From: an uncultured bacterium
GTDB lineage: Bacteria; Margulisbacteria; WOR-1; O2-12-FULL-45-9
Assembly (NCBI GenBank): GCA_964568455.1
Contig: CAZMPJ010000009.1
Coordinates: 306 to 64,305 of the forward strand
Direction of reading: 5' to 3'
DNA: 64,000 nucleotides
Part shown: piece by piece, positions 1 to 64,000 of the stretch
Layout of the letters: each line of letters begins with the position of its first letter
Position numbering within the stretch: the first letter of the stretch is position 1
Position numbers and translations under genes: made by a program
Notes under the pieces: model-generated
What the model was told of the DNA's origin: nothing
The model's database searches: none
The model's input: only the letters and a program-made list of their open reading frames with translations

Positions 1-519
1 GATTTGTTTGATGTTGACGACGTGATTAAGGGAATATCGAAAAAAATGGTGCGTCGGCATCCCCATGTTTTTGGTGATAAGAAGGCAAAAAATGCTGAGC
101 AAGTTTTGAAGAAATGGGAGAAAATTAAGCGCAAAGAACGCAAAGGTAAAAAGAGTTTAATGGAAGGGGTGCCAAAAAGTTTGCCTGCACTATATCGAGC
201 AGAAAAAGTGCAAAAGAGAGCAGCAAGAGTTGGTTTTGATTGGGATAATGTTGCTGGAGCTTGGGAAAAAGTTCACGAAGAAATCAAAGAAGTTAAATCA
301 GAGAAAAAGAGGCAAAGGATAGAAGAAGAAATAGGGGATTTGTTGTTTGCTGTTACAAATGTGGCTAGAAAATTAGATATTAATGCAGAGCAAGCTTTGC
401 AATCTTCTAATCTTAAGTTTATTAAGCGTTTTTCTGTTATAGAAAAAGAACTGCAAAAGAAGAAACTTACCCTCAGGCAAATGGATGCCCTTTGGGACCA
501 AGCCAAAAAGATGGTATAA
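1..519 (+). CDS. mazG: MazG-family nucleoside triphosphate pyrophosphohydrolase, C-terminal portion (5' end lies outside the window)
   Basis: Frame is open from the window edge. 'RRHPHVFGD' and 'EEIGDLLFAV' are MazG/NTP-PPase-type motifs. Confidence 0.65.
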   Translation, partial: DLFDVDDVIKGISKKMVRRHPHVFGDKKAKNAEQVLKKWEKIKRKERKGKKSLMEGVPKSLPALYRAEKVQKRAARVGFDWDNVAGAWEKVHEEIKEVKSEKKRQRIEEEIGDLLFAVTNVARKLDINAEQALQSSNLKFIKRFSVIEKELQKKKLTLRQMDALWDQAKKMV

Positions 520-2327
520 TAGACTATATGAAGGCTAATTGGAAGAATATTTTCATCTATTTACTGATTGTTTTAGCGGCGGTAGCTATTCTTGCGCCGC
601 TGTTTCCTAGTGAAACCGCTTCTAAAGAAGTGGCTTTTTCCAGTTTTTTAGATTTAGTTGATCAAGGCAAGATTGCTGAAGTTACTATTGCCGGAGATCA
701 GGTTTCTGGCACTTTGAATGATAAAAGCAAATTTCGTACCCGCGCAATCAGCTATCCCAACCTAGTGCCCGAGCTTAGAAATAAAGGTATTTCCATAAAA
801 ATTGATGCTCCGGTTGAAGCCAACTGGATGTGGAACTTAGCTATCCAATTATTAATCCCCATTGCCTTTTTTGGTTTACTTTGGTGGCTTTTGATTCGCC
901 AGGCTCAAGGGGCAAACCAGCAGGCCATGAAATTTGGCCGCTCAAAAGCTAAACCTTTGATTGGCAAAGTTAATGTTACCTTTAAAGATGTAGCTGGGGT
1001 AGATGAAGCCAAAGAAGAGCTGGCCGAGATTGTTGAATTTTTAAAAACCCCAGAAAAATTCCAAAAACTGGGAGCCAAGATCCCCAAAGGCTTACTTTTA
1101 ATGGGTGCACCTGGAACTGGTAAAACTTTGTTAGCCAGAGCAATTGCTGGAGAAGCAGGAGTACCTTTTTTCTCTATGTCAGGCTCTGATTTTGTAGAAA
1201 TGTTTGTGGGTGTTGGCGCTAGCAGGGTTCGCAGTTTGTTCACTGAAGCAAAAAAACAAACTCCTTGTATCATCTTTATGGATGAAATTGATGCAGTAGG
1301 CCGACATCGTGGGGCAGGGGTTGGTGGTGGTCATGATGAAAGAGAACAGACTTTAAATCAGTTATTAGTGGAAATGGACGGGTTTGACCCAAACATTAAC
1401 ATTATAGTAGTAGCGGCAACCAACCGGCCGGATATTTTAGATCCAGCCTTGCTTCGTCCCGGCCGCTTTGACCGCAGAATAATTCTTGATAAACCTGATC
1501 TAAAAGGCCGCGAAGAAATCTTAAAAATCCATGCTAAAAATAAGCCATTAGACAAAAATGTCGACTTAAAAATTGTAGCCAGGCGTACACCTGGATTTAC
1601 TGGAGCAGACCTTGAAAGTGTTTTAAACGAGGCAGCTATTTTAGCCGCGCGAGCAGATAAAAAAGAAGTTTTTATGGCGCAAGTTGAAGAAGCGGTTGAT
1701 CGGGTTATAGCTGGGCCAGAGAAAAAGAGTCGTATAATTTCTGATAAAGAAAAAGATATCATTGCTTATCATGAGGTAGGACATGCTATCCTTTCAAAAG
1801 TTTTACCTAAAGCTGATTCCGTGCATAAAATATCAATTCTTCCTCGAGGAATGGCTCTCGGTTATACCTTGCAGCTGCCAGAAGAAGATAAGCATTTAAT
1901 GAGCAAATCTGAAGTTGTAGATCAAGTTACGGTTTTAATGGGTGGTCGGGTAGCAGAAGAGCTAATTTTTAATGATATTACTTCTGGAGCGCAAAATGAT
2001 TTGCAACGTGCTACTGACTCTGCCAAAAAAATGGTTTGCGAATTTGGTATGAGTAAGCTTGGGCCTAGAACTTATGGCAGAAAAGACCACCAAATCTTTT
2101 TAGGTCGCGATATTGCGGAGACAAAAGATTACAGTGATGAAACCGCGGACAAGATTGATGAGCAAATAACAGCTATTTTAGATTATTGCCATAATCGGGC
2201 TAAAGAAATACTTTCTACTAATAAAGAAAAGCTGGTTTCCATTGCTAAAGTTCTTCGGGAAAAAGAAACTCTGGAAAATCATGACCTCAAAGAAGCACTG
2301 AAGGATCTGAAGCTTCCTAATGCATAA
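492..2327 (+). CDS. ftsH: ATP-dependent zinc metalloprotease FtsH
   Basis: N-terminal TM segments; AAA Walker A 'GAPGTGKT'; second region of homology; zinc site 'HEVGHA'. The length fits FtsH. The start may be the internal 'MKANW' at 528, because 492 overlaps the mazG end. Confidence 0.9.
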
Positions 2328-3129
2328 GATTGTTGAGTGTGTTATCAATTTTTCTGAGGGCAGAGATCTGGCGGTAGTTGATTCCATTGTTGCTGCTGTA
2401 AAATCCACTAAAGTTTTAAATGTTCACTCTGATCCAGACCACAACCGCACTGTAGTTACTTTTATGGGTGAGCCCAAAAAAGCTACTCAAGCTGCCTTTG
2501 AATTAACCGAGCGCGCCATGCAATTATTAGACATTAAAGAGCATCAAGGCGAGCATCCTTTTATTGGCGTCGTAGATGTTATTCCTTTTGTGCCGATTAA
2601 AAATATAACTGTTGAAGAGACGGTTAAGCTAGCTCGTGATTTTGGTAAAAATCTAACCAAAACACTTGCTTTGCCTGTTTATTTTTACGGCGAGATTAAT
2701 AAGAAAGAACTACCATCAGTCCGTAAAGGGAATTTTGATAAAGGCAAACATGTGACCGCTGGTGCAGTAGCTGTTGGAGTTAGAGATTTCTTGATTGCTT
2801 TTAATGTTAATTTAAATACCAGTGATATTGATATTGCGAGATCAATTGCCAAAAATATTCGTGAAAAAAGTGGAGGGCTTGCTGGCATCCGTGCCTTAGG
2901 CATTCAACTTAAAAGCAGAAATATTACCCAAGTTTCAATCAATATTACCAATCACAAGATGACTTCTATGAAAAAAGTTTTTGATCAGGTAAAAATGTGG
3001 GCCAAAGAATATAAAGTTGAAATTATCGAATCTGAATTAGTAGGCATGATCCCTAAAGAAGCTTATTTTGAGGGGATGACAGAATATTTGAAACTGCCGG
3101 GGTTTAGCGAAGGCCTGATTTTGCGCTGA
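2320..3129 (+). CDS. ftcD: Glutamate formimidoyltransferase (formiminotransferase domain only)
   Basis: 'VECVINFSEGRD' matches the hallmark 'ECVPNFSEGR' of the FtcD formiminotransferase N-domain. There is no cyclodeaminase domain. Confidence 0.6.
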   Translation: MHKIVECVINFSEGRDLAVVDSIVAAVKSTKVLNVHSDPDHNRTVVTFMGEPKKATQAAFELTERAMQLLDIKEHQGEHPFIGVVDVIPFVPIKNITVEETVKLARDFGKNLTKTLALPVYFYGEINKKELPSVRKGNFDKGKHVTAGAVAVGVRDFLIAFNVNLNTSDIDIARSIAKNIREKSGGLAGIRALGIQLKSRNITQVSINITNHKMTSMKKVFDQVKMWAKEYKVEIIESELVGMIPKEAYFEGMTEYLKLPGFSEGLILR

Positions 3130-3131
3130 AA

Positions 3132-3986
3132 TTAATTTGTGAGAGAAAAGGCTTCTTCTGTGGTCTTACCAAGGCGAAGCGGTTGTTGGGGCCTGAAGTA
3201 TCTGGCTCTGAATTTAGCCCCATCTCCTTCTATCTGTTGTGGACAATATGCTCGACAAAGAAATTGTTCTCCTGCCAGCCTCATTGCTGTGCTAATTAAA
3301 ATCTGACTTAATGTTGAAAATCCCTTTCCCCCTTTATGGCGATAGGCGGGGGCAATAGAAAAGTTAACAAATGTAAATCCCATGGGGATTTTTTTAGTTC
3401 CTGCTAATTTATGCCTTGTTTGCATGATATCGTGTGATAATTCCCAACTTGAAATTTTAAGGGATTTCAGGAACTCTGTAAAAGCAGGCTGGAAGTCAAA
3501 ATGTGGTGCAAAGCTATCTTTCATAATGCCTTCATGGGGATTAATAGAGGCATTAAAAGTCCCAACCAAATCTTGTGGTGAACTGAAATCAAACACATCC
3601 AAAGCTAACGTAAAACGAAAACGAAAGGTTGACTCGCTTGTTGTATTCTGAAAAGCCAAAGAAAAAATAAGCTCCTGACCGTCATGAAATTGATGTGGCG
3701 TAAATCCATTTTCAACCAGGTGATAAAATTCTTCATCTGGTAATTTTGCTGCAAGCGTGTCAGTAAAAGGGTGGTGATAGCTTGTTTCTATGCCAAGCTG
3801 GCCGTCAGTTGTAAGACCAAGAGTAAAAGGAACATGGTTTGGCCGCTTAACTTCAGCAACTTTCCTTCTTTTGCTGAACAAGCGATCCAAATCACCATCA
3901 ACGCTTTGTAATTTTCTGTTTAAGCCCAGCCTTTTTACGTTACATGTAATAAAGGCCTTTTGTAAAGAAGATATTGGTCTTAACAT
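3132..3986 (-). CDS. GNAT-fold N-acyltransferase-like protein (FemAB/FeeM-like), function unknown
   Basis: C-terminal 'RHKGGKGFSTL' resembles the GNAT acyl-CoA-binding motif (R/Q-x-x-G-x-G/A). The rest has no clear family match by eye. Confidence 0.35.
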   Translation of the reverse strand: MLRPISSLQKAFITCNVKRLGLNRKLQSVDGDLDRLFSKRRKVAEVKRPNHVPFTLGLTTDGQLGIETSYHHPFTDTLAAKLPDEEFYHLVENGFTPHQFHDGQELIFSLAFQNTTSESTFRFRFTLALDVFDFSSPQDLVGTFNASINPHEGIMKDSFAPHFDFQPAFTEFLKSLKISSWELSHDIMQTRHKLAGTKKIPMGFTFVNFSIAPAYRHKGGKGFSTLSQILISTAMRLAGEQFLCRAYCPQQIEGDGAKFRARYFRPQQPLRLGKTTEEAFSLTN

Positions 3987-4054
3987 GTTTTATTATCGGC
4001 TGATTTGGGACAAAATTTCACTAAATTCAGTTTTTATGTTAAAATTAACCAATT

Positions 4055-6688
4055 ATGAGTCAAGAAATCCCAAAAACATATAATCCGACTGAAATTGAGG
4101 CAAAGTGGTATAAATTTTGGGAAGAAAACAAACTTTTTTGTCCCGAAGAAAATTCTTCTAAAAAACCATTCACTATTGTAATTCCTCCACCCAATGTTAC
4201 TGGTAACCTGCACATGGGTCATGCGCTGGATAACTCAATTCAAGATGTTTTGATTCGCTACAAAAAAATGCAAGGCTTTAATACGCTGTGGGTGCCGGGG
4301 ACTGACCATGCAGGCATTGCCACTCAAAATGTGGTGGCTAAAGCTTTGAAAAAAGAGGGTAAAACCAAGGAAGACTTAGGTCGGGAAGAATTTATAAAAC
4401 GAGTTTGGCAGTGGAAAGAAGAGTATGGTGGCAATATTACCAGGCAGCTTAGAAGACTAGGCTGTGCTCTGGATTGGACTCGCGAGCGTTTTACCATGGA
4501 TGAGGGCTTGTCTAAGGCTGTGATTCATGAGTTTGTTACATTATACAAACAAGGCTTAATCTATCGAGGTAAACGTTTAGTTAACTGGTGTCCAAAGTGT
4601 GGCACCGCGATTTCTGATATTGAAGTTGAGCATGAAACCAAGCATGGCAAACTTTGGTGGATCAAATATCCAGTTGATGGAGCCAAAGACTTTGTAAAAG
4701 TTGCAACAACCAGGCCGGAGACAATGTTAGGAGACACAGCAGTTGCTGTTAACCCAAAAGATAATAGATATAAAAAATTAATTGGTAAAATGTTGGTTCT
4801 GCCTTTAGTAGGCAGAAAAATACCAATTGTGGCGGATGATTTTGTTGATCCTGAATTTGGTTCTGGAGCAGTAAAGGTTACTCCTGCGCATGATCCTAAT
4901 GATTTTGAAATAGGAGAGCGGCACGATCTACCTAGAGTAAATATTTTAACCAAAACTGCGAAAATTACCTTGGAAGAATTTGCAGCAAACGAAAAAGAGA
5001 CTTTAAAAGCCTTGGAAGGTTTGGATCGGTTTAAAGCAAGGGGAGAAATTGTAAGATTATTAGGAGAAAAAGGCTATTTAGATAAAATTGAAGATTATGA
5101 AAACTCTGTTGGTGAATGTTATCGTTGTAAATCAATAATTGAACCTTATTTATCAGACCAATGGTATGTAAAAGTGGCAGATTTAGCTAGAGAAGCCATT
5201 AAAGTGGTTGAAGAAGGTAAAATTAAATTTGTTCCTGCGCGCTGGACCAAAATCTACATTAATTGGATGGCCAATTTGAGAGATTGGTGTATTTCAAGAC
5301 AATTGTGGTGGGGTCATCGGATTCCAGTTTGGTATAAAGGTGACGAAATTTATGTTGGAGAAGAGGCGCCAAAAGGAGAGGGCTGGGAGCAAGATCCAGA
5401 TGTGTTTGATACCTGGTTTTCGTCTGCGCTGTGGCCGTTTTCCACTTTAGGTTGGCCAGAGCAAACTAAAGAACTCAAAACTTTTTACCCAACCGATGTT
5501 TTAGTCACTGGCTATGACATTATTACTTTTTGGGTTTCACGTATGATCATGACGGGTACGCATTTTATGAAAAAAGAACCTTTTCATACTGTTTTTATCC
5601 ACGGCTTAGTCCGTGACGCGCAAGGTAAAAAGATGAGCAAGTCTTTTGGCAATGTAATTGACCCAATTAAAATTATTGACGATGTTGGCTCTGATGCACT
5701 TAGATTTGCTTTAATCTCTTTAATTACTGGCCAGGGCCAAGATATTAAGCTGATGAAAGAGAAGATTACAGAGGCTAGAAATTTTACTAATAAGATTTGG
5801 AACGTTACGCGATTTGTTTTAATGACAAGTGAAAGTAAAACGGATGCCGAGAAAAAAGGTTTGGCCGATAAGTGGATTCTAAGTCGATATAATCAAACGA
5901 TTAAAGAAGTTACGAATTTAATTGAATCGTATGATTTTGGAGCGGCTGCCAAGGCAATTTACGACTTTATCTGGGGTGAGTTTTGCGATTGGTATGTGGA
6001 AATATCAAAAGCCGACCTTTATTCGGAAGACGAAAAGCGAAAACAAAAAGTTTTAAATGTTCTCTTGCAAGTTTTAGAAGGCTCCATGAAACTAGCTCAT
6101 CCTTTTATGCCGTTTATTTCAGAGGAAATATGCCAGATATTAAATCCTAATATTCAAACGATAATGAAAGAAGAATGGCCGAAGGTTGAGAAAAAGCAGA
6201 TTGATTTGGATGTTGAGAAAAAGATGGAATTGGTTAAGGAAATCATTGTTAAAGTTAGAAACATTAAGGCGGAAATGGGTGTGCAGACTAAGGATGTGGA
6301 ATTAATATTAGTGGCTTCTAAGAAAAAAGAAAAAGAAACGTTAGAAGCTGGCCAAGAATACATTAAAGCTTTGGCTAAGGCGCCTAAAATTGAAATCGTC
6401 AGCAAACTTAAACAGAAACCAGACCAGTCTGCCACTGGAGTAGTGGGTGATATTGAGTTTTTTGTGCCGCTAAAAGGGATTATTGATATTAATAAAGAAA
6501 TTGAACGACTGAAAAAAGAACAAGGTAAATGCGAACAAGAAATCGCTCACCTTGAAAAACTGCTGGCCAATAAAAACTTTACTGCCAAAGCGCCTAAGGA
6601 TGCAGTACAGAAGAAAAAAGATAGAATTAGCGAGTTAAAAGATAAACAGAAGCTTATGGCGGAACGAATTAAGGATCTTACTGAATAA
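4055..6688 (+). CDS. valS: Valine--tRNA ligase
   Basis: HIGH motif 'PPPNVTGNLHMGHA', 'KMSKS' motif, C-terminal coiled-coil; 877 aa. Confidence 0.95.
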   Translation: MSQEIPKTYNPTEIEAKWYKFWEENKLFCPEENSSKKPFTIVIPPPNVTGNLHMGHALDNSIQDVLIRYKKMQGFNTLWVPGTDHAGIATQNVVAKALKKEGKTKEDLGREEFIKRVWQWKEEYGGNITRQLRRLGCALDWTRERFTMDEGLSKAVIHEFVTLYKQGLIYRGKRLVNWCPKCGTAISDIEVEHETKHGKLWWIKYPVDGAKDFVKVATTRPETMLGDTAVAVNPKDNRYKKLIGKMLVLPLVGRKIPIVADDFVDPEFGSGAVKVTPAHDPNDFEIGERHDLPRVNILTKTAKITLEEFAANEKETLKALEGLDRFKARGEIVRLLGEKGYLDKIEDYENSVGECYRCKSIIEPYLSDQWYVKVADLAREAIKVVEEGKIKFVPARWTKIYINWMANLRDWCISRQLWWGHRIPVWYKGDEIYVGEEAPKGEGWEQDPDVFDTWFSSALWPFSTLGWPEQTKELKTFYPTDVLVTGYDIITFWVSRMIMTGTHFMKKEPFHTVFIHGLVRDAQGKKMSKSFGNVIDPIKIIDDVGSDALRFALISLITGQGQDIKLMKEKITEARNFTNKIWNVTRFVLMTSESKTDAEKKGLADKWILSRYNQTIKEVTNLIESYDFGAAAKAIYDFIWGEFCDWYVEISKADLYSEDEKRKQKVLNVLLQVLEGSMKLAHPFMPFISEEICQILNPNIQTIMKEEWPKVEKKQIDLDVEKKMELVKEIIVKVRNIKAEMGVQTKDVELILVASKKKEKETLEAGQEYIKALAKAPKIEIVSKLKQKPDQSATGVVGDIEFFVPLKGIIDINKEIERLKKEQGKCEQEIAHLEKLLANKNFTAKAPKDAVQKKKDRISELKDKQKLMAERIKDLTE

Positions 6689-7454
6689 TTTTTGTGATCT
6701 TGCTGGCTTTACCACTCTTTTCATCTACTTCAATTAAAACCGCATTAAAAAGTTTAGGACCAGTGTCAGTAGGTTCAAACTTTGCGCTCATGGAAGTTAG
6801 GAAGCGTTTTAGAATTTGCTCTTTGTTCATGCCGATAATAGAATTGCTTCCGCCTACCATACCCACATCAGTAATATAAGCAGTTCCTTTTGGTAAAACT
6901 TGTTCATCTGTAGTCATAACATGAGTGTGAGTGCCTAAAACTACAGAAACTCTGCCGTCTAAATACCAGCCCATGGCATTTTTTTCTGAAGTAGCTTCAG
7001 CATGTATGTCTATTAAGATAATATTGGTTTCCTTTTGAATAGTGGGTAGTAGTTTATCTATAACTTGAAAAGGGCAGTCAATCGGCGGCATAAAAGTGCG
7101 GCCATTAAGATTGGCAATAGCTAGTTTTACGCCGTCCCGCTCAATAATAACAAATCTTTTGCCTGGAACCCCATCAGGATAATTGGCTGGCCGAACCATA
7201 TTGGGAAATTTTTCCATAATTTTAGTGATTTCCCTTTTATCCCACATATGGTTGCCCATGGTAATGGCATCAATCCCCATATCCATTAAACCATTGTAAA
7301 CTTTTTCTGTAATACCATAGCCATGAGCAGAGTTTTCACCGTTGGCGATAATAAAATCTGGCTTAAGCTTTTCCCTTAAGTCAGGAAGCAGCTCCCGGCA
7401 GATCTGCCGACCGTATTTGCCAATTATATCGCCGATAAATAATATTTTTTTCAT
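6678..7454 (-). CDS. ymdB: YmdB-like metallophosphoesterase (2',3'-cyclic-nucleotide phosphodiesterase family, TIGR00282)
   Basis: 'MKKILFIGDIIGK...ANGEN..HG' calcineurin-like metallophosphoesterase pattern typical of YmdB. The likely true start is the internal Met at 7454, not the ORF start at 7487. It lies directly downstream of rny, as in Firmicutes. Confidence 0.8.
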   Translation of the reverse strand: MKKILFIGDIIGKYGRQICRELLPDLREKLKPDFIIANGENSAHGYGITEKVYNGLMDMGIDAITMGNHMWDKREITKIMEKFPNMVRPANYPDGVPGKRFVIIERDGVKLAIANLNGRTFMPPIDCPFQVIDKLLPTIQKETNIILIDIHAEATSEKNAMGWYLDGRVSVVLGTHTHVMTTDEQVLPKGTAYITDVGMVGGSNSIIGMNKEQILKRFLTSMSAKFEPTDTGPKLFNAVLIEVDEKSGKASKITKIIQ

Positions 7455-7455
7455 C

Positions 7456-9003
7456 TTATTTTGCTGTGTCCTGGGCTCGAGTTTCACGGATCACAGTTAC
7501 TTTAACTTCGCCTGGGTACTCAAGCTCTGCTTCGATTTTCTTGGCAATATCGTGCGCTAATTTTATTGCTGCATTATCATCAATTTTTTGTGGTTCAACA
7601 ATTACCCGCACTTCTCGCCCAGCTTGGATAGCATAACTTTTTTCAACTCCTGCAAAGTTTTTGGCTAAAGTTTCCAGTTTTTCCAGACGTTTGATATAAG
7701 CCTCTAATGTATCGCGTCTGGCGCCCGGGCGTGCCGCAGAAATTGCGTCACAAGCCTGCACAATCACAGCTTCAATGGTTTTTGGATCCACATCGCCATG
7801 ATGCGCTTCCATACCATGGATTACTTCTGGTGTTTCCCCGGCTTTTTTAGCCAGCATTACGCCCAGTTTTACGTGAGTGCCTTCGGTTTCTTGGTCAACT
7901 GCTTTTCCAATATCATGCAAGAGGGCAGCGCGCTTAGCCAAATTAACACTGACGCCGAGTTCTCCTGCTAGCATGCCGGCAATTTGAGCCATTTCCACTG
8001 AATGTTGAAGAACATTTTGGCCATAACTGGTTCTAAAATGTAGTCTTCCCAGCAATTGAATTAATACTGGTGGCAGTCCTCTTACCCCGGCTTTCATAGC
8101 AGCCTGTTCACCATACTCAACCAAAGCTACTTTCACTTCGTCTTGAGCTTTTTTAAACATTTCTTCAACTCTAGTGGGGTGGATCCTTCCGTCAGCAATT
8201 AATTTCCGCAAAGTAATTCCAGCGATTTCTCGACGGTAAGGACTAAAATTAGACAGAATAACTGCTTCGGGAGTATCATCAACAATTAAGTCTACGCCGG
8301 TTAGAGTTTCAAACGCGCGGATGTTTCTACCTTCGCGGCCAATAATTCTGCCTTTCATATCATCGCTTGGTAGTTCAACCACACTGGTAGTGGTTTCAAC
8401 CGTGGTATCTGCTGCGCAGCGCTGTATAGCAGTAGTTACAATCTCACGAGCTTTTTTTTCTGCTTCAGCTTTTATCTTTTCTTCATTAGCCTTAATCCTT
8501 TTGCCTGCTTCACTAGCTAATTCAGCGTCAAGCTTTGTCATCAACTCTTTTTTTGCATCTTCTTTTGACAAGCTGGCAGCTTTGGCCAAGGCTTCAATCT
8601 GTTCTTCCCGGGCTTTTTGTAAGTTAGTGCGAATTTTATCCAAGTCCGCCTCAATCTTTTTGATCTGGGATTCTCTTTTATCTGTTTCTTTAGACTTTTC
8701 ATCTAAGCGATCTTCTCGATCTTCCAGTCTTCTTTCTAATTTAGTAAGCTCAGACCTTCTTTCTTTGTTGTTCCTTTCCAATTCAGCTTTTAATTTTAAA
8801 GATTCATCTTTTGCTTCCAGGATCCCTTCTTTTCGGGCTCTTTCTGCTTCCTTTTTTGCGTCTTCCAGCATTCTCTTTGCAGTTTCTTCAGCAATCTTTA
8901 CTTTTTGTTCTGCTTTTCCTCTGCGCATCCCGTAAAAAAGGATAACGCCGATGATAACCGTAGCAATGGGAACCATGATAAATACCATTAATTCAAGTGA
9001 CAT
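7456..9003 (-). CDS. rny: Ribonuclease Y
   Basis: N-terminal TM helix, long Lys/Glu coiled-coil, KH domain ('[29 protein letters not shown]'), HD domain ('LLHDIGKA'). Confidence 0.85.
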
Positions 9004-9015
9004 GCTATTTCCTCC

Positions 9016-10002
9016 TTAATTAGTTATTTTTTTCCTGATTTCAGTTTCAATCTTGTTAGCGATCTTTTTATTCTCTTTTAAATAATTTGTTGCGCCTTCG
9101 AGTCCTTGGCCCAGTTTTTGGCCTTGGTATGAGAACCAGGATCCGCTTTTTTCTACAATCTCAAGATTTACGCCAAGGTCAATTAATTCTGCTTGGTGTA
9201 AAATCCCTTCCCCGTGAATTAAAATGAAGCTGGTAATACGGAAGGGTGGGGCAACTTTGTTTTTAACGACCTTAACTTTTACTCGCGATCCAATAATCCT
9301 GTCTGCTTTTTTAATTTTTTCTGAACTTCTAACATCTAAACGCACTGAAGAATAAAACTTTAATGCTCTTCCTCCGGGAGTGGTTTCCGGGTTGCCAAAC
9401 ATAACTCCGATCTTTTCGCGTAACTGGTTGATAAAGATCATACAAGTTTTAGACTTAGAAATTGCCGCAGTAAGTTTTCTAAGTGCTTGAGACATGAGCC
9501 GGGCTTGCACACCCATCATGCTGTCTCCCATTTCACCTTCGATTTCTCTTTTTGGAACCAGCGCAGCAACTGAATCAACCACAATAACGTCAATGGCTCC
9601 GGAACGAATTAGGGTTTCTGCGATTTCTAAGGCTTGTTCACCATAATCTGGCTGAGAAATTAATAAATTATCAATATCAACTCCAAGCCTTTTCGCGTAA
9701 GTTGGATCAAGTGAATGTTCGGCGTCAATAAAAGCAGCTGTGCCGCCTTTTTTCTGAACCTCGGCAATAGCATGCAAGCTAACCGTGGTTTTTCCGCCGC
9801 CTTCTGGGCCAAAAATCTCAATTACCCTTCCTCGAGGAAGTCCCCCGACGCCTAAAGCGTCATCTAAACCAATTGATCCCGTGGGAATGGTTTCAATTTT
9901 AAATTTAGTATGTTCGCCCATCTTCATGATGGAACCTTTGCCAAAGTTTTTTTCGATCTGTGAAATTGCGAGTCCGAGTGCTTTTGCTTTTCCGTCTGTC
10001 AT
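9016..10002 (-). CDS. recA: Recombinase RecA
   Basis: Walker A 'GPEGGGKTT'; canonical RecA core and L2 region; 328 aa. Confidence 0.95.
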
Positions 10003-10014
10003 CTTTCTTCCTCC

Positions 10015-10572
10015 TTATTTTAAAATATCTTTGCCTCCCAGATGTAGCCAAAGTAATCCAATGGCAGCCTGGGCAGCTTTTTCCCTGATTTCTGTTCTAG
10101 TCCCTTGCAGATTCAATTCTTTCCATTCTGTCCCTTGATCCGAGGCCAGGGCAATATAAATTCTTCCCACTGGAGCTGGTGGCATAGGGCCTGGCCCTGC
10201 TGCTCCGGTAGCGCTAATGCCAATATCTGTTTTAAACCTTTTCCTGATTTCTTCAGCTAAAGACACGGCTACTTCTTTGCTTACTACTCCGTGCTTACTA
10301 ATAATATTGGCTGGGACCCCAACCTGGATTACTTTTGTCCGGTTGTGGTAGCAGACAATTCCGCCCATAAAAAAATCAGAACTGGAAGGTACACTACTTA
10401 AATGGCTGGCGATTAATCCGCCGGTTAATGATTCTGCTACTGAAATAGTTTGTTTAGACTCTTTTAACAAACCAGCAATCTGTTTGTCACTTATCTTGCC
10501 TATATTTGAGAGGACTTTGGTAAAAAAATCCTCTATTTTTATTTCAACAGCAGGTATTTTTTGTTCTGCCAT
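10015..10572 (-). CDS. cinA: CinA C-terminal domain protein / nicotinamide-nucleotide amidohydrolase PncC-like
   Basis: 'ISVAESLTGGLIAS' matches the CinA_C family signature region; 185 aa. It lies downstream of recA, the classic cinA-recA linkage. Confidence 0.7.
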   Translation of the reverse strand: MAEQKIPAVEIKIEDFFTKVLSNIGKISDKQIAGLLKESKQTISVAESLTGGLIASHLSSVPSSSDFFMGGIVCYHNRTKVIQVGVPANIISKHGVVSKEVAVSLAEEIRKRFKTDIGISATGAAGPGPMPPAPVGRIYIALASDQGTEWKELNLQGTRTEIREKAAQAAIGLLWLHLGGKDILK

Positions 10573-11045
10573 AAGTATGCACCACCTGAAATATATCCAA
10601 GCAGCACTGCTAACCAGAGAACTAGAGAGGCCGTGGGTAATTTAAGAATTAACATGAAAACTGCTAAAACTTGTACTACAGTTTTGGTCTTTGCTAATAG
10701 ACTTGCTTCCAGCACTTTGCCGGCGCGAGCTAAGTTTACTCTTAATCCCGAAACCATCAGTTCTCTTGCGACTAGCAGCATTACTGCTACGACACTGGCT
10801 TTGCTTTGCGCTACCAGTGCCAAAAGAATGGTTATTACAAGGAGCTTATCCGCTAAAGGATCTAAAAATTTGCCCAAATCTGATACTTGGTTAAATTTAC
10901 GGGCGATATACCCGTCCAAAGCATCAGAAAAAGAAAGGGCCAAAAACAAAATTGCCGCTAAACCGTTAATTTCGCTTAAAAGCAGGGCGGCTACCAGGGG
11001 GATAAAAGCAATTCGTAATAATGTAATTACATTTGCAAGGGTCAA
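10539..11045 (-). CDS. pgsA: CDP-diacylglycerol--glycerol-3-phosphate 3-phosphatidyltransferase
   Basis: CDP-alcohol phosphatidyltransferase motif 'D..DG..AR' ('DALDGYIARK'); multiple TM helices. Confidence 0.75.
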   Translation of the reverse strand: MTLANVITLLRIAFIPLVAALLLSEINGLAAILFLALSFSDALDGYIARKFNQVSDLGKFLDPLADKLLVITILLALVAQSKASVVAVMLLVARELMVSGLRVNLARAGKVLEASLLAKTKTVVQVLAVFMLILKLPTASLVLWLAVLLGYISGGAYLWQNKKYLLLK

Positions 11046-12241
11046 ACTACTTCCCCGTAGAGATCGTAAGTACCCGCCTTAGTAATGCGGACTTTCACTA
11101 TCTCTCCCGGTGAAATAGATTTTGTTGCTTTTATATGCACTTTGCCATCAATATCAGGAGCATCACATAAAGTTCTGCCGCTGTTTTGATTTTCAATGAT
11201 GGTTTCAAGTGTTTTTCCGACCATGTTTTTGTTTTTTTCTTTTGAAATGCGCTTTGCTAGCCGCATCAATTTATCAAATCGAGCCTGTTTAACTTTTTCG
11301 GAAACCTGCCCCCCTAATTTTGCTGCAGGAGTTCCTTTTTCTCTAGAAAAGGTAAAGACGCCTAGATGGCTAAACTTTACCTGTTTGATAAAAGCATACA
11401 ACTCTTCAAATTCGGTCTTGCCTTCACCGGGGAAACCGACAATAACCGAAGTTCTTAGAGTTATATTAGGTATTTTCCTCCTAATCTTTGATATTAATTT
11501 TTCAAGACCAATGCGCGTATAGCGCCTTTTCATCAGGTGTAAAATTTTATCATATGCGTGCTGGATTGGCAAGTCTAAGTAGGGTACCACCTTCTTTTCT
11601 TTGGCCATTACATTGATTAATTGGTTAGTTATATGAGAAGGGTGGGTGTACATAATGCGGATCCACTTGATCCCTTTTACCTTGGCAGTTTTTCTTATTA
11701 TATCGGCAAATTTTGGATGGGCAGTTGTATCCTGGGCCACAAAAATTATCTCTTTAACCCCTCGCTTGGCCAGCCATTTTACTTCATTTATAACATCAGC
11801 AACCGATCTTGAGCGCAGTTTTCCTCGGATTTTTGGGATCAAACAATATGAGCAGCAATTATTGCAGCCTTCGGCTATTTTGACATAAGCAAACCAGGGT
11901 GGGGTGGCTTTTACTCTTGGTTCATGGTAATCGTAAAGTTGAATGGAATCGATTATACCGTCAACCTTTAATGACGAATTATTCAATGACGAATGACGAA
12001 TTAAATATTTAGGAAAACAACCGGCTAAATAGATTTCTTTCTTATACTTCTCCATTTCTTTGATAACTGCCTTGGCTTCGTCGCGGGCGGATTTTAAAAA
12101 CGCGCAAGTATTTATAATAATAATGTCTGCTTTTGCAGGATTATTGGTTAGGCTGTAACCAGAAGCAACTAGTTTTCCCATGATTACTTCGGTGTCAGTT
12201 AAATTTTTTGCGCAACCGAGTGAAATGATATGTGCTTTCAT
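11042..12241 (-). CDS. rimO: Radical-SAM methylthiotransferase, RimO-like (ribosomal protein S12 methylthiotransferase); MiaB not excluded
   Basis: N-terminal MTTase domain ('ISLGCAKNLTDTE'), radical SAM 'CNNCCSYC', C-terminal TRAM domain. It contains an in-frame partial copy of the AATGACGAA repeat. Confidence 0.8.
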   Translation of the reverse strand: MKAHIISLGCAKNLTDTEVIMGKLVASGYSLTNNPAKADIIIINTCAFLKSARDEAKAVIKEMEKYKKEIYLAGCFPKYLIRHSSLNNSSLKVDGIIDSIQLYDYHEPRVKATPPWFAYVKIAEGCNNCCSYCLIPKIRGKLRSRSVADVINEVKWLAKRGVKEIIFVAQDTTAHPKFADIIRKTAKVKGIKWIRIMYTHPSHITNQLINVMAKEKKVVPYLDLPIQHAYDKILHLMKRRYTRIGLEKLISKIRRKIPNITLRTSVIVGFPGEGKTEFEELYAFIKQVKFSHLGVFTFSREKGTPAAKLGGQVSEKVKQARFDKLMRLAKRISKEKNKNMVGKTLETIIENQNSGRTLCDAPDIDGKVHIKATKSISPGEIVKVRITKAGTYDLYGEVV

Positions 12242-12275
12242 TATCTTACATTATAACATCTGTTATAATAGATTA

Positions 12276-12962
12276 ATGCGCTTACAAAAATATATTGCCG
12301 AATGTGGCATAGTTTCGCGCCGCAAGGCGGAGGAATTTATAGCACAAGGCCGAGTAAAGGTTAATGGTGAAGTTATTACCCAGCCGGGAACAAAAATTGA
12401 TCCTAAAGAAGATCGGGTTTTTGTAAATGGCAAACTAGCCAGCCTGCGCAAGAAGAAACTTTATTTAAAAATTTATAAACCAAGAGGTGTTTTTAGTTCC
12501 TGCTACCATCGTGGAGAAAAAACCATTATTGATTTTGTAAGAGACTTGCCTTATCGTCTCTATCCTGTTGGCCGCTTAGATAAGGATTCAGAAGGCTTAA
12601 TGATTTTAACCAATGATGGTGATTTGGCTAATAAATTAATGCATCCTCGTTACGAGCATGAAAAAGAATATGAAGTTGAAGTAGAAAAGCCAATTAGTCA
12701 AAGATTAATTAAGCGTTTTGAGTATGGGGTAGAGGTTGACGGTAAAAAAACCATGTCAGCAAAAATAAGGTGTGTTGGTTTAAATAAGTTTTTTGTCACT
12801 TTAAAAGAAGGCCGTAAGCGCCAAATAAGGCAAACAGTTAGAGAATCCAGAAACAGGATTGTTAGGCTTAAAAGGATAAGGATTCAAAATATTGAACTGG
12901 GTGATTTGAAGCCTGGTGAGTTTGAGTATATCGCTTCTAAAGATTTGAATATTTTGGTATAA
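12276..12962 (+). CDS. rluB: 23S rRNA pseudouridine synthase (RsuA/RluB family)
   Basis: S4 RNA-binding domain ('LQKYIAECGIVSRRKAEEFI') and catalytic 'GRLDKDSEGL'. The ORF-track start at 12180 overlaps rimO; the likely start is 'MRLQKY' at 12276. Confidence 0.75.
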   Translation: MRLQKYIAECGIVSRRKAEEFIAQGRVKVNGEVITQPGTKIDPKEDRVFVNGKLASLRKKKLYLKIYKPRGVFSSCYHRGEKTIIDFVRDLPYRLYPVGRLDKDSEGLMILTNDGDLANKLMHPRYEHEKEYEVEVEKPISQRLIKRFEYGVEVDGKKTMSAKIRCVGLNKFFVTLKEGRKRQIRQTVRESRNRIVRLKRIRIQNIELGDLKPGEFEYIASKDLNILV

Positions 12963-12972
12963 TTCCAAGGTT

Positions 12973-14196
12973 ATGGCAATCATTGTACACAAGTATGGCG
13001 GGACCTCTGTTGGTACCCCGGAAAAAATAAAGAACGTTGCTAAAAAAGTAAAAGCAGTTAAAGATGACGGCAACGATGTAGTAGTGATTGTTTCTGCAAT
13101 GGGACATACTACTGATGAATTAATTAATCTCATGGATCAAATCACGGATAACCCAGCTCCTCGTGAATACGATATGTTAGTTTCAACCGGTGAGCAGGTT
13201 TCCGCCTCACTTCTCTCCATGGCTTTGCAAGAAATAGGTTGTCCAGCAGTTTCTTTAACCGGAGGCCAGGCTGGAGTTGAGACTGAAGATATTTATAAAA
13301 AAGCCAGAATCAAAAATGTTAAACTTGATCGGCTTAAAAAAGAATTAAAAGCTGGTAAAGTGGTAGTTATTACTGGTTTTCAAGGAATTGATAGTAAAGG
13401 CGATATCATTACTATTGGCCGCGGTGGTTCAGACACTTCTGCTGTCGCTATTGCGGCAGCTTTAAAAGCCGATGTTTGTGATATTTATACTGATGTTGAT
13501 GGTGTTTATACCACAGACCCTCGCATTGAACCTAATGCCAGGAAGTTAAAAACCATTTCTTACGAAGAAATGTTGGAACTAGCCAGTTTGGGAGCGCAAG
13601 TTTTACATCCGCGCTCAATTGAATGCGCTAGTTTTTATAATATTGTAATTCATTTGCGCTCAAGCACTGATCCGGTTAAGGGTACTTATATTAAGGAGGC
13701 AACAAAAATGGAAAAAAAGGAAGCAGTAAGGGGAATTGCTCTTGATGAAAACATTGCTAAAGTAGGAATCTTAAAAATTCCTGATCAACCAGGAGTCGCG
13801 GCAAAAATATTCAATGCTTTGGCAGCAGAAAGTATTAATGTTGACATGATTGTTCAAAGTATACACTCAAAAGGTTCTTTGGCTGATATGGCTTTTACAG
13901 TAGATAGAACAGAAATCAATAAAGCAGTTGAAGTAACCGAAAAAATTGGTAAAGAATTAAAGGCTGAAGGGGTGGCCTCTGATCCAGATGTATGTAAAGT
14001 TTCAATTGTTGGGGTAGGTATGGTTAGTCAAGCTGGAACCGCCGCTAAGATGTTTAAATCTCTTTCTGCGGAAAAGATTAATATTCAAATGATTTCTACT
14101 TCAGAGATCAAAATCTCTTGTGTAGTTAGAAAAGAAGATGGCAAGAAAGCCGTAAAAGTACTGCATAAGGCTTTTGATTTAGATAAACTTGTGTAG
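12973..14196 (+). CDS. lysC: Aspartate kinase
   Basis: 'VHKYGGTSVG' nucleotide-binding motif, amino-acid kinase fold, two C-terminal ACT domains. Confidence 0.9.
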   Translation: MAIIVHKYGGTSVGTPEKIKNVAKKVKAVKDDGNDVVVIVSAMGHTTDELINLMDQITDNPAPREYDMLVSTGEQVSASLLSMALQEIGCPAVSLTGGQAGVETEDIYKKARIKNVKLDRLKKELKAGKVVVITGFQGIDSKGDIITIGRGGSDTSAVAIAAALKADVCDIYTDVDGVYTTDPRIEPNARKLKTISYEEMLELASLGAQVLHPRSIECASFYNIVIHLRSSTDPVKGTYIKEATKMEKKEAVRGIALDENIAKVGILKIPDQPGVAAKIFNALAAESINVDMIVQSIHSKGSLADMAFTVDRTEINKAVEVTEKIGKELKAEGVASDPDVCKVSIVGVGMVSQAGTAAKMFKSLSAEKINIQMISTSEIKISCVVRKEDGKKAVKVLHKAFDLDKLV

Positions 14197-14285
14197 TTAA
14201 TGACGAATTTATCAATGACGAATGACGAATTAATTTGTAAATTAATCAATTGATCATTCTTTCGTCATTCGAATTTCGTCATTGG
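14197..14285. repeat. ~90-bp palindromic repeat element, copy 1 (CAATGACGAATGACGAA ... TTCGTCATTCGAATTTCGTCATTG)
   Basis: Internal imperfect inverted repeat. It is near-identical, in reverse complement, to 17111..17200, and a partial copy lies at 11967..12004. Confidence 0.85.
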
Positions 14286-14294
14286 ATTTTTGTT

Positions 14295-14897
14295 ATGAAC
14301 ATATTTATAGTACTTATAATATCTTATCTCTTAGGTTCCATTCCTTTCAGTCACATCTTTCCCAAGCTAAAAGGTAAGGATGTAAAATCCGCTGGAACCA
14401 AAAATGTTGGAGCAACCAATGCTTTGGTGGTTGCCGGTCCTTTAATGGGAGCTCTGGCTTTAATCGGTGACATTGGCAAAGGCTATCTGGCGGTTTATTT
14501 AGCCACCCAAGCTAGTAATAATCTTTGGATAATTGTTTTTGCCGGTTTACTAGCTATTATTGGCCATGATTTTTCTATATTTTTAAGATTTAAAGGGGGC
14601 AAGGGGGTGGCGACTACGGGCGGGGTATTGTTTGCCCTTGATCCGATTTTAACTATAATTATTTTGCTAATCTGGATTTTAATGATCCTAATTACCCGTT
14701 ATTTTATTCTCTCTACTATTATAATGTTAGGCGCGGTTCCGATTATGATGCTGGTTTTGGCAAAACCAGTGCCAATTGTAGTATTTACTTTGTTAGCTTT
14801 TGTCTTAGCCTTAATCACCCATCGTGATGATGTTTATCGATTTATTACCGGCAAAGAACTTAAAACCTCTGAAGCCATCAACCGCTATATGAAATAA
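14295..14897 (+). CDS. plsY: Glycerol-3-phosphate acyltransferase PlsY
   Basis: 'LLGSIPFS' start and 'GTKNVGATN' motif; 5-TM small membrane protein. True start 'MNIFIV' at 14295. Confidence 0.85.
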   Translation: MNIFIVLIISYLLGSIPFSHIFPKLKGKDVKSAGTKNVGATNALVVAGPLMGALALIGDIGKGYLAVYLATQASNNLWIIVFAGLLAIIGHDFSIFLRFKGGKGVATTGGVLFALDPILTIIILLIWILMILITRYFILSTIIMLGAVPIMMLVLAKPVPIVVFTLLAFVLALITHRDDVYRFITGKELKTSEAINRYMK

Positions 14898-14898
14898 G

Positions 14899-14972
14899 CG
14901 GGGTGTAGCTTAGCTTGGCAGAGCGCTACGTTCGGGACGTAGAGGCCGCTGGTTCGAATCCAGTCACCCCGA
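14899..14972 (+). tRNA. tRNA-Pro (anticodon CGG)
   Basis: Manually folded cloverleaf: acceptor CGGGGTG/CACCCCG, anticodon stem CTACG/CGTAG, loop TTCGGGA, T-arm GCTGG-TTCGAAT-CCAGT, discriminator A; 74 nt. No encoded CCA. Confidence 0.85.
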
Positions 14973-15016
14973 TTCTCTTGACTAGAATCCACTTGCTTGT
15001 TATACTCAATTACGAG

Positions 15017-15901
15017 ATGAAGAAACATTTTACATTCATGATTGTTCCTCATGATGCACAGGGACGTCTTTTTAGTTTTAAAATTTCCAACAAAGTTATC
15101 TACTTTTTAACTGGATTATGCTTGTTTGCTATATTAATTACTGCTTCAGCTGTTGTTTACTCTGCCCATTTATCCAGAAAACTAGTTTATTATTCCAACG
15201 CCATTGCTAAGAACAAGCAACAGCAAAAAATCATTACTAATTATGCCCAAAAGACCGAAGAAGTGAATAAACTTATCGATCAACTGGTTCAAGAAGAAAA
15301 TAGTTTGCGTAAAATGCTGGGTATGAAAAATTGGAAGAGCAAAATTAAACTTTCTTCCAATATAAACCTCCCTTCCGCGGATCAGGCTAAACACAATTTA
15401 AAAATAGCTGACGCAAAACTAGCGGAGAGAAAACAAAGCTTTGAAGAATTAAAAGGCTGGGTCAATACTGTGCGCAGCCGTTTTGTTTCTACTCCTTCGC
15501 GCTGGCCGATTTATGGAAGAATTGTTTCTCGCTATGGTTACCGCACTTATCCTTGGCGGGGTTTTCATAGTGGAGTGGATATTTCTGGCCGCTACGGCGC
15601 GCCAATAAGGGTTACTGCTTCAGGAGTAGTTAAGTCAACTGGGTGGATAAAAGGTTATGGTAAAACTGTAGTTGTCGACCATGGTTATGGCAAATCAACT
15701 CTTTATGCTCATCTATCAAAATATGCGGTAAAAAGAGGGGATAAGGTTGCCAAGGGTCAAGTGATTTGTTATGTAGGTAATACAGGATATAGTACCGGGC
15801 CGCATTTGCATTATGAAGTTAAAAAAGCGGGTAAAGCGGTTAATCCGGTTTCGTATTTGAATCTTAATATTTTATCAGCCAGCAAAATTTGGAGGAAATA
15901 A
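15017..15901 (+). CDS. M23-family metallopeptidase (LytM-like) with N-terminal membrane anchor and coiled-coil
   Basis: 'GVDI...G..V.A.A.G' and 'GNTGYSTGPHLHYEV' M23 zinc motifs. The ORF-track start at 14915 is a spurious extension across the tRNA; the real start is 'MKKHF' at 15017. Confidence 0.85.
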   Translation: MKKHFTFMIVPHDAQGRLFSFKISNKVIYFLTGLCLFAILITASAVVYSAHLSRKLVYYSNAIAKNKQQQKIITNYAQKTEEVNKLIDQLVQEENSLRKMLGMKNWKSKIKLSSNINLPSADQAKHNLKIADAKLAERKQSFEELKGWVNTVRSRFVSTPSRWPIYGRIVSRYGYRTYPWRGFHSGVDISGRYGAPIRVTASGVVKSTGWIKGYGKTVVVDHGYGKSTLYAHLSKYAVKRGDKVAKGQVICYVGNTGYSTGPHLHYEVKKAGKAVNPVSYLNLNILSASKIWRK

Positions 15902-15903
15902 AG

Positions 15904-16380
15904 ATGGGATTTTTGAATTATTTTATAGAAGACAAAGACGGCCATGTTCCTGACGGAATTGACACTATTATCGGCAAAAAAGCTCATTTTAAAGGAGAGC
16001 TTTCAACCAAAGGCTCGGTTTGTGTTAATGGCCGGCTGGAAGGAAAAATTAATACTGATGCGGATTTAATCATTGCTTCCGGCAGTAAGATTGTTGGAAA
16101 TATTTCCGGTGGAAATGTGGTTGTTTCCGGTAACGTAGAAGGAAATATAACTGCGGTGCATAATTTAGAAATTAAAAAATCAGGCAGGGTACACGGAGAT
16201 CTTGAAGGTGGTCGGATTGTAATTGAAGAGGGTTCTTCTTATCGCGGCAGGGTAAAAGTTAAAAGTACGGAACCGGTAATTGAAGAATCCGTAGAAGAGC
16301 CAGCTCCTCCTTCAGAAGAAAATCAAACCGAAGTAAAAGTTGAGCAAGAACCACAAACCCATATGTTTTCGAATGTCTAA
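15904..16380 (+). CDS. Bactofilin (polymer-forming cytoskeletal protein)
   Basis: Repetitive beta-helical 'G.V.G.I.G' bactofilin/DUF583 pattern ('VNGRLEGKINTDADLIIASGSKIVGNISGGNVVVSGNVEGNI'). RBS GGAGGAAATAAAG precedes the ATG at 15904. Confidence 0.8.
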   Translation: MGFLNYFIEDKDGHVPDGIDTIIGKKAHFKGELSTKGSVCVNGRLEGKINTDADLIIASGSKIVGNISGGNVVVSGNVEGNITAVHNLEIKKSGRVHGDLEGGRIVIEEGSSYRGRVKVKSTEPVIEESVEEPAPPSEENQTEVKVEQEPQTHMFSNV

Positions 16381-17071
16381 GCTCTTTGTAGTTGCCACTC
16401 CAATTGGAAATCTGGAAGACATGACTTATCGTGCAGTGCGCATTTTATCTGAAGTTGACTTAATTGCTGCTGAAGACACTCGAAAAACAAAAACCCTCTT
16501 AACCAGATACAATATTAGTACTCCTATGACGTCTTATCATAAATTTAATATTAGAGCTAAGACCGATGGCTTGATTGAGCAAATTAAAAATGGCAAAAAC
16601 ATTGCTTTAGTCTCTGATGCTGGAACTCCGGGGATTTCTGACCCTGGGTGGGAGATTATCAGAGGATCAGTTAATCAGAATATTGGGGTTGAGGTTATTC
16701 CTGGTGCTTGCGCTGCAATCGCGGCATTAGTTGGTTCGGGTTTGTCGACGGATAAATTTGTTTTTGAAGGTTTTTTACCTAAAAAACCGGGCAAAAAGAA
16801 AAAGGCGCTTGAAGCGTTAAAGCTAGATCCAAGAACAATTTTAATTTATGAATCTCCTTACCGGGTTAAAAAAACATTAGCAGACATTTTTGCTATAATG
16901 GGTAACAGGAAAGTTGCTATTTGCCGCGAGTTAACTAAAAAGTTTGAAGAAATTATCCGTGGCAATGTTGAGGAGGTGATGGAGAAAATAAAAGAGCGTA
17001 ATCTTAAGGGGGAAGTGGTGGTGGTTGTTTCAGGGTTCTATCAAGAAGCTCAACGGGAGAGACGTAGTTAA
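16373..17071 (+). CDS. rsmI: 16S rRNA (cytidine1402-2'-O)-methyltransferase
   Basis: Tetrapyrrole-methylase fold 'LFVVATPIGNLEDMTYRAVRIL...AAEDTR'; length and family match RsmI. Confidence 0.85.
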   Translation: MSKLFVVATPIGNLEDMTYRAVRILSEVDLIAAEDTRKTKTLLTRYNISTPMTSYHKFNIRAKTDGLIEQIKNGKNIALVSDAGTPGISDPGWEIIRGSVNQNIGVEVIPGACAAIAALVGSGLSTDKFVFEGFLPKKPGKKKKALEALKLDPRTILIYESPYRVKKTLADIFAIMGNRKVAICRELTKKFEEIIRGNVEEVMEKIKERNLKGEVVVVVSGFYQEAQRERRS

Positions 17072-17110
17072 GTAGTGGGTTCTATTCCCACCTTGGTTTG
17101 AATAAAATGA

Positions 17111-17200
17111 TTCAATGACGAAATTCGAATGACGAAAGAATGATCAATTGATCAATTTTAAAATTAACTCGTCATTCGTCATTGATAAATTTGTCATTAG
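17111..17200. repeat. ~90-bp palindromic repeat element, copy 2 (reverse complement of copy 1)
   Basis: CAATGACGAAATTCGAATGACGAAAGAATGATCAATTGAT...TCGTCATTCGTCATTGATAAATTTGTCATTAG aligns to the reverse complement of 14197..14285 with only a few mismatches. Confidence 0.85.
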
Positions 17201-17251
17201 AAAAAAGGGTTTCCCGAAACTCTGTACTTAATTTATAGGAGGTATAGAGTT

Positions 17252-19141
17252 ATGGATCAGAGTATCAGATTATCAGGTTATCAGATTATCAGGTTTATTA
17301 TAATAGTTTTCCTTCATTTGTCATTTTTAATTTGTCATTTGTCATTAGCAGATCAGGTTTTGCGTTTTTACGGTGAAGAAGTTGTTATTACCGCCTCGCG
17401 ACTGCCGCAGCAGCTAGAAAGATCTCCCTGGAATGTTACGGTCATAAAAGAAGACCAGATAAAAACTTTTAAAGCCGAGACTTTGGGAGAAGTGCTGCGT
17501 TTTGTGCCAGGAATTGATGTTTATGCTACAGGTGGACAGGGTGCTTTGGTTACCGAAAGGATTAAAGGTTCCAATGCTTCCCAGGTTTTAGTTTTAATTG
17601 ACGGCAATCGTATTAATAGTCCGCTTTTAGGAACTGCTGACCTGGGTGATATTATGCTTTCGGATGTGGAGAGGATTGAAGTAGTCTCATCGCCGCTATC
17701 AGCCATGTATGGTTCTGATGCAATTAGCGGGGTAATCAATGTTATTACCAAAAAAGCTGCTACTGATTCTCCTTTTCAAGCAGGTTTAACAGTTGGTAGC
17801 TTTGGTAAGTATAAATTAAATTTTTCAACTGGCAACGATGGTTATGTTTTAAGTGCGGATTATGACAAAACCAATGGTTTCCGCACCAATAGTGATTATC
17901 TAGGCCAGAATTATGCTTTTAGTAAATATTTTGGAGATTTTAGAGCAGGGATTGAATATTATACTGCAGATAAAGGAGTCCCAGGAGTTCCCAATGCTGG
18001 TGATCCTACTTCTGCATCAACTCCCGATAATCGTCAGCAAGATAAGAATACCAATCTTTATGTTGATTATAATAAACAATTTGGCAATTCAAATTTAGCC
18101 ACAAAAGTTTATCAATATTCAACTGAACAGAAGTATCACGAATATAATTTTACTACTACGGCTTTTTCAGATTATACTTATACTACTGGGCAAACTGGAG
18201 TAACTATTCAAGACAGTATTGAACTTCCAAAAAATTCCAGTTTGGTTTTGGGCTTAGAATATCATCGTGATCAGGGTACTAGTTCAAATATTGGCACGCG
18301 CGAAGTTAATTCCTATGCTTTTTATTTAGGAACAGAAACACAAAAAGGACCAGTTACTTTTGATTTTGGGGTAAGGCGCGATTATCATGGCCAAGCTGGT
18401 GAATCAATTTCTCCACGCATGGGATTAAGCATTAAACCTTCTTCAGATCTTAAACTTTTCACTAATTTTTCCACTGCTTTTAGGGCGCCTACTTTAAACG
18501 AGCTTTATTGGAGTGATGCTGTCTGGCTTATGTATGGTAATGCTAATCTTTTGCCGGAAAGAGCAATAGGCATTGAAATGGGCTTGAATAAACATATTGG
18601 TGATGGTTCTGTATTTGGTTTAACCCTGTTTGCCAGAAGAGTGGTTAACCAGATCTTGTGGGAGTTTAATTCCACGACCTTTATAACTCAAGCTAGAAAT
18701 ATTGGTAAAGTAGATGTGACTGGTGCAGAGTTGAAAAACAATATTAGGCTTTCTGAATCAGTAGAATTGTTTGCTAATGCCACTTTTCAAACTGCTTTGG
18801 ATGTAGAAGATACTACTGCGACTAATGTAGGCAATGATATTCCTTATTCACCCCGAGTTAAAGCTAATTTAGGCCTTACTTGTGGAGATTTGGCAATTAT
18901 TGCCAAGCATGTAGGCGAAAGATATTCTAATGCAGCTAATAGTAATAAATTATCTGCTTATACAGTAACAGATTTAACTTATTCAAGAAAAGTTGGCAGA
19001 GTTGATCTGTTTGCTAAAGTTGGCAACCTGTTTAATGCGGACTATGCTGAAGCAGTCGGCTGGCATCCAGTGACTTATGCTATTACTGACTATCCTATGC
19101 CCGGCCGCAACTTTGCTTTCGGCCTAGGATATGAGATATAA
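17252..19141 (+). CDS. TonB-dependent outer-membrane receptor (plug + beta-barrel)
   Basis: Predicted signal peptide, then a plug region ('EEVVITASR...VPGIDV...IDGNRIN') and a long beta-barrel with alternating aromatic/polar pattern. It lies next to a tonB-like gene. Confidence 0.8.
   Translation: MDQSIRLSGYQIIRFIIIVFLHLSFLICHLSLADQVLRFYGEEVVITASRLPQQLERSPWNVTVIKEDQIKTFKAETLGEVLRFVPGIDVYATGGQGALVTERIKGSNASQVLVLIDGNRINSPLLGTADLGDIMLSDVERIEVVSSPLSAMYGSDAISGVINVITKKAATDSPFQAGLTVGSFGKYKLNFSTGNDGYVLSADYDKTNGFRTNSDYLGQNYAFSKYFGDFRAGIEYYTADKGVPGVPNAGDPTSASTPDNRQQDKNTNLYVDYNKQFGNSNLATKVYQYSTEQKYHEYNFTTTAFSDYTYTTGQTGVTIQDSIELPKNSSLVLGLEYHRDQGTSSNIGTREVNSYAFYLGTETQKGPVTFDFGVRRDYHGQAGESISPRMGLSIKPSSDLKLFTNFSTAFRAPTLNELYWSDAVWLMYGNANLLPERAIGIEMGLNKHIGDGSVFGLTLFARRVVNQILWEFNSTTFITQARNIGKVDVTGAELKNNIRLSESVELFANATFQTALDVEDTTATNVGNDIPYSPRVKANLGLTCGDLAIIAKHVGERYSNAANSNKLSAYTVTDLTYSRKVGRVDLFAKVGNLFNADYAEAVGWHPVTYAITDYPMPGRNFAFGLGYEI
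17263..17294 (+). repeat. Perfect tandem duplication of a 16-bp unit (TATCAGATTATCAGGT x2) inside the signal-peptide coding region of the TonB-dependent receptor
   Basis: Direct reading of the sequence. It is followed by three TTTGTCATT repeats at about 17316-17346. Confidence 0.8.
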
Positions 19142-19161
19142 TTAATAAGGAGGACTAGAAA

Positions 19162-19665
19162 ATGAAGACGAATAATTTAGTTTTAGTTTCAATAGGAATC
19201 ATTCTTTTAGCAGCGGTTACTGTTAGCTTTTTAATCGCAAAGCCGGTTGCAATAGTAAAAAGTGAAGCGCCGGTATTTGTGGGAGAAGGAATATGGGTTA
19301 AGAAGGCAGTAGAAGGTGTTAGAGGAGTTGAGATGGCAAAAGAGGGGGTAAGAGGGCAGGAGAAGATAATGAAAGCAACGCCAACTCCAATGCCAATTGT
19401 TCCACCTAGTATTACCTATCGAGTAATGCCGCAGTATCCGGTTAATGCTTTAGAGCAAGGCTTGGAAGGTGCGGTTTTATTGTCAGTTTACGTTGGTTTA
19501 ACAGGTCAACCAGAACAGGTTCAAGTTAAATCATCTTCTGGTTTGGCAGAATTTGATCAATCAGCTATTGCTGCTGTTTCACAGTGGAAATTTAGTCCTG
19601 CTTCTCAAGCTGGAGCAGCGCTATCGAGCTGGTTTGAAATCCCGGTTCGGTTTGAGATTCGTTAA
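19162..19665 (+). CDS. tonB: Energy transducer TonB (N-terminal TM anchor + C-terminal TonB domain)
   Basis: TM helix at the N-terminus. C-terminal 'PQYPVNALEQGLEGAVLLSVYV...G....V..SSG...D..A..AV..WKF.PA' matches the TonB_C fold pattern. RBS AAGGAGG upstream. Confidence 0.65.
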   Translation: MKTNNLVLVSIGIILLAAVTVSFLIAKPVAIVKSEAPVFVGEGIWVKKAVEGVRGVEMAKEGVRGQEKIMKATPTPMPIVPPSITYRVMPQYPVNALEQGLEGAVLLSVYVGLTGQPEQVQVKSSSGLAEFDQSAIAAVSQWKFSPASQAGAALSSWFEIPVRFEIR

Positions 19666-19774
19666 TCGGATACGAAGCCCGTTTCGATATTCGGTAACGT
19701 CATTCGGCCGATAAACGAATAACGTAGCCGATACGGGCATCGTTACCGTAACCGAAAAACAGGAGGGTTTAAAA

Positions 19775-19996
19775 ATGGCAGTAGAATCATTAGGACGTAT
19801 GGTTCTTTACATTGGAATAGTTTTAGTTCTGATTGGGGCTTTTTTCATTCTAGTAGGTAAAGTACCATGGTTTGGGAGGCTTCCTGGTGATATTATTTAT
19901 CGCAGAGAAGGCTTAACCATTTTCCTCCCCATTACCACCATGCTTTTAGTGAGTGTAGTGCTTACTCTCTTACTTAATGTTGTTTGGCGTAGGTAA
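19775..19996 (+). CDS. Small two-TM membrane protein (DUF2905-like)
   Basis: 73 aa; two hydrophobic helices flanking 'GRLPGDIIYRREG', as in DUF2905 family proteins. RBS GGAGGG upstream. Confidence 0.5.
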   Translation: MAVESLGRMVLYIGIVLVLIGAFFILVGKVPWFGRLPGDIIYRREGLTIFLPITTMLLVSVVLTLLLNVVWRR

Positions 19997-20005
19997 AAAT
20001 TCATT

Positions 20006-20081
20006 CGGGACGTGGCCCAGCTTGGACTAAGGCGCTACCTCGGGGAGGTAGAGATCGCTGGTTCGAATCCAGTCGTCCCGA
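20006..20081 (+). tRNA. tRNA-Pro (anticodon GGG)
   Basis: Acceptor CGGGACG/CGTCCCG, anticodon stem CTACC/GGTAG, loop TCGGGGA, T-arm GCTGG-TTCGAAT-CCAGT, discriminator A; 76 nt. Confidence 0.85.
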
Positions 20082-20090
20082 TTTTTAATT

Positions 20091-21077
20091 ATGAAAACTT
20101 CTGATTTTGATTACCAAGTTCCAGAAAAACTAATTGCCCATCACCCGGCTAAAAAGCGTGATCATTCGAGGCTGATGGTCCTTCATCGCAAAACCCAAAC
20201 CATTGAACATAAACATTTTTACGATATTGTTAATTATTTAAACAAAGATGATTTGCTAGTTTTAAACAATACTAAAGTTATTCCAGCCAGACTTTTAGGT
20301 ATTAAAGAAGGTGGCAGCGCGGCAATAGAAGTTTTTTTATTGAATGGAAAAGAAAATGTTTGGAAATGTTTGGTTAAACCAGGGAAACGACTCAAAGTTG
20401 GCTCTCGAGTTATCTTTGGTGATGGAAAACTAACAGGAACTGTGGTTGAAAAACTTGAAACCGGAGAACAGATTATAAAGTTTAGTTCGAAATCGGCAAT
20501 CTTTAAGCTCGGGAAAGTTCCTTTGCCTCCCTATATTAGGCAGAATCCAAAATTAGCAAACCGTTATCAAACTGTTTATGCGGAGAAAGAGGGGGCATCA
20601 GCTGCGCCGACGGCTGGATTGCATTTTACGCCGCAATTATTGAAAAAAGTTAAAGCTAAAAAGGCTTATATTACTCTTCACACAGGTTTAGGGACATTTC
20701 AACCGGTTAGAACAGAAAATATTGAAGATCATCCTATGCATGAGGAGTATTTTGAGATATCGAGAGACGTAGCGGCAAAGCTTGCTTTGCCAAATAAAAG
20801 AGTGGTGGCAGTAGGAACTACTGTGGTTAGAGCTTTGGAGTCATTAACCACTAAGGCACAAAGACACAAAGGATCCACTAATTTATTCATTCGACCGGGA
20901 TATAAATTTAAAACCGTGGATGCAATGATAACTAACTTCCACTGGCCTAGATCAACTTTAATTATGCTGGTTTCTGCGTTTGCGGGTAAAGACTTTATTA
21001 TGCGGGCTTACAGCGAGGCGATTGATAAAAAATACCGCTTTTTCTCCTTTGGTGATGCCATGCTTATTATGGATTAA
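20091..21077 (+). CDS. queA: S-adenosylmethionine:tRNA ribosyltransferase-isomerase
   Basis: 'FDYQVPEKLIAHHPAKKRDHSRLMVL' N-terminus and overall QueA family similarity; 328 aa. Confidence 0.9.
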   Translation: MKTSDFDYQVPEKLIAHHPAKKRDHSRLMVLHRKTQTIEHKHFYDIVNYLNKDDLLVLNNTKVIPARLLGIKEGGSAAIEVFLLNGKENVWKCLVKPGKRLKVGSRVIFGDGKLTGTVVEKLETGEQIIKFSSKSAIFKLGKVPLPPYIRQNPKLANRYQTVYAEKEGASAAPTAGLHFTPQLLKKVKAKKAYITLHTGLGTFQPVRTENIEDHPMHEEYFEISRDVAAKLALPNKRVVAVGTTVVRALESLTTKAQRHKGSTNLFIRPGYKFKTVDAMITNFHWPRSTLIMLVSAFAGKDFIMRAYSEAIDKKYRFFSFGDAMLIMD

Positions 21078-21112
21078 GTGAAATTTCTTATTTTTCCTGC
21101 CGAAAGATAAGT

Positions 21113-22990
21113 ATGCCAGGACAAGTACGATTCGGAATAAAAACTAAGACTTTTAATCGATTGCGTCATGGTCCCGCTTGGGGACTGCGCAAGGCAAGCC
21201 AACAGTTGGCTAATATGGCCAAATCTGGAAATATTGATCAGCTAGAAATTAATGAAGTGCTTGGTCAACATACTAAGCTTACAGATAGATTAATCGCTGT
21301 TAATGTTGGCCTTGTAGAAATAGAGCAAGGCACTTCAGCCAAAGATTTGCGACAATTTTTTAAAGCCTCTTTATATAGCCGCAGAACTGTCTCAACTTTT
21401 AACTTTCTTGGGTTTAAAACTGAAAAAGATTTTGCTCTTGATTTTGGGTCAGTGGCTAGTGCTGGGGATTTGTTGGCTAGTCAGGCTAAAACTCCAGCTT
21501 TAGATTATGTGTTTAAATTTTTTAGCAGCGATGCTTTAACAACCGTGGCTATACTTGGTTTTGCAGTGTTGGGGGGTTATTTGGGCTACGCAAAATGGGA
21601 TATTGTTGAACCTTTGGGCAATTTTGTTAATAATTATTTTCCAAATACAATATCTTTAGGTCCGGCTTCAGATAATAATATTATGGATACAGTAGCTTTA
21701 GTTTTTACCGGCATGATTTCTGGTTTATTACCTACAACTTTTTCTCAATTGCTTTTAAAAAGAGGTAAAGCAAAAAGACTTGCTTTGGCTACAGATCGAG
21801 TTTGGAATAGTTTAGTAGGTTATAGGTTGGGCACTAGAGGGGCTCTACCAGAAACGCTTCAAAAAGCACTTAATCGTTTTAGCGCAAAAGCCAAAAAAAC
21901 TTACTTAGCTTCTCTTAGTCCGGAAAAAATTGAAGCAGTGGCCAAAAACAAAAATGAGGCTTATAGAATCTTAGTTGATCATCTTGATACTCCAAGAGAA
22001 TTTTTGTGGCATATATTAAATGATTCACAAACAACTGCAATGTTGCGCGAGAAAGCCTTTGATAGAATAAAAGCTGGTTTTGATAAAGGGCAATTGAAAT
22101 ATCTGCTTGATCATCAAGATGAGAAAACTAGACGCCATGCTTTTGATAAGCTTAAAAGTCAAATGGACCGATCTGAGTGGATATTATTATTGATGAACGA
22201 TGACAATTTTATCAGAGCAACAGCTTTTGATAGAGTAGCTGACCTGCTTTCTCCAACCGAACTTGAGGCTATAGTTCCAGGATTAATAAATGTTCCTGCG
22301 GCTTTGCTTCGTTCTGATGTTTTTCCTAATGCAAAACTGGCCATGGCTAAAGCTTCGGTAACCGAAGTTGAATGTTCAGAACTTTTAAATATTTTTGTCA
22401 GAAACATGGACAAAGAAACAACAAAAGAATTATTCATGTTTTTGCAAGAGAACTTAAATTCATCTGCAGCAACTGCTAATGCAATGGAGCTTGAAAAGAT
22501 AGCAGTGGCTAATATGGCCAAGGTTTCTCGGGAAATCTTGTTTGAAGTTGCCATGAAGCCTATTAACACTCTTAATGCTAGGATTGCTTTTGATTCTTTG
22601 GTAGGCAGCGGAATAGTAGATTTTAAGCGATTAAGGAGTTCAGAGGTGGATAGCATAGCGCTGAAAGCTTATTTTTATGACCCAAGTTCAACTAAAGAAG
22701 AAATCGCTCAAGCTTTAGTACGCTTATTGCCTAAGAGTGATAAAGTCCAAGTTGGGACTACTACAAAAAAAGAGTGGGGTTATGAGGTTTCTGGCCCTTA
22801 TAATTTTCCGATTGAAGTAGAATCAGAAGTGCCAGTTTATGAGGATAGATATTCTGACGCAGATATTCAAACTGCTGTGAGTTTGATGCATCAACTTACA
22901 GAAGCCCAAAGAAGCGATGTTTATTTTGAATTAGCAGCTTTAGATGAAGCATTTGCTAATCGCTTATTACCTCATTTAGGCTTAAATTAG
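21113..22990 (+). CDS. Hypothetical membrane-associated HEAT/PBS-lyase-like repeat protein
   Basis: Hydrophobic segments near residues 140-210, then recurring '..R..AFDR+..' HEAT-like repeat signatures ('REKAFDRIKAGF', 'TRRHAFDKL', 'IRATAFDRVADLL', 'ARIAFDSLVG'). No catalytic motif is seen. It sits between queA and tgt. Confidence 0.4.
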   Translation: MPGQVRFGIKTKTFNRLRHGPAWGLRKASQQLANMAKSGNIDQLEINEVLGQHTKLTDRLIAVNVGLVEIEQGTSAKDLRQFFKASLYSRRTVSTFNFLGFKTEKDFALDFGSVASAGDLLASQAKTPALDYVFKFFSSDALTTVAILGFAVLGGYLGYAKWDIVEPLGNFVNNYFPNTISLGPASDNNIMDTVALVFTGMISGLLPTTFSQLLLKRGKAKRLALATDRVWNSLVGYRLGTRGALPETLQKALNRFSAKAKKTYLASLSPEKIEAVAKNKNEAYRILVDHLDTPREFLWHILNDSQTTAMLREKAFDRIKAGFDKGQLKYLLDHQDEKTRRHAFDKLKSQMDRSEWILLLMNDDNFIRATAFDRVADLLSPTELEAIVPGLINVPAALLRSDVFPNAKLAMAKASVTEVECSELLNIFVRNMDKETTKELFMFLQENLNSSAATANAMELEKIAVANMAKVSREILFEVAMKPINTLNARIAFDSLVGSGIVDFKRLRSSEVDSIALKAYFYDPSSTKEEIAQALVRLLPKSDKVQVGTTTKKEWGYEVSGPYNFPIEVESEVPVYEDRYSDADIQTAVSLMHQLTEAQRSDVYFELAALDEAFANRLLPHLGLN

Positions 22991-23008
22991 TCTCTATGTT
23001 ATAATTAA

Positions 23009-25244
<2,236 letters not shown>

Positions 25245-25306
25245 AAGTGTATAATTTGACCTAAAGGTGACATTTTTTGTAACCTTTGGGGCATAAGTAT
25301 ATAAAT

Positions 25307-25891
25307 ATGAATAAATCAGACATTTTTAACATTCTTAAATCAGACAAAACCGTGTTTTCTTTTAAGGACATTTTATTAAACAGCGAAGAAGCTGATGAAG
25401 AGCAACTGCGGCGCCGGATTAGTTATTATGTTAGGGAAGGGCAGCTTTATGGTATTCGCAGGGGGATTTATGCCAAAGATAAGAAGTATAATAAATTAGA
25501 ATTGGCGACAAAAATATTAGTGCCGTCTTATGTTAGTTTTGAAACAGTTTTGGCTGAAGCAGGAATAACCTTTCAGCATTACAGTCAAATTTTTGTGGCA
25601 TCTTATAAAAGCAGAGAGATTATTTGTGATGGCCAGGCTTATGTGTTTAAAAAAATTAAAGATGAAATATTAACTAATAATGTTGGCGTGGAAGATAAAA
25701 ACAATTATTCTATTGCCACAAAAGAAAGGGCGTTTCTTGATGTGGCCTATTTAAATAAAGATTATCACTTTGATAATTTAAGGCCTTTGGATTGGGATTT
25801 GGTTTTTGATATTTTACCTATTTATAATAATAAGCGCATGACAAAAACAGTAAATCGATATTATAAAGCGTTTAAGAAGGGCAAAGAGTAA
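25307..25891 (+). CDS. AbiEi-family antitoxin-like transcriptional regulator (type IV TA)
   Basis: N-terminal wHTH-like segment '...LRRRISYYVREGQLYGIRRGIY' is typical of AbiEi antitoxins. It lies immediately upstream of an AbiEii-like nucleotidyltransferase. Confidence 0.6.
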   Translation: MNKSDIFNILKSDKTVFSFKDILLNSEEADEEQLRRRISYYVREGQLYGIRRGIYAKDKKYNKLELATKILVPSYVSFETVLAEAGITFQHYSQIFVASYKSREIICDGQAYVFKKIKDEILTNNVGVEDKNNYSIATKERAFLDVAYLNKDYHFDNLRPLDWDLVFDILPIYNNKRMTKTVNRYYKAFKKGKE

Positions 25892-25895
25892 TTTT

Positions 25896-26600
25896 ATGAT
25901 ATTAGATACGGCAATACACAAAAATATGCTTTTGCGAATTTTAAAAGATATTTTTTCGGATGACAGTGTTGCGCCTTTTTTGGGTTTTAAGGGAGGGACT
26001 GCCGCCTATTTCTTTTATGGTCTTGATCGCTTTTCCGTTGATCTTGATTTTGATTTGCTTGATAACGCTAAAGAAAAACATGTTTTTGAGCAAATCAAAA
26101 AAATATTATCTGTTTATGGGAAATTAAAAGAGGCGGAAGCAAAAAGATATAATTTGTTTTATTTGCTTTCTTATCAGGATAAAGTTGAAGGTGCCCGCAA
26201 TATTAAGGTAGAAATTAACCGCCGGGATTTTGGGTCTAAATATGAGGTCAAGTCCCATCTTGGCATTTCCATGAAAGTAATGGTTAAGGAAGACATGGCG
26301 GCGCATAAAATGGTGGCAATGTTGGAGAGGATTGGCAAGACCAATCGTGATATTTATGATGTTTGTTTTTTTCTTAAAAATAATTGGCCAATAAATAAGA
26401 AAATTATAGAACTGCGTACTAAGGTGTCTTTTAAACAATTTTTACAAAAATGTATTCATTCGCTTGAGAAAATCAGCGATCGCAGCATATTAGCCGGTAT
26501 TGGTGAGTTGTTAAATGCTAAGCAAAAAGCCTGGGTCAAGTCAAAATTAAGAGCGGAGACTATTTTTTCGCTTAAATTGCTTTTAGATAATGAAAAATGA
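25896..26600 (+). CDS. AbiEii/AbiGii-family nucleotidyltransferase toxin (DUF1814)
   Basis: 'LGFKGGTAAYFFYGLDRFSVDLDFDL' matches the nucleotidyltransferase core ('GGTAL..Y...R.S.DLDF') of the AbiEii family. Confidence 0.7.
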   Translation: MILDTAIHKNMLLRILKDIFSDDSVAPFLGFKGGTAAYFFYGLDRFSVDLDFDLLDNAKEKHVFEQIKKILSVYGKLKEAEAKRYNLFYLLSYQDKVEGARNIKVEINRRDFGSKYEVKSHLGISMKVMVKEDMAAHKMVAMLERIGKTNRDIYDVCFFLKNNWPINKKIIELRTKVSFKQFLQKCIHSLEKISDRSILAGIGELLNAKQKAWVKSKLRAETIFSLKLLLDNEK

Positions 26601-26631
26601 TGGGGAGTTTGGGAAGGTGGGGATTATTTAG
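26591..26631. repeat. 41-bp perfect direct repeat, copy A (TGAAAAATGATGGGGAGTTTGGGAAGGTGGGGATTATTTAG)
   Basis: Identical to 31761..31801. It contains the stop codons of AbiEii (+ strand) and of the minus-strand 738-aa ORF. Its core ATGATGGGGAGTTTGGG matches the 3' end of the EndoQ-fragment copy at 30386..30415. Confidence 0.9.
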
Positions 26632-29600
26632 CGCTTTAGGTCTATTTTAGGGCCAGGGATAGGCTCATAAACTTTATCTTGAGGGCTAGAAGGTCTTTCT
26701 TCTGGAAGAACAACCTCTGTAGTAGGCGAAACTTCTCTTATAAAGCATCCGCTAGGAGGCATTCCGCTCATCCCAGCATCAGGATGACAACCACGTTTTA
26801 AAATTCTTCTTTTGACTACTTTTTCTTGTGTTGCATTGCCCACAATTTCTAATGCCTCACCGGTGCTGCTTGTTTCACTTAATTTTTGAAGAGTTCTTAG
26901 ATCGACAGTAATTTTTACTTGTTCCCCAATGTATTCATTCCAATGATCATAATTAATGTTTTCTATGCCAGCCTTAGCTTCTCGATTAACCCAAAGGATA
27001 AGTATTTTCTTTTCAAAACCGGCAGCTAATAAATTGGAGGCATTATCTTCAATGACTTGTAAATGAAAATCAATCTCCTCTGCTATTTTATTGCGCTCAG
27101 CCTCTGTTTTCGCTTCAATGTATTTATCAAAAAGAACATTAAGTTGTAAATAGGCGTTTAGGATGTTTGTTTTAAGGGTGTCAACTTGGGTTGAATTATC
27201 TGTAGAAATGTTCATAATTGGAAAATCGTAAAAAGCTTTGTCTTCGGATTTTATTTCTATCTTTGTTCCTTTTAAATGAGCTATTTGCATTTTATATGAA
27301 GTGATAAAGCTTGGATCATATTGAGCAGCTTCGTAGTAGACAACTAGTCTCTCCATGTAGCTAACCAACTCTTTAATTAATGCTTTGTATTTAGTACTAT
27401 CTTTTTTTGCTTTTCCTAGTTTTATTTTAGTTGCAAGAACTTTGTCTCTTAATTCCAGCACTTTTTTAGCACGCTTGATTTCTGTTTGTTTTTGAGCATT
27501 AAAAGTTGCAGGGTCTTCTATTAATGATAAAAGATATACACCTTCATAGAAATCGCCAACTACCTTAATACTTTGATCTTCATTTACTTTAATGATGGCT
27601 TTGCCAGTTCTATTTTGTAACATTTCGTTTGCTCTGTTGTGCAAATAGATTGTTAAATCTTTAGGAGAGTATTTTTTTAGTTTTGCTAGAGCAGTGATTT
27701 GTACTCCTAAAGTTAGTTTTAGCATTGGATCTTCGGTTTCTAGCCACTGTTTATATTGAGTTAGTATTAATTGAGCCTCTCCTTCGTAAAACATTTTTGC
27801 TGTATGATAGCTTTCAAGTTTTGCATCAATTTGTTCTTTGATTTTTTCTCTCTTGTGTTGTAAGCCTGAAATTACTCCTTTGTTGGCAGTTAACATTGAT
27901 TCAAGTATTACTTTTTGAGACTTAAGGTCAGCTAGAATTGCCTCTGCAGTAAGGATGTCTCCTTGGCTGTAAGCAAGCTGGGCTTCCATAAGCGCTTTTT
28001 CTGCTTTTTCATTGTAAGCTTCAATTTTATCAGTTGCTTTTTTTTGTAAGTCTAACATCTGTTGGGTGAGATTGTCATATTCAGCAATAAGCCCATCTAC
28101 TTGGCTAGAAGTATTTTCATATTCTTTCTTGGTTTCTATAATTTCAGCCCGGTTAGTTTTGACCCTTTCTAATAAGGCAGGCTTTAGATTTTCTCTGAAT
28201 GTTTTTCGAATATAACTATTACGATGATTTAGATAATATTGACCGCCAATTACAACGACAAATTCATTATGTTTAATGTCTGAATCATTAATGAATTTTG
28301 CCCAAACTTTTTCAATATTTTCGTTTTTACCTGAAGCCAGATAGGCTTGATAGTAAACACTGTTTTTATTAATTATGTATGTGTCAGTTTTTTTGTCTTT
28401 TACCACTAATCCAAGATTGATATCCATGTCTGATGCTTTTATTTTTTTCATTGCCAGTAGCTCATATAATCTAGGCATAGCGTAAGTGAAATAAAACAGT
28501 TGTTGAGCCCGGGCCTGTTTAGCTTGTTTTGATTGCTTTTTGATAAAGTTTAGGCCTGAACCTTTGTAATGAATTTCTGGCAGGCTTAATTTTGTGTGTT
28601 TGAGCAGCCACTTAGCAAACCTATAGGCTTTGTCTTTCTTTATAGTTCCTTCGGGCTTGAAATATCCTGCAAAAGCCTTGTTTATATCTGCGACCCTGTC
28701 AAAACTAGCCAAAGCAGGATGCCAGCCTTTTTCTTGTAGCTCTTTTGTTGTAAGAGGTTTAGCGCCAACGGGGTGAATTACTCCGTGTTTAAGATAACCA
28801 GATAGATCTCCCATATCATTTGGGTTTACTGTTAGTATATGCATAATCTGTTCCGGTAATTTCCCCTAAAATCTTTTTGGCTGTTTTTTGTGAGCCATCA
28901 TCTATTTTGGCAATTACGTCTTTGCCGGAAATTGTAGTCTTGTCTCCCATCCATTTTTTAGCTACTTTTTTGGCGTCAGCCGCGATTATCTTATTGGTAT
29001 GAGCATAAGTTTTAATTACATGAGCGCGGTATTCGGCACTGGCGCCATGAGAAACGCGATCAATGTGGCGCTCAAATGCTCTGTTTAAATCATCCCAGTT
29101 AATGGATTCATCGCCTTCGCTATTAATAAACATGCCGCGCGTGCTGGCCCAGTTATAAAAAGCCCGACTTAGGCCCAGTGTTTCCGCTTCCTCACGCGAA
29201 ATTTCGCCATCTTCCCACATTTCTTGATAAACTTTGTATCCATCTCCACTTAACCCCATATCAGTAAATCTATGCCATTGATGATCAACTACTAAGTCAA
29301 CCTCATCTACTGTGCCGTTTTCTGGGGTCTTAACTTCCAATTGATTGCCATCAAGTTCAATTAAATAGCCTTTATAGCCTTCTGATAAAATTTTGTAACT
29401 GCCATTATCCTGTCTTTCAACCAGCATATAGCGGGTTTGTTCTGTGCCCTCAACTTCTTCCTTAAAACTAATGATGCGTTGGTTTTTAGGAAGATTTTTG
29501 GAGATGGCTAATTTTAATTTGGGATCGGAAAGCACATCAAAGTCATCATGTTTAAAAATAGTTCTATCTGTAGTGAGTAGAGCAGGATTTGTTTGAGCTG

Positions 29601-29913
29601 TTTGGATTGCAACTTGAGCTAAAACTTCTGGATCATCCAAATAAACCAATATTTCGCCGGATTGATAATTTTTGTCTCCTATTGAAATTGTTTCCGAGAA
29701 ACTTGTTGAATGAGCATTTGCAATAGCATTTATTTCGCCAACAGTTAAATTTGATATGCTATCTACAAAACCTTGTTTTTTATCCTCTATTTCTGTTAAC
29801 CTTGTTCTAATAGGATCAATGCGATCTTTGAATTCATCTTTGATTTCCTGTTCAGACGCACATTCACCACAAAAATTAGGCCGTGAAGTATGTGTTTTTG
29901 ATACAGAGATGAA
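26628..29913 (-). pseudogene. Degraded paralog of the 959-aa coiled-coil protein: 5'-truncated and split by a frameshift into 277-aa and 738-aa ORFs
   Basis: The 277-aa ORF (28816..29649, TTG start) and the 738-aa ORF (26628..28844) overlap by 29 bp in different frames. Together they are collinear with residues ~100-959 of the 50624..53503 protein (e.g. 'RIISFKEEVEGTEQTRYMLVERQDNGSYKIL' versus 'RIITFTEKVDKKEVTRVILVERQDDGTYKVL'). The frame stays open and homologous upstream of the TTG ('DKKQGFVDSISNLTVGEINA' versus 'GKEQNFIDNIDSISGKEWEANIN') until it meets the EndoQ fragment; no start codon is present. Confidence 0.7.
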
Positions 29914-30415
29914 TTATAAGGCCATGTTTGAAGCAATTAAAACTAAAGATAAATCAAAGTTCCTCTATACGGTTGAGTTTTATCCGGAAGAGGGCAAATA
30001 CCATTATGACGGCCATCGCAAATGTAATGTTTCTTGGAAGCCTAAGCAAACTAAGGCAAATAAAGAAATTTGTTCTGTTTGCGGCAAGAAGGTTACGGTG
30101 GGGGTTATGAGTCGGGTGGATGATTTGGCTGATAGGGAAGAGGGCGTTGTGCCGCAAAATGCTATTCCCTTTAAAAGCATGATTCCTTTGCAAGAGATTA
30201 TTGCTGAAGTAAGGAAAAGAGGAGTTAATACTAAAGGCGTTCAAGAAGAGTATTTTAAGTTGATTGGACAATTTGGTTCAGAATTCAAAATTTTACTGGA
30301 TACACCGATTGCTGATCTGCCCGGCGATATTGGGGGGGCGGTAGAAAAGGTTAGAGCTGGGAAGGTTAAGATTGAGCCGGGGTATGATGGGGAGTTTGGG
30401 GTGGTGGGAATTTAA
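29847..30415 (+). pseudogene. Duplicated 3' fragment (C-terminal ~190 codons) of the EndoQ-like gene
   Basis: About 88% nucleotide identity to 24669..25244, starting at CCTGTTCAGACGCACATTCACC. It has no N-terminal PHP domain or own start. It ends 'GYDGEFGVVGI*' versus 'GYDGEFGRLDIGG*' in the full gene. Confidence 0.85.
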
Positions 30416-31689
30416 TCTTGCTGCCACTTCCAATAAGGGATAAATTTGATTTCATGGCCGTGAAAAGATTCTTGTTTTTCATAATCAAAAGTAATAACCA
30501 AAAGTTGTTCGCATTTTAATTCTTTGCCTGCTTCAATAAGGGCTTTTAATTCGCGAATTTTGATTTTTTCGTTGCCGATTTCGTAACAAGCTTGAACAAG
30601 GGATTCTATTTTGAGTCCTTTTTTTAAAACAAAGTCTACTTCTTTTTTGTTTCTGGTTTTGTAATAAAACAGGCTCTGGTTGGGATGGTATCCTTGGCGG
30701 AGCAGTTTGATAAACACGGCATTCTCAAAAAATTTGCCTATGTTGGAAGTAAATTGGAAGGCTTTTGCCGTGGCAAAGCCGTTATCCGCCAAATAAAGCT
30801 TTTTGGGGGAACGGATTTGTTCTTTTACTTTTAATGAGTATCGGTTGAGGCTGAAGAACAAATAAGTTTCTTCCAGATAATAAAGATATTTTTGTATGGT
30901 GTTTGTGCTGTTGAAATTAAGTGATTTTCTTAAGCGATTAAAAGTATATTCCGAGCAAAAGTTTGATATTAGATAGAGGGCAAGTTCGTATATTTTTTGC
31001 GGAAATCTAATTTTGTATCTTCTTACGATATCTTTTAGGAGTATTGCATCAAGCAGTGTTTCCAGATACATTTTTAGTTCTATATCTTTAGTCGTTATTT
31101 CCGGATATCCGCCGTTTTTAATATAAGAGCGCAATAGGTTTAACAACTCTCCTTTTTTTTCTGGAGAAAGGAAAGAATTTGATTCAATAACCATATTTTT
31201 TGCTCTTAAAAATTCTTGAAAACTAAAGGGTAGTATCTCAATGGGAATATACCTTCCGGTTAACGCGGTGGCCAATTCTTTGCTAAGGAGCTTGGCGTTA
31301 GAGCCGCTTATAACCAGGTTGTAGCCGCGGCGATGGAGCTTGTTGATAAAGTGCTCCCAGTTTTTAAGGTTTTGGATTTCATCAAAAAAGATCCACTTTG
31401 CCTTAGGATAAACTTCAAAAAGGCCCTGTACTATTTCGTCGTAGTTGGTGATTTTTAATAGGTTTTCATCTTCAAAATTGATATAAGCAAAATCCTTATC
31501 CTTAAGCAGTAAAAACGAAAAGACCGATTTGCCGGATCGGCGCGGACCGGTAATGACTTTAATTAAATCGGATTTAACATGGGGTTTGGCAGAGAGGAGC
31601 TGGTCGCGAAAGATATACTCTTTGGCAAGTATTCTTTCTTTTTCCTGTTTATGTTGTTGAATTATGTTATTATTCATATTAAATAGCAC
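30412..31689 (-). CDS. AAA+ ATPase of the AAA_14/DUF4143 family
   Basis: Walker A 'GPRRSGKS', Walker B-like 'IFFDEIQ', and a C-terminal DUF4143-type region; 425 aa. Confidence 0.75.
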   Translation of the reverse strand: MLFNMNNNIIQQHKQEKERILAKEYIFRDQLLSAKPHVKSDLIKVITGPRRSGKSVFSFLLLKDKDFAYINFEDENLLKITNYDEIVQGLFEVYPKAKWIFFDEIQNLKNWEHFINKLHRRGYNLVISGSNAKLLSKELATALTGRYIPIEILPFSFQEFLRAKNMVIESNSFLSPEKKGELLNLLRSYIKNGGYPEITTKDIELKMYLETLLDAILLKDIVRRYKIRFPQKIYELALYLISNFCSEYTFNRLRKSLNFNSTNTIQKYLYYLEETYLFFSLNRYSLKVKEQIRSPKKLYLADNGFATAKAFQFTSNIGKFFENAVFIKLLRQGYHPNQSLFYYKTRNKKEVDFVLKKGLKIESLVQACYEIGNEKIKIRELKALIEAGKELKCEQLLVITFDYEKQESFHGHEIKFIPYWKWQQD

Positions 31690-31760
31690 AAAAAAACCAT
31701 ATATTGTTCAGTACACTGTATATAATGCACATGATAGCATAATTATGGTTAAGCGTCAAG

Positions 31761-31801
31761 TGAAAAATGATGGGGAGTTTGGGAAGGTGGGGATTATTTA
31801 G
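31761..31801. repeat. 41-bp perfect direct repeat, copy B
   Basis: Identical to 26591..26631. It contains the stop codon of the 5,408-aa ORF. Confidence 0.9.
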
Positions 31802-34800
31802 TGCTCAATGCATTCGCCTCTTTTTTCTTCTTCCTGCATAAGTAATAGCTTAGAAGCAGTGACCCAATCTAAAACGTCTTTGTTGGTATAAAAACGTGCT
31901 GGTTTTTTGTCACAGTTTTCACAAGGAATTATTCCTGCGTTTAAATAAATTGCTGCCCATTTGGCAAAATCGTCAGGAATTAAGTCAGGGTGCAATATAT
32001 TTCTTTCCCCGACTTTAGTATATATGCCAGAAAGATCCAACAATTGTCGGGCGGTAGGTCTTTGATTATGAGGAATGTTGAGTAGATCACATAATTTTCT
32101 TCTTTCTTCAAACAAAGGTTTTAATAAATGAGCCCGATAATTTTTAAGCACAGTATCGATTGTTACTTCTGGCGCGCATTTATTACTATGTTCTACTAGA
32201 GATTTAACTAGTTCTAAAGACTCAATATATTTATTGTTATTATCTAAATATTGCTTGAATTCAGTTTTACTTTTGTTAATTTTTGTTTTAAATTGATTTA
32301 TTACAATTGTTTGGATGTAAGATGGATTAATTTCTTCTGGTCCATTGATAGGGACAAGGATAGGCTCTTCCATGCCTCCAATTTTAATAAATAAAGTTCC
32401 CTGACCAGGAACAACTTCCTGATAAGCTACTATAACAGAAACAATTGGTTCTTTGTCTTTAGAGACTAAATAATATACACCACGTTCTTCCCCAGTGATT
32501 ATTTCAAGACTTTCAAGTTCTTTTTCTAATTCTTCTAAGCTCTTTATTTTAGCGGTTATTTTATCTTTGGTTTCTTCTGCTTTGGCTAATTTATCTGATA
32601 AATCTTTAAGAGTTTCAATTCCTTGATTCTTGGTAAAGTCTCTTATGGCAGCTATGTGATTATCAACAGCTTTTTCTTGATCATTAGAAAAAAGCTTATC
32701 AAGCTTTGCTTCGTAATATTTTAAGAGTAAGTCTGGTATAGCGGCATTAAAGCTTGGATATGTTTCTTGTATTTTTTGCCATAGCTCAAAGTAAAGTTCT
32801 AATGGTTTTTGTTGTGGCTTTTCGTGTTTTGAGCCTTTTCTAAAATAAGTTAAACCTTGCATAATTGAACGAACTGTTTTTTTCCTTCTACTGTGAATTA
32901 ATCGGGCATCAGCTTGAGTTAAAGCGCCTCCATTTGTTCCGCCAACTGAATAACCTTTGATTTCTCCGTTAGCTGGTCCATTTAAGCCCATTGTATTAGC
33001 TTCTTCTTCGCTGAGAATTCGCACTGGAAAACCATCAACGTCAATTACATCTATACCAATTTCTCCTGTTTCATGGTCTTTAATATAAGGGATCAGGAAG
33101 GTGCCAAAATATTCATGATAAGCACGAACTATTTCTTGCATTTCCTCTGGTGAAGCATCTTCTAAGGATTTAACCTTGCCATTAAGAGTTAAAGTCTTTA
33201 CTGCTTCAGATTTAGGGTTAATATAACCAAGCTTTGCTAAAGTAAAAATAAGCTCTATCATTAGTAATGGAGAAGTCCAAAATTGAGCTGGGCTAAGAAT
33301 AATATCTTTTTTATCTTTAATTAGGCGACCCAATGATTTGCTTGCTCCCAAAGCTCTAATTGCCATTGTTTTAATGCGTGGTTCATGAATATATTTTTCT
33401 GCTATTTTAAGAGCTTCTGGGTCATATTGATTCCAGGGAATCCCAGCTTGTAATTCAGCTTCCACTAAGAAAGTTACCCAGCACACTAATGCAGCTACGA
33501 CTAAACTTGCTCCTAGTGTTTCTGGTGCGGTAGCAGCAGAGGCACCTAAAAATGTTTCATAAGCAGCTGCTCCATCTAGGGTTGTCATGAGCGTTCCGCC
33601 TGCCATTAACATGGGGTAGGTCACTTTAGTCAGAATAACAATATCTATGAGTGTTGCTGTTGTATCTAGAGCCCAAGCAGTAGCGGTTCCTGGTTTTACT
33701 GCGCCATTTTCACTTAATAAAGTACTATGCAATAATGTGGAAGTAGGGCTCATTGCTACAGCAAAAGGCTTTAAGCCTTGAGCCACAAAGGTAATAGATT
33801 TGCCAAGACCAGTGTCTTTATATTCACCCCAGAATTCTTCTCCCATTTCCCCAGCTAATTCAGCAGCAACCATAGCAATTAACAAGGGCAGATGTTTGGC
33901 AAATTTTACTTTATCAACCATTCTAAGCATAACTGGGCTACCTTGTAAGTATTTCATGGTGAAGATTAGAGCTCCTAAACTGGTCACAGAGCCGAAAGCA
34001 GCATGGCCTTCTTCTCCTGGTTTTGCCACTGCAATTCCTTTAGCAACATCAATTAACATTACTCTATGAATAGCTTGACCTTCACTAATGCCAGCGGTAT
34101 ACATAAACATACCCCGCTTTGCGCCAAAAACACCCCAGTGAAGCATTCCTTGTCCAGCTGCAGTTTGTATTTCATCAGCAGAAGGCATGCCTTTCCCTGA
34201 TAACAGTGAAGCAGCTATTTTAGCTAATGGATCAGCAACCGCACCTAGCAACATTTCTCTAGCGGGAGAATAAGGGCTACTAAAAACTGGGTGTTGTTTG
34301 ATTCTTTTAAACCTACCACCATTTCCACTGCCCTTGCCAAATACTCTGCGTAAAAATTTAGTATAAGTTGGCTTTAAGCCCAGTCCTTCCCAACGACTGA
34401 TAGCTTCTTCAATAAACATCCCTTCCATGGTAGCTTTAACTTCTGCTCTTCCTTCGGGCGTTTCCATTAATTGAGCTTCAGTAAAAACGCCATGATATTT
34501 TTCTAATACTCTTTCTGTAGCACGTTTTTTCAAACCTTCAATGTCAGCTAATTTATCTATTCTTTCCTTAGCTCTTTTTTGCCAGTTACCGCCTTTGGCC
34601 TTTTCTTCGGCTACGATTTGAGCTTTTTCTAAAGTGCTCATAGTTTCAATTAACTGCAGCGCTTTAGTTTGATCCTTTTTAGAAACGTTAGCTAGTAATG
34701 GGATTTCCAGTTTTAATTCTAAACTCTTTCCTTTGTCAGCTTCACCGAGTAAATATTGAATAGCAAAATCAATATTTAAGTGAGGATTGTTTAATTGTAA

Positions 34801-37800
34801 TTGTTTGGCTAATTCTATTAAGGCTTTTTGTCCATCCATAAAAGCGGCTTTATCTGCAGCAGAACCTCTTAGCCCGTCAATTTCACTTTTTTCTACTTTG
34901 GCTAATATTTCCTCTGCTCTTTGAGCATTAATCACTTCAACGCTATATTCTTTGCCACCTTTTCTTTCAATTTTTACTTCTATTGCTCCATTGGCTCTTA
35001 AAAGATTCATTAGCGCGATATCGCCAGCTTTAACTCGATCAACTAATCTAAGATCAACACCTTCTAAAAACATGAAAGTGGTTTCAGTCATTATTTTTGT
35101 GCCTTTAGTAGGTTTTTTTGCTTCGACTTCAGCAGCTTCTGTTAAAGCCTTTTCTTGGATTGCCCTAGATTTTAATTTGCTCATTTCTGTTAAAGTGTCT
35201 ACTTGACTAATACTGCCTGAAACAAGTCTATTTCTTAGGTGTTTTAATTTGAAAATATCTTGATTTGTTTCAGTCGTAGCTGGTTGAGCTTCTAGATTAT
35301 TTAGTCTAATATCAACAGCTAACTTAGCCAATTCCTGAAAGGTAATATTGCTGCTGCTTTTTTCTTTTGCCTCAAGCAATATTCTTCTTTCTTGAGGAGT
35401 TAAATCAAGAGCACTAGAAACTTCTATCAGGCTTTTTAATTCACTAATTCTTGCTTCCCAAGTGGTAAGGTCTGCTTCAGTAACTTTGTGTTTTTTCATG
35501 CGGCTAGCACCGTGGCGGCTGTGTCTAAAGTATTTTATGCGAGCTTCTAAAGAAAGTATTTGTTTTGCTAGTTCAGTAGGAGTATCAATAAAAGTAGTGT
35601 CAGCATTTTCTAGATAATTTAAGAAGTTTTCATGAGCTTTTTTGTCGTTTTGGGCATCAAGATTTACTTTTTTAGCCCCAATTTGTTTAACTTGGTCAAC
35701 TTGGCTGGTTTCAAAGCCCAAATCAATGGCAAAATAATTGCGATAAGCATCTTTGTTGGATCTGCCAAATCTGAACATTTGCCTCCACAGAACTTCAACA
35801 TCTGCTTTTAAGAGCTTGCCCTCAAACAGACCTTTTAATGTTTCAAAGTCAACAATGTTGTGATCAAAATAATAGCCTAATCTTAATAGTTTGCGCCCTT
35901 CAATGAATTTGGCAGGATCCACACCTAGTTTTTCTCTTAAAATCTTTTCAGCTGCCAGATAATCTTTATGTTTTATGGCTTTTTTGCCATTGTAACGAGC
36001 TAGTTTTCTTAAAAGCTTAACTTCTTTTCCGGTTAATTCAGCAAATCTTTCTACTGGCACATCTTTTAAGCAATCTAGTGAATCAAATTTTAACAAGGTA
36101 TTCTTGTTGCGATTTGCTCTTTCAAAAGCAGCACTATCTAAATGAGTAGTTGGTGCATCTTTGTCTGGTTCGATTGCATCAACTTTTCTTTGGCGAGTTT
36201 TTACTAAATCAGTTACTTGTAAAATTAAAGCAGAAACAGGCTCAGCTACAGCGTGAGAAGCGTTAGAGCCAAGTTTTATAAAACTGGCTTTGCCTTGGCT
36301 GTTAAATACTAGATGGCCAACTGTTTTTGTTTTGGCATCATAACACCAGAATTTACCACTGCTGTCAGCCTTGTAAGTATAAACCTCTCCTTTGATTTTA
36401 ACTTTTCCGCTCAAAGGAATTTTTGCTTTGGCAACCTTTACTTTTATTTCGGTTTCAGTTTGTGTCTTGGTTTCTCTTTGAGCATTTTCAAGATCAATTT
36501 CAGTAATACTAATATCATGGCGCAGGTGATGGGCGCTAAAACCAGGGAACATTCGTTTCCAAAGTTTTTCTAAAAGAGAGGCGGTGGCTCTTTTACCAAG
36601 ATTAGCCATTTCTTTTTTCTTAAAATCATCACTTTGATTATCAAGTTGGAGGTTTTGAATAGCATTCATGCCATCAACAACTAAAGCGTAGTGTTCGCCA
36701 ACCAGTTCTCGCAATTCTAACTCTCTTTGACTAAGTTTTCTTACTTGTCCGCCTTCATCGCGATATTCAAATTCGCGATTGCTAAAGCTGTCCAATGACC
36801 CTTCAGTTGTAGTAAGTTTAAAAGAATTAAACAGTTTTTCACCTAGAGCTTTGATTAAGGCTGCGCGGCTAGGAATTTTGCGGCTGATAGTTACTTTGCG
36901 GCCTTTTGTGGTTTCATTTAACTTTCGTTCTAATTCAGTTAATTTAGTTTCGTCTTTTAAGTCTGCATCAGTTTCAATGCCAACTTCTTTAAGTAATAAA
37001 TCAAGGTATGATTCAATGGCTAAGCGGTAAAAAGTGTTAAAGTCAGACAGATTAGCAGATAAATCACTGATAGTTGCTAAGCTGTCATATTTTAAAGCAG
37101 CTCGATCAAATAAGCGTTGCATAGATTCAAAATTTCGCTGATATTCTCTGCGGAAAGCTTCATTAACAAAGTAATTAATAGCTTTGTTGTTTGGATCATA
37201 TAAGTTTACTGGTTTGTCTTCTCCGCCGGCAGCTTCTGCGGCAGCTTTTAGAGCGGGTTTTTCTATTTTTTCGTTTAATTGGTTGAAAACTGCATCTCCA
37301 TCGCCAGTATAAACACTGGAGGTTCCTGGAAAATAGTTTCGAGCACCACGACCAATACTTTGCAGAATCTTGGCTTCGGTTTTAGCGCCAGCTGAAATTA
37401 CATGTAAGCCGCCTTCAGTAAAATTAGTTTCAGCGCCACCTTTAACTAAACTGGCTTCACCAGCACGGGCAATAGCTTCGGTAATACCAGCTTGTACTTG
37501 AATATCAAGACCGCGAGAGAAGTACGTAACAGTAACTGTACCAGCATGTCCAGCTTGAGTGATTTTTGCTTCTCGAATGATTTCTTGAGCGCTGCCTTTA
37601 ACTCGTTGACCTTTTTCATAAGCAACTAGTTTGCCTCTTTTCACTTTAAATTCATAATTTCCTAGTTTGTAAGAACCGTGTTGTCTGACTAGCCCTTTAA
37701 GCCGTTCGATTTCTGCTTTGTTTTCACCATAATCTTCACCTGTAAAGGTTTGAATTAAGACGCCTTCTCGTTGGCCTAATTCTTCAACATATTCTTTAAA

Positions 37801-40800
37801 TTGCTCTGGTGTTTCAAGTACAATAAAGACAGGGCGATTGCTTTTGGCAGTGGCTACAGCTTCTTCAGCAGCAGCTTGTCTGCGGGCGGTTGCGTCAAAG
37901 ATAAAAGTGCGGTCTCTGCGCACAACACTTAATTTTTTACCTTGTAATTTAGGATGTTTAGGTAGAATTTCTTGTTTCCAAATTTGTTTTGCTTCGGCAG
38001 CAGAAAAACCATAAACGTAGATTTTGCCAACGATGTCTTTAGTGTGGGCTCCAGTGTCTTTCAACTCTAGTGTTTCTTCTGCGGCTAAAGCTAGTTGTTC
38101 CAATTTGGCTGTGACTTTAGCTTTGTCTGTGCCAAAATGAAGTTCTGCTCTTGGGATATAAGGAGGAATTTCAACTACTCTAAAGCCCAAGTCAGCATAA
38201 GCATGGGTAATTACTTCGTGAGAAGCTGCCAAAGAGCCAGATAAACCAACTACTTTTCTGTGATGCAGAAAGACTTTTCTAATATCAATATCAGCCACAG
38301 TCATGGTTTCTCGTTCAATTGGCAGGCCGTAGACTAGTCTTAAAGCTTCATCCAAACCATTACCAAAACGCTTATCAGGTGATTCATCGCCACTTTCTTC
38401 TAATGGCACAATTGATTTAGCAGTTACTATCTTTATGGTTCTTTCTTCGCCATCAACAATAATTGTTTTTTCTTTTTCTTTTTTACCTTTGACCTTGAAT
38501 TTAGTTTGATGAGATAAACGTTTTTCTACTCCTTCATATTCTTTTTCCCGGTAAAGCTGATAAGCTTGTTTTAAAGCTTCAAATTGCATTTGAGCAAAAG
38601 CATCGTAACCACCGTATTTTTTCATGCCTTGTTCAATAAACCTAATTCCTGCTTCAGTGTATTCACCAGTTTTTTGATTAAAGCAAAGAGGATTATTAAT
38701 AACTTGTTGGAAGACTTTGTGGGCGTGTTTCCATTTGTTTTTGGTTCTGGCCATTGTAACAGTGTCAACCCACATGTTTTGAGTTTCACCTTTAGGTCCT
38801 GCAATAGTGTAGGTGGTTTCTGCTGTTTCAATACCATATAAATCCCATTCATCAGCAATTACAGCGCCTCGAGGCACTTTTACTTCGCCGCCACCAAGGT
38901 CAAAAGCATGACTGGATACATCAACAACTACTACATTACAAGTGTCATACACTCTTTGTCGTTCTTGAGGAGTATATGATTTGCCAGTATCAGGGTTTTT
39001 GCTATATAAGAAACCTACTTTAAGCCCAGCTCCGGTTAGTAATCTCATTAAAGGATCTTTGGCCATCTGCTCAACTAGCGGATCACCGGTAGTAAAGATA
39101 TATACTTTGTTGTAATGGGCAGATAACTGTACAGCAGTTAAAACGTCAATTAAAGTTTTACCACCACCAGTTTCTAAGTGGATTAAATGATTGCCTGGGG
39201 CAGCAAGAATTTCAGTTGATTGTTGCTGGACTAAACGTACAGTTTTGCCTGGTTTTTTGATTTCTCCCTTTTTGTTTCTTTCTTCAGTAGCAAATCTTGC
39301 AGCAGCAATAGTCCATTTACTCATTTCCAGAGAACCAATTTCTCCGTTGCGATATTGGTTTGCTGCAGTTCTATAATCAGTCCAGAATTCAGCAGGTTTG
39401 TCTTGGTAGCTATCTGCTAATTCAATGCCTTGTTGTCTAGCTGCAAGACTTGAAGGTTTCACTTCATCTAAATGTCTTTGATTCTCTGTGGCGTCAAGTG
39501 GTTGGTTGGTAAGGGTGGGTAGTTTAGTTGTTGATTCTGGCTTAGTTTGTCCATTAGTTCTAGCTTTTTCCTTAAGGTCTTTAAGAATTTGAGCATTATA
39601 ATCTTTTGGTAGAACTAGCCAAATTTTGCAATCAGCATCAGTGGCGCCATAAGGTCGTTCAACAATATAGCCTGGTTCAGCGCCTTCTATTACTCTAACT
39701 TTAGTTATTTCTACCCAGTTGCCGTTCCATTCAATAAAAAAGCCTTTTCTAGCGGGATCATAGTGCAGGATTTCAGCTAATTGACCTTCGCCTTTTTTAG
39801 CTTTTTCAACTTCTCTGGTTAAAGATTTATTGCGGCTGGCTTCTCCAGCACCAGTATTTTTAAGCTTACCATTGCTAAGGCCAATTTCTGCTAGGGTGTC
39901 AGTTGGATTAATATCATGGCTATTAAAAGCTTTGTGTTGTTTTTCTTTGTCAGACAAAGCACGTTTGGTAGCATTAATAGCGCCTTTAATACCAAATCTT
40001 ATAGTTAGATCAACTGTATGGTCTGCGATACCAAAAGCATAGTCCATTGGCCAAGTCCAAACTCTAGCCAAGCTCCTACCTAAGCGACCACCTTCGTGTA
40101 GGGCGGTTCTGGCTTCATGATCAACTACTAACCACGGAGAAATTAAAGTGCCTTTAAAAAATTGGCCAATTCCTCTTCTCCACTTTGAACCAGTTGTTTC
40201 TTTGCCTGTTTCTGAATCAAGTTTTCTATTGAGGGTAGCGTTGTTGATTGATTCTATGACAAAACGGATTAAACCAGCTTCTCTAATGCGGCTGTGAGTA
40301 GTAGAATCAAAAGGTTTGCCACTGAAATCACGGAATAAATCTTGCAGAGCACTAATTGGCCTAGAAAGTGCACCATGTTTCGCAAACCTTCTCATAAAGT
40401 TGGGTGCTTTTTTATGCAGATATTGAAGCATTTTTCTGCCTAGAGGGAATTTATTTAATGCTCCAGCAACTTGAGCATCAAAAGCCATGGTATTAGACCA
40501 AATGCTTCTTTGGCCGCCCATCATAGTCAAATAGTTTATGGCATACCAAATAGCCAAGGCATTACCAAAGTGGCCTTGTTTTACTTCTTCAAAAAATTCG
40601 CGGTACCAGATAAAAGCCATGCTGCGCCAGAAAAAGATATGGAATAAGTATTTGGTCCCACTTAATTTATCCCAACCTTCACCATTGATAAGTTGATCAA
40701 TAACTTCTTTACTTAGATCAACATAGATCCACTTGTACATGAAAAAGCGAAACATTACTTGTTGAAAGATCAATTTCATGGCAACTTCGCCACCAGTGTT

Positions 40801-43800
40801 GGAATTTATAACCTGATTTAATATTTTTGTGCCCCAGTCATCACCAGGTAATTGGGAAAGATTAAATAGGAATTCTTCTCGCCAATCACTGTCAGTAGGC
40901 GGGATTAAATATTCTAAAATGCCTTCACTGCTTTCAATCTCGCCAATAATTTTTCCTTTAGTTCCAACAACATCTTCTTTTCCTTGGGCCATGTTAAGTT
41001 TTCTGCCAATATGTTTTAGGGTAGTGTAGTGTTCTTCTTTTAGAGATCCATCATCATTAAAAGCAGCAGAATTTTTTAATAATGTTTCAAGTTTAGCTAA
41101 TTCTTCTTGTTCGTTTTTAATACCAGATCCAGGCAAGATCTTAGTGAGAATTTCTATATCATGTTTCATGATTACACCTAGGCCAGGGTTATCACCAAAT
41201 AGATAATTGTAATAAGCATCTGGGTCTTGGAATCTTAGGATGGTGTCGTAATAGTTAACTGCCATGAGCTTTAAGCCTTTTACTTCTAAACTTAAATCAT
41301 CTTCTGCAGCAAAACCTGCTTCTTCAGCTACTTCTGCTATATGTTCTGGAGTAATAGCAAGATTAATACTAGCAGCTAAAGCCTGTTTGAAAGATAAAAG
41401 TAAATCTTCGTTATGATCTCCTTCGGCAACAGCATCAAGTGAGAAAATAGTGTCACTTTCTAATGTTGCAAAAACAGCAGCAGCATTTTCTATGACTAAA
41501 TTATGAGCATTATGTTTGCGCATTCTCTGATCAGTTATAAAGTCATAATAGTATTCTTTATAAAGTTCGTCTTTACCTTGAGAAATAACCCATTGCGTAG
41601 CTTCATCAAAAACACCATCTGTTTGGAGATATTTACTATTAATAAACCATTCAACAAATTCTTTGGTTACTGCATCACTTTCAATGATGTTAATAATAGA
41701 ATCAAGTTCTTGCTGAAGAAGCCATCTTTTATAAACAAGCTCTTCTAATTTAGGATCGTCAGGCTTAATTTCCTTGATTTGTTTGGTTAAGCTGTCGATT
41801 TGGGTACGTAATTTTTGAGCTTCCTTGGCTAAGCCATTATCTTTAGCCCATTGCCGTTTTAAGAAAACTAGGTTAGTACGTTGTGGTTTGGCTTGCAAAC
41901 CAGTAGTAATCATATTAGGTGCCATTTCATACCATTTTCTTTGAGCTTCCATAGCGCCTAAACCAACTACTTGTGTTCTTTGCCAAAGGGCTTTTGCTCC
42001 TTTATTATCAGGATTTAGTTTCATGTATTTTGCCAAAAGCTTAGTATCAATAGTGGTGTGTCCTTCAGCTTTTAGCTCCTTAGCCATTATTCTTAAGTCT
42101 TCAATTTCTTCTTGGTTAAAGCTATAAGCATCATCTGGGCGGACACTTTTAACTAATAGAGCTAAATGCTTATCTTTGATTTCTTTTGCTCTTTGTTTAA
42201 GTAGAGCATATTCTTCAGCACTGATATATACTTTCTCTTCTTGTTTACGTTTTTCTTCTAAAGAACGCAGCCAAGCAATATCTTTTTCATCTAGGGCGTT
42301 GTCTTTATCAAACTGAACCCGTTCTGTACCAGATTGGGTAGCCATCATAATGGTTCTGATTAATTGATCTTCATTTTTAAGTAATTTATCTAAAAGCCTA
42401 ATTCTCTTTTTATCTTGTTCGGTTTTTTCTTTTTTGCTTTCTAATTTAGCTTTTTCTTGTTTAAGAATTTCTCTTATGTCTGTGGCAAGTAGTTTTTGAG
42501 CTAAATCATAGAGTGCATCACTTTTTTCTACGCTTAACAAGTAAGTTCTTAGTTCTTTATCTAAGTAAACAGGGTAGTGGACTCTAATATTGGACTTGTT
42601 TTTCTCCATCCATTCAGCTGCTTTTAAAAGATCTGCTGGTGTTAAAGGAGTTAAAACGGTATCTCCAGGATCGCCAGAAGCAAGCGGAATGCCCATTTGC
42701 AGCCATTGTTTCTTAAGAGCTAATAAGCGGTAGATTTTGTAACCATATAATTTGCCTGGAGGCAAATTTCTTAATTGAGCAAAAGTTGGTACAGCTTTAG
42801 CTGCTTCTTTTTCATCAACAGGAATAAAAGAACCATCTACTAAACGAACTGTAGGGACAAAAGCAAAGCCTTGAATTTCTATTTCAGTTTTTTGATAATC
42901 TGTAAAAGCCTGACTGATCAATTCTGGATAAATGTCAATTTTAGCAATGCGCTCACTTAAGGTTTTAAGATCTTCTTTGCTGATGGTTTTGTTGTTTAGG
43001 TAAGCATCTTTTATGCGTTCATAAGTAACTTTGTTTTCTGGGTCTACTTTAATTAAGTAAAGCAGCAAACAAAGCACAAAACCTACATTATTAAACTGAT
43101 TTAATTTATTTTCGTTGTCAGCTAAAGCTCTTTGAGCGTGGGCTTTGAGCATTTGGCCGATTTTGGTTTCTTTTAAAGCGCGGGTTAGATCTAAGTACTT
43201 TTCTGATTCATCTATTTTAATAGTATATTTTAATTTAAATACTTTTGGCAGCTCTTTGTTTCTTTTTAGACCTTCTGGTTTAGGGTTATTTTGGAGCTGT
43301 TTGGTAATTGCGGCTTCATCAATGTTTTTATCATCTAAAGCCGCTCTGTAAAAAAGAACTAAATCTTCGTTTTGTAAAGAGCCTTTTCCAGTCAATCCTT
43401 CACGAATACGTTTATAAGCAGCTTTTTCTTCAGGTTTTTCTGCTCTTTGTTCTAGATAGTAGGCCATCTGATATAAATAATTAGTTGTTTCAAGCGCAAG
43501 GCCTTTGTTGGCATGGAAAGCTAAACCAAGTTTAGTGTACATGAATACATGAGCTAAACTTTGTTTGCCTTTCCAGGTAGCAGCATAAGCCCTAAGCAAG
43601 CTGCCTTCGTCTGTTTCGCTCCAAGAAAGAGCAATGGGCTTTTTCTCGGTTTTGTCATACTTAGTTCGCTTAGGTCCTTGAGTCAGTTGTTTTTCTGTTA
43701 CTTGGGTAGCTTTGCGATTTTTGAAACTATAAAGGGCATTAATAGTGGCTTCATCCATTTGCCCCCATTTAAAAGTAACGCCAGGAATCCCAGATAAATA

Positions 43801-46800
43801 AGGAATACCATTTTTATCTTCAACTTCCATGAGCATGGTTTGAAGATTAAAAATGTAACTTTCTTGATCAATACCTTGGCCAGTATAAGAAAAATATATG
43901 CTTTCTGCTTTAATTTTTTCTGGTTTTTCAAAAGGATCAAGCGGTGAATGTATTTCTACTGTTACTACAAACTGCATTTCTTCAGCAGTCCTTCTGTAAC
44001 GGATATAGCTGTGAGCAGGAGCTAATACCCTTTGAGAAATTTTGCCTTGGGCTTGTAAACTGCCAATTAAAGCAGCAGCTTCAAGAAGTTTATTAGCTGC
44101 TAACAGTTGACATAGTTCAGCATAAATTTCAGGAGAGTCTTGTTTTAAATCTTTTAAAAAGAGATCACTGATTTTCTCTGATTTGAGTTCTTCAAATTTT
44201 GCTTCAACTTTGCCTTCTTCTTTTGAGCCTTCAGAAAGCAAAACTTCGAGCTCAAGTTCAAAGGTTAAAGTTTCAACGTCCATGCCTGCTTTTTTGAGAT
44301 CAGACATGTTGTTATTTAAATATTCTAAAGCCTTGGCGCTACCTTGATCTGAATATACTATTTGGAATTCATATTGTTTTTTTACTGCATCAACGTTTAC
44401 TCCGGCTTCTCGATATTCAGCTTCTTTTTTCTCAACCAGAACTAATATTTCGCGGTAGGCAACATTACCTTTCTCAGCTAATTCACTTATTTCAAGCTGT
44501 GCTTCAAAATATTTTAATTCTTTACTAGTTAATTTATCTTTTCTTTCTGTTACAAAAGCCCTGGCTTCTTTAACGCTGTCTTTGAGCTTTTTGCTGAATT
44601 CAAGACGGGTTAAATATTTATCCAATTCTTTCTTAGTAGTTGCTTTTTCGTATTTTTCTTTAAAATCAGGCTTATTTGCTTCTGCTAATGCTTCTTCAAA
44701 GCCTTTTCTTTCTTGAATATCTTGGATGTAAAGTTGTAAATATTGTTGTTGATAAGAATCTGCTCCTTTTTTGCCACCGCCAAAGGCAATAATAATGGTT
44801 GTTTTGTTGGCTTTTAAATATTCTAGAGCGGTTTTTGCACTGATTTGAGTTTTTTCTTGGATGATTAGGGTTTGTTTGAGTTGTTTAAGCTCTTTTTCAA
44901 TGCCTTTTATCTCAAAACCAAGATCAATTTTCCCCGTTAACACATCTTCAACAAATTGGATGGCTTTTTCTTCTTTGCCAGCATTTTCTTCGATTATCTG
45001 CATGGCTTTGGCACGAACTAGCATGAGCTGAATATTACGTTTGCTATTTGATTTTAAAGGATAGTTTTTGCCATAAGTTTCGTTTGTTAATACAATTTCT
45101 AATTGTTTAATTACTTGATTATATTCTTTTTTAGCAAAAGAAGATTGAATATCTAGCATAAAAAGCTGAAAATTAACGTCCACTTGAACAGCTTCTAATT
45201 CAGCCTGGTGAGTTTCTAAATATTCTTTTGCCTCAGAAGTTACTAGGTCTTCTAGTATTTTGGCTGTTTTTTGAGTATGGAGAATTTCCAGCATACGATC
45301 TAATTCTTTATCTTGGAAATACTCTTTTGCCTTAGCAATAGCTTCATCAAACTTTTCATCTTCAAGCGATTTTTCTACGTCTAATTTTTCCAAAAGATCA
45401 TTTGGTTCAATGCCTAGCTCACGTAGATGCTTTGTATTTGCTTTAATATATGCTTTGGTAGCATCAATACCTTCTAAGGTTTGTTTTGCAGCTAATTTTG
45501 TTTCTTCTACAAACTTTTGATAACGGAAATTGCTACCAAGCAATACTACTAAGGCAGCTTTATTAGTTTCTAATTCAGCTATGCCTGTGTCCCAACCTTT
45601 TTCAAGGCCTGCGTTAACAAAAATATCAACATAGTCTTCTTTAGCCCCGGCAGCCCTAAGGCCGGCTAGCTGAGCTGCCAACCTTAGAACTTCGTTGTCT
45701 TTTAGCGTGATCTCTTTGCCCGTCTCTTTGCCTGTTAAGAAAAGAGAGGTATTAAAAGAGCCGCTAGCCAGGGTATCTTTTAATATCGTTTCTGCTTTGG
45801 AATATTGTTTGTTTGCTACTAATTCTTGGATTTTGATTAGTAAGAGATAGAAGTAAACATTAACATCATATTTAGTATATTCTTCTGCGTGTTCTTTTAT
45901 ATAAGCTTTTGCCTGCTTAAGGCTCATATCTTCCAGTTTTTTAATCAGCTTTTGGCCATAAATACTTTCCATCATTGAGTCATAAGCGCCTTCTTCATAA
46001 CCGGCTTCGGTGTGGAAATATTTTTTGGCTAGTTTTTCTGCTTTAGTAAACTTTTCTTGTTTAAGTAAGGCTTCAATTTCTTGTGATTGCCAGAAAAGCT
46101 CCATTTCTTCTTCAATATCTTTAGCTTCCCATCTGGCTTTAACATCGTCTCTGGCAATATATTTCTTGACAGCCTCAATGCCTTGACCTTTTTCATCCAT
46201 CATTACAGAAATAATGACTTTGTCATAATTAGCCTCACCGATGAGCTTGATATGATCTTCTTTATTAGCTTCAAATTCTTTTAAAGCAGCTTCAAAGCCC
46301 TTTTCTTCAACAGCAGTTTTAAAGGCATCTTTAATTTTAGCCATGCGGGCGTTAAGTAAGAGGTTGAGTAAAACAGATACTTTTCTAGGGTCAGTTTCAG
46401 GTGTTTTTTCTTTGTCTTCGGGTTGCAATATTTCTTTGATTTGTTTTTCAACTATATCGTATTCTTTGGCTTCTATCAGTTCTTTCCAGCCAAGGACTTG
46501 AAGCTCAAAAGAAGCAATTAGATCAAAGTCTTCTTGGTCTTTTGCTTTATTTAGCCAAGTTTCCGCATCATCAAAGCCTAAAGTGGCCTGCCAGGCAAGG
46601 GCAACCCTTTCATCGTGTTCATCAACCTGCTTTTTGACATTTTTAAGCATGCCAACTTCGCTTCTGGTTAAGCGAGCACCGTTTTCCAACTCGCCTTTTT
46701 CAAGCAAACTTTCAATTTTATCTTTTGCTTCAGCATACTTATTGTCTTGGAGTAATCCCTGGATTTCAAAGTAAGTAATGTAAAAATCAACATTAACGCC

Positions 46801-48024
46801 TTTTGCCTCATATTCTTCTTTATGAATTTTTAAATAAGCAATGGCAGCTTCAGGATCAAGCTTGCCAGCTTCGTCCATGAGTTTGGCTGTGTAGATTTTT
46901 TCTGTTTCTTGATCAAGCTTACTTTTCGGTGCTTTATCATAATATTCTTTAGCAAGTGCTTCGTCCTTTTTCCTATACTTAGGAGCTTTTTGGTAATATT
47001 TTTTTGCTTTTGTTTCTGCATCAACATATTCTTTTTCTTTTAAAAGGTGAGATATTTCGTATTCTTGCTTGATTTCTTCTTTTGAAGCAGAGGGCAATTT
47101 AGAATCAGTTTCCAGATACGCGATAACACCTTTAATGCCCTTTTCTGAAAAAATAAAAGCAATAATAATCCTTTCATACATTTCTCTGCTGATTTTCTTT
47201 TCGTAAAATTCTCTTTTGCTGTCAGCCTTGAAAACCTCTAATGCCTTGTCAAAGCCTTCAAGTTTTGCTAAAGAAGTAAGTTGATATTGCGCTTGGGCAG
47301 CTTCAAGCATTTTTTGTTTGCCTTCAAGCGTTTCTTTGGCTGATGATTTAAGCCGGACTGTTTGTTTTTTGCCATTAGAATCTGTATAAGTATACTTATA
47401 TATTTTCTTTTCTTTTTTGCCCTTTTTAATTATTTCCGGGGTAAGAGTTTCCTCTATGCGGGCCAGGGCTTTTTCATATTCATTTTGTTGTTGCAAAGAA
47501 GCTATTTCCAGCAGAAAGAGTTGAAATGCCGGGTCAATGCCTTTTTTCTTCAGCTTGTTCCAATTTTCAAAGATGTATTTTTGGGCATCAGCAATGCTAA
47601 GCTCTGAAATTATTTGGGTAAACGCATTATTGCGGATATAGCCTCTTACTTTTTTGGGGGTCGAGTCTTCGTCATCTGTAGTGTCTTCTATGCCAAGGTC
47701 AACCTTGCCAAAGTATTTATCGGCCTTTTCAAGGGCCTCTGTGTAGCGTCCGTCGCCAATGAGTTTGTTGATTTTTTCAAAGGCGGATTTTTTCTTGGTA
47801 GGGATTCTATCAGCTGCGCTGCGGATTTCCAGATCTTCTAATCCGTCTGAATCCAGCCCGTCAAGACCAGCCTCTTCTGAAGAATCTAGATCGTCCAATC
47901 CCTCAAGGCCTGGATCATCATCGTCAGGGATTGAGGCCTTAGGCCCTTTGACCGCTCCTTGTATTAAAAATGATGCTAATTTTTCTATGCCCATTTTACT
48001 TCTTTTTACCTGTTTTAAAAACAA
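31798..48024 (-). CDS. Giant multidomain protein (5,408 aa): acidic N-terminus, at least nine ~100-aa helical repeats, SecA-like SF2 ATPase motor, Gly/Ala-rich hydrophobic region, Cys-rich C-terminus
   Basis: Uninterrupted 16,227-nt ORF. The track start is TTG at 48024; an ATG ('MGIEK') with an AAGAAG purine tract lies at 47994. SF2 motor motifs: 'LETGGGKT' (Walker A), 'AVIADEWDLYGIETAETTYTIAGP' (DEAD-like, collinear with SecA '[22 protein letters not shown]'), 'TYFSRGLDIQ' and 'QSIGRGARN' (motif VI), at about plus coordinates 37300-39200. The repeat module (consensus ~'A+.Y+K.H.EEYE..GV.V.FY....EIQ.L....+Y..A...IE..L') covers about 44100-47600. Confidence 0.85.
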   Translation of the reverse strand: MFLKQVKRSKMGIEKLASFLIQGAVKGPKASIPDDDDPGLEGLDDLDSSEEAGLDGLDSDGLEDLEIRSAADRIPTKKKSAFEKINKLIGDGRYTEALEKADKYFGKVDLGIEDTTDDEDSTPKKVRGYIRNNAFTQIISELSIADAQKYIFENWNKLKKKGIDPAFQLFLLEIASLQQQNEYEKALARIEETLTPEIIKKGKKEKKIYKYTYTDSNGKKQTVRLKSSAKETLEGKQKMLEAAQAQYQLTSLAKLEGFDKALEVFKADSKREFYEKKISREMYERIIIAFIFSEKGIKGVIAYLETDSKLPSASKEEIKQEYEISHLLKEKEYVDAETKAKKYYQKAPKYRKKDEALAKEYYDKAPKSKLDQETEKIYTAKLMDEAGKLDPEAAIAYLKIHKEEYEAKGVNVDFYITYFEIQGLLQDNKYAEAKDKIESLLEKGELENGARLTRSEVGMLKNVKKQVDEHDERVALAWQATLGFDDAETWLNKAKDQEDFDLIASFELQVLGWKELIEAKEYDIVEKQIKEILQPEDKEKTPETDPRKVSVLLNLLLNARMAKIKDAFKTAVEEKGFEAALKEFEANKEDHIKLIGEANYDKVIISVMMDEKGQGIEAVKKYIARDDVKARWEAKDIEEEMELFWQSQEIEALLKQEKFTKAEKLAKKYFHTEAGYEEGAYDSMMESIYGQKLIKKLEDMSLKQAKAYIKEHAEEYTKYDVNVYFYLLLIKIQELVANKQYSKAETILKDTLASGSFNTSLFLTGKETGKEITLKDNEVLRLAAQLAGLRAAGAKEDYVDIFVNAGLEKGWDTGIAELETNKAALVVLLGSNFRYQKFVEETKLAAKQTLEGIDATKAYIKANTKHLRELGIEPNDLLEKLDVEKSLEDEKFDEAIAKAKEYFQDKELDRMLEILHTQKTAKILEDLVTSEAKEYLETHQAELEAVQVDVNFQLFMLDIQSSFAKKEYNQVIKQLEIVLTNETYGKNYPLKSNSKRNIQLMLVRAKAMQIIEENAGKEEKAIQFVEDVLTGKIDLGFEIKGIEKELKQLKQTLIIQEKTQISAKTALEYLKANKTTIIIAFGGGKKGADSYQQQYLQLYIQDIQERKGFEEALAEANKPDFKEKYEKATTKKELDKYLTRLEFSKKLKDSVKEARAFVTERKDKLTSKELKYFEAQLEISELAEKGNVAYREILVLVEKKEAEYREAGVNVDAVKKQYEFQIVYSDQGSAKALEYLNNNMSDLKKAGMDVETLTFELELEVLLSEGSKEEGKVEAKFEELKSEKISDLFLKDLKQDSPEIYAELCQLLAANKLLEAAALIGSLQAQGKISQRVLAPAHSYIRYRRTAEEMQFVVTVEIHSPLDPFEKPEKIKAESIYFSYTGQGIDQESYIFNLQTMLMEVEDKNGIPYLSGIPGVTFKWGQMDEATINALYSFKNRKATQVTEKQLTQGPKRTKYDKTEKKPIALSWSETDEGSLLRAYAATWKGKQSLAHVFMYTKLGLAFHANKGLALETTNYLYQMAYYLEQRAEKPEEKAAYKRIREGLTGKGSLQNEDLVLFYRAALDDKNIDEAAITKQLQNNPKPEGLKRNKELPKVFKLKYTIKIDESEKYLDLTRALKETKIGQMLKAHAQRALADNENKLNQFNNVGFVLCLLLYLIKVDPENKVTYERIKDAYLNNKTISKEDLKTLSERIAKIDIYPELISQAFTDYQKTEIEIQGFAFVPTVRLVDGSFIPVDEKEAAKAVPTFAQLRNLPPGKLYGYKIYRLLALKKQWLQMGIPLASGDPGDTVLTPLTPADLLKAAEWMEKNKSNIRVHYPVYLDKELRTYLLSVEKSDALYDLAQKLLATDIREILKQEKAKLESKKEKTEQDKKRIRLLDKLLKNEDQLIRTIMMATQSGTERVQFDKDNALDEKDIAWLRSLEEKRKQEEKVYISAEEYALLKQRAKEIKDKHLALLVKSVRPDDAYSFNQEEIEDLRIMAKELKAEGHTTIDTKLLAKYMKLNPDNKGAKALWQRTQVVGLGAMEAQRKWYEMAPNMITTGLQAKPQRTNLVFLKRQWAKDNGLAKEAQKLRTQIDSLTKQIKEIKPDDPKLEELVYKRWLLQQELDSIINIIESDAVTKEFVEWFINSKYLQTDGVFDEATQWVISQGKDELYKEYYYDFITDQRMRKHNAHNLVIENAAAVFATLESDTIFSLDAVAEGDHNEDLLLSFKQALAASINLAITPEHIAEVAEEAGFAAEDDLSLEVKGLKLMAVNYYDTILRFQDPDAYYNYLFGDNPGLGVIMKHDIEILTKILPGSGIKNEQEELAKLETLLKNSAAFNDDGSLKEEHYTTLKHIGRKLNMAQGKEDVVGTKGKIIGEIESSEGILEYLIPPTDSDWREEFLFNLSQLPGDDWGTKILNQVINSNTGGEVAMKLIFQQVMFRFFMYKWIYVDLSKEVIDQLINGEGWDKLSGTKYLFHIFFWRSMAFIWYREFFEEVKQGHFGNALAIWYAINYLTMMGGQRSIWSNTMAFDAQVAGALNKFPLGRKMLQYLHKKAPNFMRRFAKHGALSRPISALQDLFRDFSGKPFDSTTHSRIREAGLIRFVIESINNATLNRKLDSETGKETTGSKWRRGIGQFFKGTLISPWLVVDHEARTALHEGGRLGRSLARVWTWPMDYAFGIADHTVDLTIRFGIKGAINATKRALSDKEKQHKAFNSHDINPTDTLAEIGLSNGKLKNTGAGEASRNKSLTREVEKAKKGEGQLAEILHYDPARKGFFIEWNGNWVEITKVRVIEGAEPGYIVERPYGATDADCKIWLVLPKDYNAQILKDLKEKARTNGQTKPESTTKLPTLTNQPLDATENQRHLDEVKPSSLAARQQGIELADSYQDKPAEFWTDYRTAANQYRNGEIGSLEMSKWTIAAARFATEERNKKGEIKKPGKTVRLVQQQSTEILAAPGNHLIHLETGGGKTLIDVLTAVQLSAHYNKVYIFTTGDPLVEQMAKDPLMRLLTGAGLKVGFLYSKNPDTGKSYTPQERQRVYDTCNVVVVDVSSHAFDLGGGEVKVPRGAVIADEWDLYGIETAETTYTIAGPKGETQNMWVDTVTMARTKNKWKHAHKVFQQVINNPLCFNQKTGEYTEAGIRFIEQGMKKYGGYDAFAQMQFEALKQAYQLYREKEYEGVEKRLSHQTKFKVKGKKEKEKTIIVDGEERTIKIVTAKSIVPLEESGDESPDKRFGNGLDEALRLVYGLPIERETMTVADIDIRKVFLHHRKVVGLSGSLAASHEVITHAYADLGFRVVEIPPYIPRAELHFGTDKAKVTAKLEQLALAAEETLELKDTGAHTKDIVGKIYVYGFSAAEAKQIWKQEILPKHPKLQGKKLSVVRRDRTFIFDATARRQAAAEEAVATAKSNRPVFIVLETPEQFKEYVEELGQREGVLIQTFTGEDYGENKAEIERLKGLVRQHGSYKLGNYEFKVKRGKLVAYEKGQRVKGSAQEIIREAKITQAGHAGTVTVTYFSRGLDIQVQAGITEAIARAGEASLVKGGAETNFTEGGLHVISAGAKTEAKILQSIGRGARNYFPGTSSVYTGDGDAVFNQLNEKIEKPALKAAAEAAGGEDKPVNLYDPNNKAINYFVNEAFRREYQRNFESMQRLFDRAALKYDSLATISDLSANLSDFNTFYRLAIESYLDLLLKEVGIETDADLKDETKLTELERKLNETTKGRKVTISRKIPSRAALIKALGEKLFNSFKLTTTEGSLDSFSNREFEYRDEGGQVRKLSQRELELRELVGEHYALVVDGMNAIQNLQLDNQSDDFKKKEMANLGKRATASLLEKLWKRMFPGFSAHHLRHDISITEIDLENAQRETKTQTETEIKVKVAKAKIPLSGKVKIKGEVYTYKADSSGKFWCYDAKTKTVGHLVFNSQGKASFIKLGSNASHAVAEPVSALILQVTDLVKTRQRKVDAIEPDKDAPTTHLDSAAFERANRNKNTLLKFDSLDCLKDVPVERFAELTGKEVKLLRKLARYNGKKAIKHKDYLAAEKILREKLGVDPAKFIEGRKLLRLGYYFDHNIVDFETLKGLFEGKLLKADVEVLWRQMFRFGRSNKDAYRNYFAIDLGFETSQVDQVKQIGAKKVNLDAQNDKKAHENFLNYLENADTTFIDTPTELAKQILSLEARIKYFRHSRHGASRMKKHKVTEADLTTWEARISELKSLIEVSSALDLTPQERRILLEAKEKSSSNITFQELAKLAVDIRLNNLEAQPATTETNQDIFKLKHLRNRLVSGSISQVDTLTEMSKLKSRAIQEKALTEAAEVEAKKPTKGTKIMTETTFMFLEGVDLRLVDRVKAGDIALMNLLRANGAIEVKIERKGGKEYSVEVINAQRAEEILAKVEKSEIDGLRGSAADKAAFMDGQKALIELAKQLQLNNPHLNIDFAIQYLLGEADKGKSLELKLEIPLLANVSKKDQTKALQLIETMSTLEKAQIVAEEKAKGGNWQKRAKERIDKLADIEGLKKRATERVLEKYHGVFTEAQLMETPEGRAEVKATMEGMFIEEAISRWEGLGLKPTYTKFLRRVFGKGSGNGGRFKRIKQHPVFSSPYSPAREMLLGAVADPLAKIAASLLSGKGMPSADEIQTAAGQGMLHWGVFGAKRGMFMYTAGISEGQAIHRVMLIDVAKGIAVAKPGEEGHAAFGSVTSLGALIFTMKYLQGSPVMLRMVDKVKFAKHLPLLIAMVAAELAGEMGEEFWGEYKDTGLGKSITFVAQGLKPFAVAMSPTSTLLHSTLLSENGAVKPGTATAWALDTTATLIDIVILTKVTYPMLMAGGTLMTTLDGAAAYETFLGASAATAPETLGASLVVAALVCWVTFLVEAELQAGIPWNQYDPEALKIAEKYIHEPRIKTMAIRALGASKSLGRLIKDKKDIILSPAQFWTSPLLMIELIFTLAKLGYINPKSEAVKTLTLNGKVKSLEDASPEEMQEIVRAYHEYFGTFLIPYIKDHETGEIGIDVIDVDGFPVRILSEEEANTMGLNGPANGEIKGYSVGGTNGGALTQADARLIHSRRKKTVRSIMQGLTYFRKGSKHEKPQQKPLELYFELWQKIQETYPSFNAAIPDLLLKYYEAKLDKLFSNDQEKAVDNHIAAIRDFTKNQGIETLKDLSDKLAKAEETKDKITAKIKSLEELEKELESLEIITGEERGVYYLVSKDKEPIVSVIVAYQEVVPGQGTLFIKIGGMEEPILVPINGPEEINPSYIQTIVINQFKTKINKSKTEFKQYLDNNNKYIESLELVKSLVEHSNKCAPEVTIDTVLKNYRAHLLKPLFEERRKLCDLLNIPHNQRPTARQLLDLSGIYTKVGERNILHPDLIPDDFAKWAAIYLNAGIIPCENCDKKPARFYTNKDVLDWVTASKLLLMQEEEKRGECIEH

Positions 48025-48027
48025 AAA

Positions 48028-48056
48028 AGACCATGCCTGTTAGCATATGGTCTTTT
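48028..48056. terminator. Bidirectional intrinsic-terminator-like hairpin (AAAAAAGACCAT-GCCTGTTAGCAT-ATGGTCTTTTT)
   Basis: 7-bp GC-containing stem AGACCAT/ATGGTCT flanked by an A-run and a T-run. It lies between the 313-aa gene and the giant gene start. Confidence 0.45.
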
Positions 48057-48159
48057 TAAAAATATAAGAGTCGATTAAATAACAGGCAATTTATATCGCT
48101 CTTGTTCCTACACTATATATATCGGGTTAACTAGGGGATTTCTTGCATGATTTTTGGGG

Positions 48160-48222
48160 AAAATTGAGGCTGGTACTAGGTCAGTAGAGGCTGGTTAAGA
48201 GGCTGGATGCTGGTGATGGGAT
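48160..48222. repeat. ~60-bp repeat, copy 1 (AAATTGAGGCTGGTACTAGGTCAGTAGAGGCTGGTTAAGAGGCTGGATGCTGGTGATGGG)
   Basis: About 80% identical to 50401..50461. It lies about 140-200 bp upstream of the giant gene start on the coding side and overlaps the last codons of the 313-aa ORF. Confidence 0.7.
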
Positions 48223-49136
48223 GCTGGTAAAACAGCCAAAACCTGCTTTTTCTGTTTTGAGGAAATTGCGGTAATTTGCGGAATTGGCTCCCATTGGATG
48301 AACTTAATGCTATCTGGCCTTGATTCTTTTAATTCTTCGAATCTAATTGCGGCCAAAGATATGATTGGCCCTACATCGACGTCGTCCATGCCTTTTAAGG
48401 TGTTTAGAACTTCTTCGCTATTCTGGAATTCAAAAGGGATGTTTTTTTCTGCCAAGGCTAAAGCCATTAACGCCGCAGTTGGGCGCCACCCAAGTGAATC
48501 AACCCATAAAATATAATTCCAGCCTTTTTCTCTGTTGTAATGGGGCGCAAGCATGATTCCCAGGGGAAGTCCGGGAACGATTTCCCAGGGATGGCAGCCT
48601 GACCATTGTTTCCCATGATACCACTTTTCAAACGCCGCAGGGTCATTTTGAGCCAGGTCTAATAAGCCCCCGTGCCGGCCATCCGCTCTTTTTTGATATT
48701 TTTCCAAAGGAGAAAAAGGATGTAATTCTTTAAACACTGCATTGTAAGCTGTAGCTGCTGTGTCAAGATACATAGAAAGTGTCATTTTTTTCAGGTAAGG
48801 TAGTTTTCTGGATTTTTCCAGCATTTTTTCAATATGCGAAATCTTTCTCACGGGAAGGATGCTCTTCATCCCTTTTTTCCATGTGTAATGACCCCAACCT
48901 TGTTCAAATTTTACTTCATCATTGCCAACCTGCCAGGAGAGGTTGTAGTCGGTTCCTTCTATCATTAGCTGGCAATAAAGACGGCCGGCGTATAATGTAA
49001 AACTGGATGGATACCAGTGACGGGGTTGGGGGATAAAATAGGGCCCAGGCCAGATAATGTCATATTTATCCTGAATAGGTTCTGTTTGCAAAAGCAACTT
49101 AAAAACCTTCTTAATAATAGCTGCGGTTTTTTTCAT
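48195..49136 (-). CDS. Hypothetical protein (313 aa), island-specific
   Basis: ORF with reasonable codon usage and no recognisable motif. The C-terminal ~10 codons are encoded by the 60-bp repeat, so the 3' boundary is uncertain. Confidence 0.45.
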   Translation of the reverse strand: MKKTAAIIKKVFKLLLQTEPIQDKYDIIWPGPYFIPQPRHWYPSSFTLYAGRLYCQLMIEGTDYNLSWQVGNDEVKFEQGWGHYTWKKGMKSILPVRKISHIEKMLEKSRKLPYLKKMTLSMYLDTAATAYNAVFKELHPFSPLEKYQKRADGRHGGLLDLAQNDPAAFEKWYHGKQWSGCHPWEIVPGLPLGIMLAPHYNREKGWNYILWVDSLGWRPTAALMALALAEKNIPFEFQNSEEVLNTLKGMDDVDVGPIISLAAIRFEELKESRPDSIKFIQWEPIPQITAISSKQKKQVLAVLPASHHQHPAS

Positions 49137-49203
49137 TTTTTATGTACTCCAATTATGCCGTGTAAAATTGGAATGCCAACACCAAAAACCCCAAAGGCTA
49201 CGG

Positions 49204-50358
49204 TTAGATAATTTTACCTTGCCATAGCTTTTCACAAAATGTGCGCCAGGGGAAAATCTCAATGCCGTCTTGTGTTATTCGGGTCTTTTTATCCAGGCTG
49301 ACAATGATTAATCGGTCAACTTTCTGGTCATCTTTCAGAGCCTTTAGGCCTTTTAAATGACGATTGTCAACAGATGGAGTGGCCTTAAACTCGATTGCCA
49401 ATTCCATATTGCCAACGATAAGATCAACTTCCATTCCAGTGCTTGTTTTCCAATAGGCAAGAGAAAGGTTTTTTTCTTTATAAGACAAAAAAGCTCTGAT
49501 TTCCTCAATCATAAAATGCTCAAAATATTGCCCAAATTCTTCGGTCCCAGATTGAATCTTGCGGAAACCAGATAAGGCCCTTACCACACCGGGATCAAAA
49601 AGGTAGAATTTTGCTGTTTCAATCAGCCGGCGTTTTTTCCTTTTTTTCCAGGGTTGAAGTTCATGGCCTAATAAAGTATCTTTCAGAATCTGATAATATT
49701 CCCGCACCGTTTTAGGCGAGACCCCGCAGTCTCTAGCGATATTAGCATAATTAATAAGCTGGCCATGGGTTAATGATACTGCGTCAAGAAAACGCGCAAA
49801 AGAAGGGATATTTCTAACCAATGCTTCTGCTCTGATTTCTTCTTCAAGATAATCAAAAACATAACTTTTTAGGCTGCGGTCTACTTTTTCCTCTAAATAA
49901 TGTTTTGGGATAAGTCCATGATTTAATATTCTTAAAAGATCAGCGTTGCCGATTTCTTTTGTGGTTAAAGGAAAAAGCTCAAAGCGCCAGGCACGCCCAC
50001 CGAGCAGATTAGCCGAGCCCCTTTTTAGTTTGCGGGCGCTGGAGCCGCACATGATAAATTTGGTTTTTGTGTTTTCCAGGCACCAGTGAATTTCATCCAT
50101 GAGGGCTGGCACCTTTTGTACTTCATCAATAATTACCAGCGCTGGTTTTTGTGCTAAAACCTCTTCTCTTAAAATTGAAGGCTTTAGTGTTAGCTGGGTT
50201 TTAAGCTCGGAGTTTAACAGATCATAATATTTTGCCTGGGGAAATTTTTGGTGGAGCAAGGTAGTTTTGCCAACTTTACGTGGCCCCCACAAAAAAGCCG
50301 CATTATTGCCTTCCAGATCGATTTCTAGTATTCTTTGGTATTCGGATAATATGGACAT
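49204..50358 (-). CDS. AAA+ ATPase of the AAA_14/DUF4143 family (second copy)
   Basis: Walker A 'GPRKVGKTTLL', Walker B 'LVIIDEVQ', DUF4143-like C-terminus; paralogous to 30412..31689. Confidence 0.75.
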   Translation of the reverse strand: MSILSEYQRILEIDLEGNNAAFLWGPRKVGKTTLLHQKFPQAKYYDLLNSELKTQLTLKPSILREEVLAQKPALVIIDEVQKVPALMDEIHWCLENTKTKFIMCGSSARKLKRGSANLLGGRAWRFELFPLTTKEIGNADLLRILNHGLIPKHYLEEKVDRSLKSYVFDYLEEEIRAEALVRNIPSFARFLDAVSLTHGQLINYANIARDCGVSPKTVREYYQILKDTLLGHELQPWKKRKKRRLIETAKFYLFDPGVVRALSGFRKIQSGTEEFGQYFEHFMIEEIRAFLSYKEKNLSLAYWKTSTGMEVDLIVGNMELAIEFKATPSVDNRHLKGLKALKDDQKVDRLIIVSLDKKTRITQDGIEIFPWRTFCEKLWQGKII

Positions 50359-50400
50359 GACTCCATATAGTCTAGATTATGTGGAGTTGGATGTCAAGTC

Positions 50401-50461
50401 TAAATTGGGAAACTGGTACTAGGTCTATAGAAGCTAGTTAGGAAGATGGATGCTAGTGATT
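50401..50461. repeat. ~60-bp repeat, copy 2 (AAATTGGGAAACTGGTACTAGGTCTATAGAAGCTAGTTAGGAAGATGGATGCTAGTGATTAG)
   Basis: Aligns with 48160..48222. It lies about 45-105 bp upstream of the start of the ATPase gene 49204..50358. Confidence 0.7.
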
Positions 50462-50623
50462 AGAGTAGATTGGGGCGATTTGAGATTTCCTCATTCGAGG
50501 CCAGCGATTCGGGTTGATTCGCGGCCCAAAAATTCGTGATAACAAAAAAGGAGCGGGCTACAACATGCCTGTTAAATGCTGTTCCCACTCCTTTTTTGCG
50601 CAGGCGGATTAAATGCCACTCCG

Positions 50624-53503
50624 TTATTTGTATGTCTTGAGCATGCTTGTTACGAATTTTATGGCTTTATCAAGTGTTTTAACCTTACTTTTAGGATCAA
50701 GCCTATCTGGTAAAGTTTTATTGCGTTTCTTTTTGTATTGTTTATTAAGAATTTTGGAGAATCTTTGCGACCACTTATCTAATCCTTTAAAGAACTTCTT
50801 ATTGTTTTTGTATTTATTTAATATAATAGCCAATTGCATAGCCATGTTTTCAGCCTCTGCCGGGCTAATTTTCTGTTTTTTGTCTCCAATTTCTTTTCTC
50901 TTGTACATTAATTGTTCAAGCATTTTTCCGGTTACATCTAGATCATAATCTAATTCAGAGCAACCTCTTTTATGCTTCATTTTGGCTTTTGTTATTTGTA
51001 TGATTTGATCTTTTGTAATTGCTTCTTTTGTTATTGTGAGCTCTGTTTCTCCTGTTTTTTTGCAATATTTAGCGAATAATCTTGTGGCGAGATTGCCAGA
51101 ATATAATCCTCCTGATATGAGGCTTAAAATAGCGGACTGTATTATTTGTTTAGCTCTGGTTTGCAGATAAGGAGGAAGAGAACCATAAGCATCCAGCAGC
51201 GCAAAGGATACGGTTTCCAATTCAGTATAATCCATAGTTATACTTAGTAATTTTATGTATTCTAATTGTATTCTTGCTTTTTGTTCGTTATTTGCTGTTT
51301 CTAGAGACTTTTTTAATCTTGCCGCATAAGTTATTGATGCTTCTACCTTTTTTCCTACAGTTGACTTGGACTCTTTCATCACTTTCTCATATTCTTCTTG
51401 GCCCGTTAAAGGCGGTGCAGCGAGCTCTATTAAGCTATCTATTTCGGCCTGCACTTGTTCTAATTTGATTTCTGTGTCTAATTCTGTCTTGCCTTTAGAT
51501 CTAAGCTGTTCATTTAGTTTTTCTGTTTTTTCTTTATAATTAGTTTTTACTCTTTGGGCAAAAGTCTCTCTATTCTTGATTAAATAAGTTCTTATTTCTA
51601 ATGCCAAAGCAGCTTCGTCTTTTTTTGTTCTATCAATGTTATCAAAAAATTCTTTTGTTGCTTGCATGAATAGTCCAGCTGCTTGATCTTTTAATTTGTC
51701 ATTTTGGCTATATTTTTGTTCCACTATTAATGCTTGTTTAGCTGCTTCTTTATATTGTTTTTCTTTTAATAATGTGCCTATTAATGATTGGCGTAGCTGG
51801 AAGGCTTTTTTGGTACTGCTTATGCCCGTATGTTGTTCTTCGAAAACTTTAATTTGTGCAATAGCTTCTTCATATCTTTCTTCTTTCAGGAGTTTTAAAA
51901 TTAAATTGTATCTTATTGTTTCATGTTTGTGATTTTTTAGATAATCCGTGGCTTGTTTAATAAACTCGTCAGGGTTTGATTTTGCTAAGCTGTTTATTTC
52001 ATATTCCTTTTTAAGATCAGAACCAGAAGTTTTTTCAGATTCACTCTTTTCCTCCACTTCCTCCCCCTTCAACCATGCTAAAAACTTATCCGTATCTTTA
52101 AGCTGTTTTGGGCTGTCAAGCTTGCTAGTATCCACCCAATAGTGCTCCAGAGAGGCACCTTTATCAAAGTATTTTTGCGGTAATTGAGCCAAAAATCCCA
52201 TGGTGAAGACAAAGTCCTGGACTTGGCCAGCCTTAGAAGGGGCGAGGTGGACCTGATATTTGTCTTCTAGGATAAGCAGAAAAGATTCGCGAATCGATAA
52301 TTCGTCGTCAATTAGCACGTGTTCAGCCTTAAACTCAAAATCCTTGGTATATGTAAGCCCAAGTAAATTACAAATAACCCTGGTAGCTGTTTCTTTATTT
52401 TCAGAACCAACTTTAGAAAGTAGGGCAGTAGCGCTAATTTCTTTTTTGCCAGCCATTAGTTTTTTGGTGGTTTTTGAAGTATAAACATAAACCCAGCGCT
52501 TGCTTTGCAGAGCAACTTTGAATAAAGTTGCATCATTTATGTTTAAGCCCCTTGAAACCATGTCAAGATGGGCTGCCATATCAACAAAGTCGTCTCCAGT
52601 AATTGCGTTGTCTCCATTTGAAATAACCCCGCCCATACTAAAGACGTTATAAGCTTGGTCAGAGGCTGCTGGATCAATCTTTTTAAACTCTTCTCTGGTA
52701 ATTAATCCATCAGCAAAAATTTGCTGGTAAAGCTCAAGACTCATGCCGGTTCTTTGAAAATGTGCCCAATAACCGTCGACAACCAGTTCTGCTTCATCAC
52801 CATTAACTTCTAGCTTTTCGCCGTCAACCTCAACTTTATACTTTTCAAAACCTTTGGACAGGACTTTATATGTGCCATCATCTTGTCTTTCAACTAAAAT
52901 TACTCTAGTAACTTCTTTTTTATCTACTTTTTCTGTAAAGGTGATAATGCGTTGGTTAGGTTCTAAGTTAGAACTTACTTTTGCAGAATGTTTTTTTAAT
53001 AGGCTTAATCCTTCCCCATTAATTACTTGAGGAGCGGCCTTAATGATAGCAATTATCATTTTCGTGCCAATTTCTGGATCGCGAAAATAAGCAGCTAAAT
53101 CATCAAAAGTATATTCTATATCATTAATAATTATTGATTCTTTCTTATCTGGATTAATGTTTGCTTCCCATTCTTTCCCACTAATCGAATCAATATTGTC
53201 GATAAAATTTTGTTCTTTCCCTGTTGATTTTATTAATGAGTCAGCTTCACGCCCAAGTTTAGCGAATTTTTTCTCAAGATCAGATCCTCTAATTTGTGTT
53301 AAGCAGATTTGATAGGCATCATTAGCATTGGCTCTTGCTTGGTTTAGATTTGCTAAAGTAGTTGAGGTGGGGGTTGTCTTATAAGCCTTGGTTGCTTTTT
53401 CAAGAGCACCAAGTCGAGTTTTTAATTTTTTTACTTGAGGACTCTCATCAGCAGGTCTAGCTGTGCTACGAGCTGACGATGCTCCTCCAACAGGCCTTAC
53501 CAT
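50624..53503 (-). CDS. Large coiled-coil/helical-repeat protein (959 aa), intact paralog of the 26628..29913 pseudogene
   Basis: ATG start with RBS GGAGGAAAC. The N-terminal ~400 aa are shared with the degraded paralog. The centre has a helical repeat resembling the giant protein's module ('YLKNHKHETIRYNLILKLLKEERYEEAIAQIKVFEE' versus 'AYLKIHKEEYEAKGVNVDFYITYFEIQGLLQDNKYAEAKDKIESLL'). Lys-rich C-terminus. Confidence 0.8.
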   Translation of the reverse strand: MVRPVGGASSARSTARPADESPQVKKLKTRLGALEKATKAYKTTPTSTTLANLNQARANANDAYQICLTQIRGSDLEKKFAKLGREADSLIKSTGKEQNFIDNIDSISGKEWEANINPDKKESIIINDIEYTFDDLAAYFRDPEIGTKMIIAIIKAAPQVINGEGLSLLKKHSAKVSSNLEPNQRIITFTEKVDKKEVTRVILVERQDDGTYKVLSKGFEKYKVEVDGEKLEVNGDEAELVVDGYWAHFQRTGMSLELYQQIFADGLITREEFKKIDPAASDQAYNVFSMGGVISNGDNAITGDDFVDMAAHLDMVSRGLNINDATLFKVALQSKRWVYVYTSKTTKKLMAGKKEISATALLSKVGSENKETATRVICNLLGLTYTKDFEFKAEHVLIDDELSIRESFLLILEDKYQVHLAPSKAGQVQDFVFTMGFLAQLPQKYFDKGASLEHYWVDTSKLDSPKQLKDTDKFLAWLKGEEVEEKSESEKTSGSDLKKEYEINSLAKSNPDEFIKQATDYLKNHKHETIRYNLILKLLKEERYEEAIAQIKVFEEQHTGISSTKKAFQLRQSLIGTLLKEKQYKEAAKQALIVEQKYSQNDKLKDQAAGLFMQATKEFFDNIDRTKKDEAALALEIRTYLIKNRETFAQRVKTNYKEKTEKLNEQLRSKGKTELDTEIKLEQVQAEIDSLIELAAPPLTGQEEYEKVMKESKSTVGKKVEASITYAARLKKSLETANNEQKARIQLEYIKLLSITMDYTELETVSFALLDAYGSLPPYLQTRAKQIIQSAILSLISGGLYSGNLATRLFAKYCKKTGETELTITKEAITKDQIIQITKAKMKHKRGCSELDYDLDVTGKMLEQLMYKRKEIGDKKQKISPAEAENMAMQLAIILNKYKNNKKFFKGLDKWSQRFSKILNKQYKKKRNKTLPDRLDPKSKVKTLDKAIKFVTSMLKTYK

Positions 53504-53664
53504 TGTTTCCTCCTATACAAACTACAAAACCCGCCTTAAACAGGCCATGCCTACCGGCAGGCAGGCAATCCGGTCCGGGTTCAATATATATATCGTAATA
53601 AGATGCGGAAAACTTGCATGAAAAAAGTGAAATTTCCCCCAGAACCACCCGATAAATAACTACC

Positions 53665-54285
53665 ATGGTAACAATGTGTGGACAACCACCAGTAAAAGGC
53701 GGTAAAATAGTACAAAGATTTTTTCCTATGAGAAAATTTACTACTTTAAGCCGAAATCCAGGACAAGAAACTGCTTATCGCGCATTAATGTCAAAATTAA
53801 ATGCCGCGCATGGATCAAGCCAAGAAAATATTAAGCACATCAATGATCTTGGTAGATTGTTAACCATGGTTGGGCAGGAAGTAAAAGATTGGTTCCCGGG
53901 ATCAGAAGTTTCGTTTCAAGGATCGCCTTCTTCTTCTCCCATTGAAAAAGCTGCTTCTGCATCAAAGCGCCTAATTTATATTCCTTCCCGCACAACAGAT
54001 ACAATTTATGTTTCTGGCAATACTGGCTCTGATTCAATTACTATGTTTTCCGCTATCCCGCCTCAACTAGGTTTAACGAACTTAGATTTTAATCCGGATG
54101 CCGGTTGTCTTGTGATTTGTCCCATGCTTTCTGGCGATGGCAATCCTGATTTTGAAGTCCAAGGTTTAATGTTGGTGACCAGAACCGCACCCGAAGCTTT
54201 TGACCCTCTAGTTGACCTGCCAATTTTGCGCATGTTGGCCAATGATACTGCTATTGTTATGGCGCAGAGCGAGTTAACTTTATAG
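53665..54285 (+). CDS. Hypothetical protein (206 aa), island-specific; start uncertain
   Basis: ORF divergent from the 959-aa gene, with no recognisable motif. The alternative start 'MRKF' is at 53731. Confidence 0.4.
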   Translation: MVTMCGQPPVKGGKIVQRFFPMRKFTTLSRNPGQETAYRALMSKLNAAHGSSQENIKHINDLGRLLTMVGQEVKDWFPGSEVSFQGSPSSSPIEKAASASKRLIYIPSRTTDTIYVSGNTGSDSITMFSAIPPQLGLTNLDFNPDAGCLVICPMLSGDGNPDFEVQGLMLVTRTAPEAFDPLVDLPILRMLANDTAIVMAQSELTL

Positions 54286-54598
54286 AAGAACCTTGCTCTA
54301 ATTAACCCATATTTTATCTCAAATCATCAGTTATCCCTAATTATCCCAAATAACATGCCACGAATTGAAGAATTCTCTTATTGCCCCAAATCTTCACAAA
54401 TTTAATTCTTCGTGATTATTCGTTAGATAAGAGAGTCTATTCGAGTATTCCGATTCGGATTAATTTGGGATTGTTGATACGGGATAAAATTTGGATTATT
54501 CGAGAAGCCAAACCTTAGCGCAAGATTTACCCCATTTAATTCGATTATACTACTGTAGCCCCTTATATTAATAGTGTAATGGGAAAAAGGAGAGTCCT

Positions 54599-57500
54599 GT
54601 GGGAGGACCAGTACGTTTTTTTACAAATGTAAATAGATCTCTGCCTACGCAAGGGCCAAAAGCAACCCCTGCGCTAAACGTATCTCAACAAAAAAGTACT
54701 CTGGCAGACCTGCGCAATGTTGGTTCTTCAAAACCAATGGGGTATTTGCCTACCTGGGCGATTGTTGCACAAGGAAGCACTGTTCCAGGTTTAACCGCAG
54801 AATTACAAGCTAAGGGGCTTAAAACAATTTATCTTCCTAGTGAAGGTGGTTGGCTTTTTGCTTATGATGAAGCCTCTCTTTCTGACCATTTAGATCGCAA
54901 TAGCGCAGTATTAGAAAAAGCTGGGTGGCCGACAACTGCAAGAGAATTTGTGCGTACTGTTTCAAAAGGAGGGGCACCGCATAAAACCAAGCTTTATGAT
55001 GTGGTTGCCGATGCCTTTGGAGACAGTAAAAACCCTGGCCGGTTGGACAATGTGCATACTAGTGATGTGGATTGGGAGTCAACCATAAAATATTATGAAG
55101 ACAGCGGTAATCAGCCGGAAGTAGATAGATTAAAAAAATTGCGTAGTGTTCAGCGCTTACAAAGAGGTGCGGCTGCATCTGGGCTTCCTGGACTTTTTGA
55201 TAATTATGCTGAAGCCCTTGAAGCAAAATCGGTTCCAGAAGTAACTCCAAAGCCAGCCCCACAACCCCAACCCAAAACTTTTGTTGAAATAACCAGAATG
55301 GATTTAAACTCTGGCAAGCCTTCGCGCTGGGCAGTGGTTAATTTTTCCGGTTTAAAATATGTTAATGATAACTATACCGGTGGTCACGTTGCCGGTGATG
55401 CTTATCTTGAGGCAGCAGAAAGCAAAATCAGGGAAATTGCCGGGCAAGCCGGCATAAAAGAAATCTTTATTGTGCGCGATGGCCCCAACTTTTCTATTCA
55501 TTTGCCGGAAGGCGTTAGAAGTAATTTTGCTATGAGTCAGATAGAAGCTGCTTTTGCTCAAGGCATAACTTTTCAATATGAATATAAAGGTCAAACCTTA
55601 ATCAAAACTTATACACCAGCTACAGAGGGCAGGGCAAAAATTGCTACTGCTGGAATTCTCGCTTTTGATGTGTCAGCCAAAGAGATGTCGTCCGAGGCAA
55701 TGGGAAGGGCGCGCTCGCAAGAGATTTATTATTTAAACCGGCCAGAAGCAGGCCGCCGGGCTGGGGAAATATTTGTGGTTGATGCCAAGTATGGCGAATA
55801 TCTTGAAACCTTAACCTTGAAAAACCGTTTGATTGATAGAAATCCCCGTGTAACAGCAACAGGTCCTAATGTTGAGCCGCGCAGCCAGCTGCACAATGTT
55901 GACCAGCTAAAACTTGATGCTGAAAACATGATGAAAAAAGGCAAATCAGTTCGTTTTGCTTTTTTTGATGGCAATGCCATTGGGTCTTGGCGTACCTTTG
56001 GTTTTGTTGGCGAGCTTTTCATGGACGCTATTATTGAGCAACGTATTGCTGAAGCAGCTACTGTTTTGCCCAAAGGAGTAACTATTTATCGCCATGGGCC
56101 AGGCTCCGAAGAATTTTATTTATTAGCAGATGGTGAACAATATTCTGAAGCGCAAATGCAGGAAATGGCAAAAGAATTTATGCGCTCCTTGAATGAAAAG
56201 CCTTTAAGATTAAAAGTTGAAAGTAACACCTTAGAAGCAACCGAAATGGGCCGGCGCTATCTGGAAGCATGGCAGAAAAAAAATCCCGGCAAAGCTGTGC
56301 CAGAAACATTAGAGGTAGATGTTACCAAAGCAGTGAGAGGTAGGGGTGGGGTTTATCATCAAGGTATAACAGTTACGATGGGAGTTGGAACTATTAAGCC
56401 TGATTCTGGCTCTGCCCAAGAAGCTTTTGAAAAAGGATTTCATAAAATCGTTGAACAAGGTGAGGCAGCGAAAAAGCTTAATCCAAAACGTAGAAATTTC
56501 TTGGTGCAGGTTGATGGAGATCAAGCCAAAGTAATTCCTTTAGAAATAGATGGGCGTGATTTCTTGGAAGTTAATCGAGATAATATCCGTTTTGTTGATA
56601 GTCGAATAAATTCGAATTTTTCAGTTAATGATTTAATGCGTTTAAATCTTGGACCCAAAAGTACTTTTAAATATAAAGGCTGTATTTATAAAGTGTCTGC
56701 CTCTTTTGATTTTAAAGGCCGCACAGCTATGATTCTTTATTTTGCTAATGGTGACGGAATTTATCAGGCGCGCATGGTTTACAAGAGCAATTCTCACTTG
56801 ACCCAGCGCGCTATTCCAAATACTGCAATGGGCTGGGCTGGCAAGGGAGTTGGTTCCAGTGAGTCTGTTGCTTATCCGCATGAAGTGCAAAGATTTTTAG
56901 AAGAAAATGCTCAAAAGCATAAAGTGAATCTTTCCGAGGCTCACAGCGAGGCTCTTGGTGAAGGAATATTAAGGTTTGGAACTGAACCCGAAAAAACTTA
57001 TGTTGGTGGAATGAGAAAAGCTACGGCTCCTTTGGATATAGGAGAATTTACCGGTACTACACCAGATAGCTTTAAATTTAAGCCTGGTTTTGAGCCGGAA
57101 ATCCCAAAGAATATTAAACCTTCCTATCAAGTTGCCGACTCTGCTACCGGACAATATTTGGATGCTTATGTTGTTTTGTCTAAAAATAAAAAAGTTTCAT
57201 ATCTATTTTTCTGTGATCAAAAAGGCAATGGAGCTTTAGTTTCTTATCAGGCAACAGACTTTTATCCTAATGAATATGGGGTTAATCAGCTGCAGGTTTT
57301 AGGTAAAAGCGAAAAATTGATTATGCCTATCAGGGAAAGAGCGCATAATATTCCGGCTGGCTACACAGGGAAAAAAGCAGGGGTATATACAGATGCCACT
57401 CCTTGGACTAATCAGCTTCCCCCAGTAAAAGAATTACTAAGGAAGGTGCGCGGACAGGAAAACTCAAAAGTTATCAGGATTAAACTTTCTGCTCAAGAAG

Positions 57501-59824
57501 AAGCAGCGTTAACCAGGGAAAAATTGGTGATTAAGCAATACCGCGGAAAAGCTTTAGTTGTAATTGAGCTTAAGCCAGGGGAGAGGAAAGCTTTTTATTT
57601 TTCTGAAAATTTAGATGTTAAAACAAATGGAAAAACTATAATAGTTTCTAAAAAGGGTCTTTCTAATATCGCACATATGGAAGGATCTGTTTTTGTTTAT
57701 CAAAGTCCAGCTGAAATGGTGGAAAGTTTAACCAAAAAGCCTAAATTGTTTGGCGAAGAAGTAAGAAGCCAGACTTTTGTTTTAGATGAAGGCAGCTGGA
57801 AGGCTAGAGGGGTTGCGATGAATGCGGGGATTAACCCTCTTCAAAAACCCGTTTTTACTGATGACCGCCTGGTGGTTGAAACTAAGCCGAGCCGAGCAAA
57901 AAAGTTGGCAGCTAAATATGATGTCCCAGTGAAGATTGCAAAAAGAGCGTTAGCTATAAGCCAAGATTCAAAGGCAAGATTAAAAGCGGCAAAAACTCAA
58001 GCCATGAAAAGGATTGACCGACTAAATAAAAGCGCCCAGGAAAAAGCCAGGATGAAAGCCGAAGCAGCTAAGGGTTGGGATGCAGCTATTGCAGAAGTGG
58101 AAGAAGCTTCAGTTAAAAAAGCTGTAATTGATCAATTAAAAAAAGAAAGAAAAGTACTTAGAAAAGAAGTAAAAACTCTTAAAAAACAAAGAGCGCCAAA
58201 ATCAGAGATTAGAGCCAAGGCAAAAAGATTGGCAGAGTTAGACAATGTTTTAGACGGTAAAGTTAAAAAATTTGCTAAAGCCCACGGTCAAATGCTGGCT
58301 TTGCTTTTAACTATGGATGTGATTCGTCATTGGTCTGAAGTTAAAACCGGAAACTTAGGCGGTGTTGTGCAAACAGGAGTTGGTTCTGTGGCAGGATACG
58401 GTATGTTTGTGGGTACAGAAAAAACAATTGGAGTTTTGACTGGAATATCAAAAAGCAGTGCACTTACAGGAGCAGGAACCATTATTCCTGCGGCACACTC
58501 TGCTTATGCGCATAGAAATCATTTTACTTCAGTTGATAGCGATGCAGCCATGTTAGCCGGAATTGATGTGGTTAAAGAGGGTATTGCTGGCTATCTTTCT
58601 ACTAAAGCTATGATTGCGGTTACTGCTGCTACTGCTGAAACCGGTCCTTTTTCATTATTGTTTGGGCTGGGAGCTGCTTCAGTTACTTATATTGCAACAG
58701 GTAAATTAGCCGAGGTTTTAGGTTATGATCAGTTTTTAGAAAAAAGATTTACTCGGGCAGAGATTAAAGATGCTTTTAGGGACTTAAGTTATGGTGGAAC
58801 CAAATTAGTGGTTAAACGAGGCCGTACTAATACTCCTTATTTTAATAATAAAGATGTTGAAATTGCTAAGGATGTAAAAATTTCCCGAGCCCAGCAAACC
58901 TTGATGATGTTAACCGCTATGAAAAATTATTTTAATATGTCAACAACAGAAAGACTGGCTTTTGCTGCTGATAAGAATAACCATGCTATTATTACTGCTT
59001 TTAATACTCTTTTTGCAGTAGAAGAATTGCACATTGATGATTATAGTGATCTTTCTCCAGAAGCCTTTGATGCTATTGTTAAATCTGTGGGTAGATTTTA
59101 TCAGCAAGACAAATCTCCTGGTCAGTATAGAAAAGTAAAAGTAAGGCTTAGAACTAAACAAGAAAAAATTTATCATCCTTTAACCAATGAAATTGTAGGA
59201 CTTAGGACTGTTTATCGAGTAACGGTTGTTGGTCAAAAGCATCAGGCTACCTTGGGTTGGAATGGAGTGGAGTGGGAGCCAATAGAGGGGACAAAGCGAA
59301 AAAAGACTTTTAAAACAAAAGGAGAGATTGTTCCTGTCGGTGACCCAAATAAACTAGTAGAAGCGCAGGTATTGCAAAAAGGAATGGTGGCTAATGTATT
59401 TACGATTTCCTTGCCAGAAATGATAGGTTTAGGTATAAGCATTCCTTTTGATCAGTTGAAGCGTTTCCCGGTAGTTATGGAAGGCTTAGCTAAAAATCTA
59501 AGCATGTTGGGTTATAAAGTAGAAGATGAGTTTTTACATAAAGTAACTCCTGGCAGCCGTGCAGTAACTCCCGGTAGTCTTTATAAAGCCTATTATCAGT
59601 TTTGTAAAGACCAAGGTTTTCCTTTTGAAGGGCAAGAAAATTACAATCCTGATTTTGCACTTTTGCCTAGTAATAAAACGCCTAAACTTGATTATAGGGG
59701 TGCAGCCTGGATATTAATTGAGCTTGATCCAGAGGCCAAAGCTCAAGTTGAAGTAGTAAGACAAGAAATGCAGCGCAAAAGAGAAATTAAGAAAATTACA
59801 GATATGTTTAAGGTTTCTAATTGA
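54599..59824 (+). CDS. Giant protein (1,741 aa) with two tandem degenerate GGDEF-like domains, a central coiled-coil and a Gly-rich hydrophobic segment
   Basis: GTG start 6 nt after RBS AAAGGAGAG. First GGDEF-like unit: 'VVNFSGLKYVNDNYTGGHVAGDAYLEAAESKI...IVRDGPNFSIHLPEG'. Second unit: 'FAFFDGNAIGSWRTFGFVGELFMDAII...IYRHGPGSEEFYLLADGE'. Both are collinear with the diguanylate-cyclase consensus '(D-x-D)FK.+ND.+GH..GD.VL...A..L ... RYGGEEF', but GG(D/E)EF is replaced by DGPNFS or GPGSEEF. Hydrophobic 'GGVVQTGVGSVAGYGMFVG...LLFGLGAASVTYIATG' at about 58350-58740. Confidence 0.85.
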   Translation: MGGPVRFFTNVNRSLPTQGPKATPALNVSQQKSTLADLRNVGSSKPMGYLPTWAIVAQGSTVPGLTAELQAKGLKTIYLPSEGGWLFAYDEASLSDHLDRNSAVLEKAGWPTTAREFVRTVSKGGAPHKTKLYDVVADAFGDSKNPGRLDNVHTSDVDWESTIKYYEDSGNQPEVDRLKKLRSVQRLQRGAAASGLPGLFDNYAEALEAKSVPEVTPKPAPQPQPKTFVEITRMDLNSGKPSRWAVVNFSGLKYVNDNYTGGHVAGDAYLEAAESKIREIAGQAGIKEIFIVRDGPNFSIHLPEGVRSNFAMSQIEAAFAQGITFQYEYKGQTLIKTYTPATEGRAKIATAGILAFDVSAKEMSSEAMGRARSQEIYYLNRPEAGRRAGEIFVVDAKYGEYLETLTLKNRLIDRNPRVTATGPNVEPRSQLHNVDQLKLDAENMMKKGKSVRFAFFDGNAIGSWRTFGFVGELFMDAIIEQRIAEAATVLPKGVTIYRHGPGSEEFYLLADGEQYSEAQMQEMAKEFMRSLNEKPLRLKVESNTLEATEMGRRYLEAWQKKNPGKAVPETLEVDVTKAVRGRGGVYHQGITVTMGVGTIKPDSGSAQEAFEKGFHKIVEQGEAAKKLNPKRRNFLVQVDGDQAKVIPLEIDGRDFLEVNRDNIRFVDSRINSNFSVNDLMRLNLGPKSTFKYKGCIYKVSASFDFKGRTAMILYFANGDGIYQARMVYKSNSHLTQRAIPNTAMGWAGKGVGSSESVAYPHEVQRFLEENAQKHKVNLSEAHSEALGEGILRFGTEPEKTYVGGMRKATAPLDIGEFTGTTPDSFKFKPGFEPEIPKNIKPSYQVADSATGQYLDAYVVLSKNKKVSYLFFCDQKGNGALVSYQATDFYPNEYGVNQLQVLGKSEKLIMPIRERAHNIPAGYTGKKAGVYTDATPWTNQLPPVKELLRKVRGQENSKVIRIKLSAQEEAALTREKLVIKQYRGKALVVIELKPGERKAFYFSENLDVKTNGKTIIVSKKGLSNIAHMEGSVFVYQSPAEMVESLTKKPKLFGEEVRSQTFVLDEGSWKARGVAMNAGINPLQKPVFTDDRLVVETKPSRAKKLAAKYDVPVKIAKRALAISQDSKARLKAAKTQAMKRIDRLNKSAQEKARMKAEAAKGWDAAIAEVEEASVKKAVIDQLKKERKVLRKEVKTLKKQRAPKSEIRAKAKRLAELDNVLDGKVKKFAKAHGQMLALLLTMDVIRHWSEVKTGNLGGVVQTGVGSVAGYGMFVGTEKTIGVLTGISKSSALTGAGTIIPAAHSAYAHRNHFTSVDSDAAMLAGIDVVKEGIAGYLSTKAMIAVTAATAETGPFSLLFGLGAASVTYIATGKLAEVLGYDQFLEKRFTRAEIKDAFRDLSYGGTKLVVKRGRTNTPYFNNKDVEIAKDVKISRAQQTLMMLTAMKNYFNMSTTERLAFAADKNNHAIITAFNTLFAVEELHIDDYSDLSPEAFDAIVKSVGRFYQQDKSPGQYRKVKVRLRTKQEKIYHPLTNEIVGLRTVYRVTVVGQKHQATLGWNGVEWEPIEGTKRKKTFKTKGEIVPVGDPNKLVEAQVLQKGMVANVFTISLPEMIGLGISIPFDQLKRFPVVMEGLAKNLSMLGYKVEDEFLHKVTPGSRAVTPGSLYKAYYQFCKDQGFPFEGQENYNPDFALLPSNKTPKLDYRGAAWILIELDPEAKAQVEVVRQEMQRKREIKKITDMFKVSN

Positions 59825-59858
59825 GATTCCCCTCGCATTGTGCTATATTATAGCCTCT

Positions 59859-60797
59859 ATGGGAAAGCTACGTCATAAAGATCTTATTTCAATTCACGAC
59901 TTAAGTCCTTTAGAAATAAAGGATATATTTGACCTTGCGGCAAAGCTCAAAAAAATGCAAAAGGACAACGAAAAACACGAGTATCTTTGGGCAAAATCCT
60001 TGGCCATGATTTTTGAAAAACCATCCACCCGCACTCGAGTTTCTTTTGAAATCGGTATGTGGCAGTTGGGCGGTTTAGCCATTAATCTTGATCAAGAGGC
60101 AATTGGCTTGGGTGTGCGTGAGTCAATCGGCGATGTAGCCAAAACTTTGTCCCGCTTTGCTGATGCGCTATTAGTACGCACTTTTGAACATAACACAGTT
60201 ATTGAGCTGGCAAAGTATTCTACTGTTCCAGTGATAAACGGGCTTTCAGATTTACTTCATCCTTGCCAGGCTTTAGCTGATTTGTTTACCATTCAAGAAA
60301 GTAAAGGCAAACTTAAAGGTTTAAAACTTAGCTATATTGGCGACGGTAATAATGTTTGCCATAGTTTAATGTTAGCTGCCGCTAAAACAGGCTTAAATAT
60401 GACCGTGGCTTGTCCCAAAGGCTATGAGCCTAAGGAAAAAATTGCCAAACTGGCTTTTAGCGATGCTAAAAAATCGGGAGCTGAAATCAACATTTTAAAC
60501 GATCCAATAGTAGCAGTTAAGGATGCGGATGTGGTTTATACCGATGTCTGGGCGTCAATGGGCCAAGAAAAGCAAAAAGCTCAGCGCGCAAAAATTTTCC
60601 AAAAATACCAAGTTAATAAACAATTAATGAAACTGGCAAAACCAGATGCCATTGTTATGCATTGTCTGCCTGCTCATCGTGGTGAAGAGATTACCAATGA
60701 TGTGGTAGATGGCAAGCAATCTGTGGTGTTTGACCAGGCTGAAAATCGCTTACATGTGCAAAAGTCCATCCTTACATTATTACTGGGGGGAATATAA
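59859..60797 (+). CDS. argF: Ornithine carbamoyltransferase
   Basis: '[11 protein letters not shown]' carbamoyl-phosphate-binding motif, '[10 protein letters not shown]', '[12 protein letters not shown]'. Likely start 'MGKLRHKDL'. Confidence 0.9.
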
Positions 60798-61993
60798 TGA
60801 TAAAAAAGGTAGTTCTAGCTTATTCTGGCGGTCTTGATACCTCGGTTATGATCCCCTGGCTAAAAGAAAATTATAATTGCGAAGTAATTGCTTTTGCGGC
60901 TGACGTTGGCCAAGAAGAAGAATTAAAAGGCCTGCGTGGTAAAGCTTTAAAAACCGGAGCGTCAAAAATCTATGTTGAAGATTTAACCAAAGAATTTGCC
61001 GAAGATTTTCTCTGGCCCATGCTTAAATCTGGCGCGATTTATGAAGGTAATTATCTATTGGGAACCTCGATTGCTCGTCCTTTAATTGCTAAAAAACAAG
61101 TAGAAATCGCTAAACGAGAAAAAGCTGATGCAGTTGCCCATGGTGCCACTGGCAAAGGCAATGATCAAGTTCGATTTGAGTTAACTTTTAAAGCTTTGGC
61201 GCCTGAACTAAAAATTGTAGCTCCTTGGCGGGAGTGGGATATTAAGGGGCGGATTGAAGCAATGGAATATGCGAAAGAGCGAAAAATTCCAGTTCCAGTT
61301 ACAGTGGAAAAACCTTATTCATCTGACCGTAACCTTTGGCACATTAGTTATGAGGGTGGCATACTTGAAGATCCTTGGTTTGAACCTAAAGAAGAGATGT
61401 TTATCTTAACCAAATCACCAGATAAAGCTTCTAGCCGGCCAACTTATGTTGAAATTGAATTTGAAAAAGGCATTCCTAAAAAGTTAAATGGTAAAAAACT
61501 GGACGCAGTTAAATTAATTAAAAAATTAAATGCTCTTGGCGGTAAAAATGGAGTAGGCCGAGTGGATGTGGTAGAAAATCGCTTAGTAGGAATTAAATCC
61601 CGAGGGGTTTATGAAACTCCGGGCGGAACTATTCTTTATAAAGCGCATCAAGCACTTGAAACCATAACGCTTGATCGTGATGTCATGCACTATAAGCAGT
61701 TAATCTCTCAGAAATACGCAGAATTAATTTATAATGGCCAATGGTTTACTCCTTTGCGCGAAGCTTTGGATAAATTCATTGATAAAGTAGCGGAAAACGT
61801 TAGCGGAGTTGTGCGTTTAAAACTTTATAAGGGCAATTGCACTGTGGTAGGCCGAAAAGCGCCTAAATCACTTTATCGACCTGATTTAGCTACATTTGAA
61901 AGCGAAGAAATTTATAATCAAAAAGACGCCGAAGGGTTTATTAACCTTTTTGGTTTGCCAATTAAAGTTGAGGCCCAATTAAGGAGGAAATAG
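60797..61993 (+). CDS. argG: Argininosuccinate synthase
   Basis: 'AYSGGLDTS' PP-loop motif; canonical ArgG core; 398 aa. Confidence 0.95.
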
Positions 61994-62041
61994 TTAATGG
62001 CGAAGAAGAAAAAGAAAGCTAAGACCAAGAAAGCGCGTAAG

Positions 62042-63427
62042 ATGAAAAAAGCATGGGCCGGCAGGTTTCGCGAGCCTATGGCAAAATCAGCTGAAGCATT
62101 TTCCAGTTCAGTGCATTATGATGTTCGTCTTTATAAACAGGATATTGTCCAGAGCATGGCTTACGCCCAAATTCTGGTTAAAGCTAATATTTTAACTGCT
62201 AAAGAAGCTAAAAAAATCATTAAAGCCTTAGAAGCTATTTTGGTTGGTATTGAAAAGGGCAAAATTAAATTAAAACCAGAACTTGAAGACGTCCATATGA
62301 ATGTTGAATCATTATTAATTGAAAAAGTGGGGGATATGGGGAAGAAGTTACATACTGGCCGTTCTCGCAATGACCAGATTTCAACTGATCTGCGCATGTA
62401 TTTAAAATATGAAACCACTGAAATATTGCTTTTAATCAGGAAACTACAAGATACCCTGCTTGATTTAGCGGAAAATAATATCGAAATAATTATGCCTGGC
62501 TATACCCATCTACAAAGGGCTCAACCCATACTTTTTTCTCATCATATGATGGCTTATATTGAAATGCTGGAAAGGGATAAAACGCGGCTTTTAAATGTGG
62601 CTGAAGAAGTAGATGTATTGCCGCTTGGTTCCGCGGCTCTGGCAGGATCCAATATAAAGCTTGACCGGCAAGCCTTGGCTGACGAACTGGGTTTTTCTAA
62701 AATATCCAACAACAGCATGGATGCTGTTTCTGATCGTGATTTTGTGATTGATTTTAATTCTGCCTGTGCGGTCTTGATGATGCATTTATCCAGGTTTTGC
62801 GAAGAGTTAGTGATTTGGTCAACTTATGAATTTAGCTTTATTGAGCTTTCCGATAAATATAGTACTGGCTCATCCATTATGCCGCAAAAAAAGAATCCTG
62901 ATATTGCTGAACTTATTCGAGGTAAAACCGGTCGGGTTTACGGCAATTTAATGGCCTTGTTAACCATTATGAAGGGGACGCCTTTAACCTATAACCGTGA
63001 TATGCAGGAAGATAAGGAAGCAATTTTTGACAGTGTTGATACCGTAAGATCAGTGCTGTCAATTTTTGAAGAAATGATAGCTACTGTCAAAATTAATGGT
63101 GAACAAATGGAAAAAGACGCTAAAAAAGGCTTTTTAACTGCTACAGATTTAGCTTACTATTTAGTTGGCAGGGGAGTTGCTTTCCGAGAAGCCCATGCTA
63201 TTGTGGGCGAAGTTGTGGCTTATTGCGAAGATTCTAATATGCAGATTGAATATCTTTCTTTAAAGCAGCTTAAACAATTTTCAAGCGCATTTACTTATGA
63301 TGTTACTCGTATCCTTTCTTCCGAAAGTTCAGTCCAAAGCAAAGATTTATTAGGCGGCACATCGCCAAAAAGAGTAAAGGAAGCAATTAAGCGTGCTCGA
63401 AAACACTTACTTCATGATAAAGCCTGA
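62042..63427 (+). CDS. argH: Argininosuccinate lyase
   Basis: 'WAGRF' N-terminus and fumarate-lyase signature 'GSSIMPQKKNPD'. The Lys-rich 5' extension in the ORF track (61997) is probably not translated. Confidence 0.9.
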   Translation: MKKAWAGRFREPMAKSAEAFSSSVHYDVRLYKQDIVQSMAYAQILVKANILTAKEAKKIIKALEAILVGIEKGKIKLKPELEDVHMNVESLLIEKVGDMGKKLHTGRSRNDQISTDLRMYLKYETTEILLLIRKLQDTLLDLAENNIEIIMPGYTHLQRAQPILFSHHMMAYIEMLERDKTRLLNVAEEVDVLPLGSAALAGSNIKLDRQALADELGFSKISNNSMDAVSDRDFVIDFNSACAVLMMHLSRFCEELVIWSTYEFSFIELSDKYSTGSSIMPQKKNPDIAELIRGKTGRVYGNLMALLTIMKGTPLTYNRDMQEDKEAIFDSVDTVRSVLSIFEEMIATVKINGEQMEKDAKKGFLTATDLAYYLVGRGVAFREAHAIVGEVVAYCEDSNMQIEYLSLKQLKQFSSAFTYDVTRILSSESSVQSKDLLGGTSPKRVKEAIKRARKHLLHDKA

Positions 63428-63821
63428 CGGGGTTGCCCGTGGGTTAGATCAAGAAATCATTAAAAGAGTTGAAACAGCCGGTTTAAAAATAGTAGAGAAG
63501 AAAAAACTGGAAATTACTAAAGAACTGGCGGAAGATATCTATTCTCCACACAAAGGTAAACCATTTTATAATGGCCTTTTAAAATTTATCACTTCCGGAC
63601 CAGTGATTGCTACAGTAGTTCAAGGAGACAATGCTATTCAAAGACTGCGAGATCTTATGGGTGCTACTGATCCAGAAGAGGCGGCGCCAGGCACGATTCG
63701 CGGAGATTTAAAAGAAGAAAACATTCGTACTGCCGAGGGCACGATTAAAAATCTGGTGCATGGTTCAGATAGTTTGGAATCCGCAAAAAGAGAATCCAAG
63801 ATATTTTTTAAGGGGGTTTGA
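63393..63821 (+). CDS. ndk: Nucleoside diphosphate kinase
   Basis: 'TYFMIKPDGV' start and 'NLVHGSDS' active-site His motif; 142 aa. Confidence 0.9.
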   Translation: MLENTYFMIKPDGVARGLDQEIIKRVETAGLKIVEKKKLEITKELAEDIYSPHKGKPFYNGLLKFITSGPVIATVVQGDNAIQRLRDLMGATDPEEAAPGTIRGDLKEENIRTAEGTIKNLVHGSDSLESAKRESKIFFKGV

Positions 63822-63822
63822 A

Positions 63823-64000
63823 ATGAAAATCAAAGTTAAAAAAGCCTCGATTATTGATATTAAATGTGATCTTTTGACCGTTAATATTTTCGAGGGAGTA
63901 GAAACTCCCGGTGGGGCCACGGCTGCTGTTAATAAGAAGTTAAACAATGCTATTACCGATTTAATTAAAAGTGGAGAAATTACCGGAAAACTAGAAGAAG
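63823..64000 (+). CDS. pepA: Probable leucyl aminopeptidase, N-terminal portion (truncated by window end)
   Basis: 'MKIKVKKASIIDIKCDLLTVNIFEG' resembles the PepA N-terminal domain start. RBS AGGGGG upstream. Partial. Confidence 0.45.
   Translation, partial: MKIKVKKASIIDIKCDLLTVNIFEGVETPGGATAAVNKKLNNAITDLIKSGEITGKLEE

What the first reader, a model, noticed from the sequence alone, without database searches (positions are those of the whole stretch)
54599..59824. 1,741-aa protein with two tandem degenerate GGDEF-like domains and a Gly-rich hydrophobic segment
Residues ~240-520 contain two consecutive units collinear with the diguanylate-cyclase (GGDEF) palm domain. Unit 1 is 'WAVVNFSGLKYVNDNYTGGHVAGDAYLEAAESKIREIAG...EIFIVRDGPNFSIHLPEG'. 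Unit 2 is 'VRFAFFDGNAIGSWRTFGFVGELFMDAIIEQRIAEAA...VTIYRHGPGSEEFYLLADGEQYSEAQMQEMAKEFMRSL'. In GGDEF enzymes the corresponding blocks are 'ID+D.FK.INDT+GH..GD.VL' and 'RYGGEEF.+++P'. Here the signature is DGPNFS in unit 1 and GPGSEEF in unit 2, with a one-residue insertion. Unit 1 is probably catalytically dead, and unit 2 has uncertain or altered activity. GGDEF-fold proteins with altered signatures are known to make other cyclic dinucleotides, so this could be a signal generator or sensor for the island. Downstream there is a long Lys-rich coiled-coil (~58000-58300), a Gly/Ala-rich hydrophobic segment similar in character to the one in the 5,408-aa protein (~58350-58740), and a ~350-aa C-terminal domain without motifs. 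The gene has a GTG start with a strong RBS and a 300-bp AT-rich leader.
Basis: partly seen in the sequence, partly recalled or inferred. Interest (0 to 1): 0.75.

Follow-up and report, generated by a model that had tools for sequence, protein, structure and literature searches.

The report
Fused pair of GGDEF-like cyclase domains
This 1,741-residue protein of a Saganbacteria-type genome carries two fused copies of the enzyme fold that bacteria use to make the signal molecule c-di-GMP, one copy catalytically dead and one apparently live, and it defines a very rare, lineage-restricted family whose chemistry is untested.

Summary
ORF 54599-59824 (+) is real and has a 59%-identical full-length orthologue.

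Residues 225-650 form a conserved module of two GGDEF-fold domains:
- Profile searches hit solved diguanylate cyclases (unit 1, E 2.4e-9; unit 2 against a small GGDEF profile, E 5.8e-10).

Unit 1 (DGPNF) has lost both metal-binding acids but keeps the base-binding Asn/Asp and a Lys. Unit 2 (RHGP-GSEEF) keeps the metal ligands and phosphate-binding Lys/Arg, which are invariant across about 25 diverged relatives. It has a two-residue insertion and a changed base pocket.

My best reading is a single-chain, asymmetric nucleotidyl transferase or cyclase with one active site. This is inferred, not shown.

The family is tiny: about 30 representatives among 1.84 billion proteins, and every named member is from Saganbacteria (WOR-1). 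The gene sits at a conserved spot just upstream of argF-argG-argH, usually behind a conserved ORF of about 206 aa. This looks like a conserved chromosomal locus, not a mobile island. I rate it a new variant of a known kind, of moderate interest.

The parts
54599..59824 (+). Whole gene, 1741 aa: N-terminal region, tandem GGDEF-like module, mid domain, Lys/Ala-rich stretch, Gly/Ala-rich segment, C-terminal domain
   Evidence: ORF list and translation. An identical protein is present in public assemblies. A full-length orthologue is 59% identical over residues 285-1737 (L008).
54286..54598 (+). 313-bp leader with an AGGAG ribosome-binding site 6 nt before the GTG start
   Evidence: Sequence read. 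GC is 34%. No plus-strand sigma-70-like promoter was found. No Rfam or riboswitch match was found.
54599..55270 (+). N-terminal region (residues 1-224), no recognisable domain and no signal peptide-like start
   Evidence: No Pfam, NCBIfam or PDB sequence match. This region is not conserved in P0002 or P0003.
55274..55780 (+). Unit 1 (residues 226-394): degenerate GGDEF-fold domain. N248 replaces the metal-binding Asp. K253, N256, H263 and D267 are retained.
   Evidence: The family profile hits diguanylate cyclases at E 2.4e-9 over this unit. The model topology is alpha0-beta1-alpha1-alpha2-beta2-beta3-alpha3-beta4-beta5-beta6-alpha4-beta7. N24, N32 and G42 of the module are invariant in 21 sequences.
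55475..55492 (+). Unit 1 signature R293-DGPNF298, in place of RxGG(D/E)EF
   Evidence: The HMMER alignment to 4urq pairs 'R.dGpnF' with 'RyGGDEF'. Residue numbers verified.
55871..56536 (+). Unit 2 (residues 425-646): GGDEF-fold domain with catalytic ligands retained (D457, E504, E505, K625, R631/R632), an insertion of about 50 aa between beta4 and beta5, and family-specific invariant residues D574 and R580
   Evidence: hhalign against a GGDEF profile gives prob 96.6%, E 5.8e-10. PDB hits are dominated by GGDEF. Invariant columns are listed. Secondary structure is from the model.
56090..56116 (+). Unit 2 signature R498-H-G-P-G-S-E504-E505-F506, which is RxGG(D/E)EF with a two-residue insertion
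   Evidence: Alignments. R, E and E are invariant and S is nearly invariant. Residue numbers verified.
56549..57733 (+). Mid domain (residues 651-1045), unknown fold, shared only with P0012 and the orthologue L008
   Evidence: BLASTP to P0012 gives 39% identity, E 1e-81. Identity to L008 is 51%. No PDB or Pfam match.
57899..58303 (+). Lys/Ala-rich stretch (residues 1101-1235), probably a coiled coil
   Evidence: Composition is 29 K, 10 R and 27 A in 136 residues. The only matches are weak ones to coiled-coil regions of LmuB/SbcC-like models. Identity to L008 is 63%. A coiled coil was not tested directly.
58304..58768 (+). Gly/Ala-rich, weakly hydrophobic segment (residues 1236-1390); the most conserved part between close orthologues
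   Evidence: Composition. Kyte-Doolittle maximum is 1.33. Identity to L008 is 77%. Not detectably homologous to the Gly-rich domains of other family members.
58769..59821 (+). C-terminal domain (residues 1391-1741), unknown fold
   Evidence: Identity to L008 is 73%. No homologues were found in the word-index search of residues 1231-1741. No PDB match.
53665..54285 (+). Conserved upstream partner ORF (206 aa), function unknown, with a weak GAF-like hint in its C-terminal 60 residues
   Evidence: A homologue lies immediately upstream of the family member in L003, L004, L005, L009 and L010. It has only 4 clusters in 5.8 billion proteins. GAF hints are Pfam GAF_2 at E 0.15 and PDB GAF domains 6uv8 and 5w10 at E 0.24-0.29.

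Best explanation
The gene encodes a large cytoplasmic or membrane-associated multidomain protein. Its conserved core (residues 225-650) is a covalently fused pseudo-heterodimer of two GGDEF-fold (diguanylate-cyclase-type palm) domains that arose by internal duplication.

**Shown**
- Both units have the GGDEF fold.
- Unit 1 has lost both metal-binding carboxylates (N248; DGPNF). It keeps the residues that in diguanylate cyclases contact the substrate base and the transition state (K253, N256, H263, D267).
- Unit 2 keeps the metal-binding Asp and Glu (D457; E504-E505 in GSEEF), the arginine of the RxGG motif (R498) and the phosphate-binding Lys/Arg (K625, R631/R632).
- Unit 2 has lost the base-binding Asn, the His and the transition-state Lys (R465, a deletion, and G462 at those positions).

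**Inferred**
- The two units together form one asymmetric active site. Unit 2 would hold the Mg-NTP donor and catalyse nucleotidyl transfer. Unit 1 would hold a second nucleotide as acceptor or as allosteric ligand.
- Only one of the two phosphodiester bonds of a cyclic dinucleotide could then be made per encounter. The product could be a linear pppNpN, a mixed cyclic dinucleotide or an oligonucleotide rather than plain c-di-GMP.
- The small conserved upstream protein may be a regulatory (GAF-like) subunit.
- The well-conserved Gly/Ala-rich and C-terminal regions are the output or localisation part.
For: **Rarity and conservation**
- The module is the only region conserved across the family.

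**Fold**
- The family profile matches solved diguanylate cyclases at E 2.4e-9.
- Unit 2 matches a GGDEF profile at E 5.8e-10, prob 96.6%.
- Unit 1 matches unit 2 at E 6.6e-7.
- The AF2 model has pLDDT 94.2 and pTM 0.90, and each unit has the full GGDEF topology. The reference topology and PleD residue roles are taken from PMC12943098.
- Foldseek gives 77 PDB hits at E<1e-3, led by diguanylate cyclases.

**Catalytic retention in unit 2**
- At a mean column identity of 33%, the only invariant residues of unit 2 are the metal Asp, the R of RxG, the two Glu of SEEF, and D574 and R580.
- The Lys equivalent to PleD K442 is invariant in the 21-sequence module alignment and nearly invariant in the 25-sequence unit 2 alignment; the Ser of GSEEF is nearly invariant.

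**Complementary loss**
- Unit 1 has invariant N248 and N256.

**Signalling context**
- Relatives fuse the module to cNMP-binding, HD, adenosine-deaminase and Ser/Thr-kinase domains.

**Partner**
- The partner ORF is conserved upstream in 6 of 7 loci that show upstream context.

**Established knowledge**
- Two GGDEF domains, each with one GTP, must pair for catalysis (PMC7825114, abstract seen).
Against: - No enzymatic or binding data exist.
- I could not inspect the model coordinates, so I do not know whether the unit 2 metal site faces the unit 1 base pocket.
- The hairpin that carries the catalytic Glu has a two-residue insertion, and K332, N335 and H340 equivalents are missing from unit 2. 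These changes could abolish activity.
- The query itself is below Pfam's GGDEF threshold.
- Invariant Asp, Glu and Arg residues could also serve metal-dependent nucleotide binding without turnover.
- Between close orthologues the GGDEF module is less conserved (57-62%) than the Gly-rich and C-terminal parts (73-77%). The module may therefore not be the most constrained function.
Confidence: 0.45

Rival explanations
1. Non-catalytic nucleotide receptor or scaffold. Both units would be degenerate GGDEF domains that only bind a nucleotide (GTP, c-di-GMP or another signal) and pass that information to the C-terminal regions. Degenerate GGDEF domains of FimX, LapD and PelD, and the GTP-sensing domain of CC_3396, work this way.
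For: - Unit 1 is clearly dead but keeps base-binding residues.
- Unit 2 has an altered hairpin and lacks K332, N335 and H340 equivalents.
- Degenerate GGDEF domains with sensor roles are well documented (PMC12943098).
- FimX and LapD GGDEF domains are among the structural matches.
- The C-terminal half is the most conserved part between orthologues.
Against: - The unit 2 metal ligands D457, E504 and E505, together with R498, are strictly invariant, and K625 is invariant or nearly so, across relatives that share only 20-30% identity. Receptors that have given up catalysis usually lose these residues.
- Neither unit has an RxxD I-site at the usual position (read from the sequence).
Confidence: 0.3
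2. Ordinary diguanylate cyclase. Unit 2 domains of two protein molecules would pair, for example through the Lys-rich coiled coil, and make c-di-GMP. Unit 1 would be a regulatory appendage.
For: - The closest structures are all c-di-GMP synthases.
- Unit 2 keeps D327, E370, E371, K442 and R446 equivalents.
- A coiled-coil-like stretch that could drive dimerisation exists at residues 1101-1235.
Against: - In unit 2 the guanine-binding Asn335 equivalent is Arg or variable.
- The Asp344 equivalent is Glu here and varies (E/D/S/N/G) across the family.
- The transition-state Lys332 equivalent is Gly.
- The candidate dimerisation element lies about 450 residues from the module and is not conserved in the family.
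Confidence: 0.15
3. Rapidly diversifying effector or conflict protein. The protein would be exported or inserted into a membrane through its Gly/Ala-rich region, and the GGDEF-like module would act as the payload or trigger.
For: - Regions outside the module are not alignable between family members, although the flanking Arg enzymes are 70-89% identical.
- 15 relatives carry one of two unrelated Gly/Ala-rich hydrophobic domains after the module.
- One of those domains also occurs in the neighbouring 5,408-aa giant.
- AAA_14/DUF4143 ATPases that match a PADLOC candidate defence family lie nearby.
Against: - There is no signal peptide or known secretion signal, and no clear transmembrane helix in this protein.
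- The protein itself has no hit above noise to PADLOC or PHROGs.
- The family is absent from viral contigs.
- The gene has a fixed chromosomal position next to argFGH.
Confidence: 0.08
4. Chance resemblance. The motifs would be coincidental and there would be no palm or GGDEF domain.
For: Pfam on the whole protein finds nothing. On the sub-fragment it gives only E 0.033, below threshold.
Confidence: 0.01

Closest known systems
Canonical GGDEF diguanylate cyclases (PleD, WspR, DgcZ/YdeH, TM1788, SadC; Pfam PF00990)
   Same: - The motifs are collinear. Unit 2 carries E-P-x-S-G-L-x-N (= DxLTGLxNR), FFD (metal Asp), RxG..EEF, TvTxG and AK..RN.
   Different: - Two GGDEF-fold domains are fused in one chain, and each has lost a different half of the active-site residues.
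- The signature hairpin is DGPNF in unit 1 and GP-GSEEF in unit 2, the latter with a two-residue insertion.
- There is no RxxD I-site.
- Unit 2 has an insertion of about 50 aa that carries the invariant D574 and R580.
- The query falls below Pfam's threshold.
Degenerate, non-catalytic GGDEF domains (FimX, LapD, PelD; the GTP-sensing GGDEF of CC_3396)
   Same: Unit 1 resembles these: a GGDEF fold with a ruined signature motif and a retained nucleotide-binding potential. FimX and LapD are structural matches. The roles of these domains are taken from PMC12943098.
   Different: Those domains are paired with an EAL domain or stand alone. Here the dead domain is paired with a second GGDEF-fold domain that keeps its catalytic residues.
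Cas10 (Csm1/Cmr2) of type III CRISPR systems: two palm domains in one chain, of which only Palm2 (GGDD) is catalytic
   Different: - There is no GGDD motif, no HD domain, no zinc-finger or D4 region, and no cas genes nearby.
- That Cas10 uses Palm1 for the acceptor ATP is my recollection and was not tested here.
Pseudo-heterodimeric class III nucleotidyl cyclases (mammalian adenylyl cyclase C1/C2, soluble guanylyl cyclase alpha/beta)
   Different: They belong to a different branch of the palm-cyclase superfamily. In class III enzymes each site is built from both subunits, whereas in GGDEF enzymes each domain binds its own NTP.
GTP cyclohydrolase III (MJ0145, PDB 2qv6)
   Different: It is a hydrolytic ring-opening enzyme with far lower structural similarity, and no shared motifs were seen.

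Membership tests
GGDEF-fold domain superfamily (Pfam PF00990 and relatives) | Statistically significant profile similarity to GGDEF domains | tested here: met
   - The family profile matches PDB diguanylate cyclases at E 2.4e-9 for unit 1.
- The unit 2 profile matches a GGDEF profile at E 5.8e-10.
- Relatives P0017, P0018 and P0023 score 27.6-29.0 bits, above the Pfam cut-off of 23.8.
- The query alone scores only 14.4 bits.
GGDEF-fold domain superfamily (Pfam PF00990 and relatives) | alpha0-beta1-alpha1-alpha2-beta2-beta3-alpha3-beta4-beta5-beta6-alpha4-beta7 topology and 3D similarity | tested here: met
   - Model secondary structure gives this order for unit 1 (module 2-170).
- It gives the same order for unit 2 (module 210-422), with an extra helical hairpin and beta-hairpin. 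The reference topology is from PMC12943098.
Active diguanylate cyclase (c-di-GMP synthase) | Intact GG(D/E)EF signature in the beta2-beta3 hairpin | tested here: inconclusive
   - Unit 1 has DGPNF, so the feature is not met there.
- Unit 2 has G-P-G-S-E-E-F. EEF is retained and GS stands in place of GG, with a two-residue insertion after RxG.
Active diguanylate cyclase (c-di-GMP synthase) | Metal-binding carboxylates (PleD D327 and E370) | tested here: inconclusive
   - Unit 1 has N248 and N297, so the feature is not met there.
- Unit 2 has D457 and E504, both invariant in the family, so the feature is met there.
- Only one of the two domains qualifies.
Active diguanylate cyclase (c-di-GMP synthase) | Guanine-recognising Asn335 and Asp344 | tested here: not met
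   - In the potentially catalytic unit 2 these positions are R465 (Arg or variable in the family) and E472 (E/D/S/N/G in the family).
- Both residues are present in the dead unit 1 as N256 (invariant) and D267.
Active diguanylate cyclase (c-di-GMP synthase) | Phosphate-binding Lys442 and Arg446, and transition-state Lys332 | tested here: inconclusive
   - Unit 2 has K625 (invariant or nearly so) and R631/R632 in a 'GEAAKKLNPKRRN' motif collinear with 'AK..GRN'. This assignment rests on motif order in the alignment, not on a structural superposition.
- The Lys332 equivalent is G462 in unit 2 but K253 in unit 1.
Active diguanylate cyclase (c-di-GMP synthase) | Synthesis of c-di-GMP from two GTP | not testable with these tools
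   This needs biochemistry.
Active diguanylate cyclase (c-di-GMP synthase) | RxxD allosteric I-site five residues before the signature (common but not obligatory) | tested here: not met
   The residues preceding R293 are G-I-K-E-I-F-I-V and those preceding R498 are L-P-K-G-V-T-I-Y. Neither contains RxxD (sequence).
Hypr GGDEF (cGAMP-making subclass) | Ser in place of Asp344 with an otherwise intact GGDEF active site | tested here: not met
   - The unit 2 position is Glu in the query; Ser occurs in only a few distant relatives.
- Asn335 is also absent.
- The definition is from PMC12943098.
Cas10 / type III CRISPR polymerase-cyclase | GGDD Palm2 motif, HD nuclease domain, and association with csm or cmr genes | tested here: not met
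   - There is no GGDD motif.
- Pfam finds no HD domain in the protein.
- The flanking genes are arg genes, AAA_14/DUF4143 ATPases and large unknown ORFs.
Class III adenylyl/guanylyl cyclase | Closest structural and sequence similarity to the class III catalytic domain | tested here: not met
   - Pfam gives no Guanylate_cyc hit.

The most novel reading that the evidence does not exclude
The family would be a Saganbacteria-specific, single-chain asymmetric GGDEF enzyme whose two half-sites have divided the work: unit 2 as donor site and unit 1 as acceptor site. It would make a nucleotide signal other than c-di-GMP, such as a linear pppNpN, a mixed cyclic dinucleotide or an oligonucleotide. It would be controlled by a small GAF-like partner and coupled, in cis or through the neighbouring giant protein, to Gly-rich membrane-active domains. 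That would make it a self-contained signalling-effector module of a kind not yet described.
Probability: 0.2. Interest if true: 0.75.

Novelty: new variant of a known kind. Interest (0 to 1): 0.55.

Why it matters
GGDEF enzymes are normally regulated by whether two identical domains meet. A permanently fused pair in which each copy has kept a different half of the active-site residues is a different design. It recalls Cas10 and mammalian adenylyl cyclase, but it lies inside the GGDEF branch.

If unit 2 is active, the product may be a new nucleotide messenger in a poorly known, uncultured lineage (Saganbacteria, sister to Cyanobacteria). The family would then widen the known chemistry of GGDEF domains.

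If unit 2 is inactive, the family is still a clean natural example of complementary degeneration after domain duplication. It also gives a first functional handle on several giant, otherwise unannotated Saganbacteria proteins.

The family is very small and lineage-restricted, so the general impact is moderate.

Tried and rejected
- **Whole-protein scans.** Pfam, NCBIfam, PADLOC and PHROGs gave only noise or coiled-coil-type matches.
- **First structure model.** The 3-sequence alignment gave pLDDT 68. I superseded it with the 21-sequence model.
- **AlphaFold database search.** The afdb50 fold library was not available.
- **Genome scans.** The genome scan with the 21-sequence alignment failed for lack of a conserved stretch. 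The 3-sequence alignment found only two Saganbacteria genomes. The viral-contig scan found nothing.
- **C-terminal 511 residues.** The word-index homologue search returned nothing, not even the protein itself.
- **Other regions against PDB.** The N-terminal, mid and C-terminal regions had no PDB sequence relatives.
- **Gly-rich segment.** I tested whether it is homologous to the Gly-rich domains of other family members. Two internally homologous groups emerged (A with 8 proteins, B with 7). Neither matches the other or the query (hhalign prob <3%).
- **Large neighbours.** The 959-aa and 5,408-aa neighbours have no detectable counterparts in the 1,022-aa and >3,262-aa ORFs at the syntenic locus L006.
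- **Other copies in the window.** No second copy of the module exists in the window.
- **Leader.** No riboswitch or other Rfam family was found there, and no plus-strand consensus promoter.
- **Literature.** Searches for Saganbacteria plus GGDEF found nothing, and searches for tandem or two GGDEF domains found no description of this family.
- **Model geometry.** I could not read the model coordinates, so the geometry between the two units was not examined.
Full report
**1. The observation**

The ORF at 54599-59824 (+) is present as described. It has 1741 codons and a GTG start, and an AGGAG lies 6 nt upstream. Public gene calls give the identical 1741-aa product on contigs up to 232 kb.

Both quoted peptide blocks are there, at residues 244-305 and 451-531.

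Downstream features mostly match the description:
- The Lys-rich stretch 1101-1235 has 29 K and 27 A in 136 residues.
- The Gly/Ala-rich segment 1236-1390 has 41 G+A in 155 residues.
- That segment is only marginally hydrophobic. The Kyte-Doolittle 19-residue maximum is 1.33, so no clear transmembrane helix can be called.
- The 313-bp leader is 34% GC against 38% for the window, so it is only mildly AT-rich.

**2. Rarity and what is conserved**

A word-index search of 5.8 billion clusters found only two other clusters. Both align with the query only over residues 225-650, at 40% identity and E about 1e-87.

An exhaustive HMMER search of 1.84 billion representatives, using a profile of that module, found 38 proteins. 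Of these, 29 score at E<=1e-10, and the weakest few are repeat proteins or ordinary GGDEF proteins.

Most members are 1,000-2,500 aa long. Every member that carries an organism name is from candidate division WOR-1, that is Saganbacteria. No relative was found in viral contigs.

**3. Is it GGDEF?**

Sequence evidence:
- On its own the query is sub-threshold. Pfam GGDEF gives E 0.033 and 14.4 bits against a cut-off of 23.8, and the 3-sequence profile gives E 1.3 to one diguanylate cyclase.
- A 21-sequence family alignment (A2) hits about 45 solved GGDEF proteins through unit 1. The best is TM1788 at E 2.4e-9. The alignment pairs N248 with the metal Asp, K253/N256/D257 with FK.IND, H263..G266-D267 with GH..GD, and R293-DGPNF with RyGGDEF.
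- Unit 2 alone gives a PDB hit list made almost entirely of GGDEF proteins, but at E 0.05-1.
- Against a small GGDEF profile (TM1788, SadC and two domains of P0036), unit 2 scores prob 96.6% and E 5.8e-10 over 117 columns.
- The two units match each other at prob 92% and E 6.6e-7, which indicates an internal duplication.
- Relatives P0017, P0018 and P0023 pass Pfam's own GGDEF threshold.

Structural evidence:
- The 3-sequence model was poor (pLDDT 68).
- The 21-sequence model reached pLDDT 94.2 and pTM 0.90.
- Its secondary-structure order reproduces the GGDEF topology alpha0-beta1-alpha1-alpha2-beta2-beta3-alpha3-beta4-beta5-beta6-alpha4-beta7 twice. The reference topology is from PMC12943098. 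Unit 2 has an extra helical hairpin and beta-hairpin between beta4 and beta5.
- Foldseek against the PDB gave 77 hits at E<1e-3, led by diguanylate cyclases.

The module therefore belongs to the GGDEF branch specifically, not just to the wider palm-cyclase superfamily.

**4. Residue-level anatomy**

PleD residue roles are taken from PMC12943098:
- D327 and E370 bind the metals.
- N335 and D344 bind guanine.
- K442 and R446 bind phosphates.
- K332 stabilises the transition state.

| PleD residue | Role | Unit 1 | Unit 2 |
|---|---|---|---|
| D327 | metal | N248 (invariant Asn) | D457 (invariant) |
| K332 | transition state | K253 (retained) | G462 |
| N335 | guanine | N256 (invariant) | R465 |
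| H340 | - | H263 (nearly invariant) | deleted |
| D344 | guanine | D267 (Asp or Asn in most relatives) | E472 (variable: E/D/S/N/G) |
| R366 of RxGG | - | R293 | R498 (invariant) |
| E370 | metal | N297 (in DGPNF) | E504 (invariant) |
| E371 | - | F298 region | E505 (invariant) |
| K442 | phosphate | - | K625 (invariant in A2, nearly invariant in A3) |
| R446 | phosphate | - | R631/R632 |

Further points on unit 2:
- S503 is nearly invariant.
- The signature reads R-H-G-P-G-S-E-E-F, a two-residue insertion relative to R-x-G-G-E-E-F.
- It also keeps the lead-in motif E-P-x-S-G-L-x-N, which corresponds to D-x-L-T-G-L-x-N-R.
- Two further invariant residues, D574 and R580, sit in the family-specific insertion.
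- Neither unit has an RxxD I-site.

At a mean column identity of 33%, the invariant residues of unit 2 are essentially the catalytic set. That is the main argument that catalysis, or at least metal-nucleotide binding, is retained.

The losses in the two units are complementary. Unit 1 keeps base and transition-state residues but no metal ligands. Unit 2 keeps metal and phosphate ligands but not the base pocket.

**5. Genomic context**

The three genes downstream are argF, argG and argH. The stop codon of the big gene is 14-35 bp from the argF start, depending on which start is used. That leaves no room for a terminator.

The same arrangement (family member, then argF-argG-argH, then ndk where the contig reaches far enough) recurs in three other loci:

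| Locus | Source | Arg enzyme identity to window |
|---|---|---|
| L003 | Saganbacteria MAG | 70-76% |
| L006 | locus of the distant member P0018 | 74-79% |
| L008 | metagenome contig | 79-89% |

The window is therefore almost certainly from a Saganbacteria-type genome. The gene sits at a conserved chromosomal position and is not on a mobile island.

L008 encodes a full-length orthologue, 59% identical over residues 285-1737. Identity by region:

| Region | Identity to L008 |
|---|---|
| Unit 1 | 57% |
| Unit 2 | 62% |
| Mid domain | 51% |
| Lys-rich stretch | 63% |
| Gly-rich segment | 77% |
| C-terminal domain | 73% |

The unannotated C-terminal half is thus real and strongly constrained, although no distant homologue is detectable.

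Immediately upstream, the 206-aa ORF (53665-54285) has homologues in the same position in L003, L004, L005, L009 and L010. Identity is 23-36%, and hhalign or HMMER E-values range from 1e-11 to 1e-101. That is 6 of 7 loci with upstream context. It is missing only at L006.

The partner is as rare as the big protein, with 4 clusters. The only hint to its fold is a set of weak, convergent matches of its last 60 residues to GAF domains: Pfam GAF_2 at E 0.15 and PDB 6uv8 and 5w10 at E 0.24-0.29. I treat this as a lead, not a finding.

**6. Family architecture**

Relatives fuse the tandem module to several signalling domains:
- two cNMP-binding domains plus an HD domain (P0017);
- a cNMP-binding domain plus an adenosine deaminase domain (P0023, P0033);
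- a Ser/Thr protein kinase domain (P0009).

These partners fit nucleotide signalling.

Fifteen relatives carry a Gly/Ala-rich, moderately hydrophobic domain after the module. These domains fall into two internally homologous groups, A with 8 proteins and B with 7. The groups are not detectably related to each other or to the query's Gly-rich segment.

The group B profile does hit the neighbouring 5,408-aa protein of this window at residues 4585-4727. The score is 23.8 bits and E is 3e-7 among the window's ORFs, while 500 composition-preserving shuffles reached at most 7.4 bits. A domain fused to the module elsewhere is thus encoded here by the neighbouring giant gene. This is a modest fusion-type link between the two genes.

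**7. Mechanism and rivals**

Established knowledge is that a diguanylate cyclase works only when two GGDEF domains, each loaded with GTP, pair antiparallel (PMC7825114).

Here a pair is hard-wired into one chain, and only unit 2 keeps the catalytic metals.

- **Best reading (confidence about 0.45): a single-site, asymmetric nucleotidyl transferase or cyclase.** Unit 2 would activate the donor NTP, and unit 1 would hold a second nucleotide as acceptor or allosteric ligand. The base pocket of unit 2 is altered, and only one half-reaction can be catalysed per encounter. The product therefore need not be c-di-GMP.
- **Main rival (about 0.3): a non-catalytic nucleotide receptor,** as in FimX, LapD or CC_3396. 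The strict invariance of the catalytic residues argues against it.
- **Ordinary c-di-GMP synthesis by intermolecular pairing of unit 2 (about 0.15).** This is disfavoured because the Asn335 and Lys332 equivalents are missing.
- **An exported or membrane-inserting conflict effector (about 0.08).** The rapid divergence and the Gly-rich domains suggest it. No secretion signal, defence-family hit or mobile context supports it.
- **Chance resemblance.** This is excluded.

**8. Comparison, novelty and limits**

The module is a member of the GGDEF fold family. The profile, topology and structure criteria are all met.

It fails or only half-meets the criteria for an active diguanylate cyclase. It is not a Hypr GGDEF, a Cas10 or a class III cyclase.

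In design it resembles Cas10 and the C1/C2 adenylyl cyclases, which also have two palm domains and one active site. I found no description of this family in the searchable literature.

I rate it a new variant of a known kind. The fold is known. The fused, complementarily degenerate pair and its lineage-restricted family of giant proteins are not.

Limits:
- There is no biochemistry.
- The model coordinates could not be inspected for the geometry between the units.
- The afdb50 library was unavailable.
- About 1,300 of the 1,741 residues remain without any fold assignment.

Noticed in passing
window 53665-54285 (+): A 206-aa ORF with no family assignment lies immediately upstream of the big gene. 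It has homologues in the same position at five other loci (L003, L004, L005, L009, L010). Its last 60 residues weakly resemble the end of GAF domains (E 0.15-0.29). It may be a regulatory partner.
   Followed up: yes
window 33844-34272 (- strand; residues 4585-4727 of the 5,408-aa ORF 31798-48024): The neighbouring giant protein contains a Gly-rich 'GLGWA+FG'-type domain. In seven other family members (P0017, P0018, P0022, P0024, P0028, P0030, P0033) this domain is fused behind the tandem GGDEF-like module. The match scores 23.8 bits, and 500 shuffles reached at most 7.4 bits.
   Followed up: partly
window 59838-63821 (+); also L003, L006, L008: argF-argG-argH follow the big gene directly. An ORF of about 142 aa comes next and aligns with the position where a Pfam NDK gene was called in L006. 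The same order is kept at three other loci, with Arg enzymes 70-89% identical. The gap to argF is only 14-35 bp, which suggests co-transcription.
   Followed up: partly
window 49204-50358 (-) and 30412-31689 (-): Two AAA_14/DUF4143 ATPase genes flank the 5,408-aa gene. The copy at 49204-50358, the only one scanned, matches the PADLOC candidate defence family PDC-S01 (E 2.8e-60).
   Followed up: no
window 50624-53503 (-) and 48195-49136 (-): ORFs of 959 aa and 313 aa lie on the opposite strand from the partner and the big gene, and match no family. At the syntenic locus L006, a 1,022-aa ORF and a >3,262-aa ORF occupy the same relative positions but show no detectable sequence similarity.
   Followed up: partly
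window 54593-54609: A short inverted repeat (AGTCCT GTGGG AGGACC) places the GTG start codon in the loop of a 6-bp hairpin just after the ribosome-binding site. The scan flagged it only as a minus-strand terminator-like site.
   Followed up: no
related protein P0025, residues about 500-580: In this relative the 'YRHGGGSDELYM' hairpin comes before the 'FDGNKFSSFRQFGLAGE' block. The order of the unit 2 motifs therefore appears permuted relative to the rest of the family.
   Followed up: no
related protein P0016, residues 1172-1270: This 2,362-aa relative has an additional weak unit 1-like copy (domain E 0.0018) far downstream of its main module.
   Followed up: no
related proteins P0036 (431 aa) and P0041 (657 aa): Two weak hits of the family profile are ordinary-looking proteins that each carry two GGDEF-type domains in tandem. 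Their signatures are GGDEF/AGDEF in P0036 and SGDEF/HGDEV in P0041. Fused GGDEF pairs therefore also exist outside this family.
   Followed up: no
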